Assembly (NCBI GenBank): GCA_022841915.1
Contig: JALHQN010000022.1
Span: 1,115-65,114 of the forward strand
Length of the DNA: 64,000 nt
Direction: 5' to 3'
From: Burkholderiales bacterium
GTDB taxonomy: Bacteria; Pseudomonadota; Gammaproteobacteria; Burkholderiales; WYBJ01
Notes under the pieces: model-generated
Told to the model about the DNA's origin: nothing
Databases searched by the model: none
Seen by the model: only the letters and a program-made list of their open reading frames with translations
Program-made: the position numbers and the translations under genes
Part shown: positions 1-64,000 of the stretch, piece after piece
Numbering within the stretch: the stretch's first letter is position 1
How the letters are laid out: every line of letters begins with the position of its first letter

Positions 1-294
1 CTTGACGTCGGTCAACAGGGCATCGGGCCCGTCGAACTGCTGCGCCAGGTAGCCTTTCAGCTCGCCCGGGCTGGTCACCACGTCCTGATTGACCATGGTG
101 ACGGTGAACTGGGGATGCAGATGGGGCAGCAGGGGATCGAGATTGCGCGTGTTGAAGGCTTCGGTGAAGGTTGCGAGCAGGGCGCGCAGCGCCTCGTGGT
201 CCTGCTTGTCCTCCGGGGAGAGCTCGGGCTGCGCCGCCTGAGCAAGCATCGTGGACAGGAGCATCGCTGCGGCGAAGGTACGAATGGGGATCAC
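1..294 (-). CDS. secreted NTF2/SnoaL-like domain protein, N-terminal part only (gene runs off the left edge)
   Basis: Minus-strand frame is open from the window edge up to GTG at 294-292. That GTG overlaps the TGA (293-291) of the upstream PAP2 gene (GTGA coupling). Translation is VIPIRTFAAAMLLSTMLAQAAQPELSPEDKQDHEALRALLATFTEAFNTRNLDPLLPHL..., a signal peptide followed by a SnoaL/DUF4440-like start. It is truncated, so it is not in the ORF track. Confidence 0.5.
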   Translation of the reverse strand, partial: MIPIRTFAAAMLLSTMLAQAAQPELSPEDKQDHEALRALLATFTEAFNTRNLDPLLPHLHPQFTVTMVNQDVVTSPGELKGYLAQQFDGPDALLTDVK

Positions 295-944
295 GGCACT
301 CTCCTCGGTAAGGCAGACCAACGACCATCGGGACTGACCGCGGCGCGCGCGACCAATGCTACAAGCATCCCGCCCGCCACGTCGAGCAGATGATGCTGAT
401 GCGTGAACACCACCGATGCGAGCAGAAGCGCGAGCCACGCATCGAAGACGTGTCGCAGCCATGCCGGCGAGGCCGCGCGCATGCTGCAGAGCAGGATCAG
501 ACTCCAGGAGACATGCAGCGACGGCGCGAGGTTGTGCGGCAGGTCGATTCGGTGAATGAGGCCGAGCGCGAAACCGGCCTGCGACCCCTGGGCCAGCCGC
601 GTGAAGCCGAGCTCGGCGGGAAAAAACAGAAAGCACGCGCCCGAGGCCACGGTCGCGAAGGCGAGCCGTCGACACAGGGCGTGGATGCGAGGCGCATCGA
701 GCACGAACATCGGCAGGAAGAAGCTTGCGAAGAGCGACAGGTACGCCCACGCCATCCAGGGCACCAGGGGAATCGCAAGCTCCCACTCGAACCACAGGCG
801 TAACCGATCGATGCGCTGGGTGCTCAGCCAGTTGAGACTGCCATAGACAGCGACGAAGAGGACGATCAGCAGTCCGGTCCAGCGCAAAGACAAGCTGATG
901 ACTTCGCCCTCGGGCCGCAATGTCCAGGCAGATGTCTGTCTCAT
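291..944 (-). CDS. PAP2-superfamily membrane phosphatase / phosphotransferase-like protein
   Basis: Only the last 217 codons of track ORF 291..3047(-) look real, starting at MRQTSAW (cat at 942-944). The protein has several hydrophobic helices. It carries PAP2-type motifs PSLHVSWS and THQHHLLDVAGG (PSGH / HxxxD variants). Confidence 0.7.
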   Translation of the reverse strand: MRQTSAWTLRPEGEVISLSLRWTGLLIVLFVAVYGSLNWLSTQRIDRLRLWFEWELAIPLVPWMAWAYLSLFASFFLPMFVLDAPRIHALCRRLAFATVASGACFLFFPAELGFTRLAQGSQAGFALGLIHRIDLPHNLAPSLHVSWSLILLCSMRAASPAWLRHVFDAWLALLLASVVFTHQHHLLDVAGGMLVALVARAAVSPDGRWSALPRRVP

Positions 945-1040
945 CGTGGTTGCCGGTCGATGCAACTGCCGCAAAGCGTCTGCCCAGCGCCGATACCGCG
1001 GGGGAGCTGTGCTACGCTTTCGCCGTCGAGGAGAGACGTC

Positions 1041-1820
1041 ATGCCCAAGTTCTGTGCCAATCTGACCATGCTGTTCAACGAAGTGCCGTTCCTGGATCGC
1101 TTCGAAGCGGCCCGTCGTGCGGGCTTCGAAGCCGTCGAGTATCTCTTTCCCTATGCGTATCCGAAAGAGCAACTGCTCGAGAAGCTGCGCGAGCACCGCC
1201 TCGTGCAGGTGCTCCACAACATGCCCGCCGGCAACTGGGAGCAAGGAGAGCGAGGGCTCGCCTGCTTGCCCGATCGCGTGGGCGAATTCCAGGCTGGTGT
1301 CGACGCAACCATCGAGTATGCGAGCGCGCTGGGCTGTGAACAGGTCAATTGTCTGGCCGGAATCGCGCCGGCAGGCGTCGCCCGTGAGCGATTGGAGCAG
1401 ACCTTCATCGACAATCTCAAGTTTGCAGCGCCCCGGTTTCGCGCGGCGGGGATCAAGCTCCTGATCGAAGCGATCAATACTCGCGACATTCCCGGATTCT
1501 TCCTCAACACCACGAAGCAGGCGGTCGGCATCATCGAAGCGGTCGGTTCGGACAATCTCTTCGTGCAATACGACATCTATCACATGCAGATCATGGAGGG
1601 GGATCTCGCGCCCACCATCGAGGCGAATCTTCCTCGCATCGCGCACATGCAGCTCGCCGACACCCCCGGCCGGCACGAGCCCGGCACCGGCGAGATCAAC
1701 TACCCGTTCTTGTTCGATGTCATCGACCGGCTCGGCTACTCGGGCTGGATCGGCTGCGAATACAAGCCCAAGGGCGCGACGGTCGACGGGCTGGGCTGGC
1801 TGCGTCGCTATCTTGCGTGA
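1041..1820 (+). CDS. hyi: hydroxypyruvate isomerase
   Basis: ATG 1041 follows GGAGAG. MPKFCANLTMLFNEVPFLDRFEAARRAGFEAVEY... is the typical Hyi N-terminus (xylose-isomerase-like TIM barrel). Length is 259 aa. Confidence 0.9.
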   Translation: MPKFCANLTMLFNEVPFLDRFEAARRAGFEAVEYLFPYAYPKEQLLEKLREHRLVQVLHNMPAGNWEQGERGLACLPDRVGEFQAGVDATIEYASALGCEQVNCLAGIAPAGVARERLEQTFIDNLKFAAPRFRAAGIKLLIEAINTRDIPGFFLNTTKQAVGIIEAVGSDNLFVQYDIYHMQIMEGDLAPTIEANLPRIAHMQLADTPGRHEPGTGEINYPFLFDVIDRLGYSGWIGCEYKPKGATVDGLGWLRRYLA

Positions 1821-1964
1821 TGCCCGTCGAGTCGGGCTGCGGACGATGACGACGAGCCAGCGTCCAGTGCGCGTGCGATCGAATTCTGGCCGTTTCCGTG
1901 AGGCGGGCCTGCGTGGCTCATCGGCAGCCGGGGCGCAAGTCGTGTCCAAGCAAAGCGCGTCGGC

Positions 1965-3236
1965 ATGAAGCCCGGCGACGCTCCCGCGCTGCTGCGCAGG
2001 ATGTTCGATGCTGCGGTTGCCGCGGCCCTGCCCGAGCATTGCCTGCCGAGTCGACTGCCTGCCCCGGGCCGCGGCCGCACGATCGTGGTCGGCGCCGGCA
2101 AGGCCTCGGCAGCCATGGCCGCAAGCCTGGAGCGGCATTGGCAAGGCGATCTCACGGGGCTCGTCGTGACCCGCTACGGCCATGCAGTGCCTTGCCGCAG
2201 CATCGAGATCGTGGAGGCGGCCCATCCGGTACCGGATGCCGCCGGGCGCTCCGCCGCGCAGCGCATCCTCGGCTTGGTGCAAGGGCTGAGCGCCGACGAT
2301 CTCGTCATCTGCCTCATTTCGGGCGGCGGCTCCTCCTTGCTGGCGTTGCCGGCGGCGGGCATCACGCTCGACGACAAGCAGGCGGTCAATCGCGCCCTGC
2401 TGCAGTCCGGGGCGAACATCGGTGAGATGAATTGCGTGCGCAAGCACCTGTCGGCCATCAAGGGCGGCCGGCTGGCAGTCGCGGCTCATCCTGCGCGGGT
2501 CGTGTCGCTGCTCATCTCCGATGTGCCAGGGGATGATCCTGCCGTCATCGCGTCCGGCCCCACGGTGCCCGATCCGACCACCTTCGAGGATGCGCAGGCA
2601 GTGCTGGCGAAGTATGCGATTCAGGCGCCGGCGAGTGTGGTGGCGCATCTGCAGCGCGCCGAGGACGAGACGCCCAAGCCGGGGGATGCGCGGTTGGCGC
2701 ATACCGAAACGGTGCTGGTATCGCGACCGCAGGACGCGCTGGTGGCGGCGGCCGCCGTGGCTCGTGCGGCAGGGGTGACGCCGTTGATCTTGGGCGACAG
2801 CATCGAGGGCGAGGCGCGCGAAGTGGCGACGGTCATGGCGGGCATCGCTCGCCAGGTGATTCGTCATGGCCAGCCGTCGGCGGCGCCCTGCGTGCTGCTC
2901 TCTGGTGGCGAGACCACGGTGACCGTGCGTGGCCAGGGGCGCGGCGGGCGCAACGCCGAGTTTGCGCTGGCATTGGCGCTCGCCCTGGATGGCCACCCGA
3001 ATGTGTGGGCGCTTGCCGGGGACACCGATGGCGTCGATGGCACGCAAGACAATGCCGGTTGCATTGTCTGCCCGGATGCTATCGAGCGCGCCTTGGCGCG
3101 AGGTTTGCGTCCCAAGCAGATGCTTCAGGACAATGACGGGTACGGCTTCTTCGCTGCGGTGGATGCCCTGGTGACGACGGGGCCCACGCTCACCAACGTG
3201 AACGACTTCCGCGCCATTCTCGTCTTGCCCGGGTGA
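1965..3236 (+). CDS. ttuD: glycerate 2-kinase / TtuD-type (MOFRL family, often annotated hydroxypyruvate reductase)
   Basis: 423 aa. Contains IVVGAGKASAAMA, ISGGGSSLL and GGETTVTVRGQGRGGRN motifs typical of MOFRL glycerate kinases. It sits next to hyi. Confidence 0.85.
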   Translation: MKPGDAPALLRRMFDAAVAAALPEHCLPSRLPAPGRGRTIVVGAGKASAAMAASLERHWQGDLTGLVVTRYGHAVPCRSIEIVEAAHPVPDAAGRSAAQRILGLVQGLSADDLVICLISGGGSSLLALPAAGITLDDKQAVNRALLQSGANIGEMNCVRKHLSAIKGGRLAVAAHPARVVSLLISDVPGDDPAVIASGPTVPDPTTFEDAQAVLAKYAIQAPASVVAHLQRAEDETPKPGDARLAHTETVLVSRPQDALVAAAAVARAAGVTPLILGDSIEGEAREVATVMAGIARQVIRHGQPSAAPCVLLSGGETTVTVRGQGRGGRNAEFALALALALDGHPNVWALAGDTDGVDGTQDNAGCIVCPDAIERALARGLRPKQMLQDNDGYGFFAAVDALVTTGPTLTNVNDFRAILVLPG

Positions 3237-3452
3237 TCGCGTTCGGCTGCGCAGCGAATGCGACCTCGGGGCGTGAATCGCGGTCTTGCCTGAGGGGCGT
3301 CGTGCCGCCGTGTGCGTCTGCTTGGCGACCTACCCGCAGCGCGGGTGGCACATCCAAGATGTAAAGCCGCTTACGCTTTGTTGCAATTGATCGGTGTGCA
3401 AAGCGGCTGCGACAGCGTTAAATGGGATGCGTCAACACGAAAGGACACTGCC

Positions 3453-3959
3453 ATGAAAGCGAACAAGATTCTAGGTGTACTGAGCATCGGCTTGGTTGCA
3501 GCGGCGATACCGGCGGCCCATGCCGATTCCGGCGGCCGTTACGGCGACCGGGATCGTTGGTCGCATTCGCGCTACGAGCGGCAAGTCGACCGCTACGACG
3601 ATCGGCGGCCCGTGTATCGTCGTGACGATCGCCGGGTCGTCCACCGCGACGTGATCGTCGAGCGGCCGGTGATCGTGGAGCGCCGCGTCGTCGTCGAGCG
3701 CCCCGTGGTGGTCCATCGCCCGCCGGTGCGCCGCATGATCGTGGAACGGCCGGTCTACCATGAGCCGGCTCCGGTCTACCATGAGCCCTATCCTCGTCAT
3801 TACCCGAGCGGGCACATCAATGGCGGCGCGGTCGTCGGTGCAGTGGGGGGTGCCATCGTCGGTGCGGTCATCGGCAGCCACATCGGCTACGGCGAGCATC
3901 GCGGAATCGCCACCGCAGCGGGCGCCATCATCGGGGGCGTGATCGGCAACGGCATGTAG
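3453..3959 (+). CDS. secreted glycine-zipper (17 kDa antigen / Gly-zipper_2TM-like) protein with Arg/Asp/Val-rich internal repeats
   Basis: Start MKANKILGVLSIGLVAAAIPAAHA is a signal peptide. The middle has ERPVIVERRVVVERPVVVHRPPVRRMIVERPVYHEPAPVYHEPYP repeats. The C-terminus GGAVVGAVGGAIVGAVIGSHIG...AAGAIIGGVIGNGM is a glycine zipper. Confidence 0.7.
   Translation: MKANKILGVLSIGLVAAAIPAAHADSGGRYGDRDRWSHSRYERQVDRYDDRRPVYRRDDRRVVHRDVIVERPVIVERRVVVERPVVVHRPPVRRMIVERPVYHEPAPVYHEPYPRHYPSGHINGGAVVGAVGGAIVGAVIGSHIGYGEHRGIATAAGAIIGGVIGNGM
3750..3787 (+). repeat. 21-nt tandem duplication (ccggtctaccatgagcc x2) inside the glycine-zipper gene
   Basis: Direct repeat at 3750-3766 and 3771-3787, encoding PVYHEPA / PVYHEPY. 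Confidence 0.6.
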
Positions 3960-3973
3960 GCTGCGACAACGAA

Positions 3974-4008
3974 AGAAGGGCGCTCGCTGTCTGGGCGAGC
4001 GCCCTTCT
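3974..4008. terminator. hairpin between convergent genes (possible bidirectional terminator)
   Basis: 14-bp perfect stem agaagggcgctcgc / gcgagcgcccttct with a 7-nt loop. It lies between the stop at 3959 (+) and the stop at 4026 (-). The U-tract is weak. Confidence 0.5.
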
Positions 4009-4025
4009 GCAATCGAACCCGCGCT

Positions 4026-4820
4026 TTAACGGCCCTGGAAGTTGGGCGCGCGCTTTTCCATGAAAGCCTTGACGCCTTCCTTCGAATCTTCGGTCTCGCG
4101 GCAGGTGTTCTGCGCATAAGTCTCGTATTCCAGGCCGGCGCGCAGGTCGCAGTCTTGGTTATGGTAGATCGCCCGCTTGGCGAGCCGGATGGCGATCGGC
4201 GGGCCGGAAGCGATCTTCTTCGCCAGTTCGTAGCTCTTGTTCATGAGCTCTTCCGGCGCGACCACCGCGTTGACGATTCCCAGACGATACGCTTCGGCCG
4301 CATCGATCGAATCGGCCGTGAAGATCAATTCGCAGGCTTTCGCAGTGCCCACGAGGCGAGGCAGGAACCACGTGCCGCCCCAGTCGGGATGCAGGCCCCG
4401 CTTGACGAATGCCTGACTGAATTTCGCGGCGCTGGAGGCGATCCGCATGTCGCACGCAAGCGCGAGATTGAATCCGGCGCCCGCGGCTGCGCCATTGACG
4501 GCGGCAATGATCGGCTTCGGACAATCGCGCATCGCCATGATGGTGATGTCCCGTGACGGGGCGATTTTCTCGCGCATGGGGGAGCCCGTGCCGGCCTTGT
4601 CGCGCTCGCTCATGTTCTTCACGTCGCCGCCCGAGCAGAAGCCGCGCCCCGCACCCGTGATCACGACCGCGCGGATATCGTCGTCCTGCGACACCTTCAC
4701 GATCGCATCGTAGAGATCTTCACGCAGCGTGCCGCCGAGGGCGTTGAGCCGCTCCGGCCGGTTCAGTGTCAGGGTGGCGATGCGGTCTTTGACCTCGTAG
4801 AGCAAGCATTCGTATGCCAT
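4026..4820 (-). CDS. enoyl-CoA hydratase/isomerase (crotonase) family protein
   Basis: 264 aa. Contains TLNRPERLNALG, ITGAGRGFCSGGD and the crotonase oxyanion-hole pattern. Confidence 0.9.
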   Translation of the reverse strand: MAYECLLYEVKDRIATLTLNRPERLNALGGTLREDLYDAIVKVSQDDDIRAVVITGAGRGFCSGGDVKNMSERDKAGTGSPMREKIAPSRDITIMAMRDCPKPIIAAVNGAAAGAGFNLALACDMRIASSAAKFSQAFVKRGLHPDWGGTWFLPRLVGTAKACELIFTADSIDAAEAYRLGIVNAVVAPEELMNKSYELAKKIASGPPIAIRLAKRAIYHNQDCDLRAGLEYETYAQNTCRETEDSKEGVKAFMEKRAPNFQGR

Positions 4821-4920
4821 GGGGTTGTCCTCTCGTGATGTGGATGCCGGGGGCGCTTGAGATCGTGCAGGGATCGTGGGGCGGTCCCGAGCGGCTGTTC
4901 CCGGGATCCTGCATGCGTTT

Positions 4921-5130
4921 TCAGCCAGCTAGTTTATCGATGTCTTTCGCGGAGGGAAATCGGCCTGTCGCATGACGTGAATACGCGAGATTGCCGTCGA
5001 CGAGGATATCGAACTGGCCGGAACGGCCGGGTTGGAGCTCGATCTCGGCGATACCGCGGCTATGCAGCGCATCCCTCACACGGAGGGCCTCGGGCCGATA
5101 GCCTCAAGCGCTGCAGTACTGGATGAGCAT
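4921..5130 (-). CDS. SelW/Rdx-family thioredoxin-fold protein with in-frame TGA (candidate selenocysteine, CxxU)
   Basis: Hand translation: MLIQYCSA-TGA-GYRPEALRVRDALHSRGIAEIELQPGRSGQFDILVDGNLAYSRHATGRFPSAKDIDKLAG-stop. The TGA is codon 9 (5106-5104). Family-typical residues (YCxxC/U, LxPGxxGxF, SRxxxGRFP) continue in frame after the TGA. GGAGG lies upstream. An alternative TTG start at 5136 is possible. Confidence 0.7.
5058..5103 (-). promoter_or_regulatory. candidate bacterial SECIS-like stem-loop immediately 3' of the in-frame UGA
   Basis: In the mRNA, an outer stem GGCUAU/AUAGCC starts directly after the UGA. It encloses an inner hairpin CCCUC-CGUGU-GAGGG (plus-strand 5073-5087). Confidence 0.45.
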
Positions 5131-5292
5131 CTTCAAGGCCGCCTCCGTTGCTCGTCATTGCCCGCAGGGTTGCTGGTTGCGGCATGGTAGCCGCTCGAGA
5201 CGCCGCCGGCAAAGCCCGTCGAACTGACCGGGAGGAACAGCGCCTATAATCCGTCGGCCTGAAATTGCGCTTTTCACTCAAAGGACCCTGCC

Positions 5293-6867
5293 ATGACCAA
5301 GAGCATCGACGCAAACACGCTGCAGCAGTGGCTACACGATGGCGCCGAGGTGGCGCTGATCGACGTGAGGGAAGCCGGTGAGTTCGGCGAGGGCCACCTG
5401 TTCTTCGCCGCGCCCGTACCTTACAGCCAGCTCGAGTTGGACATCGGGCGTCTGGTCCCCCGGCTGGGCACGCGTCTGGTCGTTCATGACGACGGTACCG
5501 ACGCACTGGCGACGCGGGCGATCGAGCGCCTGGAGGCGATGGGCTACAGCAACGTGCATCTGTTCCAGGGCGGCACGCGTGCTTGGGCCGCGGCCGGGTA
5601 TCCGGTCTACAAGGGGGTGAATCTGCCGAGCAAGACTTTCGGCGAGTTGGTGGAACATGCCTACGACACGCCCCGCGTGAGCGTGACTGAGCTCGACGCG
5701 ATGCTCAAGCGCGGGGACGACGTGATGGTGCTCGACGGCCGGACCTGGGCCGAGTACACGAAGATGAGCATCCCGAGCGGCATCTCCTGCCCTAACGGCG
5801 AGTTGGCGTATCGCGTCGGTCGCATCGTGAAGAATCCCAAGACCAAGATCGTGGTGAATTGCGCCGGTCGCACCCGCAGCATCCTGGGCGCGCAGACGTT
5901 GCGCAACTTCGGCGTCGAGAACCCGGTATATGCGCTGGAGAATGGTACCCAGGGCTGGTATCTGGCCGATCTGGAACTGGATCGCGGCGCTTCGCGCAAG
6001 TATCCGCAAGGTGAAGCGGGCGACGAGCTGCCCGCCTTGCAGGCGCGCGCGCGTGTTCTGGCAGAGCGGCACGGAGTCGGATACGTCGATGCGGCCCAGG
6101 TGAAGCAGTGGATCGCCGACGAGAGCCGCAACGTCTTTCTGTGCGATGTGCGTACACCCGAGGAGTTCGAGGCCGGTACGCTGCCGGGCGCTCAGCACAC
6201 GCCGGGCGGGCAGTTCATCCAGTCCACCGACCAGTACGTCGGCGTGCGCAATTCCCGCATCGTCGTCCTCGATGGCGAACTGGTTCGCGCGCCCGTGTGT
6301 GCAAGCTGGCTGGCGCAGATGGGACACGAGGTGTATGTCCTGCGTGAAGGTGTGAAAGCGAACATCGGCGTGCCGCCCGGTCCTCGGCCCAAGCTGCCCG
6401 CGGTCCCGAAGCTCGCACCCAGCGCGCTGGCGGCCTTCATGGGCGAAGGACGTTTGCTGGATCTGCGCGCCAGCTCGGCGTTCCGCAAGTCGCATGTCGA
6501 GGGGGCGCGCTGGAGCATACGGCCGGTGATCGCATCGCAGGTCGGCGCGGGACAGCCCATCGCGCTGCTCGCCGATGATCCCGTGATCGCGCAACTTGCC
6601 GCGATCGACCTGATGGCGGCCGGAGCGCGCGATGTCCGGTTGGTCGACGGTACCGTGGAGGATTGCGCGGCCGCGGGCTTGAAGCTCGCATCGACGCCCA
6701 ACGTGCCCGCTGATGCCGAGCGCATCGATTTCCTTTTCTTCGTTCACGACCGGCACGAAGGCAACAAGGAAGCTGCTCGCGGTTATCTCGCCTGGGAGAC
6801 GGGCCTGATCAAGCAACTGCACGAGTCCGAGCGGGCGAGCTTCCGCATCCCCTCGGCCGCGCACTGA
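5293..6867 (+). CDS. multi-domain rhodanese-like sulfurtransferase
   Basis: 524 aa with about four rhodanese-like modules. Only one has an active-site loop (VNCAGRTRS); the other loops lack the Cys. Confidence 0.85.
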   Translation: MTKSIDANTLQQWLHDGAEVALIDVREAGEFGEGHLFFAAPVPYSQLELDIGRLVPRLGTRLVVHDDGTDALATRAIERLEAMGYSNVHLFQGGTRAWAAAGYPVYKGVNLPSKTFGELVEHAYDTPRVSVTELDAMLKRGDDVMVLDGRTWAEYTKMSIPSGISCPNGELAYRVGRIVKNPKTKIVVNCAGRTRSILGAQTLRNFGVENPVYALENGTQGWYLADLELDRGASRKYPQGEAGDELPALQARARVLAERHGVGYVDAAQVKQWIADESRNVFLCDVRTPEEFEAGTLPGAQHTPGGQFIQSTDQYVGVRNSRIVVLDGELVRAPVCASWLAQMGHEVYVLREGVKANIGVPPGPRPKLPAVPKLAPSALAAFMGEGRLLDLRASSAFRKSHVEGARWSIRPVIASQVGAGQPIALLADDPVIAQLAAIDLMAAGARDVRLVDGTVEDCAAAGLKLASTPNVPADAERIDFLFFVHDRHEGNKEAARGYLAWETGLIKQLHESERASFRIPSAAH

Positions 6868-6977
6868 GACCGACGGAAACTTCCGAGCAACCCCCTGGCG
6901 CGGCTGCCCGACGTTTCGGGCGGTCGCAGCCCTCGACCGACATTCAGTTGCCTGATGCATCCGCGTAGCGCGTTGTC

Positions 6978-8189
6978 TTGATCGATCCGCTGCACCGCCG
7001 CTTCATCGCGCCCACGCTTTTTCTCTGGTACACCCAGGTATCGGCGGCGATCGCGACTCAGCTCGTGCCGGTGCTCGCCCCGGAGCTGGCGCGGGACCTC
7101 GGTCTCGATCCCGCGCTGATCGGTGTGTATTCGGTGATCATGTGGATCACCGCCGGACTCATCTCCCTGCCGGCAGGCGAGTTGTCGGATCGCTTCGGCG
7201 GCGCCCGCGTGGCGCAAATGACCCTGGTTCTATCGACCCTGTCGCTGGGCGTGGCCGCGATCGCGCATCCGCTGGCATTCGTCGGCATGGCCGTGCTGCT
7301 GGGCGCAGCGTGGTCGCTGCAAGGACCGGCCGGCGCGCGTGTGCTGATTCGCGTCGTGCCGCCGCAGCACCGCTCGCTCATGTTCTCGGTGCGACAGACC
7401 GGCGTGCAGGTCGGGTTCCTCGTGGCAAGCTTCTCTTTGCCGGCCTTGAACGACGTGTTCGGTTGGCGCGGCACGGCGTGCGTACTGGCGGCCGTGCTGG
7501 CTGTCATGTTGCTGGCCTTCAGGCCCCTGGTGCGCGGCATCGACGAGCAGGCGGCCATGGGTGCGAGCGATCCGCCCAAGGCAAGGCTGACCGACGGCTG
7601 GCGCCGTGTTAAGCGCGATCCCGTCCTGCAGGGGCTCGGGGTGGCGATAGGCATCTACTCGGCCACCCAGTTCTGCATGAACGGGTTCTTCGTGATCTAT
7701 GCGGTGACGGAACTGAACTTCGGTCTGGCCGAAGCGGCCGCCATGCTCGGGGTGGCGCAGTTCGCGGCTTTCGTCGCCCGTCTGTTCTGGGGCTTCGTCG
7801 CCGATCGTTACATCGGTCCGCTGAGGCTGTTGATCGGCTTGGGGGTATGCATGGCCGTGTGCGGGATGGCCATCGGCGCGCTGCCGAGCGATCCGCCCCG
7901 CATGGCCATGACTGCGCTGGTGTTCTTCATGGGCGCGACGTCCGGCGGTTGGAACGGTGTATTGCTGGCCGAGATCGCGCGTCGCGCACCGGATGCGGCC
8001 GGACTCGTCACTGGCACGCTGCAGGTCGCTAACTACATCAGCTTGATCATCGGCCCCATAGTCGTGGCGGTGGCGGGCGCGGCCGGCAGTTACGGACTGG
8101 GGTTCGGCATCGTCGCCGGCAGTGCGCTCGGCGCGGCGGGCTTCTTGTACCATTGCGCGCGTCGGTCGCGTCGAGCCGACCGCCACTGA
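6978..8189 (+). CDS. MFS transporter
   Basis: 403 aa with about 12 hydrophobic segments. It has an MFS-like loop GELSDRFGGAR. The TTG start from the track is uncertain. Confidence 0.8.
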   Translation: MIDPLHRRFIAPTLFLWYTQVSAAIATQLVPVLAPELARDLGLDPALIGVYSVIMWITAGLISLPAGELSDRFGGARVAQMTLVLSTLSLGVAAIAHPLAFVGMAVLLGAAWSLQGPAGARVLIRVVPPQHRSLMFSVRQTGVQVGFLVASFSLPALNDVFGWRGTACVLAAVLAVMLLAFRPLVRGIDEQAAMGASDPPKARLTDGWRRVKRDPVLQGLGVAIGIYSATQFCMNGFFVIYAVTELNFGLAEAAAMLGVAQFAAFVARLFWGFVADRYIGPLRLLIGLGVCMAVCGMAIGALPSDPPRMAMTALVFFMGATSGGWNGVLLAEIARRAPDAAGLVTGTLQVANYISLIIGPIVVAVAGAAGSYGLGFGIVAGSALGAAGFLYHCARRSRRADRH

Positions 8190-8206
8190 CCAAGGGGAGC
8201 CGGCCG

Positions 8207-9040
8207 ATGAAGCTCATCGATCGTATCGGGATCGATCTGGGAAGAAAGATCCGTCTCGAACAAGGCATCGAACTGGCCGCTAGCCACGGCATCCGTTTCG
8301 TCGATGTGCAACTCGACACGGGTGAGAACGCGTTCGACCGGTTCGACGCCGCCCGCTGCGCGGCGGTTCGTGCAGCGTGCGAGAAGCACGGCATCCAGCT
8401 CGGTTTGCATACGTCCTCGGCAGTCAACGTCGCGGAGTACGCGCCACTGGTCGCCGAGGGCGTCGATCGCTATCTGCTTGCGTATATCGACATCTATCGG
8501 CGGCTCGGCGCGCGCTGGATCGTATTGCATGCGGGCTTTCACTTCACGTCCGACCGGGCGCAGCGCATGCAAGCCGGATTGGCGCGCATCCAGCGCATGG
8601 TCGCCCAGGCCGAGCGCGTCGGTGCCGTCCTCTACCTGGAGAATCTGAACAAAGAACCTGCGCAGGCCGAGGTGCATTACCTCGCCCACACGCTGGAAGA
8701 ATGGCGCTACTACTTCGAGCGCATCGACTCTCCCAGCTTTCGACTCTCGTTCACGGCGAACCATGCGCATCTGGTGCCCGAAGGCGTCGAAGGTTTCATC
8801 GACGGTCTCGACTTTCGGCGGGTCGGAGAGGTCCGCCTGGCCGACTGCTTCCGCAACGGTCCCGAGGAGCACCTGGTTCCCGGGCAAGGCGATTTCGATT
8901 TCGGCGCCATGTTCCGGCGCATCGAAGCGAGCGGCTTTACGGGGCACTACACAAACGCCTTCGGCAGTCTGGAGGACATGATCGAGGCGCGCGGGTATCT
9001 CGTGGCACGGGCGCGGGCGGCGGGGGTTGCGGTCGACTAA
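8207..9040 (+). CDS. sugar phosphate isomerase/epimerase (xylose isomerase-like TIM barrel) family protein
   Basis: ATG 8207 follows AAGGGGAG, 18 nt after the MFS stop. Contains MKLIDRIGIDLG..., VLHAGF and YLENLN motifs of the AP_endonuc_2 fold. Confidence 0.8.
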   Translation: MKLIDRIGIDLGRKIRLEQGIELAASHGIRFVDVQLDTGENAFDRFDAARCAAVRAACEKHGIQLGLHTSSAVNVAEYAPLVAEGVDRYLLAYIDIYRRLGARWIVLHAGFHFTSDRAQRMQAGLARIQRMVAQAERVGAVLYLENLNKEPAQAEVHYLAHTLEEWRYYFERIDSPSFRLSFTANHAHLVPEGVEGFIDGLDFRRVGEVRLADCFRNGPEEHLVPGQGDFDFGAMFRRIEASGFTGHYTNAFGSLEDMIEARGYLVARARAAGVAVD

Positions 9041-9283
9041 GTCGTGTGGACTCGGCCTGTCGACAGAGCGGGTACGGTATTCGCTTTAATCGGGCCCAAG
9101 CACGGCTGGCAGCACGATGGCAGTGAACGTCACCGCCGAGTCCCTGTGACAGCCGATTGCTCGAATAGCTGGCTCATTGTGCGCATAGTCGAGCTTCAGC
9201 ACGGTGGCCGGTGCACCGATAATCGGTTTGACGGCGGCATACGCCCAGGCAGCCGATGTCGACGCAATACAGGAGTCGTCGAT

Positions 9284-9631
9284 ATGTTGACTTTGAGCAA
9301 GCGCTATCTCGAGCTGGAGCAGGCCGCCAACCGAGGCACGGGCGGTGTTGCCAGCGAGAACCGCCAACTGGGTTTCATCCCTGCCTTCATGGATACCCGC
9401 ACGGGCAAGGTCTATGGCTGCACCTTCGTCGACGGCCGTCCGGCGGCATTCCACATTCTCGATGGCCTGCCCGATGAACTGGTGATCGCGAGGGATCGCT
9501 ATGGTCGCCCCTCGCACGTCGTAGGCAGTGTGATCGCGGGCTTCACCCTGGATGATCGTTTCTACACGCGTGAGCAGGCATCGGCCCAAGTTTCCCGGGC
9601 CGATGCGTATTCCGACGGCATCGCGCACTAG
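9284..9631 (+). CDS. hypothetical protein (115 aa)
   Basis: ATG 9284 is preceded by AGGAG. The protein MLTLSKRYLELEQAANRG... matches no family I recognise. Local GC and GC3 are lower than in neighbouring genes. Confidence 0.5.
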   Translation: MLTLSKRYLELEQAANRGTGGVASENRQLGFIPAFMDTRTGKVYGCTFVDGRPAAFHILDGLPDELVIARDRYGRPSHVVGSVIAGFTLDDRFYTREQASAQVSRADAYSDGIAH

Positions 9632-9851
9632 AAAGGCGCACTGCGCGCGCTCGAAGCACGTCGGCGGGCAAAGCGCCGGTGCTGTAGACGCCGGGCGCGC
9701 ATCTCACCTGCAGCTGACGCGCTTTCGCAGCTTCTGGGCAAGACCCCGATGTTGCGTGGCGCGCAGTTGCCGGGCAGGATGGCGCTCATTTGGTGCCGTG
9801 GGTCGAGGCTCGGCCGGTCTACAACGCGCTGCGACGAGTGGAGAAACCAGC

Positions 9852-10709
9852 ATGCAACTCAACGCGATCTTCCCCACGCGGGACATCGGTCAGGACCCGG
9901 CCAGGATTCGGGACTGGGCGCAAGCGGCCGAGGATCTGGGCTATGCGTGCATCGAAGTGCCTGATCACGTCTTCGGTGTCGCCGCCCGGGACGGATGGAC
10001 GCCCACCTACGACGAATCAGATCCTTTTCACGAAACCTTCGTCACCCTGGGTTTTCTTGCCGCAGTCACCCGGCGCATCCGTCTCTCCAGCGGCGTGCTG
10101 ATCTCACCGCAGCGACAGACCGGATTGATCGCAAAGCAGGCTGCCGAAGTCGATCTGTTGAGCGGCGGGCGACTGCGCCTGGGGCTCGGCGTCGGCTGGA
10201 ATCACGTCGAGTACGAAGCGCTGGGTGCGGACTGGAAGTCGCGAGGCGCGCGACAGGCGGAGCAGATCGAGGTCCTGCGCCGCCTCTGGACCGAAGATCT
10301 CGTCGATTACCGCGGCCGCTTTCACGACATGCGCGGTGTCACCATCGTGCCGCCGCCTGTGCAGCGGCCGATCCCGATTTGGCTGGGCGGCGCGTCGGAA
10401 GTCGTGATCCGACGGGCGGCGCAGTTTGCCGACGGCTGGATGCCGATTCTCGCGCCCGATGCGCAGGCCGAAGAGAAGCTGGGGTTGCTGCACGCGGAAC
10501 TCGCCCGCCATGGCCGTGACCGGACTCGGTTCGGCATCGAGGCATGGCTGAGAATGCGCGATGCCGATCCGCAGCGCTGGGGGAGTGCGGCAGAGGGTTG
10601 GCGCAGACTCGGTGCCGACATGGTGATGCTCTATCCGACTTACCGCGTCTCGAAGTTCGACGACCTGATCGCCACCTTGCGCCGTTTCAGGGAAGTCGTC
10701 GCAGAGTAG
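9852..10709 (+). CDS. LLM-class (luciferase-like) flavin/F420-dependent oxidoreductase
   Basis: Start MQLNAIFPTRD. Contains LGYACIEVPDH, LDLLSGGRLRLGLGVGW and PIWLGG, typical of TIGR03619-type LLM proteins. Confidence 0.85.
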   Translation: MQLNAIFPTRDIGQDPARIRDWAQAAEDLGYACIEVPDHVFGVAARDGWTPTYDESDPFHETFVTLGFLAAVTRRIRLSSGVLISPQRQTGLIAKQAAEVDLLSGGRLRLGLGVGWNHVEYEALGADWKSRGARQAEQIEVLRRLWTEDLVDYRGRFHDMRGVTIVPPPVQRPIPIWLGGASEVVIRRAAQFADGWMPILAPDAQAEEKLGLLHAELARHGRDRTRFGIEAWLRMRDADPQRWGSAAEGWRRLGADMVMLYPTYRVSKFDDLIATLRRFREVVAE

Positions 10710-10917
10710 ACGCGCGATTGCTTGTCGAGGCCAGGGGCCTGTCGCCTGAGCGTGCCTGGCCTAGCAGATTTCCGGGGTGATCGCGGGGCGGGCGCCCTCA
10801 GGCGCACGATAGGCACATCGACGGGGTGTCTTCGCCGGCGAGGCCCTTGGATGGGGCATGCCCGTTCTTCCTTGCGAATCTCAACGCGCTGGTATGCATT
10901 TTGCGAGAATGGCACGC

Positions 10918-11490
10918 ATGAAGATCATGCTCTACGACGAGAATCCGGAACGGTCTCTGTTCCTGCGCATGACCCTGGAGCGCCTCGGTCACGAGATTGT
11001 CGCCGAGATCGCCAACGCGAGGCAGCTCTACGATGAGGTGCGCGCCCATTCTCCGGATGCGATCATCATCGACACCGACTCGCCCACGCGCGACACCCTG
11101 GAACACCTTTGCCTGATCACGGAAAGTTGTCCGCGGCCGATCGTCATGTTCACCCAGGACGCCAAGCGAGAGTCCATTCGCGAGGCGGTTCGCGCCGGGG
11201 TGACCGCGTACATCGTCGATGGTCTGGCTGCCGAGCGCATCGAGCCCATCATCGAAACCGCCGTGGCGCGTTTCGAAGCGTTCCAGTCGGTGCAGAACGA
11301 ACTGGCGAAGACGCGTAGCAAACTCTCCGAACGCAAGCTGGTCGACCGAGCCAAGGGCATCCTGATGAAGGAGAAGAAGGTCTCGGAAGAGGAGGCCTAT
11401 CGACTGCTGCGCACACTCGCGATGGATCGCAATGCGACCATCGGCTCGGTCTCGGAGCAGGTGATCGCGTTCGCGAAGCTGCTCAGCTGA
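10918..11490 (+). CDS. nasT: ANTAR-domain response regulator (nitrate/nitrite antiterminator NasT type)
   Basis: A receiver-like N-terminus is followed by a C-terminal ANTAR motif (ERKLVDRAKGILMKEKKVSEEEAYRLLRTLAMDRN). It sits directly upstream of the nitrate ABC transporter operon. The start could be 10909 or 10918. Confidence 0.85.
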   Translation: MKIMLYDENPERSLFLRMTLERLGHEIVAEIANARQLYDEVRAHSPDAIIIDTDSPTRDTLEHLCLITESCPRPIVMFTQDAKRESIREAVRAGVTAYIVDGLAAERIEPIIETAVARFEAFQSVQNELAKTRSKLSERKLVDRAKGILMKEKKVSEEEAYRLLRTLAMDRNATIGSVSEQVIAFAKLLS

Positions 11491-11638
11491 TTGCAGTCCT
11501 CCTGTGCACGGTTGGTGCATGCGCCGCGCGTGGTGCACTGCAATAGAGCATCGCGAAGATTCGACGCTCAATATCCCGGCAATACATCTCTCCAGTAAAA
11601 ACAGCGGCTTGTGGCGCTCGCGCTAGATCGGGACAGCG

Positions 11639-11654
11639 TGGCACGCGGCTTGCC
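11639..11654 (+). promoter_or_regulatory. sigma-54 (-24/-12) promoter of the nitrate assimilation operon
   Basis: TGGCAC-GCGGC-TTGC matches the TGGCAC-N5-TTGC consensus with exact spacing. It lies about 180 nt upstream of nasF. Confidence 0.6.
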
Positions 11655-11670
11655 TTATGACACATCGCAA

Positions 11671-11708
11671 GTCGGCCAACGGCGGTCGGCTTCAGAACAA
11701 GGGTGTTC
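11671..11708 (+). promoter_or_regulatory. ANTAR-target dual hexaloop hairpin motif in the nasF leader
   Basis: P1 is 11671-11690: stem GUCGGCC/GGUCGGC with loop AACGGC. P2 is 11695-11708: stem GAAC/GUUC with loop AAGGGU. Both hexaloops have A at position 1 and G at position 4. A 4-nt linker separates them. P2 overlaps the 5' arm of the downstream terminator. Confidence 0.6.
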
Positions 11709-11750
11709 GGGTTTGCGTGTATGCACGCGCAACCCTGACACCCTTTTTTT
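11701..11750 (+). terminator. intrinsic terminator (attenuator) in the nasF leader
   Basis: Long GC-rich hairpin GGGUGUUCGGGUUUGCGUG-UAUG-CACGCGCAACCCUGACACCC followed by UUUUUUU, located 84 nt before the nasF start. Confidence 0.7.
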
Positions 11751-11833
11751 ATGCGGCGAGCGGAGCAAGGCACAGGGGCCGGGTCGCACAGGCGCGATGT
11801 TCAAAGCAGCGAATCGAATAAGGGAATGATCAC

Positions 11834-13135
11834 ATGCACAGCAATGATGGCCTCACCGATGCTTCACGGCGTTCGATGATCAAGAGCGTCGCGGGGGTCG
11901 CGGCAGCAAGTCTGATCCCGAGCGGCTTCTCTACCGTGGCCAAAGCCAATCCCAAGCTGGAAACCACCGCAGCGAAGCTCGGCTTCATTGCGCTCACCGA
12001 TGCCGCACCTTTGTTCGTCGCCGATGAAAAAGGCTTCTTCAAGAAGCACGGGATGAGCAAGGTGGAGGTCGTAAAGCAGGCGTCCTGGGGGGCGACCCGC
12101 GACAATATCGTGCTCGGCTCAGAAAAGAACGGCATCGACGGTGCGCACATCCTCACGCCGATGCCTTATTTGATCAGCTCGGGGGCGATGACCGCGAACA
12201 ACGTGCCGACCCCCATGTATATCCTGGCGCGGCTCAACCTTGCGGGCCAGTGCATTTCCGTATCCAACGAGTTCGCGAGCCTCAAGATCGGTGTCGACAC
12301 CAAGCCGTTCAAGCCGGCGCTGATGGCGAAGAAGGCCAGCGGCAAGGCGATCAATGCGGCCATGACCTTCCCCGGCGGCACGCACGACATGTGGATACGC
12401 TACTGGATGGCTGCCGGTGGCATCGATCCCAATACCGACATCAACACCATCGTCGTGCCACCGGCGCAGATGGTCGCCAATATGAAGGTGGGCACGATGG
12501 ACACGTTTTGTGTCTGCGAGCCCTGGAATCACCAGCTGATCAACCAGAAGATCGGCTACACGGCGATCACCACCGGCGAGCTGTGGCACAACCATCCGGA
12601 GAAAGCCTTCGCGATGCGTGCGGCTTACGTCGACAAGCACCCGAATGCCACGATGGCGCTGATCAAGGCGGTGATGGAGGCGCAGATGTTCTGCGACGAT
12701 CCGAAGAACGCCCGCGAGGTGGCGGAGATCTGCTCGCGGCGCCGGTGGATCAACGCGCCGGTCGAGGACATCGCCGATCGCGTGCGCGGCGACTTCGATT
12801 ACGGCACCGGCCGGGTGGTCAAGAACAGCCCGCAGAAGATGCGCTACTGGAACGACTTTGCTTCGTATCCGTTCCAGAGTCATGACCTGTGGTTCCTGAC
12901 CGAGAACATTCGCTGGGGTTACCTGCCGCGCAAAACCGACATGAATGCGCTGATCAAGCAGGTCAATCGCGAGGATCTCTGGCGCAAGGCCGCGCAGGAA
13001 CTCGGCATACCGAAGGCGCAGATTCCGACCTCGACCTCGCGCGGCATCGAGACCTTTTTCGACGGCAAGGTGTTCGATCCCAGCAAACCCATGGCGTACC
13101 TCGACAGCCTGCAGATCAAGGCAATGAAGGGCTGA
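11834..13135 (+). CDS. nasF: nitrate ABC transporter substrate-binding protein (NrtA/NasF family, Tat signal)
   Basis: 433 aa. SRRSMIKSVAGVAAASLIP is a twin-arginine signal. The body is NrtA/CmpA-like. Confidence 0.9.
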   Translation: MHSNDGLTDASRRSMIKSVAGVAAASLIPSGFSTVAKANPKLETTAAKLGFIALTDAAPLFVADEKGFFKKHGMSKVEVVKQASWGATRDNIVLGSEKNGIDGAHILTPMPYLISSGAMTANNVPTPMYILARLNLAGQCISVSNEFASLKIGVDTKPFKPALMAKKASGKAINAAMTFPGGTHDMWIRYWMAAGGIDPNTDINTIVVPPAQMVANMKVGTMDTFCVCEPWNHQLINQKIGYTAITTGELWHNHPEKAFAMRAAYVDKHPNATMALIKAVMEAQMFCDDPKNAREVAEICSRRRWINAPVEDIADRVRGDFDYGTGRVVKNSPQKMRYWNDFASYPFQSHDLWFLTENIRWGYLPRKTDMNALIKQVNREDLWRKAAQELGIPKAQIPTSTSRGIETFFDGKVFDPSKPMAYLDSLQIKAMKG

Positions 13136-13174
13136 GCCAGCGCGACCGATCGACATCCCCATCAGGAGCTTGCC

Positions 13175-14137
13175 ATGAACACCACCGCAACCGTGGCCAC
13201 CGTCGCTGCGCCGCCGGAAACCTCGCTACGCAAGGCCGATGCCGTCACCGATCTCGGAGCGGTCGCCGCCGCGGCGACGAGTACCCCCGCGGTTGCGACC
13301 GCAGCCGCTCAACCGCCGACGCCTACCGCCAAACGTCGTCCCGCTTGGGTGGACGTGCTAGGTGACTGGGCGGGCAAGATCCTGCCGCCGCTCGTCACCG
13401 TGGCGGTGCTGCTGGGGATCTGGGAACTGGCGTCCAGCCAGGCAGGCGCCGCACTGCCCCCGCCGAGCAAGGTCATCAGCGACACCAAGGAGCTGATCCT
13501 CGACCCGTTCTTCAACAACGGGGGCAACGACGTCGGCATGGCCTGGCAACTGCTGGCGAGTCTCGAGCGCGTGCTCTACGGCTACTCGATCGCCGTGGTG
13601 GTGGGGATCTCGCTCGGTGTGCTGGTTGGCCAATTCGCGATCGCCATGCGCGGGCTGGATCCGATCTTCCAGGTGCTGCGCACGGTACCGCCGCTGGCCT
13701 GGTTGCCGATCGCGTTGGCGGGCTTTCGCGACGGCAACCCGTCGGCGATCTTCGTGATCTTCATCACCGCCGTGTGGCCGATCATCATCAACACGTCCAT
13801 AGGGATTCGCAACATCCCGAACGACTATCGCAACGTCGCCCGGGTGGTGCAGCTCAACGGCGTCGAGTACTTCTGGAAAATCATGATGCCGGCCGCAGCC
13901 CCCTACATCTTCTCCGGCCTGCGCATCGGCGTCGGCTTGTCCTGGCTCGCCATCGTGGCTGCGGAGATGTTGATCGGCGGCGTCGGTGTCGGATTTTTCA
14001 TCTGGGATGCCTGGAACTCCTCGCGCATCAGCGACATCGTCCTTGCATTGTTCTACGTCGGCATCGTGGGCTTCATTCTCGACCGGCTCGTTTCGTGGAT
14101 CGGCCGCATGGTCGCGCGAGGCAGCAGCGTGAGCTGA
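13175..14137 (+). CDS. nasE: nitrate ABC transporter permease
   Basis: 320 aa with a BPD_transp_1 permease core (EAA-like loop region) and an NrtB-like sequence. Confidence 0.9.
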   Translation: MNTTATVATVAAPPETSLRKADAVTDLGAVAAAATSTPAVATAAAQPPTPTAKRRPAWVDVLGDWAGKILPPLVTVAVLLGIWELASSQAGAALPPPSKVISDTKELILDPFFNNGGNDVGMAWQLLASLERVLYGYSIAVVVGISLGVLVGQFAIAMRGLDPIFQVLRTVPPLAWLPIALAGFRDGNPSAIFVIFITAVWPIIINTSIGIRNIPNDYRNVARVVQLNGVEYFWKIMMPAAAPYIFSGLRIGVGLSWLAIVAAEMLIGGVGVGFFIWDAWNSSRISDIVLALFYVGIVGFILDRLVSWIGRMVARGSSVS

Positions 14138-14199
14138 ACGCCGCCATGAAGATCTCCATCGTCACCCCGACCCTCAACGCAGCACCTAGGGAGCATCGC

Positions 14200-14991
14200 A
14201 TGAGCCAGTCCTTCCTTGAACTCAGTCTGGTATCGATGGTCTTCAAGACCCGACAAGGTCCGTTCCAGGCGCTTTCCAACGTCAACCTTCGCGTCGAAAA
14301 GGGCGAGTTCGTCACGCTGATCGGCCATTCGGGCTGCGGCAAGTCGACGCTGCTCAACATCATCGCCGGGCTCTACCGGTGCACCTCCGGCGGCGTGTTG
14401 CTCGAGGGACGCGAGGTCGATGAGCCGGGGCCGGACCGCGCGGTTGTGTTCCAGAACCACTCGCTGCTGCCGTGGCTGACGGCCTACGAGAACATCGAAC
14501 TCGCCGTCAAGAAAACCTCGGTCGGCAAACGCAACAAGGCCCAGATGCGCGACTGGGTACTGCACAACTTGAAGCTGGTGCAGATGGATCATGCGATGAA
14601 CAAGCGTCCCGAGGAGCTTTCCGGCGGCATGAAGCAGCGTGTCGGGATTGCGCGCGCGCTGGCGATGGAGCCGAAGGTGCTGCTGATGGACGAGCCTTTC
14701 GGCGCGCTCGATGCCCTGACCCGCGCGCGGCTGCAGGACGAACTGCTGCGCATCGTTGCCGACACAGGCAGTACCGTGGTCATGGTCACGCACGACGTCG
14801 ACGAAGCGGTGTTGTTGTCCGACCGGGTGGTGATGATGACCAACGGCCCGGCGGCCACGATCGGCGAGATTCTCGAGGTCAACCTGTCGCGGCCACGCGA
14901 GCGCTTGGCGCTCGCCACCGACGCGCGCTACCTCTCCGCGCGCAAGGCCGTGCTCGAGTTCCTCTACCAGAAACAACTGAAGGCGGCCTGA
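14200..14991 (+). CDS. nasD: nitrate ABC transporter ATP-binding protein
   Basis: ATG 14200 follows AGGGAG. Contains Walker A GHSGCGKST, signature LSGGMKQRV and Walker B LLMDEPFGALD. Confidence 0.9.
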   Translation: MSQSFLELSLVSMVFKTRQGPFQALSNVNLRVEKGEFVTLIGHSGCGKSTLLNIIAGLYRCTSGGVLLEGREVDEPGPDRAVVFQNHSLLPWLTAYENIELAVKKTSVGKRNKAQMRDWVLHNLKLVQMDHAMNKRPEELSGGMKQRVGIARALAMEPKVLLMDEPFGALDALTRARLQDELLRIVADTGSTVVMVTHDVDEAVLLSDRVVMMTNGPAATIGEILEVNLSRPRERLALATDARYLSARKAVLEFLYQKQLKAA

Positions 14992-15007
14992 TCCACGGCC
15001 GAACGAC

Positions 15008-17470
15008 ATGAACCAAGGCGATAAACTGCGATTGGTCTGCGTTGGCAACGGCATGGCCGGCATGCGCGCGCTGGAGGAGTTGCTCAAGCTCGCGCCGGAT
15101 CTCTACCAGATCACGGTGTTCGGCGCCGAGCCGCACCCGAACTACAATCGCATCCTGCTCTCGCCCGTGCTGGCCGGAGAGCAGACGCTGCCCGAAATCG
15201 TACTGAACGATCTCGACTGGTACCGCACCAACGGCATCGAACTTCACCTCGGCAAGAAGATCGCGGCGATCGATCGCGTCAAGCGCGTGGTGCGCGCCGA
15301 GGACGGGACCGTCGCACCCTACGATCGGCTGTTGCTGGCGACCGGCTCCAATCCGATACTGCTGCCGATACCCGGCATGCAACTGCCAGGGGTGCTGACC
15401 TATCGCGACATCGCCGATACCGAAGGCATGATCGCCGCCGCCAGACAGTACAAGCATGCGGTCGTCATCGGGGGGGGGCTACTCGGTCTCGAAGCGGCCA
15501 ACGGCCTCAAACTGCGGGGCATGGACGTCACCGTGGTGCACCTGGCCGAGTGGCTGATGGAACGCCAGCTCGACCGCACCGCAGCCGGTCTGCTGCAGAA
15601 GTCGCTGGAAAGCAAAGGTCTGCAGTTTCGCGTTGGGACGCAGACTGCAGAGATCGTGGCGGGCGAATCGGGCCGCGTCGCTGCCGTGAAGTTCAAGGAT
15701 GGTTCTGCCGTCCCCGCCGAGCTCGTCGTCGTCGCCATCGGCATCCGTCCCAACACGGCGCTGGCCGAACAAGCCGGCCTGCACTGCAATCGGGGCATCG
15801 TCGTCAACGATACGATGCAGACCTACGATCCACGCATCTATGCCGTCGGCGAATGCGCCAACCACCGGGGTATCGCCTACGGCCTGGTCGCCCCGCTGTT
15901 CGACATGGCGAAGGTCTGCGCCAATCACCTGGCACAGATGGGCATCGGCCGCTATACCGGTTCTCTCACTTCGACCAAGCTCAAGGTCACCGGCATCGAT
16001 CTGTTCAGCGCGGGCAACTTCCAGGGGGGCGAGGGCACCGAGGACATCACCCTTTCCGACCCGATCCGCGGCATCTACAAACGCCTGGTGATCAAGGACG
16101 ACAAGCTGATCGGGAGCGTTCTCTACGGGGATACCGTCGACGGCGCGTACTACTTCAAGCTGCTGCGGGATGGGCGCAAGATCGCGGACATCCGCGACAA
16201 GCTGATGTTCGGCGAATCCAATCTCGGCGATACCGGGCACCAGGGCCAGAACAAGGCCGCCGCGATGAGCGACGAGATGGAAGTCTGCGGCTGCAACGGC
16301 GTATGCAAGGGCAGCATCGTCAAGGCGATCAAGGAGCAGGGGCTGTTCACGCTCGACGACGTGCGCAAGCACACGAAAGCGTCGAGTTCATGTGGTTCCT
16401 GCACCGGATTGGTCGAACAGATCCTCATGTTCACCGCCGGCGGCGATTACTCCGCGCCGCCGGCGGTGAAACCGATGTGCGGCTGCACCGACCGGACTCA
16501 CGCCGAGGCCCGCGCCGCAATCCGGGACCACGAGCTGCTTTCGATCTCGGCGGTGATGAAGTTTCTCGAGTGGCGCACGCCGAACGGCTGCGCGAGCTGC
16601 CGGCCCGCAATCAACTATTACCTGATCTCGACCTGGCCGCGGCGCGCCAAGGACGACCCGCAATCGCGCTTCATCAACGAACGCGCCCACGCCAACATCC
16701 AGAAGGACAGCACCTACTCCGTGATCCCACGAATGTGGGGCGGGGTCACCACGGCAGCCGAGCTGCGTCGCATCGCTGATGTCGTCGACAAGTACCGGAT
16801 TCCCACGGTGAAGGTGACCGGCGGCCAGCGCATCGACTTGCTCGGCGTGAAGAAGGAAGACTTGCCGTCGGTGTGGCGCGACCTCGACATGCCCTCGGGC
16901 CATGCGTACGCCAAGGCGCTGCGCACGGTGAAGACCTGCGTCGGCTCCGAGTGGTGTCGCTTCGGCGTGCAGAATTCGACCAAGATGGGCCAGGACCTCG
17001 AACGCGGTCTGTGGCGCATGTATGCGCCGCACAAGGTCAAGCTCGCGGTATCGGGATGTCCGCGCAACTGTGCCGAATCGGGCATCAAGGATGTCGGCGT
17101 CATCGGCGTCGAATCGGGTTGGGAGATCTACGTCGCGGGCAACGGCGGCATCAAGACCGAAGTCGCGCAATTCCTGGTCAAGGTGAAGACGGCGCAGGAA
17201 GTCATGGAGTATTCCAGCGCCTTCCTGCAGCTTTATCGGGAGGAAGGCTGGTACCTCGAACGCACGGTGCACTACGTGCACCGCGTTGGTCTCGACTATG
17301 TGAAGCAGCGCATTCTCGACGATGCCGAGGGGCGCAAGGCCCTGTACGAGCGGCTGCTCCATGCGCTCAAGGACGAACCGGATCCGTGGGCCGAGCGGGT
17401 GGCAGGTGCCGATCGCGCGCAGTTCGTGCCGCTGCGGCCGGTCGCGGCCGAGGAGGGCGCGACGACATGA
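15008..17470 (+). CDS. nirB: NAD(P)H-dependent assimilatory nitrite reductase large subunit
   Basis: 820 aa. It has an FAD/NAD Rossmann N-terminus, a BFD-like 2Fe-2S motif (CGCNGVCKG...CGSCTG) and a sirohaem/4Fe-4S domain (TCVGSEWCRFG...SGCPRNC). Confidence 0.95.
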   Translation: MNQGDKLRLVCVGNGMAGMRALEELLKLAPDLYQITVFGAEPHPNYNRILLSPVLAGEQTLPEIVLNDLDWYRTNGIELHLGKKIAAIDRVKRVVRAEDGTVAPYDRLLLATGSNPILLPIPGMQLPGVLTYRDIADTEGMIAAARQYKHAVVIGGGLLGLEAANGLKLRGMDVTVVHLAEWLMERQLDRTAAGLLQKSLESKGLQFRVGTQTAEIVAGESGRVAAVKFKDGSAVPAELVVVAIGIRPNTALAEQAGLHCNRGIVVNDTMQTYDPRIYAVGECANHRGIAYGLVAPLFDMAKVCANHLAQMGIGRYTGSLTSTKLKVTGIDLFSAGNFQGGEGTEDITLSDPIRGIYKRLVIKDDKLIGSVLYGDTVDGAYYFKLLRDGRKIADIRDKLMFGESNLGDTGHQGQNKAAAMSDEMEVCGCNGVCKGSIVKAIKEQGLFTLDDVRKHTKASSSCGSCTGLVEQILMFTAGGDYSAPPAVKPMCGCTDRTHAEARAAIRDHELLSISAVMKFLEWRTPNGCASCRPAINYYLISTWPRRAKDDPQSRFINERAHANIQKDSTYSVIPRMWGGVTTAAELRRIADVVDKYRIPTVKVTGGQRIDLLGVKKEDLPSVWRDLDMPSGHAYAKALRTVKTCVGSEWCRFGVQNSTKMGQDLERGLWRMYAPHKVKLAVSGCPRNCAESGIKDVGVIGVESGWEIYVAGNGGIKTEVAQFLVKVKTAQEVMEYSSAFLQLYREEGWYLERTVHYVHRVGLDYVKQRILDDAEGRKALYERLLHALKDEPDPWAERVAGADRAQFVPLRPVAAEEGATT

Positions 17471-17796
17471 GCGCATGGCTGAAAGTCTGCACGCTCGACG
17501 ACATTCCCCTGCTTGGCGCGCGCGTCGTGCGCCGCGACGGCGAGCCCGACATCGCCGTGTTCCGCACCGCCGAGGACACGGTGTTCGCCTTGGAGGATCG
17601 CTGCCCGCACAAAGGCGGGGCGCTCTCGCAGGGCATCGTCTGCGGCAACAAGGTCGCCTGTCCGCTGCACAACTGGAACATCGCACTCGACAGCGGCTGC
17701 GCGATCGCCCCCGACAACGGCAGCACGAGAACGTATCCGGTCAAGGTCGAGGCCGGCATGGTGCTGCTCGCCATCGAGCAGCACGCCGATGCCTGA
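17467..17796 (+). CDS. nirD: nitrite reductase small subunit (Rieske-like)
   Basis: Its ATG overlaps the nirB stop (ATGA). The sequence MSAWLKVCTLDDIPLLGARVV...CPHKGGALSQG...CPLHNW is NirD-typical. Confidence 0.9.
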   Translation: MSAWLKVCTLDDIPLLGARVVRRDGEPDIAVFRTAEDTVFALEDRCPHKGGALSQGIVCGNKVACPLHNWNIALDSGCAIAPDNGSTRTYPVKVEAGMVLLAIEQHADA

Positions 17797-20506
17797 AGAA
17801 GTCCGCTCCACCTGCTGCTATTGCGGCGTGGGTTGCGGCGTCGTGATCAGTCACGAGCACGGTCGGATCACGGGTGTGCGTGGCGACCCTAGCCACCCAG
17901 CGAATTTCGGGCGGCTGTGCAGCAAGGGGCAGGCCCTGCACGAGACCGTCGCCGGGCATGGCCGTGCGCTGGTGCCGCAATTGCGGCTCGAACGTGCTCT
18001 GCCCCGCGCTCAAGCTTCGTGGGAGACCGCGCTCGATCATGTCGCCGAGCGATTCGCAGCGATCATTCGCGAACACGGTCCCGATGCCGTGGCGTTCTAT
18101 GTGTCCGGGCAGCTGCTGACCGAAGACTATTACGTCTTCAACAAGCTCGCCCGTGCGCTGGTGGGCACGAACAACATCGATTCGAATTCCCGGCTGTGCA
18201 TGTCCTCGGCTGTGGCGGGCTACAAGTGGACGCTGGGTGCAGATGCCCCGCCGACCTGCTACGACGACATCGATAGCGCCGACTGCATCGTCATCGCGGG
18301 TTCCAACGCGGCTTGGGCGCATCCGGTGCTATTCCGTCGGATCGAGGACGCCAAGGCGAAGAACCCCGATCTCAAAATCATCGTCATCGATCCTCGGCGC
18401 ACGGCGACTGCGGAAATCGCCGACCTGCATCTCGCGATCCAACCCGGCACCGATGTGGCGTTGTTCCACGGCATGTTGAACGCCCTGCTGTGGGAGAGCC
18501 TCGCCGATGCGGACTACATCGCCGCCCATACCGAGGGCTTCGACGCGCTGAAGACGCTCGTGCGCGACTATTCCCCGCAATTCGCCGCCGAACTGTGCGG
18601 CATCGATGCCGCCGATCTCCTCACCGCCGCGCGCTGGTTCGGCACCGCGCGTGCCGCGCTGTCGCTGTACTGCATGGGACTCAACCAATCGTCCTGCGGC
18701 ACCGACAAAAATGCCGCGCTCATCAATCTTCATCTGGCCACAGGTCATATCGGGCGTCCCGGTGCCGGGCCGTTTTCGCTGACCGGTCAACCCAACGCGA
18801 TGGGCGGCCGCGAAACCGGCACCATGGCCAACCTATTGATCGGCCATCGCGACCTGACCAACATCGATGATCGGGCCGAAGTCGCCAAGCTCTGGAACGT
18901 GCCCGCGATTCCCGAGCACGCAGGCAAGACCGCCATCGACATGTTCGAGGCTGTTCGGCGGGGCGAGATCAAGGCACTCTGGATCGCCTGCACCAATCCC
19001 GCGCAGTCGCTGCCGAGCCAGGAAGCCGTGCGCGAAGCACTGGAGCGCGCCGAGCTGGTCGTGCTGCAGGAAGCCTACGCCGATACCGAAACTGCGCCTT
19101 ATGCCGACGTGCTGCTGCCCGCCGCCGGCTGGGGCGAGAAGGACGGCACCGTCACCAATTCAGAACGGCGCATCTCGCGGGTACGCGCGGCTGCCCCGCC
19201 CCCCGGCGAAGCGCGGGCGGACTGGCGCATCGTGTGCGACTTCGCCCGGCGGCTCGAACGCAAGATGAATTTTCAGGGCACGACGCGCTTCGGCTTCGAC
19301 AGCCCGCAGCAGATCTTCGACGAGTATCGCGAACTCACGCGCGGACGCAATACCGACATCACCGGACTCACCTACGCCGTGCTCGATGCCCAGGGGCCGC
19401 AGCAGTGGCCTTATCGCACCGGTGCACGGCAGGGGCAAGCGCGCTTGTACGAAGATGGCCTGTTTCCGACGACTTCGGGGCGCGCGCGATTCGTCGCCGC
19501 ACCCTACAAGCCGGTCGCGGAAAACATCGACGCGCGCTTCGCTTTCCGTCTCAACACCGGTCGCCTGCGCGATCAGTGGCACGGCATGACCCGCAGCGGT
19601 CGCGTTGCCCGGCTGTGGGGCCATGCGCCGGAGCCGACCGTGGCGATGAATCCTGCCGATCTAGCCCGGCGCGGGTTGAGCAGCGGTGATCTGGTCCGCC
19701 TCGAATCGCGGCGCGGTCATCTGCACCTTCCAGTGGAGTCGGACGCCGGCCTCGCACCTGGCCACGCCTTTCTGCCGATGCACTGGGGCGGTCGCTACCT
19801 GTCGGGGGCGGGCGCCAACGCGCTGACGCTGCCGGTGATCGACCCGAAATCCTTTCAGCCGGAGCTCAAGCACTGTGCGATCCGCATCAGCAAGGCCACA
19901 TTGCCTTGGCGTATGGTGGCCTTCGGCACGCCGCGCGATGGCGATGCGCTCGAACAGCTCGCCCGGGTGCAGTCCTGGTTGCCGAAGTTCGACTTCGCTT
20001 CCTGCGCGCTGACACCGCAGGCGGGCGGGGTCCTGTTGCGCGCAGCCGCGGATGCGGCACCCGATGCCTCCGTGCTGGCCGCCCTGCACGCGCTGTTCGA
20101 ACTGGATGGCGGAGATGTTTTGCGCTACGAGGATCCGAGACGCGGTCACACCCGACGCATCCGTCTTGCGGGTGACAAGATCGCCGCGGTTTGCCTGGTC
20201 GGCGAGGGCACCGGGGAATCCTGGCTGCGTGAGTTTCACGCGCAGGGGCTGTCCGCCGCTCACCTGGGCACGCGACTGCTGGCACCGACGTCACAGGCTC
20301 CGGCCGGCGCTGCGGCGCGCGGACGCGTCGTCTGCAGTTGCCATGGGGTCGGCGAAGTCGCGATCGCACAGGCGCTGCAGGCTGTCGTGGGCGATGCTGC
20401 GACCAAGCTCGAGGCCGTGCAACGGGCGCTGCGATGCGGCACCGAATGCGGCTCCTGCCTGCCCGAACTGCGCAAGCTTTCGGCCTCGGCGATGAAGGCG
20501 GCGTGA
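17789..20506 (+). CDS. nasA: assimilatory nitrate reductase catalytic subunit (molybdopterin, with C-terminal BFD-like 2Fe-2S domain)
   Basis: Start MPEEVRSTCCYCGVGCGV is the N-terminal 4Fe-4S motif. The start overlaps the nirD end by 8 nt. Length is 905 aa. The C-terminus carries CSCHGV...CGTECGSC. Confidence 0.9.
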   Translation: MPEEVRSTCCYCGVGCGVVISHEHGRITGVRGDPSHPANFGRLCSKGQALHETVAGHGRALVPQLRLERALPRAQASWETALDHVAERFAAIIREHGPDAVAFYVSGQLLTEDYYVFNKLARALVGTNNIDSNSRLCMSSAVAGYKWTLGADAPPTCYDDIDSADCIVIAGSNAAWAHPVLFRRIEDAKAKNPDLKIIVIDPRRTATAEIADLHLAIQPGTDVALFHGMLNALLWESLADADYIAAHTEGFDALKTLVRDYSPQFAAELCGIDAADLLTAARWFGTARAALSLYCMGLNQSSCGTDKNAALINLHLATGHIGRPGAGPFSLTGQPNAMGGRETGTMANLLIGHRDLTNIDDRAEVAKLWNVPAIPEHAGKTAIDMFEAVRRGEIKALWIACTNPAQSLPSQEAVREALERAELVVLQEAYADTETAPYADVLLPAAGWGEKDGTVTNSERRISRVRAAAPPPGEARADWRIVCDFARRLERKMNFQGTTRFGFDSPQQIFDEYRELTRGRNTDITGLTYAVLDAQGPQQWPYRTGARQGQARLYEDGLFPTTSGRARFVAAPYKPVAENIDARFAFRLNTGRLRDQWHGMTRSGRVARLWGHAPEPTVAMNPADLARRGLSSGDLVRLESRRGHLHLPVESDAGLAPGHAFLPMHWGGRYLSGAGANALTLPVIDPKSFQPELKHCAIRISKATLPWRMVAFGTPRDGDALEQLARVQSWLPKFDFASCALTPQAGGVLLRAAADAAPDASVLAALHALFELDGGDVLRYEDPRRGHTRRIRLAGDKIAAVCLVGEGTGESWLREFHAQGLSAAHLGTRLLAPTSQAPAGAAARGRVVCSCHGVGEVAIAQALQAVVGDAATKLEAVQRALRCGTECGSCLPELRKLSASAMKAA

Positions 20507-20508
20507 CC

Positions 20509-21273
20509 ATGGCGAGTGCGGGCAAAGTCTGGTTGGTCGGCGCAGGTCCGGGCGATCCGGAGTTGCTGACGTTGAAGGCTGTCCGTGTGCTGTACGAAGC
20601 CGACGTGGTCCTGGTCGACGATCTGGTCAATCCCGCGGTGTTGGGCCACATGAAGCCCGGGGCGCGGGTGATACACGTCGGCAAGCGCGGCGGCTGCAAG
20701 TCCACCCCGCAGGCCTTCATCGAGAAATTGCTGGTCGCAGAAGCCAAAGCGGGCAACACCGTGGTTCGCCTCAAGGGTGGGGATCCTTTCGTCTTCGGGC
20801 GTGGGGGTGAGGAAACCGCGGCGCTCGATGCCGCCGGGGTGCACTGGCAAGTGGTCAGCGGCATCACCTCGGGTATTGCCGCACCCGCTGCCGCCGGCAT
20901 TCCGGTCACGCACCGCGAGGCCGGACGAGGCGTGGCCTTCATCACCGGTCATACGCGCGAGGGCGCTGCGGTCGATTGGGAAGCGCTGGCGCGCTCGGGG
21001 CTGACGCTGGTGATCTACATGGGCATCGCTCGCTGCGAGGACATCGTCGCCGGGCTGCGCCGGGGCGGCCTGCGCGCCACGTTGCCGGCCGCAGTGATTC
21101 AGCACGCGACCTTGCCGCAGCAGCGGGTGATCGCCTCCTCCCTGGCGCGGTTGCCCGAAGACATCCGCGCCTGCGGCATAGGCAGCCCGGCCATCCTGGT
21201 GATCGGTGAAGTCGCCGATGCCGCGCGCATGGCAGGGCAGTGCGCCGACGAGAGTTTGGCGGGCTCGGCGTAA
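20509..21273 (+). CDS. cobA: uroporphyrinogen-III C-methyltransferase (sirohaem branch)
   Basis: VWLVGAGPGDPELLTLKA, RLKGGDPFVFGRGGEE and VSGITS are SUMT hallmarks. Confidence 0.9.
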   Translation: MASAGKVWLVGAGPGDPELLTLKAVRVLYEADVVLVDDLVNPAVLGHMKPGARVIHVGKRGGCKSTPQAFIEKLLVAEAKAGNTVVRLKGGDPFVFGRGGEETAALDAAGVHWQVVSGITSGIAAPAAAGIPVTHREAGRGVAFITGHTREGAAVDWEALARSGLTLVIYMGIARCEDIVAGLRRGGLRATLPAAVIQHATLPQQRVIASSLARLPEDIRACGIGSPAILVIGEVADAARMAGQCADESLAGSA

Positions 21274-21302
21274 ACCTCGGCGCTCGGCCTGCGCCGAGGT
21301 TT
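21272..21302. terminator. hairpin spanning both stop codons of convergent genes
   Basis: aaacctcggcg / cgccgaggttt forms an 11-bp stem with a 9-nt loop. Confidence 0.5.
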
Positions 21303-21750
21303 AATCGGTATATCGGATCGCGATCGAACGCACCGTATAAGCATTGCCGCCGGGGAGCACCCGCTGAGCCGGGTACGCAAAGGGCATGGGGTCGAACCAG
21401 TAGCGGTACCCGTGCCAGCGGTCGTGATACCAGGGCAGATAAGGCGGCCAGGGTTCGTGGATGATGATCGGCGGCTGGTAGATGCTGCTCGTCTCGAGCA
21501 CGAGCAGTGCATGCGCGCCGAGCTTGCGCGCCTGTTCGCGTGCATCTTCGAGCACCGAGGGCTCCGGCTCGCCCGCCAATCCCTTCGATTCGAGTTTGGC
21601 GATCTCGACATAGGGTCGCGTCGGCGCCTTGAGAAGAATCTGCACCGAGGGTGTGGGCGTGTACTTTTGCGTCGGATCGAGCAGGACGACGCTGGTCGTC
21701 GTGGCGCATCCGCCGAGCAGGCACAGGAGAAAGACAAAGAGTATGCGCAT
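21301..21750 (-). CDS. lipoprotein of unknown function
   Basis: MRILFVFLLCLLGGC is a lipobox (LLGGC). Length is 149 aa. Confidence 0.7.
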   Translation of the reverse strand: MRILFVFLLCLLGGCATTTSVVLLDPTQKYTPTPSVQILLKAPTRPYVEIAKLESKGLAGEPEPSVLEDAREQARKLGAHALLVLETSSIYQPPIIIHEPWPPYLPWYHDRWHGYRYWFDPMPFAYPAQRVLPGGNAYTVRSIAIRYTD

Positions 21751-21818
21751 ATAGGTTAGGACCCGGGCGACCGGCTTAGAATTCCCCCCGGCGCGTTCAT
21801 TTCGAGAAAGCAGCCAGC

Positions 21819-23423
21819 GTGGGGCAAGCGACGGATTTCGATGCAGCGATCATCGGTGGCGGCCACAATGGGCTGACCTGCGCGTGCTATCTCGCGGCCG
21901 CGGGCTTGAAGGTCGGCGTGTTCGAGCGCCACGAGCGCGTCGGAGGCGCGGCGCTGACCGAGGAATTCCATCCTGGATTCCGCAACTCGGTGGCTGCGTA
22001 TACCGTCAGTTTGCTTCATCCGAAAGTGATCCGCGATCTGAGCCTGCATCAGCATGGACTGAGGATCGTACACCGGCCGATGGCGAATTTCCTCCCGCTC
22101 GGCGCGAGCGACGGTTTTCGCATGGGTCGCGGCGCGGCCGAAGACCAAGCGGAAGTGGCGCGGTTCTCGTCGGCGGACGCCCAACGCCTGCCCGCGTACC
22201 AGGCGATGCTGGGGCAGGTGGCCGACGTGCTGCGTGCGCTCGCGCAGGAGACGCCTCCGAACGTCGGCGGCGGGCTCACCGACCTGATGGCAGCGCTCAA
22301 GGCCGGCAATCGCCTGCGCGGACTCGATCTGGCCGCGCGTCGCGACGTGCTGGACCTCTTTACCAAGAGCGCGGGCGATCTGCTGGATGCCTGGTTCGAA
22401 TCGACCCCGCTGAAAGCGTGTTTCGGTTTCGATGCCATCGTCGGCAACTATGCCAGTCCGTATACGCCCGGCACGGCCTACGTGCTCCTGCATCACGTCT
22501 TCGGCGAGATCAACGGGGTGCGAGGCGCCTGGGGCCATGCGATCGGGGGCATGGGCGCGATCACGCAGGCGATGCACGCCGAAGCACGGCGGCTGGGTGT
22601 CGTCGTTCATACGAACGCCGCCGTGAGCCGGGTTCTGGTGAGCAATGGTCGCGCGCAGGGCATTGCTCTCGATGACGGCCGTGAATTTCGCGCCCGGATC
22701 GTGGCCTCGAATCTCAATCCGCGGCTGCTTTTTCTCGATCTCGTGGAACCGGGCGCGCTCGATGAAGATTTTCTGCGCCGCATGCGGGCCTATCGCTGTG
22801 CCTCGGCGACGTTCCGCATGAACGTCGCGTTGTCGGAACTGCCCCGCTTCGAGTGCGCGCCGGAACCGGGGCCGCATCTGAGTTCGGGCATCATCATGGC
22901 GCCCTCCCTCGCCTACATGGAAAGGGCGTTCGCGGATGCCCGCGAGCAGGGGTGGTCCCGCTCACCCGTGGTCGAGATGCTCATCCCGAGCACGCTCGAC
23001 GATACGCTGGCGCCCAGCGGTCAGCATGTCGCGAGTCTCTTCTGCCAGCATTTCGCCCCGCAGTTGCCCGATGGTCGCACCTGGGACGATGCCCGGGACA
23101 TCGCGGCGGACACCATCATCGACACCGTGACGCGCCATGCGCCGAACTTCAAGGCATCCGTGATCGCGCGCACCGCCTTGTCGCCGCTCGATCTCGAACG
23201 CCGGTTCGGTCTCATCGGCGGCGACATCTTCCACGGTGCCTTGACGCTCGATCAACTGTGGGCGGCCAGGCCCGTGTTGGGCCACGGAGCCTACCGTTCG
23301 CCGATCCGAGGGCTCTACATGTGCGGTGCTGGAACGCATCCGGGCGGCGGCGTGACCGGCCTGCCCGGGATGAACTCGGCTCGCGAAATCCTGCGCGACT
23401 GGCGCAAGCGCTCGCGGCGCTAG
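21819..23423 (+). CDS. phytoene-desaturase-family (CrtI-like) NAD(P)/FAD-dependent oxidoreductase
   Basis: GTG start. DAAIIGGGHNGLTCACYLAAAGLKVGVFE is a dinucleotide-binding fold. The C-terminus has GLYMCGAGTHPGGGV. Confidence 0.85.
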   Translation: MGQATDFDAAIIGGGHNGLTCACYLAAAGLKVGVFERHERVGGAALTEEFHPGFRNSVAAYTVSLLHPKVIRDLSLHQHGLRIVHRPMANFLPLGASDGFRMGRGAAEDQAEVARFSSADAQRLPAYQAMLGQVADVLRALAQETPPNVGGGLTDLMAALKAGNRLRGLDLAARRDVLDLFTKSAGDLLDAWFESTPLKACFGFDAIVGNYASPYTPGTAYVLLHHVFGEINGVRGAWGHAIGGMGAITQAMHAEARRLGVVVHTNAAVSRVLVSNGRAQGIALDDGREFRARIVASNLNPRLLFLDLVEPGALDEDFLRRMRAYRCASATFRMNVALSELPRFECAPEPGPHLSSGIIMAPSLAYMERAFADAREQGWSRSPVVEMLIPSTLDDTLAPSGQHVASLFCQHFAPQLPDGRTWDDARDIAADTIIDTVTRHAPNFKASVIARTALSPLDLERRFGLIGGDIFHGALTLDQLWAARPVLGHGAYRSPIRGLYMCGAGTHPGGGVTGLPGMNSAREILRDWRKRSRR

Positions 23424-23487
23424 TTGCCAGCCAACGGGGCGTTTGCCGATTACGGGCTCAGGACCCTAGCCGGCTCGGTCGGGCGGC

Positions 23488-24069
23488 TCAGTCGTGCGCT
23501 TCGGGTTCGGGCTGCGCCGGCTTGGGCTTCGTGCCGGTGTACAGGTCGGGCCAGCGGCGCAGCGTCTCGTCGCTGTCGGGCGTGTACATGTGGCAGGTAT
23601 TGAAATGAAACGGGATGTCCCCGGGCTTGCGCGGCCCGCGCGGGCGGAAGCGGTTGATGCTCTGAAACGCGACGGTCGCCACACGTCCGAGCAGTTCCCA
23701 TTGGTGCGTGCAGCCGTTGGCGCCGCCCAGCACCCCCCGCAGTTCCTTGGTCCAGCCGCGCCCGATTCGCTTGCCTACCAGCGCGGAGAACTTCGGCGTG
23801 ATGTCGCCGCAGGGAGAAAACGGGCCGGCGTCGGTGACCGCAATCGCCTCGTGGATCACCATGTCGGCGTCGATCGTCACCCGCAGCCACATGTCATGGG
23901 CGGGCTCGCCCGCGGGCAGATCGCGGCCGACGCGCTTCTTCCAGGTGTAGGGCTTCACGTCGGTCAGATGGCCTTCGATATCCCAAAGGCCATCTTCGCG
24001 TTCATAGCCGCGGCAATCGATGACCCGCGTGTGCATGATCTTGCGCGCGGCGGCAGGCGGTAGTGGCAT
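23488..24069 (-). CDS. DUF2889-like protein (paralog 1)
   Basis: 193 aa. Starts MPLPPAAARKIMHTRVIDCRGYEREDGLWDIEGHL... and has conserved Cys/His positions (IDCRGY, PCG, GCTH, TCHMY). Confidence 0.75.
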   Translation of the reverse strand: MPLPPAAARKIMHTRVIDCRGYEREDGLWDIEGHLTDVKPYTWKKRVGRDLPAGEPAHDMWLRVTIDADMVIHEAIAVTDAGPFSPCGDITPKFSALVGKRIGRGWTKELRGVLGGANGCTHQWELLGRVATVAFQSINRFRPRGPRKPGDIPFHFNTCHMYTPDSDETLRRWPDLYTGTKPKPAQPEPEAHD

Positions 24070-24314
24070 TTCTCGTCCTCATTGCTCGATTGGATGTATT
24101 GCCCTGCGCGTGTCGCTTGCGGACACGCGGCTAGGGTCGGCGGATGGTGCCGAAGGGCCAAATACATACCGGCTTTTGCGCCGGGGAGCAACGAGAACCG
24201 AGCATGCGGCTGTGCCCTGCGCTCGGTCGCGCGGCGATCGAAGCGCATGCTTTGGCGTGCGGCGAGATCGCAGGGCAAGGCCAGGGAAGAGCATTCCCCG
24301 GCCAACATTCGAAG

Positions 24315-24893
24315 CTACGCGAGCGGCAGATCGCCCGTGCTGGGCTTCGGACCGCTGTACATGTGCGGCCAGCGTTCCAGGGTCGCTACGCTCGTGGCGG
24401 TATACATGTGGCAGGTGTTGAACTGATACGGGACCTGGCCCGGCAGTACCGGTCGAGAGGCATCCCGCGCACTGACGGTCGATTGATAGGCGACCGTGGC
24501 GACCCGTCCCAGCAGTTCCCACATGTGCGTGCAGCCGCTCGAACCACCCAACTTCGGACGCAGGTCCTTGGTCCAGCCGCGCTGGATCTTCACGCCCTTC
24601 AAGGCGTCGAAGTTCGGCGTGATATTCCCGCATGCGCGGTAAGGGCTTGCATCGGTGACCGCGACGGCGTCGTGTATCTTCATGTCCAGGTCGATCGTGA
24701 GGCGTAGCCACATGTCGTGTACCGGCTCGCCCGCGGGCAGTCCGGTCTTGGATTCGCGCCTGCGCCAGTGGTAGGCCTTGGTATCGACCAGATGGCCCTC
24801 GATGTCCCAGAGACCATCCTCGCGTTCGTAACCGCGACAATCGATGGTGCGGGTGTGGACGAGCTTGCGGGCGGAGGCAGGCGGCAGCGGCAT
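24315..24893 (-). CDS. DUF2889-like protein (paralog 2)
   Basis: This is the internal start MPLPPASARKLVHTRTIDCRGYEREDGLWDIEGHL of track ORF 24315..25211. Length is 192 aa. It is roughly 60% identical by eye to paralog 1. Confidence 0.75.
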   Translation of the reverse strand: MPLPPASARKLVHTRTIDCRGYEREDGLWDIEGHLVDTKAYHWRRRESKTGLPAGEPVHDMWLRLTIDLDMKIHDAVAVTDASPYRACGNITPNFDALKGVKIQRGWTKDLRPKLGGSSGCTHMWELLGRVATVAYQSTVSARDASRPVLPGQVPYQFNTCHMYTATSVATLERWPHMYSGPKPSTGDLPLA

Positions 24894-25048
24894 ATCGGTT
24901 CCTCGTGCATCGGTGGGTGTGAAGGACAGCCAAAGGGTACACGATTCGTCCCTTTCCTCGTACGTGGGGCGCGGCACTGTCCACGTGCGCCGGGCTGGAC
25001 GCCTTCCCGGCCTGTCGAGGACGGGCTTGCCGGTGCGGGCGCAGCGGT

Positions 25049-25237
25049 TCAGGCCCCGGGAGCGCCGGGCGATTTTCTGGCGGGCAGGGCGCGCAGGACG
25101 GCGAGCTTTTGGCTGTCGTTCAGGATCGACCAGTCCGCAATCTCGTCCAGCGTGCGATGACAGCCGGCGCAGAGCCCGGTGTCCGCATCGATCTGGCAGA
25201 CGTCGATGCATGGGGAGGTGATCGGTGGATGTTGCAT
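25049..25237 (-). CDS. DUF1289-type small Cys-rich (putative Fe-S) protein
   Basis: MQHPPITSPCIDVCQIDADTGLCAGCHRTLDEIADW is the typical DUF1289 CxxxC...CxxC pattern. Length is 62 aa. Confidence 0.7.
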   Translation of the reverse strand: MQHPPITSPCIDVCQIDADTGLCAGCHRTLDEIADWSILNDSQKLAVLRALPARKSPGAPGA

Positions 25238-25334
25238 GGGGTTGCGGTCAGCAGAGGTTCGGGGCCTGGGTTTGCGTATCGGCCCGCAGGCGGCACAGTG
25301 TAGGCTCACGAATCCAGCGTAGGCAAGGCGCACC

Positions 25335-26576
25335 ATGGACGATTCAGGGGTGGCAATCAAACGCGCGCGTCTGCGCTCCATGCAGCGGCTGGCAACGTTG
25401 CTGCTGGTCCTCATGCTGTCGCTGCTCGTGCTCAGCGTCGTCTTCAAGGACGTCCACCCGGCAATGCAGTGGCTGCAGGCGTTCGCCTTGGCGGCCAGCG
25501 TCGGTGCGATCGCCGATTGGTTCGCCGTCGTCGCCTTGTTCCATCATCCGATGGGCATTCCCTTGCCGCACACGGCGATCGTTGCGCGCAACAAGGACAG
25601 GATAGGCGAGAGCCTGGGGCACTTCGTCGAGCACAATTTCCTGACGGTGGAGAATGTGGTGCGCAAGCTCGAACAGCGCAACCTCGGTCGCACGGCCGCC
25701 GACTGGATCGGCAACGAGACCAACGCCGATGCCGTCGCCGGCCAGTTGTGTGCGCTGGTGCCCGGCATGGTCAACGCGCTCGACGACGACGATGTGCGCG
25801 GGCTGTTCGCCCGCACCCTGGGCGCTCAGCTCGACAAGGTCGACACGGCGAGCATCGTCGCCAATGTGCTGACGGTGCTGACGGCGGGCGGACGCCACCA
25901 GGCGCTCCTCGACCGCGCGCTGCACGGCCTGGAGGCGTGGCTCAAGGTCAATCAGGAGGCCATCACCGCGCGCTTCGGCGACGCGTCGAAGTACACGCCG
26001 CGGGTGTTCGATGCGTTCATCGTGAAGAAATTCGTCGCCGGCGTCGTCGGCTTGCTGCAGGAGGTGGCGGCCAGCCCCGAGCACGACATTCGGCGCCAGT
26101 TCGACGCCGCTACCCACGACTTCATCGCCAAGCTCAATACCTCGGACGAATACCGTGCTCAGGCGGATGCGCTCAAGCGCGAGTTGCTGCAGCACCTGGA
26201 GCGGGAGGGCTACTATTCGGTGGTCTGGTCCGATATCAAGCAGCGCCTGCAAGCGGACCTCGGCTCCGAGGTCTCGGTCATCAAGCGTCATCTGCGCGAG
26301 GTGCTGCAGAAGCTCGGCAACGGTCTGAGGGAGGACATGCTGCTGCAGGAGAAGCTCAATGCGTGGTCGATGCAGATCATCGAAACGCTGCTCCTGCGCC
26401 ATCGACACCAGGTGTCCGGGCTCATCGCCGAGGTGGTCAAGGGCTGGGACGCGCGCGAGCTCACCGAGAAAATGGAGCTCGAGATGGGACGTGATCTGCA
26501 GTACATCCGCATCAACGGCACGCTGGTGGGCGGGCTGGTCGGCCTGGTGCTGCACACTGCCATCGGCCTGATCTGA
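25335..26576 (+). CDS. DUF445-family membrane protein
   Basis: 413 aa. An N-terminal TM pair carries the WFAVVALFHHPMGIPLPHTAIV motif, and there is a C-terminal TM. This is a YjiN/DUF445-like layout. Confidence 0.75.
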   Translation: MDDSGVAIKRARLRSMQRLATLLLVLMLSLLVLSVVFKDVHPAMQWLQAFALAASVGAIADWFAVVALFHHPMGIPLPHTAIVARNKDRIGESLGHFVEHNFLTVENVVRKLEQRNLGRTAADWIGNETNADAVAGQLCALVPGMVNALDDDDVRGLFARTLGAQLDKVDTASIVANVLTVLTAGGRHQALLDRALHGLEAWLKVNQEAITARFGDASKYTPRVFDAFIVKKFVAGVVGLLQEVAASPEHDIRRQFDAATHDFIAKLNTSDEYRAQADALKRELLQHLEREGYYSVVWSDIKQRLQADLGSEVSVIKRHLREVLQKLGNGLREDMLLQEKLNAWSMQIIETLLLRHRHQVSGLIAEVVKGWDARELTEKMELEMGRDLQYIRINGTLVGGLVGLVLHTAIGLI

Positions 26577-26583
26577 AGGCGCT

Positions 26584-26608
26584 CCCCGGCCACGCCGCAT
26601 GGCCGGGG
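26584..26608. terminator. hairpin between convergent genes
   Basis: ccccggcc / ggccgggg forms an 8-bp stem with a 9-nt loop. There is no clear U-tract. Confidence 0.4.
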
Positions 26609-26624
26609 CATCGATTCGGACGGA

Positions 26625-27533
26625 TCAGGCGGCCTTGGCCATCAAGGCGCGCGCCACGCGCGAGCCCGTGGGGCGGCCGAGAAAATCGCAAATGTAGCGG
26701 CCGGCTTCGACGAGCTTGCCCATGTCGACGCCGGTTTCGATGTTCAGGCCTTCCAGCATGAAGAGCACGTCCTCGGTGGCGACATTGCCCGTGGCCCCCT
26801 TGGCGTAAGGGCAGCCGCCGAGCCCGGCGATCGAGCTGTCGAACACCGCCACCCCGCATTCGAGCGCGGCATAGGTGTTGGCGAGCGCCTGGCCGTAGGT
26901 GTCGTGGAAATGGCCGGCGAGCTTCTCGACCGGGATGTGGCGGGCGACGTCCTCGAAAACGGCCCGCGTCTTGCCGGGCGTGCCGACCCCGATCGTATCG
27001 GCGATGCACACTTCGTAGCAGCCCATCGCGTACAGTTCGCGCGCGACGGCCGTGACCTGGGCGGGATCGACCTCGCCGTCGTAAGGGCAACCCAGGCACA
27101 CCGAGATGTCGCCGCGCACCCGGATGCCCCGGTCGAGCGCCTCGTCGCAGACCTCGGCAAAGCGCGCGAGCCCTTCGGCGATGGTGCAGTTCGTATTGCG
27201 CTTGGAGAAGGCCTCGCTGGCGGCACCGAAGATCACGATTTCGTCGCAACCGGCGGCGATGGCGCCGTCCAGTCCCTTGCGATTGGGCACGAGCACGGGA
27301 TAGCTCACGCCGGGCTTGCGCCGGATCTTCGCGAGCACCTCGGGTGCGTCGGCCAGCTGCGGCACCCACTTCGGCGAGACGAAGCTGGTCGCTTCTACGA
27401 CCGGCAGACCGGCCTCGGTCAGCCGATCGATCAGGCCGACCTTGATCTCGACCGGCACGACGTTCTTCTCGTTCTGCAGGCCGTCGCGCGGGCCGACTTC
27501 GAACATGCGAACTTTTTTGGGCAGATTCATCAC
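26625..27533 (-). CDS. liuE: hydroxymethylglutaryl-CoA lyase
   Basis: 302 aa. Contains VEVGPRDGLQNE, DTIGVGTP and HFHDTYGQALAN motifs. Confidence 0.9.
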   Translation of the reverse strand: MMNLPKKVRMFEVGPRDGLQNEKNVVPVEIKVGLIDRLTEAGLPVVEATSFVSPKWVPQLADAPEVLAKIRRKPGVSYPVLVPNRKGLDGAIAAGCDEIVIFGAASEAFSKRNTNCTIAEGLARFAEVCDEALDRGIRVRGDISVCLGCPYDGEVDPAQVTAVARELYAMGCYEVCIADTIGVGTPGKTRAVFEDVARHIPVEKLAGHFHDTYGQALANTYAALECGVAVFDSSIAGLGGCPYAKGATGNVATEDVLFMLEGLNIETGVDMGKLVEAGRYICDFLGRPTGSRVARALMAKAA

Positions 27534-28336
27534 TTCGCTCCTTGGCCCGGGAGGATCCAGGCGGGCTTGCGTTTGTCGAGGAACGCGCCGATGCCTTCCT
27601 TGCCTTCGGCGCTCGCGCGCGTGGTGGCAATCATGCGCGCCGTGTAGTTCTGCTTGGCCTGATCGATCGGACCCTGTGCGACCTGGGCGATCAGCGTCTT
27701 GCAGCTTGCGATGGAGGCCGGGCCGCCGCGCAAGGCCTGTTCGACGATGCGGCCGATGGTGGCATCCAGTTCATCGGCGGTGCACAGTTCGTGCAACAGA
27801 CCGATGCGCAAGGCTTCGGCCGCCTCGATGCGCTCGGCCGTCAGCATGTAGCGCCGTGCGTGGCGCTCGCCGATCGCGGCCACCGCATACGGGCTGATCA
27901 TGGCCGGAATCAATCCCAGCCGCACTTCCGAGAAGCAGAACGCGGCCTGCGGCGTGCCGATGGCGATATCGCAGCAAGCCACCACGCCGACACCGCCGCC
28001 GTAGGCCGGGCCGTGCACGCGTGCGATGGTCGGCTTGGGCATGCCGTCGATCAGGGCCAGGAGTTCGGTGAACTCCAGGGCGTCGCGATAGTTCTGCGCC
28101 TCGTCGTAGTCTGCCGTGCGCTTCATCCAGTTGAGATCCGCGCCGGCACAAAAGCTCTTGCCGTTGCCTGCAATGACGACGACGCGCGCCGCGGGGTCGT
28201 CCGCGACGCGGCGCAGTCCTGCCTTGCATTGCGCGATCACCGATTCGTCGATGGCATTGTGCAGTTCGGGGCGATTGAACGTGATCGTGGCGACGCCATC
28301 GGGGCCGATCTCGGTGACTACGGACTCGTTGCTCAT
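27530..28336 (-). CDS. liuC: enoyl-CoA hydratase (methylglutaconyl-CoA hydratase by context)
   Basis: Crotonase fold (FNRPELHNA, AGNGKSFCAGADL). It overlaps liuE by 4 nt (ATGA). Confidence 0.85.
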   Translation of the reverse strand: MSNESVVTEIGPDGVATITFNRPELHNAIDESVIAQCKAGLRRVADDPAARVVVIAGNGKSFCAGADLNWMKRTADYDEAQNYRDALEFTELLALIDGMPKPTIARVHGPAYGGGVGVVACCDIAIGTPQAAFCFSEVRLGLIPAMISPYAVAAIGERHARRYMLTAERIEAAEALRIGLLHELCTADELDATIGRIVEQALRGGPASIASCKTLIAQVAQGPIDQAKQNYTARMIATTRASAEGKEGIGAFLDKRKPAWILPGQGAK

Positions 28337-28438
28337 GGGTCGAATCTCTAAGGAAAGTCTGGTGCCAGGACGGCGAGCGCCGATTTTCGCGCGATTCCGT
28401 CCGCAAGAGAATGCGCGTGTACGCGCTTCGCCGCCCGC

Positions 28439-30045
<1,607 letters not shown>

Positions 30046-30046
<1 letters not shown>

Positions 30047-30648
30047 CACCAGCCGCCGCTCGCCATCCAGCGCTCGACCTGATCGAGCCGGTCCGCACCC
30101 CAGAACGGCTCGCCGTCGACGATTAAGTAGGGCGAGCCGAAGACCTTGCGCTCGATCGCCTGCTCCACTTCGACCTTGAGCGCGTCTTTCACCGAGGCGT
30201 CGTTCATCCCTGCGGCGGCGCAGGCTCGATCGAAGCCGCAGGCGGCGGCGACGTCCGCACAGACCTCGGGGCTGGAGATGTCCCGGTCGTCGGCGAAGTA
30301 GGCGCGATACAGCGCGAGGGCCAGCCGCTTTGCGCCCGCATCGTCGGGCTGGCGAGCCCACAGCGTTAGGCGGGCGGGCGCCTGGGTCGGGATGGGAAAC
30401 TTGCTCGGCAGCTTGAAGGGCACGCCGAGCAGCCGTGCGCAACGCGCCATGTCCCGCACCGCGTACTCGCCTTTCAACGGGACAGTCGTCAAGGGCGCGC
30501 CACCCGACACCTTGAACACCGCACCCAGCAGGATCGGATGCCAGCGTACCGCGCGCCCGTGCTTGGCGGCGAGGGCGTCGATCTGGGTGCTGGCGAGGTA
30601 GCCGTAGGGCGAGGAGAAGTCGAAATAGAAGTCGACGGGTTCCGGCAT
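30046..30648 (-). CDS. 2-hydroxychromene-2-carboxylate isomerase / DsbA-like (GST-kappa) family protein
   Basis: Contains [13 protein letters not shown] and the [19 protein letters not shown] motif. Its stop overlaps the liuB start by 1 nt. Confidence 0.85.
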
Positions 30649-30688
30649 GACGGTATCCTTGTCTCGGAGCGGGGTGGGGAGCGGCTGG

Positions 30689-31873
30689 TCAAGGCAGGCG
30701 TTCGACAGCCATGGCGGTCGCTTCTCCGCCGCCGATACACAGCGCGGCCACGCCGCGGCGCAAGTCGTATCTCTCGAGCGCGGCCAGGAGCGTGACCAGG
30801 ATGCGTGTGCCCGAGGCCCCGATGGGATGGCCGAGCGCGCAAGCGCCGCCGTGCACGTTCACTTTGTCGTGCGGCAGGTCAAGTTCGTGCATCGCGGCCA
30901 TGGTGACGACGGCGAAGGCTTCGTTGATTTCGTACAGATCGACCTGGTCGGTCGTCCAACCCGTTCGTTCGAGCAATTTGCGGATCGCGCCGACCGGTGC
31001 CGTGGTGAACCATCCCGGCGCTTGCGCGTGCGTCGCATGACCGACGATGCGCGCCCGGGCGCGCAGGCCCTGCGCATCCGCATGCGATCGCTTCATCATC
31101 GCCAGGGCGGCGGCGCCATCCGAGATCGAACTCGAATTGGCCGGCGTGACGGTGCCGTCCTTGCGGAATGCCGGGCGCAGCGTCGGGATGCGTTCGAGGT
31201 TCGCTTTCAGCGGCTGCTCGTCCTGTGCGACGGTTTGCTCGCGCTTGCCGGAATGCACGAGCACGGGAACGATTTCGCCGGCGAAGCTGCCGTTGCGGAT
31301 GGCCTGCTGGGCACGGGTCAGAGATTCGATGGCGAACCGATCCTGGGCTTCGCGCGTGAAGTGGTAATGATCGGCGCATTCCTCGGCGAAGGCGCCCATC
31401 AGGCGTCCCTTGTCGTACGCGTCTTCCAGGCCGTCGAGGAACATGTGGTCCTTCACGTCCCCGTGGCCGAGTCGCAGGCCGCCGCGCGCCTTGGGCAACA
31501 GATAGGGCGCGTTCGACATGCTTTCCATGCCGCCCGCGACCATGACGCGGTTGGTGCCGGCGAGCAGCAGATCGTGCGCTAGCATGGCCGCCTTCATGCC
31601 CGAGCCGCACATCTTGTTGATGGTGGTGCAGCCGATCGAATCGGGCAGGCCCGCGCCGAGACTCGCTTGTCGTGCGGGCGCCTGGCCCTGACCGGCGGGC
31701 AACACGTTGCCCATGATCACTTCGTCGATCGCCGCGGCGGACACGCCCGCGCGCTCGACGGCGGCGCGTATGGCCGCTGCACCCAGTTCGCTCGCCGTGG
31801 CGCTCTGCAGATCGCCGAGAAAAGCGCCCATCGGGGTGCGTGCGGCCGAAGCGATAACCACGGGGTCGTTCAT
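30689..31873 (-). CDS. acetyl-CoA C-acetyltransferase (thiolase II)
   Basis: Start MNDPVVIASAARTPMG follows GGAGG. The active-site regions NKMCGSG, NVHGGACALGHPIG and ALCIGGGEA are present. Confidence 0.9.
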   Translation of the reverse strand: MNDPVVIASAARTPMGAFLGDLQSATASELGAAAIRAAVERAGVSAAAIDEVIMGNVLPAGQGQAPARQASLGAGLPDSIGCTTINKMCGSGMKAAMLAHDLLLAGTNRVMVAGGMESMSNAPYLLPKARGGLRLGHGDVKDHMFLDGLEDAYDKGRLMGAFAEECADHYHFTREAQDRFAIESLTRAQQAIRNGSFAGEIVPVLVHSGKREQTVAQDEQPLKANLERIPTLRPAFRKDGTVTPANSSSISDGAAALAMMKRSHADAQGLRARARIVGHATHAQAPGWFTTAPVGAIRKLLERTGWTTDQVDLYEINEAFAVVTMAAMHELDLPHDKVNVHGGACALGHPIGASGTRILVTLLAALERYDLRRGVAALCIGGGEATAMAVERLP

Positions 31874-32087
31874 GGGGAGCCTCCGGAACAGCACAGGATC
31901 GAGTGGCGTCGCCGGTCCGCGCACAGCAATCGCGAGTACGGTCGGGCGACACCCGGCTTATTCTACGTCGTGAAGACAGGCAGACGCAGCCCGGTGCGAT
32001 CGTCGGCGCGGCCAAGCGGCGCGTAACCACCCGCATGGCCGGAAGCCGGCGCTCGTCACCGAACGCGCCGCGGGGCAAGGCGCAAGG

Positions 32088-32345
32088 TCACCCGCCGCTC
32101 AGTGCCTGCACGATCACCAGTTCGTCGCTGGTCTGCAAGGGCCGATCGAGCTCGCGCACTTGCACGCCATTGACGAACATGCGGATGTGCGCTCGGATGC
32201 GGTCCTGTTCGTCGACCATGCGAAAGCGGATGCCGTTGTACTGGCGATCGAGATCGATCAGCACCTCGGCAAGAGTCGCTCCGCTGGCCTCGGTCTCCGC
32301 GCGCTCGGTGTAGGAGCGCAAGGCGCTCGGTATGCGCACTTTCAT
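32088..32345 (-). CDS. MoaD/ThiS-family ubiquitin-like beta-grasp protein ending in Gly-Gly
   Basis: 85 aa. The C-terminus ...IVQALSGG is followed directly by the stop. The gene starts 13 nt after the upstream BNR gene. Confidence 0.8.
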   Translation of the reverse strand: MKVRIPSALRSYTERAETEASGATLAEVLIDLDRQYNGIRFRMVDEQDRIRAHIRMFVNGVQVRELDRPLQTSDELVIVQALSGG

Positions 32346-32358
32346 GGCTGCACGGCTA

Positions 32359-33540
32359 TCAGCTCAGCGTCGCGGCTTCCACCGCGTAGATCTCGGGCAG
32401 ATGGCGAGCCATGCACGTCCATTGCGCGCCTTCGTCCGAACTCATCCAGAGCTCGCCGCTGGTGGTGCCGAAGTACACCCCGACCGAGTCGCAGCTGTCC
32501 ACGGCCATCGCCTGGCGCTTGACGGTCCACCACGCCTGCGCCTCGGGCATGCCCGCGTCGAGCCGCTGCCAGGTCTTGCCCGCGTTGCGGGTGACGTAGA
32601 CGGCGGGCTTGCCGCCCGGGCTGGTGCGTGGCCAAACCTGCGTCCCGTCCATGGGCAGCACCCAGGCCGTATCCGCGTCGCGCGGATGCACGGCGAGCGG
32701 AAAGCCGATGTCGCCGACTCGCTTCGGCATGGCCTTGCCGATGCGCACCCATTCGTCCGACGGCCGGTCGATGCGGTAGATGCCGCAGTGGTTCTGCTGA
32801 TACAGCCGGTCCGGGTTGCTGGGGCACATGCGCACGCAATGCGGATCGTGATAGGTCGGTTGGGCCGGGTCGAAGCCGAAGCCTTCGACGACATCGAGCC
32901 CTTTCAGCAGGGGGGCGAACGTCTTGCCTCCATCCAGCGACTCGTGCACGCCGCCGCCGGACATGGCGAAATAGAGATGCTTCGGGTCGCGCGGATCGAC
33001 GATGATGGAGTGCAGCTTGGGGCCGTCCGGCGTGCCGTCCTGCACCGTGCCCATCCATTCGCGATACTGCGGATCGTCGTTGATGCAGGAGTAGGGGCGC
33101 CATGTGATTCCCCCGTCGTCGGAGCGGAACAGTCCCTGCGGGGAGGTCCCTGCATACCAGGCCTGCGGCTCGTTGGCATGGCAGGGCGCGAGCCAGAAGG
33201 TGTGGTCGACGGCGCGACCCTTCTCGTCGGCCTTCGCCTTGGCGAAGGCCGGGGGCTGGCTCGCCTCCTTCCAGGAGCGACCGCGATCGGTGGAGCGGAA
33301 CACGGTGGGCCCCAGATGCCCCGTCTTGGCCGCGGCGAGCAGGGTGCGGCCATCGCGCGGATCGAGCACCAGATGGCTCACGACGTGGCCCAAAAAGTGT
33401 GGACCTTCGACCCGCCAGTCCCGACGCGACGTGTCGCCATGGAAGAGCCAGGCGCCTTTGCGCGTCGCCACCAGCACGACGATACGCCGGCCCTTGTCGC
33501 CCTGGGCAGTCGGGCGCGTCTCGCGAGTCTGCGTGCTCAT
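32359..33540 (-). CDS. BNR/Asp-box repeat beta-propeller protein (sialidase/Ycf48-like fold), no signal peptide
   Basis: This is the internal start MSTQTRETRP of track ORF 32359..33885. Five Asp-boxes are present: STDRGRSW, SDDGGITW, SLDGGKTF, TRNAGKTW and SSDEGAQW. Confidence 0.8.
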   Translation of the reverse strand: MSTQTRETRPTAQGDKGRRIVVLVATRKGAWLFHGDTSRRDWRVEGPHFLGHVVSHLVLDPRDGRTLLAAAKTGHLGPTVFRSTDRGRSWKEASQPPAFAKAKADEKGRAVDHTFWLAPCHANEPQAWYAGTSPQGLFRSDDGGITWRPYSCINDDPQYREWMGTVQDGTPDGPKLHSIIVDPRDPKHLYFAMSGGGVHESLDGGKTFAPLLKGLDVVEGFGFDPAQPTYHDPHCVRMCPSNPDRLYQQNHCGIYRIDRPSDEWVRIGKAMPKRVGDIGFPLAVHPRDADTAWVLPMDGTQVWPRTSPGGKPAVYVTRNAGKTWQRLDAGMPEAQAWWTVKRQAMAVDSCDSVGVYFGTTSGELWMSSDEGAQWTCMARHLPEIYAVEAATLS

Positions 33541-33896
33541 GATTTCACCTTCGCGGCGGCGACGCTCTCGCGTATCGGCCGGATCGGCCGCACTTCGATG
33601 CTGCCCACGCGCGCGGGCGGAATCCTGCCGGCGATTTGAATCGCTTCGTCCAGGTTCGCTGCTTCGATCATGTAGAAGCCTGCGAGCTGCTCCTTGGTCT
33701 CGGCGAACGGACCGTCGGTGATCGAGAGTCGGCCCTCGCGCACTCGCACCGTCGTGGCGCTGTGCACCGATTCGAGCGCTTCCGAGGCGAGGCAATGGCC
33801 GCTGTTGCGCACGGCCGTATCGAATTCGACGCAGTCCTCGTCGGGCAGTTCGCCCAGGCGCTTCTCGTCGAGGTAAACCAGGCATAGGTATTTCAC
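33537..33896 (-). CDS. YciI-family (DGPF-motif) protein
   Basis: MKYLCLVY...ITDGPFAETKEQLAGFYMIEA is the YciI/DGPF signature. It overlaps the BNR gene by 4 nt. Confidence 0.85.
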   Translation of the reverse strand: MKYLCLVYLDEKRLGELPDEDCVEFDTAVRNSGHCLASEALESVHSATTVRVREGRLSITDGPFAETKEQLAGFYMIEAANLDEAIQIAGRIPPARVGSIEVRPIRPIRESVAAAKVKS

Positions 33897-34007
33897 GGGA
33901 TGTTCCTCCTGTTATCGGGCGGCTGGATCTCGCGCCCTAGTCGAACGAGCCCACACAGAATCGACATCGAATGCGCGTCAAGCAGAACGCGCCACCGCGC
34001 GACCCGA

Positions 34008-35786
34008 CTAGCGGCCTCGCGCCACACCCTCGCGCCGAGGGTCGGCGCCACCGGTCCAGCCGTGCTCGGCGCGCACGATGCCGTGCACGCCGCTGGTCAT
34101 GTCGATGACGCGAACCGGATGGCCCATCGCGGCCAGCGTCGCTTCCAGGGTTTCGGCTTGCGTGCCTCGCTCCAGTTCGGTCGCCGCGTTGCGGCTCGTC
34201 ACGTTGGGCAAGTCGATCGCGGCCTGGATGTCGAGTTTCCAGTCGAGCGTGGCCACCAGGGTCTTGAGCACGTAGCCGATGATCAGACTGCCGCCCGGCG
34301 AGCCGACGACCATGTGCAGCTTGCCGTCGGCATCGAACACCAGGGTCGGCGCCATCGAGCTGCGTGGCCGCTTCCCCGGCTCGACGCGATTGGCCACCGG
34401 CCTGCCGTCCTGGCTGGGTGAGAAGTTGAAGTCGGTCAGCTGGTTGTTGAGCAGGAAGCCGCGCGCCATGATGCGAGCGCCGAAGAACGATTCGATGGTG
34501 GTCGTCATCGAGACCGCATTGCCCTGGCCGTCGACGATGGACAGGTGACTGGTGCCGGAGGCTTCGTCCATGGGATCGTCGGCCAGCGCGACATCCGCGC
34601 CCGGTGGTGTGCCCGCTTGCGCCTTGCCCATGGACCGCTCGGGCTGGATCGCCTGCGCGCGTTGCCGCACGTACCCCGGGTCGAGCAAGCCTCGGACCGG
34701 GACGCTGACGAAGCGATCGTCGGCGACGTAGCGGTTGCGGTCGGCGAAGGCCAGTCGCCCGACCTCCGCCAACAAATGCGCAGCCTGACTGGAATCCGGT
34801 CGCACCGAGGCGAGATCGAAGTGGGAGAGCATCCCCAGCATTTGCAGCACCGCGATCCCGCCCGAGGAGGAAGGCGGCATGCCGCAGATCCGGAACACCC
34901 GATAGGGCCCGCAAAGTGGGGCCACTTCGCGCACGGTGTAGTGAGCGAGGTCGGCTTCGGTCAGCGTGCCGGGATTGCTCGGATGCTCGCGCACCGCAGT
35001 CACGATGTCGCGCGCAATCTCGCCACGATAGAAGGCGTCGGCACCGTCACGGGCGAGGATGCGCAGCGTCGCGGCGAAGCTCGGGTTGCGCAGCAGGGTG
35101 CCCACGGCCTTGGGGTCGCCGTCCGCGTCGAAGAACAGCGCGCGGGCGGCGGGATCCCGATCCAGTCCGGTGACGCGGCCGAGCAGGTGATGGACGCGTG
35201 CGGTCATCGGATAGCCTTGCTCTGCCAGCGCTATGGCCGGCTCGAACAGTCTTCGCCAGGGCAGCTTGCCGTGTCGTCGATGGGCGAGTTCGAGCAGGCG
35301 CGCGAGACCCGGCACGCCGACCGCTCGCCCGCCGGTCACCGCCTGCTGAAACGACATCGGTTTGCCGTCGGGCCGCATGAAGAGCTGTTCATCCGCACCC
35401 GCAGGGGCAGTTTCGCGCCCATCGTAGGCGCGCGTCGCGTTTTCCCGGGCGTCGTAGTGCAGCAGGAACGCGCCGCCGCCGAGGCCGGACGCGTGCGGCT
35501 CGACCAGATTCAACACGAGCTGCGCTGCGATGGCTGCGTCCATTGCAGTGCCACCCTCGGCCAGCATGCGCAACCCCGCCTCCACGGCCAGCGGATTGGC
35601 CGCCGCCACCATGTACTCGCGCGCATGCGCCAGGGTTTTTTCGGTGCGTCCGCTGGCGGGCTCGGGCTGTAGCGGGCGGGCGATTTGGGCGGCGGCGGGA
35701 CCAGGCAGCAGAGCCAAGACGAACAGGATCGCGACGGTGCTGCGGCTGGCGCGTCGGAGGGTCGCCGACCGGCTGAGGGCATTCAT
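34008..35786 (-). CDS. ggt: gamma-glutamyltransferase
   Basis: Start MNALSRS... carries a signal peptide. The autoprocessing region reads ...EASGTSHLSIVD (catalytic Thr). SPGGSLIIGYV is also present. Confidence 0.9.
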   Translation of the reverse strand: MNALSRSATLRRASRSTVAILFVLALLPGPAAAQIARPLQPEPASGRTEKTLAHAREYMVAAANPLAVEAGLRMLAEGGTAMDAAIAAQLVLNLVEPHASGLGGGAFLLHYDARENATRAYDGRETAPAGADEQLFMRPDGKPMSFQQAVTGGRAVGVPGLARLLELAHRRHGKLPWRRLFEPAIALAEQGYPMTARVHHLLGRVTGLDRDPAARALFFDADGDPKAVGTLLRNPSFAATLRILARDGADAFYRGEIARDIVTAVREHPSNPGTLTEADLAHYTVREVAPLCGPYRVFRICGMPPSSSGGIAVLQMLGMLSHFDLASVRPDSSQAAHLLAEVGRLAFADRNRYVADDRFVSVPVRGLLDPGYVRQRAQAIQPERSMGKAQAGTPPGADVALADDPMDEASGTSHLSIVDGQGNAVSMTTTIESFFGARIMARGFLLNNQLTDFNFSPSQDGRPVANRVEPGKRPRSSMAPTLVFDADGKLHMVVGSPGGSLIIGYVLKTLVATLDWKLDIQAAIDLPNVTSRNAATELERGTQAETLEATLAAMGHPVRVIDMTSGVHGIVRAEHGWTGGADPRREGVARGR

Positions 35787-35895
35787 GCGGGTACCTCGTT
35801 GTGGACAGCATGCACGACCCGTGCGCAGGGGGCAGGGCGGCGCATCCATCGGTCGCCATGATAGCCTTGGCACCCTGCGCCTTACATCATTTCTC

Positions 35896-36777
35896 ATGGC
35901 AGCCAGCGAGTCGAGGCACTTGGATTCAGCGCATCGCCCCGCTCATGCCGCCGGCGTGGGGGAGGCGGCCATCATGGCGTCCGTCGTAGCCGAGCTTGCC
36001 GAGCGGCCGCTCTTCGGGCCGCTCGCGTCTTTGCTGCGCGACCTGCAAGACGTCGCCGATCTCGACCACCTCAACGCTCGAGCACGAGCCTGCGAGCCGC
36101 GGCCGTGCGCGGCTTGCGGTCCGCCCATACGCTTCGTCGAACCCGACGAAGCGCCCACCGCCTACGAGCATCGCGTGCACACGCTCGGCGAGGTAATGAC
36201 CCGTCCGGGCAACTGGCACGATTTCTTCAATGCCTTGGTGTGGCTGCGCTTCCCGCGGACCAAGGCGGCCCTCAACGCGTTGCATGTCGACGAGATGGCG
36301 CGCCAGTGTTCGCCCGGCCGTGGGCCGCTGCGCGATGCGGCCACCCAGTTCGATGAAAGTGGAGTGGTCATCCTGAGCGCCGATCCGAGCCTGTTCGCGT
36401 TGCTGCGGGCGCATTGCTGGGTAGAGTTGTTCTGGGAGCGCCGGGCCGATGTCATCCGGCAGATGCGTTTCATCGTGTTCGGCCACGGCGTCTACGATGC
36501 ACTGCGGGCGCCGTTCCACGGGCTGTGCGGGCGTTCGGCGCTGGTCGATGTCGAACCTGAACTGATCGCCGCGAGCGTAGACATACAGATTCAACACGCC
36601 GATGCCGTGCTTGCGCGCCGGTTCGACGAGCGCACCTGGTACCCGAAGCCCAAATGCCTGCTGCCCCTGCCCTTGCTCGGGATCCCGGGCGTGGATCCGC
36701 GGAACGAGGCGCGGGCGTATTACGAAGACACGCGCCAGTTTCGCCCGCTGCCGCAGGTCGGCCGTATCGCCCGTTAG
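35896..36777 (+). CDS. DUF3025-like protein
   Basis: WHDFFNALVWLRFPRTKAALNALH ... FDESGVVIL ... FGHGVYD matches the pattern I associate with DUF3025. The start is uncertain (35896 or 35974). Confidence 0.6.
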   Translation: MAASESRHLDSAHRPAHAAGVGEAAIMASVVAELAERPLFGPLASLLRDLQDVADLDHLNARARACEPRPCAACGPPIRFVEPDEAPTAYEHRVHTLGEVMTRPGNWHDFFNALVWLRFPRTKAALNALHVDEMARQCSPGRGPLRDAATQFDESGVVILSADPSLFALLRAHCWVELFWERRADVIRQMRFIVFGHGVYDALRAPFHGLCGRSALVDVEPELIAASVDIQIQHADAVLARRFDERTWYPKPKCLLPLPLLGIPGVDPRNEARAYYEDTRQFRPLPQVGRIAR

Positions 36778-36864
36778 GCCTGGGCCGTGCAGCGAGCGTT
36801 GCCGCGAATTGCCGCACGGCGAGCCTTTGGCCTCGCTGAGTTCGGGCGCTCGATTCGCCGAGTT

Positions 36865-38031
36865 TCAGCCCGTCTGTTCGAACAGCTCGCGCCCGATCAG
36901 CCAGCGCCGGATCTCGGACGTGCCGGCGCCGATTTCGTAGAGCTTCGCATCGCGCAGCAAGCGTCCGGTCGGAAAGTCTTGGGTATAGCCCACGCCGCCG
37001 AGGCATTGAATGGCTTCGAGGGCCATCCAGGTCGCGCGCTCGGCAGCGTGGAGGATCGCCCCGGCCGCATCCCGCCGCGTAATTCGGCCCCGATCGCAGG
37101 CCTGGGCCACGGCGTACACATAGGCGCGCGAGGCGTTCAGGGTCGTGTACATGTCGGCCAGCTTGGCCTGGATGAGCTGGAATTCGCCGATCGGGCGGCC
37201 GAACTGCTTGCGTTCGTGGACATAGGGCAGCACGACGTCCATGCAGGCTTGCATGATCCCGATCGGGCCGGCGGCCAGGACCGCGCGCTCGTAGTCGAGC
37301 CCGCTCATGAGCACGTCGACGCCTTGGCCGACTTCGCCCAGCACGTTTTCCGCCGGTACCTCGCAGTCCTGGAAGATCAGCTCGCAGGTGTTCGAGCCGC
37401 GCATGCCGAGCTTGTCGAGTTTCGGACCGGTGGAAAAGCCGGGGAAGCTCCGCTCGACGAGAAATGCGGTGATGCCTCGCGAGCCCGCGTCCGGCGCCGT
37501 CTTGGCGTAGACCACGAGGACGTCCGCGTCGGGGCCGTTGGTGATCCACATCTTGGTGCCGTTCAGGAGGTACCGGTCGCCATTGGCCTCCGCCCGCAGG
37601 CGCATGCTGACCACGTCCGATCCCGCCTCGGATTCCGACATCGCGAGTGCGCCGACGTGCTCGCCCGAGATGAGCTTGGGCAGGAACCTGACCTTCTGCG
37701 CCTCGCTGCCGTTGCGCCGAATCTGGTTCACGCACAGATTCGAGTGCGCGCCGTAGGACAGGCCGATCGACGCCGATGCCCGGCTGATCTCTTCCATCGC
37801 GACGGCGTGGGCGGTGTAGCCCATCCCGGCGCCGCCGTATTCCTCCTCGACGGTGATGCCGAGCAACCCCATCTCGCCGAGCTTGCGCCATAGGGGCTGG
37901 GGAAAGGCGTTGTCGCGGTCGACGCCGGCGGCCAGCGGCGCGATTTCCCGATGGCAGAACGCCGCAGTGCTCTCGCGCAACAAATCGATCTCCTCGCCGA
38001 GGGCGAAATCGAGGCTGGCAGATGGCGGCAT
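36865..38031 (-). CDS. liuA: isovaleryl-CoA dehydrogenase
   Basis: This is the internal start [21 protein letters not shown] of track ORF 36865..38103. Length is 388 aa. It has acyl-CoA dehydrogenase motifs and an IVD-like sequence ([19 protein letters not shown]). Confidence 0.9.
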
Positions 38032-38200
38032 GGCGGCTCCCGGGTTGCTATGCGTTGACGAGCGCAGGATAGTATTCCAAGCTGACGACGCCAGGCGCGG
38101 CACGAATCCGGCTCAGGGACGGGCCGTAATTGTGCTCTGCAACATCGGGCGACTAGAATAGTGCCCCCACTGCCTCGTTTCGCCAGAAGGCCTCTGCGAC

Positions 38201-38302
38201 GTGCTCCTACCCACCGCCGATACGACCGCTACGGTGACCTACGCCTTTGGTGAGGGCATCCCGGCGCCTGGGCAGTCGCTGGCAGTCGCGCCCGGCGTGC
38301 AG
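38201..38302 (+). pseudogene. possible 5' remnant of an MBL-fold hydrolase gene
   Basis: ...TVTYAFGEGIPAPGQSLAVAPGVQ resembles the conserved N-terminus (LxYPFGxxxPxPGxxLxVAPGV) of a betaproteobacterial MBL-fold hydrolase family. Similarity stops after about 34 codons. Confidence 0.3.
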
Positions 38303-38466
38303 CCGTTCTTCCATCAGGCTTCGGAGCGCTCAGACCGTGGCGGGTATTTCGCCTTGGGCGTGTGCATTGCCCATCTCAATCATCTGCTGCACGCAGGCCC
38401 TGTGCGCCGCCAGTCCGCCGTCGGCGGCGTGCTCAGGTTCATCGCGACATCAACGCCGGAGCACTC

Positions 38467-40260
38467 ATGACCGCACCCCGAGACGACCGCACTGCCGAGC
38501 TCGCCCCCGAGACCTTCGCGGAAATCGCGCAACAGAGCAGCCGACTGCTTGCGGAGGCGATGAAGCGCCAAGGCAAGGGATCGCACTTCAGCATGGGCGA
38601 TGAAATGGGCATCGCCAAGGCGTTCTTCGATCTGACCGCCAAGATGATGGCCGATCCGATGAAGCTCGCCGAGGTGCAGATGAACCTGTGGAAGGACTAC
38701 ATGACGCTCTGGCAAGGCTCGATGCTGCGTCTCATGGGGCAGTCCGCGCCGGCTGTGGCGGTGCCCGACAAATCCGATCGCCGGTTCAGGGATCCGGAGT
38801 GGGAAGAGCATTTCGTCTTCGACTACATCAAGCAGTCGTATCTCATCGCGGCCAAGCACTTGCATCGGGCGGTCGCCGAGGTCGAGGGACTGGACGACGC
38901 CAGCGCCAAGAAAGTGGACTTCTACACGCGCCAGTACATCGACGCGATTTCCCCGACCAACTTCGCTCTGACCAATCCCGAGGTGCTGCGCGAGACCGCC
39001 GCTACCGGGGGCAAGAACCTGGTCGGCGGCCTGAAGAACCTGCTCGACGACCTGGAGCGGGGCAACGGCACCCAGGTGCGTGTGAAGATGACCGATTCGA
39101 AGGCCTTCAAGCTGGGCGAGAACATCGCCACGACGCCCGGCAAGATCGTCTTTCAGAACGACCTCATCCAGCTGATCCAGTACGAGCCTCGCACCAAGAA
39201 CGTCTTTGCCCGGCCTCTGCTCATCATTCCGCCCTGGATCAACAAGTATTACATCCTCGACCTGAGGGAGAAGAACTCCTTCGTGCGCTGGGCGGCCGAG
39301 CAGGGGCATACCGTGTTCGTGGTCTCCTGGGTCAACCCGGACGAGCGCTTCGCGCAGAAGAGTTTCGAGGACTACATGTTCGAGGGGCCGCTCGCCGCGC
39401 TCGATGCGATCGAGCGGGCGACGGGCGAATCGAGCGCCGACGTCATCGGCTATTGCCTCGGCGGAACCTTGCTTGCCTGCACCTTGGCCTACCTGACCGC
39501 GAAGAAACAGGCCGCTCGGGTCGCCAGCGCCACGTTCTTCGTCACCCTGATCGACTTCGAAGAACCGGGCGAACTCGGTGTGTTCACCGACGAGCAGACC
39601 GTGTCCAGCCTGGAGCAGCGCATGAGCGAGCGCGGCTATCTCGAAGGCTCGGAGATGGGCAACACGTTCAACATGCTGCGGGCCAACGACCTCATCTGGT
39701 CGTTCGTCATCAACAACTACCTGCTGGGGAAGGACCCGATCCCGTTCGATCTGCTGCACTGGAACTCCGATTCCACCCGGATGCCGGCGTGCATGCACAC
39801 CTTCTACCTGCGCAACATGTATATCCGCAATGCCCTGCGCACGCCCGGCGCGATCACGCTCGGCGGCGTGCCGATCGACGTGACGAAGGTGAAGGTGCCG
39901 GCATATTTCATCTCCACGGTCGAGGATCACATCGCCCCCTGGAAGTCGACCTTCGCCGGCGCCAAGCTGCTTGCCGGGCCGGTTCGCTTCGTCCTCGGCG
40001 GATCGGGCCATATCGCCGGCATCATCAATCCGCCTGCAGGCAACAAGTATTGCTACTGGACGGGTGCCAAGCCGAGCGGCCGAGCGGACGACTGGCTGAA
40101 AAAGGCCAAGCAGCACCCCGGGTCGTGGTGGACGGATTGGGCAGCCTGGGTGGAGAAACATGCGGGCGATCGCGTGCCCGCTCGAGTGCCTGGCGACGGG
40201 GAACTGGCTGTCATCGAGCCGGCGCCCGGGCGCTATGTCAGTGTGCGACTCGACAAATGA
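38467..40260 (+). CDS. phaC: class I poly(R)-hydroxyalkanoate synthase
   Basis: 597 aa from MTAPRDD. Contains the PhaC N-domain motifs RFRDPEW and PLLIIPPWINKYYILDL, and the lipase box GYCLGG. Confidence 0.9.
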   Translation: MTAPRDDRTAELAPETFAEIAQQSSRLLAEAMKRQGKGSHFSMGDEMGIAKAFFDLTAKMMADPMKLAEVQMNLWKDYMTLWQGSMLRLMGQSAPAVAVPDKSDRRFRDPEWEEHFVFDYIKQSYLIAAKHLHRAVAEVEGLDDASAKKVDFYTRQYIDAISPTNFALTNPEVLRETAATGGKNLVGGLKNLLDDLERGNGTQVRVKMTDSKAFKLGENIATTPGKIVFQNDLIQLIQYEPRTKNVFARPLLIIPPWINKYYILDLREKNSFVRWAAEQGHTVFVVSWVNPDERFAQKSFEDYMFEGPLAALDAIERATGESSADVIGYCLGGTLLACTLAYLTAKKQAARVASATFFVTLIDFEEPGELGVFTDEQTVSSLEQRMSERGYLEGSEMGNTFNMLRANDLIWSFVINNYLLGKDPIPFDLLHWNSDSTRMPACMHTFYLRNMYIRNALRTPGAITLGGVPIDVTKVKVPAYFISTVEDHIAPWKSTFAGAKLLAGPVRFVLGGSGHIAGIINPPAGNKYCYWTGAKPSGRADDWLKKAKQHPGSWWTDWAAWVEKHAGDRVPARVPGDGELAVIEPAPGRYVSVRLDK

Positions 40261-40402
40261 TGCGCGCAGGGCGGGTGTTTAGTTTTGGCGCGGCGGAGCA
40301 ATCGTGACTTTATTCCTCGGGTGATTATTCCGCGCTGATACAATCGCTTGCAACGTCATACCCCGAATTTTCCTAACACTTCGGCATCACCCGGGAGGTT
40401 GC

Positions 40403-41017
40403 ATGCGCGCATCCACGCTTACCTTCGCTTCCTTGCTCGCGCTTGCTGCGAGCACAGGAGCTTCCGCTCAATGGTCGCCCGCCGGGCCCTACACCTTCGT
40501 TCAGGGTCAGACCTACGAGCTTCAGTTCACGCAGCCCGCGGTCGCGAATTTCCTCGCGGCCGACCTCCTCATCCGTTATTCCCCGCAAGTCTACGAGCCG
40601 ATCGCGCTGCTTCCCGGTTCGCTGGAGAGCCTTCTGAGCGTTCTTGCGAGTAACCCGGCAGCGGGGGCAGGCGGGCTCGATGAGGTCATCATCCAGGTCA
40701 CCCCTTCTTTCTCTGCGCCCTTGGGCGACTATGGCTTGAACCTGCCTGCCGGTTCGATGTTCGGCGTCAGCTTCAAGGTCAAGGACGACGCGCCCCTCGG
40801 TACGGCTTCCGGCGATGTCGCAACGAGTTTTTCCGTGACGTTCGGTGACCCCAGCGGGGTGCTCGACGAAATCGTGATTCCCGGTGCGCTCACGGTGGCG
40901 ACGACTATCGTCCCTGTGCCCGAGCCCCAGACTTGGGCGCTGATGATCGCGGGATTGGCGCTGATCGGTGGCGCCGCCAAGCGTGCGCACCGCCGGTCCG
41001 CGATGCGCATGGCGTAG
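40403..41017 (+). CDS. PEP-CTERM-anchored secreted protein with cohesin-like domain
   Basis: The signal peptide is [22 protein letters not shown]. The C-terminus [27 protein letters not shown] gives PEP motif, TM helix and basic tail. The body has cohesin-like strands ([36 protein letters not shown]). Confidence 0.85.
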
Positions 41018-41080
41018 CACGCAGCGGAATGTCGGGCATCATGCTGTCCAGACGGCATGCGATGACTTCATCGTTTTCAA

Positions 41081-41112
41081 CTGGGGCGCCCGAGCGCCCC
41101 AGTTTTGTTTTG
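41081..41112 (+). terminator. rho-independent terminator after the PEP-CTERM gene
   Basis: ctggggcgc-ccga-gcgccccag forms a 9-bp GC stem with a tetraloop, followed by ttttgttttg. Confidence 0.75.
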
Positions 41113-41210
41113 TCGGCACGCTTCGCGGCTGCGGAAGCAGTCCCGGTGATCGTCGGGACGCTCGACTTCGAAGCCTCTTCTTCCGGCCCAGGCCGGCTCA
41201 GGAAAACAGC

Positions 41211-44200
41211 ATGAACCCTCTCCTCGGCAAGTTGACCCGGCGTCTGCGTTCGTCCCTCACCGGGGCGGGCTTCCGGAGCGATCGCCCGGTGGGCAAGGAG
41301 CCGCAGCCGCCTTTCGTGCGTTCCGCCATCCATCGCATGCTGTTCGAATCCCTGGAACAGCGCTTGCTGCTGTCGGATACGCCGCTGACGCCGCCGACGT
41401 ACACGGCCGAGATCAACTACGACGCCGGACTGAGCACCGGCATGGATGTGACGCTCGAGGTGATCAGCGATGCGGGGACACCCGTGTTGCGTCTTTGGGA
41501 CAACGCCTTCGGTCTGGAGCGCGGACGGCAGATCCTGGACGAGAACATCCGGGTCACGATCACCGGATCCGAGGACACGCTGCTCACCGGCAGAAGCCTG
41601 AGCGATGTGCTGCGCATCGACCTGGGGCATACGGGCGGGGCTTTCGCGCCCTATTCGATCATGGTGGAACTCGACGGCGGCGAAAATCTGCCGAGCACGC
41701 CGCTGTTGAGCGTGGACGACGCAGTCATCGTTCAGAACACCGGGCCCACGCTCTACATCCCCTCCAGTCTCTTCATCAAGAGCACGTCCGATGTGATCTT
41801 CAATTCCGGGGTCACGATCAATGGCGGTCTCGATGTGCAATCGGAAGAGCGCATCAGCGTCGGCGCGGGCGTCGCCATCTCCGCGGGCGATGTGTACTTC
41901 GGCGTGACGGACACCCTCGATAGCGGCTTCGATCTGATCGACGGATTCAATATCCTTGGCGCTGCGACGGCCGGCATCACGCTCGACGGGGCCAGCATCA
42001 CCGCCAGCCATATCGGCTTGTTCGCCGCCGCGGTGCTCGACATCGACACCGAAGACAGCGCCTATTTCAACGACGTGGTGAAGATCGCCTTCGTCCAGGC
42101 CAGTGCGGATGCCGCGATCACGATCGAGGGTGCTGCGGTCTTGACGGCCACCAACGGCATCACCGCGCGGGCCAGTTCGACGGCGACCTCCAAGGCCACC
42201 ACCGCGCCCGACGACACCAGCACGCAGAGCGATACCGACGCTTCGATCGCCTCCAATATCGTCCACAGTGCTGCCAGCGTTCGTGTCGGCGGCACGGCCA
42301 GCCTGATCTCCGGCGGCACGGTGACGTTGTCGGCGGTCAATACGGCCGACGTCTCCGCGAGTGCCGACGGCACCTCGGGTGCGGATGCCGGCACCGCCAT
42401 CGGCGGGACGGTTGCCATCGCGAGCTTGTCGGGAGACACCACGGCGCAGATCGCAGACAGCGCATCGGTGACTGCGGGAGCGCTCAGCGTCGGGGCCGTC
42501 AACAATCGGACGGTGCACACGCAGGCCAAGGCAACGCAAGGCGGCGCCAGCGATCCGGGCGCATCCTCCACCACCGGCAGCCAGACACTCGAAACCGAGG
42601 AGGCAAGCACCGGGGACGGCAGTGTCGGTTTCGCCGCTGCCGTGGCCGTGACACACGTCGACGGCACTACGGTCGGGCGTATCGCGACCGGGGGCACCGT
42701 GACCTCGACGGGCGCCATCGTGGTGACCGCGACTTCCAGTCTGGGCGCGCCGGCCGCTGCGGCGATGATGACGCAAGCCGATGGCAGTTCGGCCAGCGGC
42801 TCGGGCACCGCGGTCGGCGTGGCCGTGGCCATCAATGTCGTCGACATCGGCGCCCGCGCCTCCCTGGGCGGTACCGGAACGATCATGGCATCGAGCATCA
42901 GCGTGCAATCGACCACGACCACAAGCGACAAGATGGGCGCCCAGTCCATCTCGGGCGCAAGCGGCTCGGATCTCGGCATCGCCGGCTCCCTGGCGATCAA
43001 CGTCGGCGTCACGCGCACGGAATCGACCATCGAGGCGGGCAGCGCGCTCACCGTGCTGGGCGGCAACGTGTCGCTCGGAGCCACCAGTCAGACGCATGAC
43101 GTCGCCAAGGCGCTGCCGCAGGAGGATCCGGTCAGCGGCGAGAGTTTCGGCATGGGCGCATCGGTGGCGATCAACGTGGCCGACCATACGACGCGCGCGA
43201 TCGTCGACACGACGGCCTTGAATCCGGTCACGACGTTCAATGGCCTGGGACTCGCGCTGAATGCATCTTCGAACAGCGATGTCGACACCGAGGCACGCGG
43301 CGGCGCCGAAGGCGGTACGGCCATCACGCCCGTGGCCGCGATCACGATTGCCACGGACCACACCCGGGTCGGCCTCGGGGCCGGCAGTGCCACGACGCTC
43401 AGTGGCGCGCTGACCGGGACGGCAACTCACGCCGGCGATGTGCTCGGAAAAGCCGAGGGGGACGCCGAAGGCAGCGACAGCGCCGCGGTCGGTGCGTCGT
43501 TCACCTTCACTCGGTCATCTCCCACGGTCGAGGCTTTGATCGCCGGCAATCTGACCGCGACGGGTGCCGCGACCATGACGGCCCGCAGCACCGGCAGCGC
43601 GCGCAGCGACGCCAAGGCGGCGGCGCGCGGGGCTCAGGAGAACGGCAGCGACGCCGACGACACCGCGGCGAACGGTCGGGGTGCGGGCGACAACGCCGCC
43701 ACCGCCGGGGGGCGGGGCGCCAGCGACAGCGGGTCGTCCACGACGCCGTCTTCGGAGACCAGCGATGGGCCCGTGACGGTCGCGGCGGCGATCGCCATCC
43801 ATATCTCCGAGTCCAGCGCACGCGCCGGTGTCGCGGACGGCGTGACCGTCTCCACGGGCGGCGCGCTGACATTGCGCGGCGAAAGCAACATCGACTCGAC
43901 GGTCAAGGCCGACGGCACAGCGGCCAGCGGCAGCACCAATGTTGCCGCCGCAGTCGCGATCGGCGTGGCCACCGCCAATACCGAGGCGAGCATCGGCAAT
44001 TCCATCGTCATCAGTCAGGGGTTGACCCTCGACGCCCGCATGGCCGACGTCAGCGGTGACGCGCGCCACGAGGCCTCCGCGGAGGCCGTGTCCGGGGCGG
44101 GCGATGCCGACAATTCAGGCGACACGAGCGTGGCCGGCTCGCTTGCCATCAACGTGGGCAAGAGCCGCAGTGAAGCCTTCGTCGCCGGCGCCGCCAACGT

Positions 44201-47200
44201 CGACGCCAACGGCGGCGACGTGAGCCTGAACGCGCGGTCCACGTCCCGGGATCGGGGCACCGCCTTGCCCCAGGGCGGCGGCGCCGTGGCCGAGAACGTC
44301 GGCGTCGGCGCTTCGGTCGCCATCAACATCGCCGATCGCGTCAGCCGCGCGGAGGTGATGAATGGCGCGGGCTTCACCGACACCGGCACCGTCACGATCG
44401 GCGCACGCACCGACAGCACCCTGGAAACCAAGGCCGAGGGCGGTGCCAAAGGCGGCACAGCGATCACGCCTGTGTTTGCGCTCACTATCGCCAATCAGGA
44501 CAGCATTGCGAGGATAGGCAGCGGCGGTACGCTTACGGCTTCGGGCAGCGTGAGCGTGACTTCGGATCTGCGCAGCACCAACACCACGCAGACGGAAGGC
44601 AAGGCCGAGGGCAGCGAGGACGCCGCGGTCGGTGCCGCGGTGTCGCTCAATTTCGAGTACGACACCTCGCAAGCGACGATCGCTCGTGCGGTGACCGCGA
44701 CGGGCGATGTGAGCGTCCGCGCGTCGAGTCAGGTGGCCGCCAGTGCCGAGGCCAAGGCCAGTGCCGTCGGCGGCAACACGGACGACGAGAACTCCAACGA
44801 CGATGACGACGCGGTCGATCAGCAGAACGCGGCTGGCCGCAATCGTGGCGACACGGCGGCTGCGGGCGGTGGCGCACGCGGCAGCAGCAACAATCAATCC
44901 AATCCCACGGCGAGCACCGCCAGCACCGACACGAGCGAAAGCGGCGGCACCGACTCCGTCAGCGTGGCGGCGGCGGTGGCGCTGAACATCACCGAGACCA
45001 CCAGCCGGGCGCAGATCGTGACCGGCGCGATCAATGCAGGCGGCAATGTCAGCGTCGCATCGAGCGCGAATACCGACGCCGAAGCGAAAGCGGACGGCAG
45101 TGCCACCGGGGCCGGATCGGTCGGCGTCGGGGCCGCCGTGGCGATCAATGCACCCAGCGTCGTCAACGAAGCGCTGATCGGTGGCGGTGTCGCGGTCACT
45201 GCCGATGGCTTGTCGATCACGGCGGGCATGACCGCCGTCGACGGCAATCAGACGCATACCTATCTTGCCGATGCCAAATCGGGTGCCGGTGATGGCGACG
45301 TCGGGGTGGCGGGCTCTCTGGCGATCAACGTCGCCAACACCGATACGCGCGCTGCGATGCTCACCGGCGCGAGTGCTGCTCTGAACGGGGGTGCGCTCGT
45401 CCTGACCGCTGCCTCGACCACCACCAATACCGCCAATGCCTTGCCTGTCGAGGGCTTGGAGACCGACGGTTCGGATGCCGGCGTCGGCGCATCGGTCTCG
45501 GTGAACTACATCGATCACAATGTCACAGCCGATTTGCAGAGCGGCACACCCATCACGGGGACGGCCGCCAGCCTGCTCGTCAGCGCCAGCGGCAATCACA
45601 CCACCGTGACCGAGGCCGAGAACGGCGCCAAGGGCGACGTCGGCGTGGGGGTCGGCGCGGCGGTGACGATCGCCGAAGGCGATACGCTGGCTCACGCCGG
45701 CGCAGGCGGGTCATTGAACCTGACGGGTTCGGCCGGCGTTCTCGCAACCCACTTCCATCAGATCACCGCGAACGCCGATGCCGAAGCTGCCGCCGAAAGC
45801 GTCGGTGTCGGCGCCTCGGTGGTGGTGACGATCGCGGCAGAAACGGCCCGAGCCTCGCTCGGGCGCAGCTTGAACGCGACCGGCAGTGTGGATGTGGGTT
45901 CCAGCTTCACCCTGTTGTCGACGGCGACCGCTGCGGCGAGCGCGAAAGGCAACGATTCGGGAGACAGCACGCGCGATTCCGATCAGGAAGCGAGCAATCA
46001 GGCGAACAATCAGGGCAATACCGGCGGTGATCGCGCCGTGCCCTCCGCTCAGGGACAGACCGACAGCGCCAACAGCGAAGCCTCCAGCGAATCGAGCAGC
46101 GAATCCGACAGCGTCGGGGTCGCCGCCGCCATCGCAGTCAACGTGATGGTCATCAGCAACACGGCCGAGATTCTCGCCGGCACGACGGTCGCTGCGCTCG
46201 GCACGGTCACAGTGGATGCGACCGCGGACTTCAATGCGATCACTCAGGCCACCGGCGATGCGTTCGACCTCTCCGGCGGGACCGGGGTCGGAGCGGCGGT
46301 CGGTTTCACCTATGCCGATGCCGACAACATCGCGCGCGTGGGGGCGAACGCTAACCTCACCGGGACTGCCGTGCGCATCACGGCCGATCGCCCCGGCAAC
46401 AGCGGCGAGCACGAGTTCCGTACCTGGGGCCTGGCCGCCGGCGGCGGCGAGGATACGGGTGCGGCGGGCTCGGTGGCGATCAACTATGTGAATATCACCA
46501 CCACAGCGGCCGCCGGCCCCGGAGCGCGGCTGACTGCGACCGCGGGCAACGTCGACGTGCGCGCGGACGAAGTGACGGCCGTGCAGGTGGTTGCCGGCGG
46601 TGCGGGTGTCAGCACCGAAGGCTCGGGCGTCGGCGCGGCGGTCGGCATCAACATCATCGACATCGCCACCACGGCGAGCATCGGCGCGGATGCCGTCGTC
46701 GTCGCCCGTGACGACGTGAACGTCACCGCGGACGCGGCCATCATCCCGGCCACGGTCGATCTGCCCGATCCGCTGGGTTCGATCTCGCTCACCAACGTGT
46801 CCGTGAGCGGCGGCATTTCCAATGGCGATCTCGGTGTCGCCGGGTCGGCTGCGATCAACATCTTCGACCTGCGCACGGTCGCCTTTATCGACGACAGGGC
46901 CCAAGTCAATCAGACCGGAACCGCCGGCGCCGACCAGGATGTGCTGGTCCGCGCGACGAGTTCGACCGAAATCGACAGCGGCGCGGGTGCAGGCGGGCTG
47001 TCGACGGGCAGCACCGGCGTCGGCATCGGTCTGGACTTCACCTATCTGGAAGAAGACACCCTCGCCTGGATCGGCAGTTCGGCCGACGTGCGCGCAGCGG
47101 ACGACATCACGGTGCGAGCACAGTCGTCTCACGACGTCGTCTCGGTCAGTGCCGCTGCGGGGCTCGCGACCGATGGTGTCGGCGCCGCCGGCGGGGTGAC

Positions 47201-50200
47201 GGTCTATCTGCTGTGGACCGACACCCGCGCGTATGTCGAGGGCGGCGCAGCCCTGGGTACGGTGCTCGATGCCGGTGGCGATGTGAGGGTCACGGCCCAA
47301 GGCGATCTCGATGCGCTCATGATCGCGGGTGCGTTGGCTTACGGATCGAGCGCGGGCATCGGCATTTCGAGCACGGTGCTGGTCCACGAGGACGTGGTCG
47401 AAGCCTCCCTGGGACGTTCGAGCGTGGTGAACGCCGGTGGCGACGTGGGTGTGGTCGTGGATGCGCGGTCGTCCGAGAATCTCGTCACGGTGGCCGTGGG
47501 CGGCGGCGTGTCGTCCGATGCCGGTATCGCGGCCTCGGCCGTGGTCAACGTGCTCACGCAGACCACGCGCGCCTACATCGATCGCGGCAGCAGCGTCACG
47601 GCGCAGAACGCCGGCACGCTCAGCCATCCCGGCATTGCGGTGACCGCCGACGACGAGACCGATATCGTGGCGGTCGCCGGCTCGGTCGGTGCGTCCAGTA
47701 CCGTGGGCGTCGGTATCGGCGCGACCGTGGGCACGATCAGCAAAACCACCGAGGCGTACATCGAGTCGGGTGTGACCGCGACGAGCGACGGGCATGTGAT
47801 CGTCGGTGCTCGCAACGACGAGGATGTCACCTCCTTCGCGGCCGGCGTGGGCGCCAGCGGCACGGCCGGCATCGCCGGTGACGCCAACGTCTACCTGCTC
47901 GACATCACGACGCGCGGCTTCGTCGGTGACGACCCGTCCGATCTGACGGGTTCGCTCGGCGCGGGCCATGTCCACGCGCGCGGCAACATCTCGATTTCGG
48001 CCGACGATCGCAGCGAACTCGATCTCATCACCGGCTCGGTGGGCGCGTCGGGGACGGTCGGCATCGCCGCGTCGGCGGGTGTCACGACGACGACCAAGGA
48101 GACGCTCGCGTTCGTCGGCAACGGGGCGCGAGTGACGGCCGACGGTCTCATCGAGGGCCTCACCGTCTACGACGGCATCGCCATCGGCTCGACGGCGGCG
48201 GCGCCTCTGGACCAGACCGCGTTCGCCGATGCGGGCGAAGGCGAGATCGCCACCGCCGGCAACGGCGAGATCGGGCTGCCGAATCTGGGTGCGATCGATT
48301 CGAATCAGGACGGCGCGAACGATCAAAGCGATACGAGCTTCCTTGCCCAGCGCACCGCGACGCTCGCGCCGAACGTCGGTTTCCGCGGCCTGTCGGTCAC
48401 GGCGAACAATCGCGACGACATCGAAACTTTCTCTGTCAGTCTTGGGGCCGGTACGGTCGGCATCGGCATCGGCGCCACCGTGAACGTGGTGGACACCTTC
48501 ACTCAGGCGTGGATCGGGGACGATGCGCTCGTCAACCTCGACAACACCGCTGCGAGCGGTGCGCAGTCGGTGGTGGTCTCGGCGGCGAACGATTTCTACC
48601 ATCTGTCCGTGTCCGGAGCGATCGGCGTCGGCACCGTCGGGATCGCGCCCGGCGTCAACGTCACCGTGCTCGCGCACGACACGCAGGCGCGCATCGGCGT
48701 CTTCGCCACGGTCAATGCGCGCGACGACGTGCGCGTGCAGTCCAGCGGTAAGGATGACATCGTGCTCGTGGCTGCCGGTGTCGCGGCAGGCACGGTCGGC
48801 ATCGGTGGAGCGATCAATGTCCTGACCCTAGACAACAACACGATCGCAAGCATCGGTGGGGCGAGCACCGTCAGCGCGGGCGGCGACGTGCTGGTGCGCG
48901 CGGACGACAGCACCGATATCGATGTGATCGCCGGGGCGCTCGGCGCGGGCACGGTCGGCATCGGCGCTTCGGTCGGCGTGATCACGCTCGCGAAGGACAC
49001 GCAGGCTTACATCGGCAATACCGCGACGGTCGACGCCAAGGGCAACGGTACCGGGATTGCCGGCACGCTCACCGGCGACATCGCCGGTGACGGCTTCAGT
49101 GCGGGTCAGATCCACGGCGTCATCGTCCAGGCGACGTCCAGCGAGGATTTCCTGCACCTCGGCGTGGCTGCAGGGGCCGGTTACGTCGGCGTGGCCGGCG
49201 GAGTGATCGTTTCGCTGCTCGACTCCGACACCACCGCCTATATCGGCGCGAATGCCGCCATCAACCAGAACAATGCGGGCGCGAATGCGGCGCAGAGCGT
49301 CTACGTCAACGCGGCGAACCATGCCGACACGTTCACATTCGCCGGTGCCGTGGGCGCGGGCTTCGTCGGCGTCGCCGGTTCGGTGGACGTCGGCAGCCTG
49401 AAGAACGATACCGCCGCGCGCATTCTGAGCGGCGCACGCGTCGCCGCACGCGACGATGTCGAGGTCAACGCCCTGTCCATTGTCGACGTCGAGAGCTACA
49501 CCCTGAGCGGCGCCGCCGGCTTCGTCGGTGCGGCGGGGGCGGTTTCGGTCTGGTCGATCGGGTCCCCGCTCACGCGCGACTATCAGGACAGCAACGGCGC
49601 GAGTTCGAGCGCCCTCGAGAAGAAAGTCGACAGCAACGGCAACGGTGAGGTCGATGACAGCGACGGCACCGACTCCGGCGACCGCGACGGTGCGCGTCAG
49701 GCGCAGACGGCCCGCAACGAGACGGGCAAGGTCCTCACCGGGTTCGACAGCGGCAATACGGTCGACGGCAAGAAGAGCAGTCAGGAACGCGTGAATTCGA
49801 GCGCCTCGAGCGCCGCCGCCAAGCTGAACAGTCGGGCACCCGGCGAGGCCGGGCTGCTCGCGGCAGTCAACGATGCAACTCCCGCGCAAGGCACCGAGGC
49901 GACGGTCGCCGCGGGGGTCGTCATCGAGGCGGGGGATGACGTGCGCATCACGGCGAGGCAGGACGCCATCGTCGACACCACCGTGTTCGGCGCGGGTGCC
50001 GGTGCGGTCGGCGGTGGCGCGGCGATCTCGATCATGAGCACCGCCTTCAACACCACCGCCGCCCTCGGTGGCACGGTGAGCGCCGGCGGCGAAGTCGTGG
50101 TGTCTTCGCGCCTGGATCAGGATGTCGACCTGCTGACGATGGCCGGCGGTTTCGGCTTCGTCGGCCTGGGCGCGGCCGTCGCAGTGTTCAACGACGCCAG

Positions 50201-53200
50201 CAACCAGCAGGCGCTCATCGGCGACGGGGCGCGCATTCTGTCGGCGGCGTCGATAAGCGTGGCCGCGGTCAGCAACCGCAACCTGGACATCGATACCGAC
50301 CAGATCACCGCAGGTGCCGGCGCGATCGGCGCTTCCTTCACTCGCCTGGATACCGATGGCTCGACGAGCGCTACCGTCGGCAACAACGTCGAGGTCGGCC
50401 AAGGTACGGGCACGGTGGGCAGCCTCGCGGTGACTGCCGATTCGAACGTGACGGCGCATGCACAAACCCTGGGGCTGGCCGCAGGCGGCATCGCGGTCAG
50501 CGTCAACTTCGCCTTCGTCGATGTCACACCCCTGGTGCGTGCGCAAATCGGCACCGGCGGCGCGATCGATGTGACCGGTGCAGTCACCGTGCGCGCGGTT
50601 GCGACCGATGACGCCGAGGCCCGCGTGCTGACCGGTTCATTCGGCGCTGGCGCCGTCGGGGCGTCCGTCGCCCGTGCCAACCTGTCGCCCGACGTCGAGG
50701 CGATCGTGGGCGCCGGCACGGCGGTCGTTGCAGGCGGCTTGATTCGCGTGCAGTCGCGCCACAATCACACGGGCACAGCGGCGAGTGCCGGCAAGGGGGC
50801 CCTCGCGATCGCCGATGCGCCCAGCGTCGGGTTGGCCGGTGCAGGCAGCGGTACGGTTCCCACGGCGCTCGCTAACGCCGACGCGACCGCGCGCGTGGGC
50901 TCGGGGGCCGTGCTGACGTCCACCAGCGGCGCAGTCGAAGTCACCGCCTACAACAGCAACGACGCGAGCGCCGAATCCGTGTCTTTGGCGCTCTCGCTCG
51001 GCGCCGCCTTCGGCGTGAACGTCGCCACAGCGCAAGCCAACGGCGCCACCACCGCGGACATGCAGGGCGGGGTCGGCGACGGCACTTCGCTGTTGGTGCG
51101 CGCAAGCGCATTGAACGATGCCGATGCGCAAGCCGATTCGGCCACCACCGGCATCGTCACGGGCAACGGCGCGGTCGCCACGGCGCGGGCGAACGGCAAC
51201 GTCACGGCGTCGGTCGGTGCCGGCGCCGGCGGCAGCATCGATGTCGACGGCAACGTGACGATCGAGGCGATTTCCGACGCGCGTGCCGATGCCGAGACCT
51301 TCGGTGCCTCCTTCAGCGGTCTCGCCGCCCTCGGGGTCATGGTCGCGGACGCCGAGGTGACGCCCGATGTCACCGCGCGGATCACCGGTCCGATGAGTAT
51401 CGACGCAGGCGGTGCAATCAGCATCGTGGCCTTGCATAACGCCGGCGGCGGCACCGCCGCGCGTGCCGATGCTGATTCGCCCAGCGGCGGCCTCGGCGGC
51501 GCGATCAACGGTGTGATCGTCGATGCGGTGGCGGCTGCCGACACGCTCGCCCAGGTGGGCGACGGTGCGACGCTCACGGCGGGTGGCACGATCAACGTCA
51601 GCGCAACAGGCAGCAACCGCATCGTCGCCTTCGGCGACGCCGACACGTTCGGCACCCTGTTCGGCGTCGGTGCCCTGGTCATTACGGGTGAAGCCTCCGG
51701 CAGCACGCGAGCTCTGATGGACGGCGATATCGTGAGCGGATCCGCGCTTATCATCAGCGCGGCGGGGCAAGCGCGTGCTCCGGTCGTCGCCGAAGCAAGC
51801 GCCGGCAGCCTCGGCATCGCGGCCAACGCCACCGTGGCGACGGCGACGAGCAACGCGCGTGTCGATGCCGGCATTGCCGGCGCGGCCCAGGTCAACGTCA
51901 CCGGCAATGTCTCGATCAGTGCGGTGGACGACAGCGACGTCTCGGCCGAGGCTTACGGCACGTCCTTCGGGCTGGTCGGAGACTTCGGTGTCGGCTTGGC
52001 CAATGCCACCAACAACGCGCAAGTCGACGTGCGCATCGGCGCCGGTGCGCGCGTCGATGCGGGTGGCGACATCAGCGTGCGCGGGCGGCACAATGCCACC
52101 ACCGCGGGTAATCCTCTCTCGGCGGGCACCGATCCTCAGGGGGATGCGGATCTGCAAGGCGCGCGCGCGGTGAGCTACGCTCCGGGTGGCTCGCTCGGTG
52201 TCTCCGGCAAGTTCGTCTTCGCCAAGGCGATCGCCAGCGCCGATGTGGACGTGCATGTGGATGGCGGCGCCACCCTGTATTCGGACGGCGACATCGTCGT
52301 CGAGGCCCTGTCCGTGGATGCGGCGAAGGCGCGGCCGCTGGGCGCGTCCTGGGGCTTGCTTGCCGGTTTCGGGGCGACCCGAGCCGAAGCGATCGCCGAC
52401 GGCAGCAGCCAGGCGCGCATGAATGGCTCGGTGGGCGACGCGCTCACCAGCGGCGCTGCGACGCTGACCGTCACCGCGCGCGGCCACGCGCTCGCCGATG
52501 CCAAGGGCAAGGCACTTGCCGGTGGCATACTAGGTGCCGGTTCCGCAGCCACCGCAATCGCCACCTCCGATGGCACGGTCAATGCCATGCTGGGCGGAAA
52601 CCAGACGGTGCGCGTGAGCGGCAACATTGCGATCACGGCGCATTCGATCGGCGACGCTGACGCCGTGGCGACCGGCTCCTCGCTGGGCAGCATCGCAGCC
52701 GGCGGTTCGGCGTCGGACGCTGTGCTCACGCCTACGGTCGGCGCCATCATCGGCAGCAACGCCCATGTCCGGTCGGTCGCCGGTCACGTCCTGGTGAGCG
52801 CGAACCACAATCGCGGTTTGAACGACGGATTCGGCGCGCGTGCCTATTCGAGCGCATCGTCCGGGGGCTTGCTTTCCGGCAGCGGCGCCGATGCCGAAGC
52901 GACGATCACACTCGACATGGACGCGACGGTCGGCGATGGTTCGACGATCAGCGCCGGCGACTACGTGCGCCTCGAGGCGATCGCCGACAACTTCGCCGAT
53001 GCGCAAGGCAGCGGCACCGCGATCGGTCTGGGCAGCGTCGGTGTGAGCGTCGCGCGGGCCAATATCGCGGGCAGCGCGCTGACTGCCGTCGGCGCGGCAC
53101 AGATCGGCGCGGGCACGGATCTGGTCGTCTATACGCAGGTGGGCGGCAGGGCCGACGCCGAGGCCGACGCGGCAAGCGGCGGCATCCTCGGTGGCGGGCA

Positions 53201-56200
53201 GTTCAATCGCGCTGCAGCCACCTACAGCCCCACGCTCGGGGCTCAGGTGAATAACGGCGCGGCGGTCTCGGTGGGCCGGGACGTACTCCTGACGACCTCG
53301 TCGACCGGCGATGCCCATGCCGATGCGGATGGCATTACCGTCCAGCTCGCAGGCTTGTCGATGGGCATCTCCTTGGCCGATGCACGGGTACGCCCGGTCA
53401 TGGACACCTGGATCGGCGCGGCCAGCGCCACGGCGGGGCGCAACATCATCGTGTCCGCGCGCCACAATGCCGACCAGACCGGGGCCATCGCCGGATTGGG
53501 TGCCCATGCCGAGGCGAATGCGTCTGGCGGCGGCCTGCTCTCCGGCAACGGTGCGGTGGTCACGGCGACCGCCACGGCCGACATGGAGACGCGAGTCGGT
53601 GGTGCAGGCTCGACGATCTCCGCTGGCGGCGACCTGGTGATCGAAAGTCGCGCCGGCAACCAGGCACAGGCAACGGGCGAGGGGTTGAGCATCAGCGTCA
53701 TCGGCGTGGGCATCATCCTGTCGGACGCGATTGCCGGCGGCACCTTCGTCAGCACCGCCAACAACACGTTCAACGCCGATCCGCTTTCGGCAGCGGTCGT
53801 CGCCGGGACGACGGTCGCCGCGAGGAATGTGCGCATCGAGGCGATCGGCGAGAACGCTGCGCGCAGCGACACGGTGGCTCCCAGCGTCGGCCTCGCGATC
53901 TCGGGCACCGGCACGGACTCGAACGCGATTTCGACTCAGAACGTCTCGGCGTCCGTCGGCGGCAACGTCACGACCTCCGGCGACATTCGCGTCACTGCGT
54001 TCAACGACGGCGAAGCCTATGCCGATGCCGAGGGCACGAACTTCGCCGGCCTGGCTGCAATCGGGCGTACCGTGGCGAACGCCCGTGTCTCGCCCAACGT
54101 CAGCGCAACCGTGGCAGCGGGCGCGGTACTCGATGCCGACGGGATCGTCAGGCTCGAGGCCACGCATACCACCGACGATGGTGCGGAGGCGGCAGGCGAG
54201 TCGGTCAGCGGCGCTCTGGGCGTCGCGGGTTCGGGCACCCTGCCGACCGCGCGTTCGAACGCGCGCGTCGACGCGTCGTTGGGTGGCGGGTCGCGCGTGC
54301 ACGGCGGCAGCGGCGTGGAGCTCATCGCTCAGACGGCTGATCGCGCCATCACCCGTTCCAACGGGCTGACGGTCGGCCTGATCGCCGGCATCGGCATCTC
54401 CGATGCCACCTCGACCAGTGCCGGTCATGTCACCGCCTCGACCGGCTCGGTCACGATCACGGGCTCTGGGTTCACGCTCACCGCCACGGCATCGCAGCGG
54501 GCGGATGCCGAAGCCGAAGCTTCGGGCGGCGGCTTGCTCGCCGGCGCCAACGCCTCCATGGCCGAGGCGAACGTCAACCCGACCGTGCGAGCCGAGATCG
54601 GCGTCGGCGCGAATATCGACGTCGCCCAGAACGTGCTGGTGCAATCCAACGCCTTCGTGGAAGGCGACGCCGATGCCGAGGGCATCACCCTGGCGCTCGG
54701 CGTGAGCGGCGGCGCCTCGGATGCGGAAGTCAACGAAACCTCCAACATCGCGGCTGTCGTCGGCGACAACGCCCAGGTGCGGGCGGGCGGCACGGTCGAG
54801 ATTCGCGCGCGCCGCAACGGCGATATCCAGATCTACGACGGCAAGTTCGACGCCGCCACCTCGGTCAGTACCGCGAACGACTGGATCGACCTGCCGGGCG
54901 CGCATGGCTTGGAACTGGGTGATCGCGTGCTTTACTTCAGCGGTGGCGCTTTCACCGGAAATATCGCGGAGTTCATCGCCGGGAGCGGTGATGCGATCGG
55001 CGGGCTGCGCAATCTGCAAACCTACGCGGTGATCCCCGTGACCGAGGTGGCCGGTCAGCCGCGCAACGACGTGGTGCGCCTGGGGGCGGTCTTCACCAGC
55101 CGCGAGGTCGATGCCGACGGTGATGTGGTGCGTTTCGCCAGCCCCCACGGTCTGACGACCGGGCAGCGGGTTACCTACGGCTACGAAGGGGCAGGGGGGG
55201 CGATCGGCGGCTTGACGCCGAATGCGCCCTATTACGCCCATGTCATCGACAGCAAGACGGTGAAGCTGTACGCGAGCGCTTCGCAGGCGACTGCTCCCAG
55301 CGCGTCGGTGTTCACGGCGTTCTCCGACAGTTCGACCGAAACGTTCAACACGCTGGTGCCGCACGGATTCACGCAGAACCAGGCCATTACCTATATCGCA
55401 CCGCCGGCCAAGGAGTTCGGCGCCGCGTCCGTCTCGGCCGACGACGACACCGTTTCGATCCGCGGGCATGGCTACTCGGGCGGCGAGGAGGTCACCTATT
55501 ACGTCAACCCGGGCAATCCGGTCCTGCCGGGCTTGACCAACCGCACAACTTATTTCGTGATTCGTGTCGACGAGGACCGGATCGCGTTCGCGGAAAGCGG
55601 CTTCGACGCCTTCTTCGGGATTGCGGTGGATCTGGGGGCGGCCTCCGGCACCACCTCGCACTACATCGCCGCGGCCGGGGAGATTCCTATCCTCGGGCTC
55701 ACGCCGCTTCGCACCTACTACGCCGATGTGGTCGACGCGACGCAGTTGCGATTGTTGGCGAGCCCGGGCGGCAGCGTCGTGCCCGTCGACTTCGCCGGAG
55801 CGGGCGGCGCACAGAACTTGCGCGCCGCGGGCGTCGCGCTCGCCAATGCCGATGGCCTGGGCCAGCCGATACCGGGTCAGCACTACTTCTACTACGACCT
55901 CACCTCAGTGGGCGTGGGCACGCAGATCCTGATCGGCGCCGGTGGCGTCGACGGTTTCTCCGGGCAGTCGGGCAGCAACGGCATCTCGCGCGCGTATGCG
56001 ACGGGGACGGCCGGAGCGCTACTCGCGGGCTTCGAGTTCACCTCCGGTGTGACGGTGATCAACCCGACGGTCGAGGCTCTTGTCGGCAGCAACGCGCAGA
56101 TCCACGCCGGCACCGATTTCGTATTGACGGCGGCGTCCGGCGTCGCGGGCGGCGGCCAGGCGCGCACCACCGCAGGCGGCCTCATCTCCTACGGGGATGC

Positions 56201-59200
56201 CGACCCCGAAGTTCACATCACGCAGCACTTGTCGGCGCGTTTGAATGCCGGCGCCGATGTGGTGGCGGGGCGCAATGCGACGATCGCGACCGACGCCGAT
56301 CTTTATGCCGACCTCAACGCCTACTCGATCGGGGGCGGCGCGATCTCTGCGGCCGACGGCGACGCGGACGCGATCATCCACTACAGCACGCTGACCGAGA
56401 TCGGCGCCGGCGCCACGCTCTACGCGGGCGGGACGCTCGACCTGCTTGCGAACACACGCCTCGACGGCAAAGTGCAGGCCTATAGCGGCAGCGGCGGGCT
56501 GGCCATTCGTCCGGACACCGATGCGAACTATCGCGTCGGGAGCACCGCGAACTCGCAGCCCACCCGCGTCGCGATAGGCGAGAACGCGCAGGTCTTCGCC
56601 TATGACGACGCCACGCTGCGGGCGGAGACCGGCGGCGGCTACATCGAGGTTCGAGGCGAGGCAGAAGCCTGGGGCCTGCTCGCCGACACCAATGCCGACA
56701 ACGGCATCTTCCTGCACACGCGCTCGGCGGTGGATGTCGCGACCGGCGCGATCGTCACCGGCCTGGAGTCGCTCGACGTGCAGGCCTTGCAGCGGCGCGT
56801 GAACACCTACGTCGAGGCGATCGCCGACGGCAAGGCGCTGTCGGATTCGGACGCGCATGCCTACTTCACGGCCAATCATCAAGCGGCGATCAACGGCGCG
56901 GCGGGTGCGACTTTCGCATCGAACGCTCTGACCGTCGGTGCCTATGCCGATCAGCCCGGGCGCGGGTACCGCTGGTACTACTTTGGCGCCTGGCCGTTCT
57001 CCGGCGGGGATTACCATGCCGCGGGCAGCCCGCAGCGGACGATCGTGTTCGATGCCGATGTCACCCTGCTCTCGGGCAAGGCCGAGCTGGTGGTCGATGC
57101 GAACGGCATCATCGCCAGCGCGACCAACGTCAGCGTCAACGGCGGCCAGACGAGCGGCGCGGTGGCCGGCGAGATTTCGGTCGATGGCATCTTCAACGAC
57201 AGTCCCGGCCACGCGCTGTTCGAGGTCAACGCGCTCGATCAGTTCAACCCCGGCACCATTCAGGGCACGCAAGGCACGTTCACCGTGCGCCACACGTTCG
57301 AGAAGGTCGACATCGTCAATCACTCGGGTCAGGACATGAGGATCAACAACCTCGATCCGATCGACCGCGACGGGGTGCCGTTCGCCGATGTCGACATCAA
57401 CGTCGACCAGAACGGGCTGCAGTTCGCGATCGCGCACGATTTTGGTCCGACCGACATCACCATCGTCAATACGCATGCGACGGCGGCGCCGGACATCACG
57501 TTGAACGGCTTGATCGACAACCCGCTCGGTCTGACGATCATCGCCAACGCCAGCGGCGGCATACTGTCCGCCGGCCCGCAGCAGATCCTGCGCAGCAATC
57601 GCACGGAACTCGAGGCGAACGCGGGCACCATCGGCGCCTCTTCCGTGCTAAGCGACCGCCCCATCAACGTCGAGATGGTGGCCTCTCCGGGGCGTCCGAC
57701 CGACCTCGATGCCGATGCCGGCGACGATCTGGTCTTGTCGCTGCGAGGTCTGCAGCGCGATCCCGCAGCCGGCGCCTTCACCGTGCAGATCGGCACGCTG
57801 GAGGCGGGCGACGATGTGGACGTTCGCCTGCAGCAGGCCTACTTGCAGACGGCCGTGGCGGGCGCCTTCAGCTACGGTCTCACGGTCGACACGCTGGCGC
57901 CCAGCCTCGGCATCGATCCGCCGCCGGCCGACTACATCGAGCACTATCCCAGCGGCGGTGTCACGCCGGTGGTCAATCTGCCGGTCGGAACGTTCGGCAG
58001 CGGCGCGACGGCGGTGGCGGTCACCTACGACTTCGACATGCTGCGCGCAGGCAACGATATCGATGTGAACGGCAATCTTTCCGGACCGCTGATCCACGTC
58101 GTCGGCACGACCGATATTCTCGGTCAGGGCGAGATCGACGCGCGCGTCAACGGCGACATCACGCTGCACGAGATTCATGGCGACATGCGCATCGGCAGCA
58201 TCGCATCGACGCTCAACGACGTGGTGTTGTCGGCTCATCACGGTATCGTCGACGCACACGGGGATGCGGCCGCCGATGTCACCGGCAATCACATCGATCT
58301 CACCGCGGGGACGGTGATCGGCAGTTTCCTGAACGACGTCGAAATAGACAGCGCGCATTCGGCCGCAGGTGATGTGATCGCTCGCGCGGCCGGCGACATC
58401 TATCTCACCGAGACGACCGGCGCGCTCGTGGTCGAGGACGTGCATTCGAGCGTCATCGGTCACGTACGTCTGACCACCGTCGACTCGCAGGCGACCGGGG
58501 AGAGCATCTTCGTCGGCGACACGCGCACGGTGCGGGCGGCCGGCGGGTCGGTCACTTTGCAGGCGGGCGATGACATCGTCGTCGGTGGCACCGTAAGCGC
58601 ATCGGCGCGGCTGTTCCTCGCGGCCGATTGGCGCAATGCCGATCCTGGCGTCGGTGCAGTGATCGCGCTCACCGGCACCGTCACCGGCATGACGCCCGAA
58701 CTCTACGGCGGCGACGACGACGACATCATCGATGCGCGCGTGATCGGCACCGGTGTCACGGTGTACGGTCGCGGCGGTAACGATGTCATCGACGGCACGG
58801 CGTTCGACGACCGCCTGTACGGCGAGGGCGGGCGCGATACACTGCGCGGCCATGACGGGAACGATCTGCTCGTGGCCGGTTTCGGTATCGGTGACGTGTT
58901 GCTGGGAGGCGAGGGCGACGATCTGATCTACGGTTCCGACGAAGGCGCCGAAACCGATCCGAACTTCTTCGACGCCACGCCGCATGGCGACGTGATCGAC
59001 GGCGGCCCCGGCAATGACATCATCTTCGGTCTTGGCGGCGCGGACTTCATCCGGGGCGGCGACGGGGACGATTTCATCGACGGCGGTGCGGGCGATGACC
59101 TGATACTCGGCGATGCCGGGGCGGATGTGCTCTACGGCAATCTCGGCAACGACACCATCTACGGACACGATATCGACGGCGCCAGCGACGACGGTGCGCC

Positions 59201-62200
59201 CGACTCGATCTACGGCGAGTGGGGCGACGACGTCCTGCATGGCGGCGCAGGCGACGATCTCATCGAGGGCGGATTCGGCAACGATCGCCTTTATGGCGGT
59301 GCGGGGGACGACCGACTCGATGCCGGTTATGGCACCAGCCAGATCCTGGATGGCGGAGCCGGGGACGACATTCTGATCGGCTCCGACGACGGCAGCGACA
59401 CGATGGACGGGGGCGCCGGGCGCGACCGACTCTATGGTCTCGCGGGCAACGACTTCCTGCGCGGAGGCGATGGCGACGACATCATCGAGGGCGGTGATGG
59501 CGACGATGTGCTTTGGGGGCAGGCGGGCTCGGACGTACTTCTCGGGGGCCTCGGCAACGACATCCTCTACGGCCATGCCGAGAACGGCAGCGGCGATGAC
59601 AACGCGGTCGATTATCTCTACGGCGATCTGGGCACCAACGGGTTCGAGGCGGGCTCTGGCGCCGATCGGCTCTACGGCAACGGTGGCAACGATCTGCTTT
59701 TCGGCGAGGGCGGCGATGACTTGATCGAGGGAGTGGCTGGATTTTCCTCGGCCGAACTCTCCGGCGGGATCGCGAACCTGATCGATTTCGGCGAGGCGGG
59801 CGACACGGCCTCGTTCGTGATGCCGGCAGCAACGCCGGCACCTGCGATGGTGCCCGTCGACTACACGAACCTGCGGGCGGCAGCGGAACTGCCCTCCGGG
59901 ACCGCGCACGCCGGCCGCTGGGCCGATCTCGGCGGATCGGCGGTCGCGGGCGGTCTGTCGGGCAACAGCGGTCTGTCCTTCGCCCCGGCGGTCGCCCATG
60001 GTCCCGGCGGCGCGGTCGTCGTCTGGTCGGACAGCCGCAACGGCAATCTCGATATTCATGCAGCCCGGCGAACCCCGGTCGCTTGGGAAGAGCTAGGCGG
60101 CAGCAGCACGGGCGGCGGCATCAGCGGGAACCCTGCGCCCGCGTACGCACCGAGCGTGGCCATCGGCGGCGACGGCACGATCTATGTGGCGTGGACGCAA
60201 GCCCATGCCGGCGGGCGCGACATCCATGTGGCGCGCTTCGATGAAAGCGCCCACGGCGGCGCGGGCGCTTGGGTGGCGCTCGGCAGTTCGCTGACAGGCG
60301 GCGGCATCTCAGGCACGGGAGCCGCGACCGACGCGAAGATTCTCGCGACCGGCGCCGGGCCGGTCGTGGCCTGGTTGGATGCGTCCAGCGGTACCTCGCA
60401 AGTCTATGTGAAGCGCTTCGATGGCGTGGCCTGGCAGGCGCTCGGCGCGGGGTCGGCAAGCGGCACCGGGGTATCGGCGCACTCGGCCGGCGGCATCGTC
60501 GGCGATCTCGCCGCGACCACCGACGGCACGCGCGTCGCGGTGGCCTGGGCGGTCGAAAACGCGACCGGTGTGCGCCACATCTTCTTGTCCGAGTATGCGG
60601 CGGGTGTATGGGCTGGTCGGGGCGGCTCGGCGACGGGCTCCGGGGTCAGCGGCGCGGTCGATGCCGCTGTCGAGGGCAGCTTGAGCTTCGGCGCACAGCC
60701 TACGCTCGCCTATCACGGCGGCGATCTCTTCGTCGCCTGGCAGGCGCATTCGGATCAGGGCGCGGCGATCGTGGCGGTTCAATACCAAGGCAGCACCGCG
60801 ACGACCCGTCTGGTGCACGGCGTGCCCGATCGGCCGGCCCAGCCGGTGCTGACGACCGGGGGCGGCGATCTGCAGTTGCTGTGGGTGCGCACACCGCTGG
60901 TCGCGGGACCGGCCAATCTGTATGCGCTTGCCTGGAACGGCAGCAGCTTCGTCGAGGAATTGCCGGACGAAGCGTCGCCCCGAGGCATCAGCCCGACCAG
61001 CGAGGCGGTGCAGTCGCTCGCGGCGGCGACGGATGCGAGCGGCCGCGTGCTGGTCGTCTGGCAGGACGTGATCCCCGGCCGCCCTGAAATCTACGCGCGC
61101 GGCGAGAGCAGCGAAGTCGGCACGGTGTATCGCGCGCGCGGTGTTTCGGTGCAGTCCATTCTCGACAGCAACAATCTGGGCGCCGGCGATGTGATCGTGG
61201 TCGAAGGCGTGCATGCCGGGTTCACCATTGCAGGGCAAGATGCCGGCGTATTGATCTACGGTGCGCCGGGCGCCACGGTGCAGGGGGATATCGTCGTCGA
61301 GTCAGGCGCCTCCGGGGTGACCTTGCAACGGTTGACCATTGCCGGGCGCGTGGATGTGCGCGGAGCGAACAACTTCGGACTCACGCAGTCCACCGTCAAC
61401 GGCGGCGTGAGTCTCGAGGGCGGCAGCGCGGCGAGCATCTCGTACAACACCATCGCAGGGACGGGCACGGCCCTGGCCCTTACCGGCGCGGTCAGCGGTG
61501 CGGTGATCGAGCGCAATACCATCGACGGCACGAGCACGGGCGTGAACGTGGCTGCCAGCCTGCTCGCACCAGGCGTGGGGCCCTCGGCATTGCGCCTCGC
61601 TCACAACGATATTCGCGGCGCAGCCACCGGTTTGCGTATCGCCGTCGCCTCGTCGGGCAGCATTGAAGCGAACGACATTTCCTCGGCGGGCGTCGTGCTG
61701 AATCTGGATGCCGTTTTCAACGGCGGCATCGTCGATAACACGATGCACGGCGGCGCGGTCGGTGTACGTTACGCCGCCGGCAACGCGCTCGCGGGCAATC
61801 GAATCTTCGGCAATGCCACGGGCGTGCAGCATCTTGTCACCGAGCAGACGCAAGGGCTCGGCTTCGTCAGCACCGGGCTCGCGCCTGGCGTGCAGCCCCG
61901 CAACGAGATCTACGCCAACAGCACGGTCGGCGTAGCGCTCTCGGGCCGCATGCAGAACCAGATCGTGCGCAACAACCCGATCGGCGTGAACGGCTCGGGT
62001 ACGCTCGGCGGGGCGGCTCTCGAGTTCGCCAACGACATCGATGCCAATGGCGTGGGCGTCTCAGGCTTCACCGGCACGATCCAGTTCAACCGGTTCGGCG
62101 CCAATGCCACGGCGATCGCCGCCACGTCCGAGCAGCGCATCCTGCACAACGTCTTCTATCGCAACAGCGCGCATGGCGTGTTGGTGAGCGGGCGCAACGA

Positions 62201-64000
62201 CGTGCGCATCTTCTCCAACACGTTCTACGCGCCGACCGGCGACAACGTCCGCATCCAGTCCTCGTCCACGGAAGTGGAAGTGCGCGGCAACGTGATGTGG
62301 GCGCAAGCGGGTTACGACATCTACGTCGCCAACGATTCGCAGAGCGGCTTTTTCAGCGACTACAACAACCTCTACGCCACGGGCGAGGGCAAGGTCGGCT
62401 ACTGGACCAAGGACTTCGTCGACGTGCTCGACTGGCAGGCGGACATCGCCTTGTTCGATCTGCATTCGATCGGCGCGACGGTGGTCAATCCGGACTGGGC
62501 GCGGCCTGCTTTCGCCGATCTGGCCCGCGACGATTACCGCATTCTGCCGCCCGTGGCGCAGCTGCGGCATACCAGTCCCACGGTCGATGCCGGGGATGCG
62601 CGTGCCGACAACGGCGTGCCGCCCGGGTATGTCAACCTGCTGGCGAACGCCGGCTTCGAGGCCGATCTTGCCAACTGGGTCGCCAATGCCGGTGCGGCGA
62701 TTCGCACCACAGGCCCCGTCGCGTACGAAGGCGGCAAGTACTTCAGCGCGGGCAATGTCGAGGAAGGCTTCGTGCAGCAGACGATCGATCTGCTCGGCGC
62801 CGGTTACAGTGCCGCGCAGCTCGACAGCCAGGATCTCGAAGTGGTGTTCGGCGGCCGGCTGCGCAGTGCAGCCGAGACGCTGGTCGATCGCGGCGAAGTG
62901 CGCGTTACCTTCCTCGCCGCGAATCTCGCGGCTCTCGGCACGACGACGGTCGTCGCCGACAACCCCTCCGACCGCTGGTCGCTCGTGGGTGGTCGCACCG
63001 ATATTCCGGTCGGTGCGCGCTCGGTGCGCTTCGAGTTCCGCGCGTATCGTGACAGCGGTGCCAGCAACGACGCCTGGCTCGATCAAGCCTTCTTGTACGT
63101 GCGTGCCGAGGCCGACGGCGCCGATCAAGGGGCGTTCGGGTTCGAGGTGACCGACATCGGTCTGGCGGGCGCACCGCGCATCGCGCTGCGTTTCCCGGAT
63201 CTGTACACCGATTGGGAAAAGGACAAGCCGCTCGACATTCGCTGGGACACGTTCGGCAATGCCAACGAATCGCCGGTGCGCATCGACCTGATGCAGGACA
63301 CCCCCGAGGGCCCGGCGCTGCTGGCGACGATCGCGGCGGCCACGCCCGACGACGGCAGCTTCACCTGGATTCCATCCACCAGCCCGACCAATGTCGATTT
63401 CGGCACTTACGGCTTGCGCATCCAGGTGTCGCTCGTGGCGAATCCAGCCGTGATCGATCGCAGCCAGGAGAGCTTCACCGTCCCCGAGAGCGGCGCCGAC
63501 TACTGGGTGGACGATCGCAGCAACGTCGACGACGAATACACCCCCGGGGCGATCGGCGACAACCGGAACACCGGCAAGCTCGCGACGGCGCCCAAGCCCA
63601 ACCCGGTCAATCTGTTCCGGGTCTACGATCTTTCCGCCGGCGATACGGTGCATGTCGACACCGGCGACTATGCCCTGATCCATGCGCTCAAGCTCTCCGG
63701 CAGCACGGACTACGGTCTGGGTCTGGACGAAGGCTTCACCATCGTCGGCCCGACCGACACCAGCCGCGTGGCCGAGCTGTTCCCGGCGCTGCCCGGCAAT
63801 CGCACGCGCGCTCTGATCGAACTGGAGAACGCCGACTTCGTCAGCGTGAGCCATCTGAGTTTGCGCGACGCGCAGCGCGGTCTCTACGTTCACTCCGGCA
63901 GCGACAACTTCTCCGGTTCGCACCTCACCGCGTGGGGGCATGCGGCCGAGGGCATGCGCATCGATACCAACAACCCGCTGTGGAACATCGAGCACCTCAC
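41211..64000 (+). CDS. giant (>7,596 aa; 3' end beyond window) LEPR-XLL-motif / RTX-repeat beta-solenoid surface protein
   Basis: The frame with codon starts divisible by 3 has no stop from ATG 41211 (AGGA 7 nt upstream) to the window end; I read it codon by codon. No + ORF in the supplied track occupies this frame in 41.2-64 kb. GC3 is very high. All recognisable motifs lie in this frame. Confidence 0.9.
41337..41375 (+). other. LEPR-XLL-like N-terminal motif ([13 protein letters not shown])
   Basis: Matches the LE(P)RxLLS signature found at the N-termini of very large repetitive proteins. No hydrophobic signal peptide precedes it. Confidence 0.6.
42525..46400 (+). repeat. protein-level super-repeats (~360-400 aa each) separated by D/S/N/T/G-rich linkers
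   Basis: Unit starts AK(A/G) are at about 42525, 43611, 44751 and 45942. Each has a polar linker followed by several GxG(A/S)SVAIN turns. Confidence 0.6.
46400..54830 (+). repeat. ~55-60 aa periodic Gly/Ala/Val/Thr/Asp-rich solenoid-type repeats
   Basis: The recurrent pattern is G(V/I)(G/A)x(S/A)xx(V/I)xx(L/I)xxxTxAx(I/V)(G/D)xx(A/S)x(V/L)xAxx(D/N)(V/I)x(V/I)xAxxxxx(I/L/V)xx(V/I)(A/S)xGxG. One example is [36 protein letters not shown]. Confidence 0.6.
54891..55800 (+). repeat. about five HG(L/F/Y)xxGxxVxY ... GLxxxxxYY(V/A) repeats
   Basis: Examples: [18 protein letters not shown]..., [131 protein letters not shown]. Confidence 0.55.
58704..59732 (+). repeat. RTX (haemolysin-type Ca-binding) nonapeptide repeat blocks, about 25 copies
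   Basis: Examples: [85 protein letters not shown], and on to [19 protein letters not shown]. Confidence 0.9.
59884..61105 (+). repeat. seven ~55-60 aa repeats, probable 7-bladed beta-propeller
   Basis: Each unit reads W..LGGS..G.GIS......P..A...G...VAW........I(H/Y)V.R(F/Y). Examples: [106 protein letters not shown]...[25 protein letters not shown]. Confidence 0.6.
61125..62380 (+). other. right-handed parallel beta-helix (PbH1 / NosD-pectate-lyase-like) module
   Basis: Successive ~22-25 aa turns carry N(T/N)I.G / I..N.I.G signatures: [110 protein letters not shown]. Confidence 0.65.
62626..63103 (+). other. CBM-like / galactose-binding-like jelly-roll module
   Basis: [25 protein letters not shown] ... 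GGKYFSAGN ... FVQQTIDL ... RFEFRAY ... [11 protein letters not shown] is the usual N.GFE..L..W entry and terminal-strand pattern of CBM4/9/CBM6-type domains. Confidence 0.5.
63168..63483 (+). other. Ig-like module (Kre9/KNH-like pattern)
   Basis: [30 protein letters not shown]...[33 protein letters not shown] fits the W..G....I.W...G....V.I.L.......IA....N.GS..W..P......G..Y.I.V pattern. Confidence 0.45.

What the first reader, a model, noticed from the sequence alone, without database searches (positions are those of the whole stretch)
4921..5130. Hidden SelW/Rdx-like gene with in-frame TGA (candidate selenoprotein) in an apparently empty 470-bp gap
On the minus strand, ATG at 5130-5128 has GGAGG upstream; an alternative TTG lies at 5136. 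It opens a frame reading MLIQYCSA-TGA-GYRPEALRVRDALHSRGIAEIELQPGRSGQFDILVDGNLAYSRHATGRFPSAKDIDKLAG-TGA. If the internal TGA (5106-5104) were a true stop, the product would be 8 aa. Yet the residues after it retain the hallmarks of the Rdx (SelW/SelT/SelH) thioredoxin-like family. Compare the family pattern I-x-Y-C-x-x-C/U....L.....L.PG..G.F.....D.....SR...GRFP. The TGA sits exactly where the second redox Cys/Sec of the CxxC/CxxU motif belongs. Directly after the UGA the mRNA can form GGCUAU...AUAGCC enclosing CCCUC-CGUGU-GAGGG (plus coordinates 5058-5103), in the position expected for a bacterial SECIS. The divergent neighbour (5293-6867) is a multi-rhodanese protein, and rhodanese domains take part in S/Se trafficking. 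The ORF track misses the gene because of the TGA.
Basis: partly seen in the sequence, partly recalled or inferred. Interest (0 to 1): 0.7.

Follow-up and report, generated by a model that had tools for sequence, protein, structure and literature searches.

The report
Missed SelW-like selenoprotein gene with SECIS
The apparently empty gap holds a real 71-codon gene for a small SelW-like (Rdx family) redox protein whose in-frame TGA almost certainly encodes selenocysteine; this is a well-known bacterial selenoprotein family that ordinary gene finders cut short, so the find is correct but ordinary.

Summary
On the minus strand, 5136→4921 encodes MKMLIQYCSA-U-GYRPEALRV…KLAG (71 codons, with TGA at 5106-5104). 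With Cys at the TGA it scores above the curated cutoffs of Pfam Rdx and TIGR02174 CXXU_selWTH. All 87 related sequences examined (83 distinct, including the window's own) carry TGA at the same codon. They come from Reyranella, Enhydrobacter, Vineibacter, Burkholerales MAGs and others. More distant homologues carry CxxC at that position. dN/dS downstream of the TGA is 0.20-0.25. Codons +6 to +10 after the TGA are frozen at synonymous sites (GCC, CTC, CGK, GTG and the rare AGG). They form the hairpin CCCUC-CGUGU-GAGGG (5087-5073), which has the geometry of a bacterial SECIS. In two relatives the orthologue lies beside selC, selB and selA. Three corrections apply. The start is the TTG at 5136, not the ATG at 5130. 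The outer stem is clade-specific and only weakly supported. The rhodanese neighbour is lineage-local synteny, not a family-wide link. The window is a drinking-water metagenome contig, so its own Sec machinery could not be checked. The family has been known since 2005, so the novelty is a new member of a known kind and interest is low to moderate.

The parts
4921..5136 (-). SelW-like / Rdx-family selenoprotein gene: 71 codons plus stop, TTG start, product MKMLIQYCSAUGYRPEALRVRDALHSRGIAEIELQPGRSGQFDILVDGNLAYSRHATGRFPSAKDIDKLAG
   Evidence: sequence. PF10262, 59.4 bits. TIGR02174, 45.1 bits against a cutoff of 34.2; dN/dS 0.20-0.25. PDB Rdx-fold homologues.
5142..5146 (-). Shine-Dalgarno GGAGG, 5 nt upstream of the TTG start
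   Evidence: A GGAGG/GGAG sits in the same place in the relatives L087, L088 and L009.
5134..5136 (-). Start codon TTG, preferred over the ATG at 5130-5128
   Evidence: the closest relatives read TTG-AAG-GTG-CTC, and the family N-terminus is M-K-V-L-I; strain variants change ATG 5130 to GTG but keep the TTG.
5104..5115 (-). CxxU redox motif: Cys codon TGC 5115-5113 and Sec codon TGA 5106-5104
   Evidence: TGA in 87/87 related sequences; the TGA aligns with the second Cys of CxxC in solved Rdx structures and in the Cys-form homologue P0035.
5073..5087 (-). Core SECIS hairpin CCCUC-CGUGU-GAGGG (nt +20 to +34 from the U of UGA; loop at 5082-5078)
   Evidence: synonymous sites are frozen (GCC 78/78, CTC 78/78, CGT/CGG only, GTG 77/77, AGG 54/54); the consensus fold, and the 18-36 pair covaries in the Lys class; unchanged in strain variants.
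5058..5103 (-).
   Evidence: present in the window's minimum-energy fold; 19/24 sequences of the window's class have an enclosing stem (5.2 pairs against 3.4 in the control), and the Reyranella class does not; broken in the X3 strain variant.
4921..4923 (-). Genuine stop codon TGA of the selenoprotein gene
   Evidence: TGA is also the stop of 18 of 27 Pfam-supported genes in the window.
5293..6867 (+). Divergent neighbour: 524-aa protein with four rhodanese domains (context only, not shown to be part of the system)
   Evidence: PF00581 in 4 stretches; adjacent only in close relatives (L001/2, L007, L009, L088, probably L087).
4026..4820 (-). Downstream same-strand neighbour: enoyl-CoA hydratase, 100 nt after the selenoprotein stop; possibly co-transcribed (context only)
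   Evidence: ECH_1; adjacency conserved in close relatives; no terminator-like site between the two genes.

Best explanation
The gap contains a functional gene for a 71-residue SelW-like (Rdx family, thioredoxin-like fold) selenoprotein. Translation starts at the TTG at 5136. When the ribosome reaches UGA at codon 11, the hairpin just downstream in the mRNA acts as a bacterial SECIS. Its core is CCCUC-CGUGU-GAGGG at 5087-5073, and in this clade it is probably extended by a lower stem that begins 1 nt after the UGA. The SECIS recruits SelB-GTP-Sec-tRNA(Sec), so selenocysteine is inserted instead of terminating. The product carries a Cys8-x-x-Sec11 redox centre, at the position where solved Rdx-fold structures have their CxxC motif. 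It most likely acts as a small thiol/selenol oxidoreductase whose substrate is unknown. Shown here: family membership, conservation of the TGA, selection on both sides of it, RNA-level constraint on the hairpin, and physical linkage of orthologues to selA-selB-selC in two relatives. Inferred: actual Sec insertion in this organism, the SelB-SECIS interaction, and the redox function.
For: Family: PF10262 at 59.4 bits against a cutoff of 22.6, and TIGR02174 CXXU_selWTH at 45.1 against 34.2. PDB sequence matches are to Rdx-fold structures 2LJK, 2FA8, 2OKA, 2OBK, 2OJL, 3DEX, 2P0G and 2NPB, and in the three printed alignments (2LJK, 2FA8, 2OKA) the TGA aligns to the second Cys of CxxC. Conserved UGA: 87/87 related sequences (83 distinct, the window's own included) have TGA at that codon, and none has Cys. 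All 12 close database homologues are fragments called after the TGA, and JGI names five of them 'predicted Rdx family selenoprotein' or similar. Sec/Cys pair: among the best 150 representative homologues, 126 are N-terminally truncated, 12 are full-length CxxC and 5 are CxxW, which is TGA misread as Trp. P0035 aligns without gaps at 47% identity, with Cys opposite the TGA. Selection: dN/dS is 0.20-0.25 downstream of the TGA against five relatives, and a co-occurring strain shows 10 synonymous against 4 non-synonymous changes. SECIS: codons +6 to +10 have invariant synonymous sites and atypical codons, while other invariant residues vary freely. The consensus hairpin appears in 50 of 71 individual minimum-energy folds. 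The loop begins 21 nt after the UGA and has G at loop position 2. Pair 18-36 covaries G-C (11) / A-U (8) in the Lys class. Machinery: tRNA-Sec lies 11 nt after the orthologue's stop in L028 and about 0.9 kb away in L051, followed by selB (416 and 399 bits against a cutoff of 242) and selA (421 bits against 268). TGA is the usual stop in the window, in 18 of 27 genes. A freshwater metatranscriptome contig from a relative spans the start, the TGA and the SECIS. Literature: SelW-like is an established bacterial CXXU selenoprotein family with few or no Cys homologues in Sec-using organisms (PMC1088965, PMC1794560).
Against: No selA, selB, selC or selD and no tRNA gene were found in the 64-kb window. 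The window is a metagenome contig, so the organism's Sec machinery is unverified. The hairpin's folding energy is no better than shuffles (z = 0.39). No Rfam family matches it. The core helix is invariant in the window's class, so it offers no covariation there. The outer stem is not conserved in the Reyranella class or in the X3 strain variant. There is no protein-level evidence of selenium incorporation.
Confidence: 0.9

Rival explanations
1. Decayed pseudogene: a former Cys-form Rdx gene whose TGC/TGT mutated to TGA, leaving an 8-10 aa stub and a drifting remnant.
For: No Sec machinery is visible in the window. Gene callers do not call the full gene.
Against: TGA sits at the identical codon in 87/87 related sequences from distinct species. 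dN/dS is 0.20-0.25 after the TGA. There are no frameshifts or extra stops. Synonymous sites in the hairpin are frozen. Strain variants show 10 synonymous against 4 non-synonymous changes.
Confidence: 0.01
2. The gene is an intact selenoprotein gene by descent, but this particular organism has recently lost selABCD, so the gene is silent here or makes only a 10-residue peptide.
For: The Sec machinery could not be examined, because the window is a metagenome contig. The literature documents frequent loss of the Sec trait in bacteria (PMC1794560).
Against: The gene, the TGA and the SECIS are intact and identical across four independent assemblies and in diverged co-occurring strains, with a mostly synonymous pattern of change. 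After loss of the machinery the gene would be expected to decay or convert to Cys.
Confidence: 0.05
3. The downstream part is a separate small protein that starts at the GTG inside ALRV, as gene callers predict (52-aa 'VRDALHS...'). The upstream YCSA-TGA is then a short leader ORF and no Sec is inserted.
For: Gene-calling pipelines output exactly these 43-59 aa fragments.
Against: The 10 codons upstream are conserved in frame with the family's beta1-CxxU signature (I-x-Y-C-x-x-U) in all related sequences. They align to the N-termini of full-length CxxC homologues and solved structures. The fragment would lack strand beta1 and the redox centre of the Rdx fold. The Shine-Dalgarno sequence precedes the TTG at 5136, not the internal GTG.
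Confidence: 0.02
4. The UGA is read through without selenium, either by near-cognate Trp-tRNA or by Cys mis-charged on tRNA(Sec), or TGA is reassigned in this organism.
For: Some database entries show W at this position (P0065, P0096, P0153).
Against: Those W entries are explained by gene callers using a code in which TGA means Trp. In the window, TGA terminates 18 of 27 Pfam-supported genes, including this gene itself. A dedicated conserved hairpin and linkage to selC/selB/selA in relatives point to SelB-dependent decoding.
Confidence: 0.02

Closest known systems
Bacterial SelW-like selenoproteins (Rdx family PF10262; NCBIfam TIGR02174 CXXU_selWTH), described in the Sargasso Sea and bacterial selenoproteome surveys (PMC1088965, PMC1794560)
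   Same: Small size (about 70 aa). CxxU motif near the N-terminus. Scores above both curated cutoffs. A SECIS hairpin directly after the UGA with a small G-containing apical loop. Sec forms predominate and Cys forms are rare.
   Different: Nothing essential. This clade (I-x-Y-C-x-x-U-G-Y-K/R-P-E/Q-A-L-R-V … G-K/R-S-G-Q-F-D … T-G-R-F-P) occurs in Reyranella and its relatives and in Burkholderiales from soil, freshwater and drinking-water samples. Its SECIS core is unusually invariant.
Cys-form bacterial Rdx proteins with solved structures (Atu0228 2FA8, 2OKA, 2OBK, 2OJL, 3DEX, 2P0G)
   Same: Homologous over nearly the full length (E 7e-6 to 1e-3), with the same position of the redox motif.
   Different: They carry CxxC instead of CxxU, are about 100-108 aa with extra C-terminal sequence, and have no SECIS.
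Mammalian selenoprotein W (2NPB) and MIEN1/C17orf37 (2LJK)
   Same: Same Rdx fold family. SelW also uses CxxU.
   Different: Eukaryotic SelW uses a 3'-UTR SECIS with SBP2/eEFSec. Here the SECIS lies inside the coding region immediately after the UGA, which is the bacterial SelB mechanism. MIEN1 is a Cys form.
E. coli fdhF SECIS, the paradigm bacterial SECIS (from established knowledge, not tested here)
   Same: A stem-loop in the coding sequence immediately 3' of the UGA, with a small apical loop containing G/U that SelB is known to contact, and comparable spacing.
   Different: Different sequence, no Rfam model matches, and a bulged U was not identified here.
NCBIfam NF041051 SelTWH_Campy (equivalog)
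   Same: It is the best-scoring NCBIfam model (69.2 bits).
   Different: The score is below that model's cutoff of 88, so the gene is not a member of that specific equivalog group.

Membership tests
Rdx family (Pfam PF10262) / TIGR02174 CXXU_selWTH | Profile score above the curated gathering cutoff | tested here: met
   PF10262: 59.4 bits against 22.6, E = 3.9e-16, residues 3-65 on profile positions 4-69 of 74. TIGR02174: 45.1 bits against 34.2. The query had Cys substituted at the TGA.
Rdx family (Pfam PF10262) / TIGR02174 CXXU_selWTH | CxxC/CxxU redox motif near the N-terminus, after the first beta-strand | tested here: met
   The motif is Y-C-S-A-U. The TGA aligns with the second Cys of CxxC in the printed alignments to 2LJK, 2FA8 and 2OKA and in the Cys form P0035.
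Rdx family (Pfam PF10262) / TIGR02174 CXXU_selWTH | Thioredoxin-like Rdx fold | not testable with these tools
The fold is inferred only from sequence homology to solved Rdx structures.
Bacterial selenoprotein gene (SelB/SECIS-dependent UGA decoding) | In-frame UGA conserved among orthologues, with coding conservation on both sides | tested here: met
   TGA in 87/87 related sequences. The upstream I-x-Y-C-x-x and downstream G-Y-K/R-P-x-A-L-R-V are conserved. dN/dS is 0.20-0.25 downstream.
Bacterial selenoprotein gene (SelB/SECIS-dependent UGA decoding) | Cys at the homologous position in some homologues (a Sec/Cys pair) | tested here: met
   12 full-length CxxC forms are among the best 150 representative homologues. 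The alignment to P0035 is gapless.
Bacterial selenoprotein gene (SelB/SECIS-dependent UGA decoding) | Stem-loop immediately downstream of the UGA with a small apical loop containing G (bacterial SECIS, as described in PMC1088965) | tested here: met
   A 5-bp hairpin with the 5-nt loop CGUGU, starting 16 nt after the UGA, with the loop 21 nt after it. Synonymous sites are frozen over exactly this stretch. The folding energy alone is not significant, and there is no Rfam match.
Bacterial selenoprotein gene (SelB/SECIS-dependent UGA decoding) | selA, selB, selC (tRNA-Sec) and selD present in the same genome | not testable with these tools
   The window is a metagenome contig, and none are present in its 64 kb. 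In the relatives L028 and L051, selC, selB and selA (the last only in L028) lie next to the orthologue. Laying the source metagenome on L051 selC-selB was uninformative.
Bacterial selenoprotein gene (SelB/SECIS-dependent UGA decoding) | Selenium actually incorporated at the UGA position | not testable with these tools
   This requires 75Se labelling or mass spectrometry.
NCBIfam NF041051 SelTWH_Campy (equivalog) | Score above the equivalog cutoff (88 bits) | tested here: not met
   69.2 bits. The gene is related to this equivalog group but is not a member of it.

The most novel reading that the evidence does not exclude
In this Burkholderiales-like lineage the SelW-like selenoprotein and the divergently transcribed four-rhodanese protein might form a dedicated persulfide/selenide relay, with a shared 156-bp control region, possibly coupled to the downstream enoyl-CoA hydratase. 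That would give a first physiological partner for a bacterial SelW-like protein. Alternatively, the near-invariant SECIS and the occasional adjacency to selA-selB-selC might mark this clade as a horizontally mobile 'Sec starter' gene that travels with the machinery.
Probability: 0.08. Interest if true: 0.5.

Novelty: new member of a known kind. Interest (0 to 1): 0.25.

Why it matters
It corrects the annotation. A 472-bp 'empty' gap is in fact a selenoprotein gene, and public gene callers systematically truncate this clade to 43-59 aa fragments, or mistranslate the UGA as Trp. The comparison yields a clean consensus for the clade: protein motif, start codon and a 15-nt invariant SECIS core (CCCUCCGUGUGAGGG). 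That consensus could be used to re-annotate hundreds of orthologues in Reyranella, Enhydrobacter, Vineibacter and Burkholderiales genomes. It also flags their hosts, which come from soil, freshwater and drinking-water samples, as likely Sec users. It does not reveal a new mechanism or family. The physiological role of bacterial SelW-like proteins remains unknown, and this locus does not resolve it.

Tried and rejected
(1) Thermodynamic significance of the hairpin: z = 0.39 against shuffles, so energy was dropped as evidence and replaced by synonymous-site analysis.

(2) Rfam at gathering and permissive thresholds gave no match.

(3) Sec machinery in the window: no tRNA, and no SelA, SelB or SelD among about 45 ORFs scanned with Pfam.

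(4) Attributing Sec machinery to the source organism by laying the source metagenome (X1, X2) on a relative's selC-selB region gave only short multi-organism matches to the GTPase domain and was uninformative.

(5) A family-wide rhodanese link was rejected. The rhodanese adjacency occurs only in L001/2, L007, L009, L088 and probably L087. The Reyranella massiliensis locus L044 is instead flanked by an aldo-keto reductase and a 2-hydroxyacid dehydrogenase, and most Reyranella loci have flanking ORFs at the same relative positions.

On retesting it is enriched in the window's class but is not universal and is broken in a strain variant.

(7) Looking up RefSeq names for the full-length U-containing proteins failed because the tool rejects 'U'.

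(9) A scan of the window for other conserved in-frame TGA candidates gave only noise from GC-rich antisense frames and no CxxU/UxxC contexts.

(10) The long multi-stretch hits in the profile search (P0018 and others) are compositional false positives.

(11) No sigma-70-like promoter and no intrinsic terminator were found around the gene.

Full report
OBSERVATION. GGAGG is at 5146-5142, TTG at 5136-5134, ATG at 5130-5128 and an in-frame TGA at 5106-5104. Sixty further sense codons then run to a TGA stop at 4923-4921. The gene sits in the 472-bp gap between an enoyl-CoA hydratase gene (4026-4820, minus strand) and a gene for a four-rhodanese-domain protein (5293-6867, plus strand). The mechanical ORF list shows only two spurious overlapping ORFs there.

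FAMILY. With Cys substituted at the TGA, the product scores 59.4 bits on Pfam Rdx PF10262 (cutoff 22.6, E = 3.9e-16) and 45.1 bits on TIGR02174 CXXU_selWTH (cutoff 34.2). It stays below the cutoff of the Campylobacter-type equivalog NF041051 (69.2 against 88). A sequence search of the PDB finds only Rdx-fold proteins: MIEN1 2LJK, Atu0228 2FA8, 2OKA, 2OBK 'SelT/SelW/SelH domain', 2OJL, 3DEX, 2P0G and mouse SelW 2NPB. In the three printed alignments (2LJK, 2FA8, 2OKA) the TGA codon aligns with the second Cys of CxxC.

IS THE TGA A SEC CODON? The twelve closest database proteins are all 43-59 aa fragments that start after the TGA. JGI names five of them 'predicted Rdx family selenoprotein' or similar. 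Reading upstream in their contigs shows the same frame and the same TGA. A scan of one genome per species returned 80 loci. They come from Reyranella (including R. massiliensis 521), Enhydrobacter aerosaccus ATCC 27094, Vineibacter terrae, many Burkholderiales MAGs, Casimicrobiaceae and others. Counting these loci, the metagenome loci and the window itself, 87 of 87 sequences (83 distinct) have TGA at the identical codon. The context is I-x-Y/F-C-x-x-TGA-G/N-Y-K/R-P-E/Q-A-L-R-V, and none has Cys.

A profile search of 1.84 billion representative proteins shows the classic Sec/Cys picture. Of the best 150 hits, 126 are N-terminally truncated fragments and 12 are full-length CxxC forms. Five show 'CxxW', which is a TGA translated as Trp by a caller using another genetic code. 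Six are compositional false positives. The Cys form P0035 aligns without gaps at 47% identity, with Cys opposite the TGA.

Against five relatives, dN/dS downstream of the TGA is 0.20-0.25. TGA is the ordinary stop of 18 of 27 Pfam-supported genes in the window, so there is no codon reassignment. Independent assemblies from four metagenome runs reproduce the TGA. A co-occurring strain about 10% diverged shows 10 synonymous and 4 non-synonymous changes, and none falls in the TGA. The pseudogene reading is therefore excluded.

SECIS. Folding energy is uninformative in this GC-rich sequence (z = 0.39), and no Rfam model matches. The decisive evidence is codon-level (78 gap-free sequences). In codons +6 to +10 after the TGA, Ala is GCC in 78/78, Leu is CTC in 78/78 and Arg is CGT (68) or CGG (10), never CGC. 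Val is GTG in 77/77 and Arg is AGG in 54/54. Elsewhere in the same genes, invariant residues vary freely, and CGC and GTC dominate (for example Arg column 43 has CGC in 66/78, and Val column 33 has GTC in 56/60).

The frozen stretch forms CCCUC-CGUGU-GAGGG, which is nt +20 to +34 counted from the U of UGA, or window 5087-5073. It is a 5-bp helix with a 5-nt loop that has G at loop position 2 and starts 21 nt after the UGA. [quoted passage not shown] From my own knowledge it also matches the spacing window used by bSECISearch.

In the subclass with Lys (AAG) at codon +10, the helix is re-registered and its closing pair 18-36 covaries, G-C in 11 sequences and A-U in 8. The hairpin appears in the individual minimum-energy fold of 50 of 71 sequences. 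Strain variants leave 5073-5087 untouched.

An enclosing lower stem is predicted in 19 of 24 sequences of the window's class, averaging 5.2 pairs against 3.4 in shuffled controls. It is not predicted in the Reyranella class (1.3 against 2.3), and the X3 strain variant breaks several of its pairs. I therefore regard it as an optional, clade-specific extension.

START CODON. The closest relatives read TTG-AAG-GTG-CTC-ATC, and the family N-terminus is M-K-V-L-I. GGAGG lies 5 nt before the TTG. Strain variants change the ATG at 5130 to GTG but keep the TTG. The gene is therefore 5136→4921, with 71 codons, Cys8 and Sec11.

SEC MACHINERY. The window has no tRNA gene, and Pfam scans of about 45 ORFs show none of the sel genes. 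The window is a contig from a drinking-water metagenome: runs X1 and X2 hold 100% of its sampled words. Its genome therefore cannot be inspected, and an attempt to use the source metagenome was uninformative.

In two relatives the orthologue lies next to the machinery. In L028 (Betaproteobacteria MAG) tRNA-Sec starts 11 nt after the gene's stop. It is followed by selB (TIGR00475, 416 bits against a cutoff of 242) and selA (TIGR00474, 421 bits against 268). In L051 (Burkholderiales MAG) tRNA-Sec and selB (399 bits) lie about 0.9 kb downstream. A freshwater metatranscriptome contig from a relative (about 88% identical) spans 4992-5136, showing that an orthologue is transcribed.

CONTEXT. The rhodanese-Rdx-hydratase arrangement is found only in the window's closest relatives. 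These are L001/L002, L007 and L009 (both Burkholderiales MAGs), L088 and probably L087, with rhodanese 71-79% and hydratase 81-85% identical. It is absent from the other roughly 75 loci. The Reyranella massiliensis locus L044 is flanked by an aldo-keto reductase and a 2-hydroxyacid dehydrogenase, and most Reyranella loci have flanking ORFs at the same relative positions. The adjacency is therefore explained by recent common descent and gives no independent support for a functional S/Se link. These relatives suggest, by inference only, that the source organism is a Burkholderiales-like betaproteobacterium.

COMPARISON AND NOVELTY. SelW-like proteins with a CXXU motif were the most abundant selenoprotein family in the Sargasso Sea survey. 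They are listed among bacterial families that have few or no Cys homologues in Sec-using organisms (PMC1088965, PMC1794560). Curated models exist for them (PF10262, TIGR02174). This locus is a new, unannotated member of that known family. Its mechanism, SelB with a coding-region SECIS, is the standard bacterial one. Interest is low to moderate. The value lies in correcting the annotation and in a clean clade consensus for the protein, the start codon and the SECIS core.

VERDICT. The finding is real and was correctly interpreted. My confidence that this is a genuine SelW-like selenoprotein gene with a functional SECIS is 0.9. The main residual doubt is whether this particular uncultured organism still has the Sec machinery.

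Noticed in passing
window 40965-64000 (+), probable start ATG 41211: A giant open reading frame of at least 7,600 codons runs off the end of the window, so the ORF listing does not list it. GC3 is 0.83 and the product is rich in Ala, Gly, Val and Thr. The N-terminus contains [10 protein letters not shown]. The distal part has 11 RTX calcium-binding repeat stretches plus beta-helix/NosD-like regions, while the first 5,000 residues match no Pfam family and there are no DNA tandem repeats. It looks like a giant secreted RTX-type adhesin. A PEP-CTERM protein gene (40403-41017) lies just upstream.
   Followed up: partly
window 40905-63995 (-) and 291-3047 (-): A string of long minus-strand ORFs (841, 526, 988, 572, 616, 1117, 485, 803, 644 and 918 aa) has no Pfam hits, GC1 above GC3 and Arg/Gly/Ala-rich products. 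They are antisense shadow ORFs of real plus-strand genes: the giant gene, and at 960-1820 and 1965-3236 an AP_endonuc_2 protein and a DUF4147/MOFRL glycerate-kinase-like protein.
   Followed up: yes
L028:710-3816 and L051:3001-6190: In two Burkholderiales/Betaproteobacteria MAGs the SelW-like gene is immediately adjacent to tRNA-Sec (selC) and selB, and in L028 also to selA, arranged convergently. This is an unusual physical linkage of a selenoprotein gene with the Sec-insertion operon.
   Followed up: partly
proteins P0065, P0096, P0114, P0135, P0153 (public protein collections): Full-length family members are deposited with Trp (W) at the Sec position (for example MKISIEYCSRWNYKPEALRV…). The UGA was translated with a code in which TGA means Trp. 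Most other entries are N-terminally truncated fragments. This is a systematic mis-annotation of the clade.
   Followed up: partly
L044 and L055 (Reyranella massiliensis 521 and a related MAG): The orthologue carries a 5-residue tandem duplication (LEKLG-LEKLG / LERLG-LEKPG) shortly after the SECIS-encoding segment. It is the only indel seen in the first 40 codons of the family.
   Followed up: no
window 4987-5350, runs X3 and X6: At least two strains of the same organism co-occur in the drinking-water and oil-sands metagenomes. The variant allele differs at about 10% of positions across the gene and the intergenic region, with 10 synonymous and 4 non-synonymous changes in the gene. The TGA, the TTG start and the core hairpin are untouched.
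   Followed up: yes
window 10858-20506 (+): A complete-looking assimilatory nitrate/nitrite cluster: an ANTAR response regulator (NasT-like), an NMT1_2/NrtA-like binding protein, an ABC ATPase, a NirB-type nitrite reductase (820 aa) and a molybdopterin nitrate reductase with a C-terminal BFD-like 2Fe-2S domain (997 aa). The same ANTAR and NMT1_2 genes are near the Rdx gene in L001.
   Followed up: no
window 23488-24069 (-) and 24315-25211 (-): Two adjacent paralogous DUF2889 proteins (193 and 298 aa) lie next to a DUF445 protein (25335-26576). These are uncharacterised families.
   Followed up: no
window 26625-31924 (-) and 36865-38103 (-): A leucine/isovalerate catabolism-like set: HMG-CoA lyase-like, enoyl-CoA hydratase, carboxyltransferase, thiolase and acyl-CoA dehydrogenase. 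It is followed by a gamma-glutamyltranspeptidase (34008-35897), a BNR/sortilin-repeat protein (32359-33885), a ThiS-like small protein (32088-32345) and a PhaC PHA synthase (38362-40260).
   Followed up: no
window 4992-5136, run X23: A freshwater metatranscriptome holds a low-depth (2.8) 151-nt transcript contig, about 88% identical, covering the start, the UGA and the SECIS of an orthologue. The downstream hydratase gene is also represented in four metatranscriptomes.
   Followed up: partly
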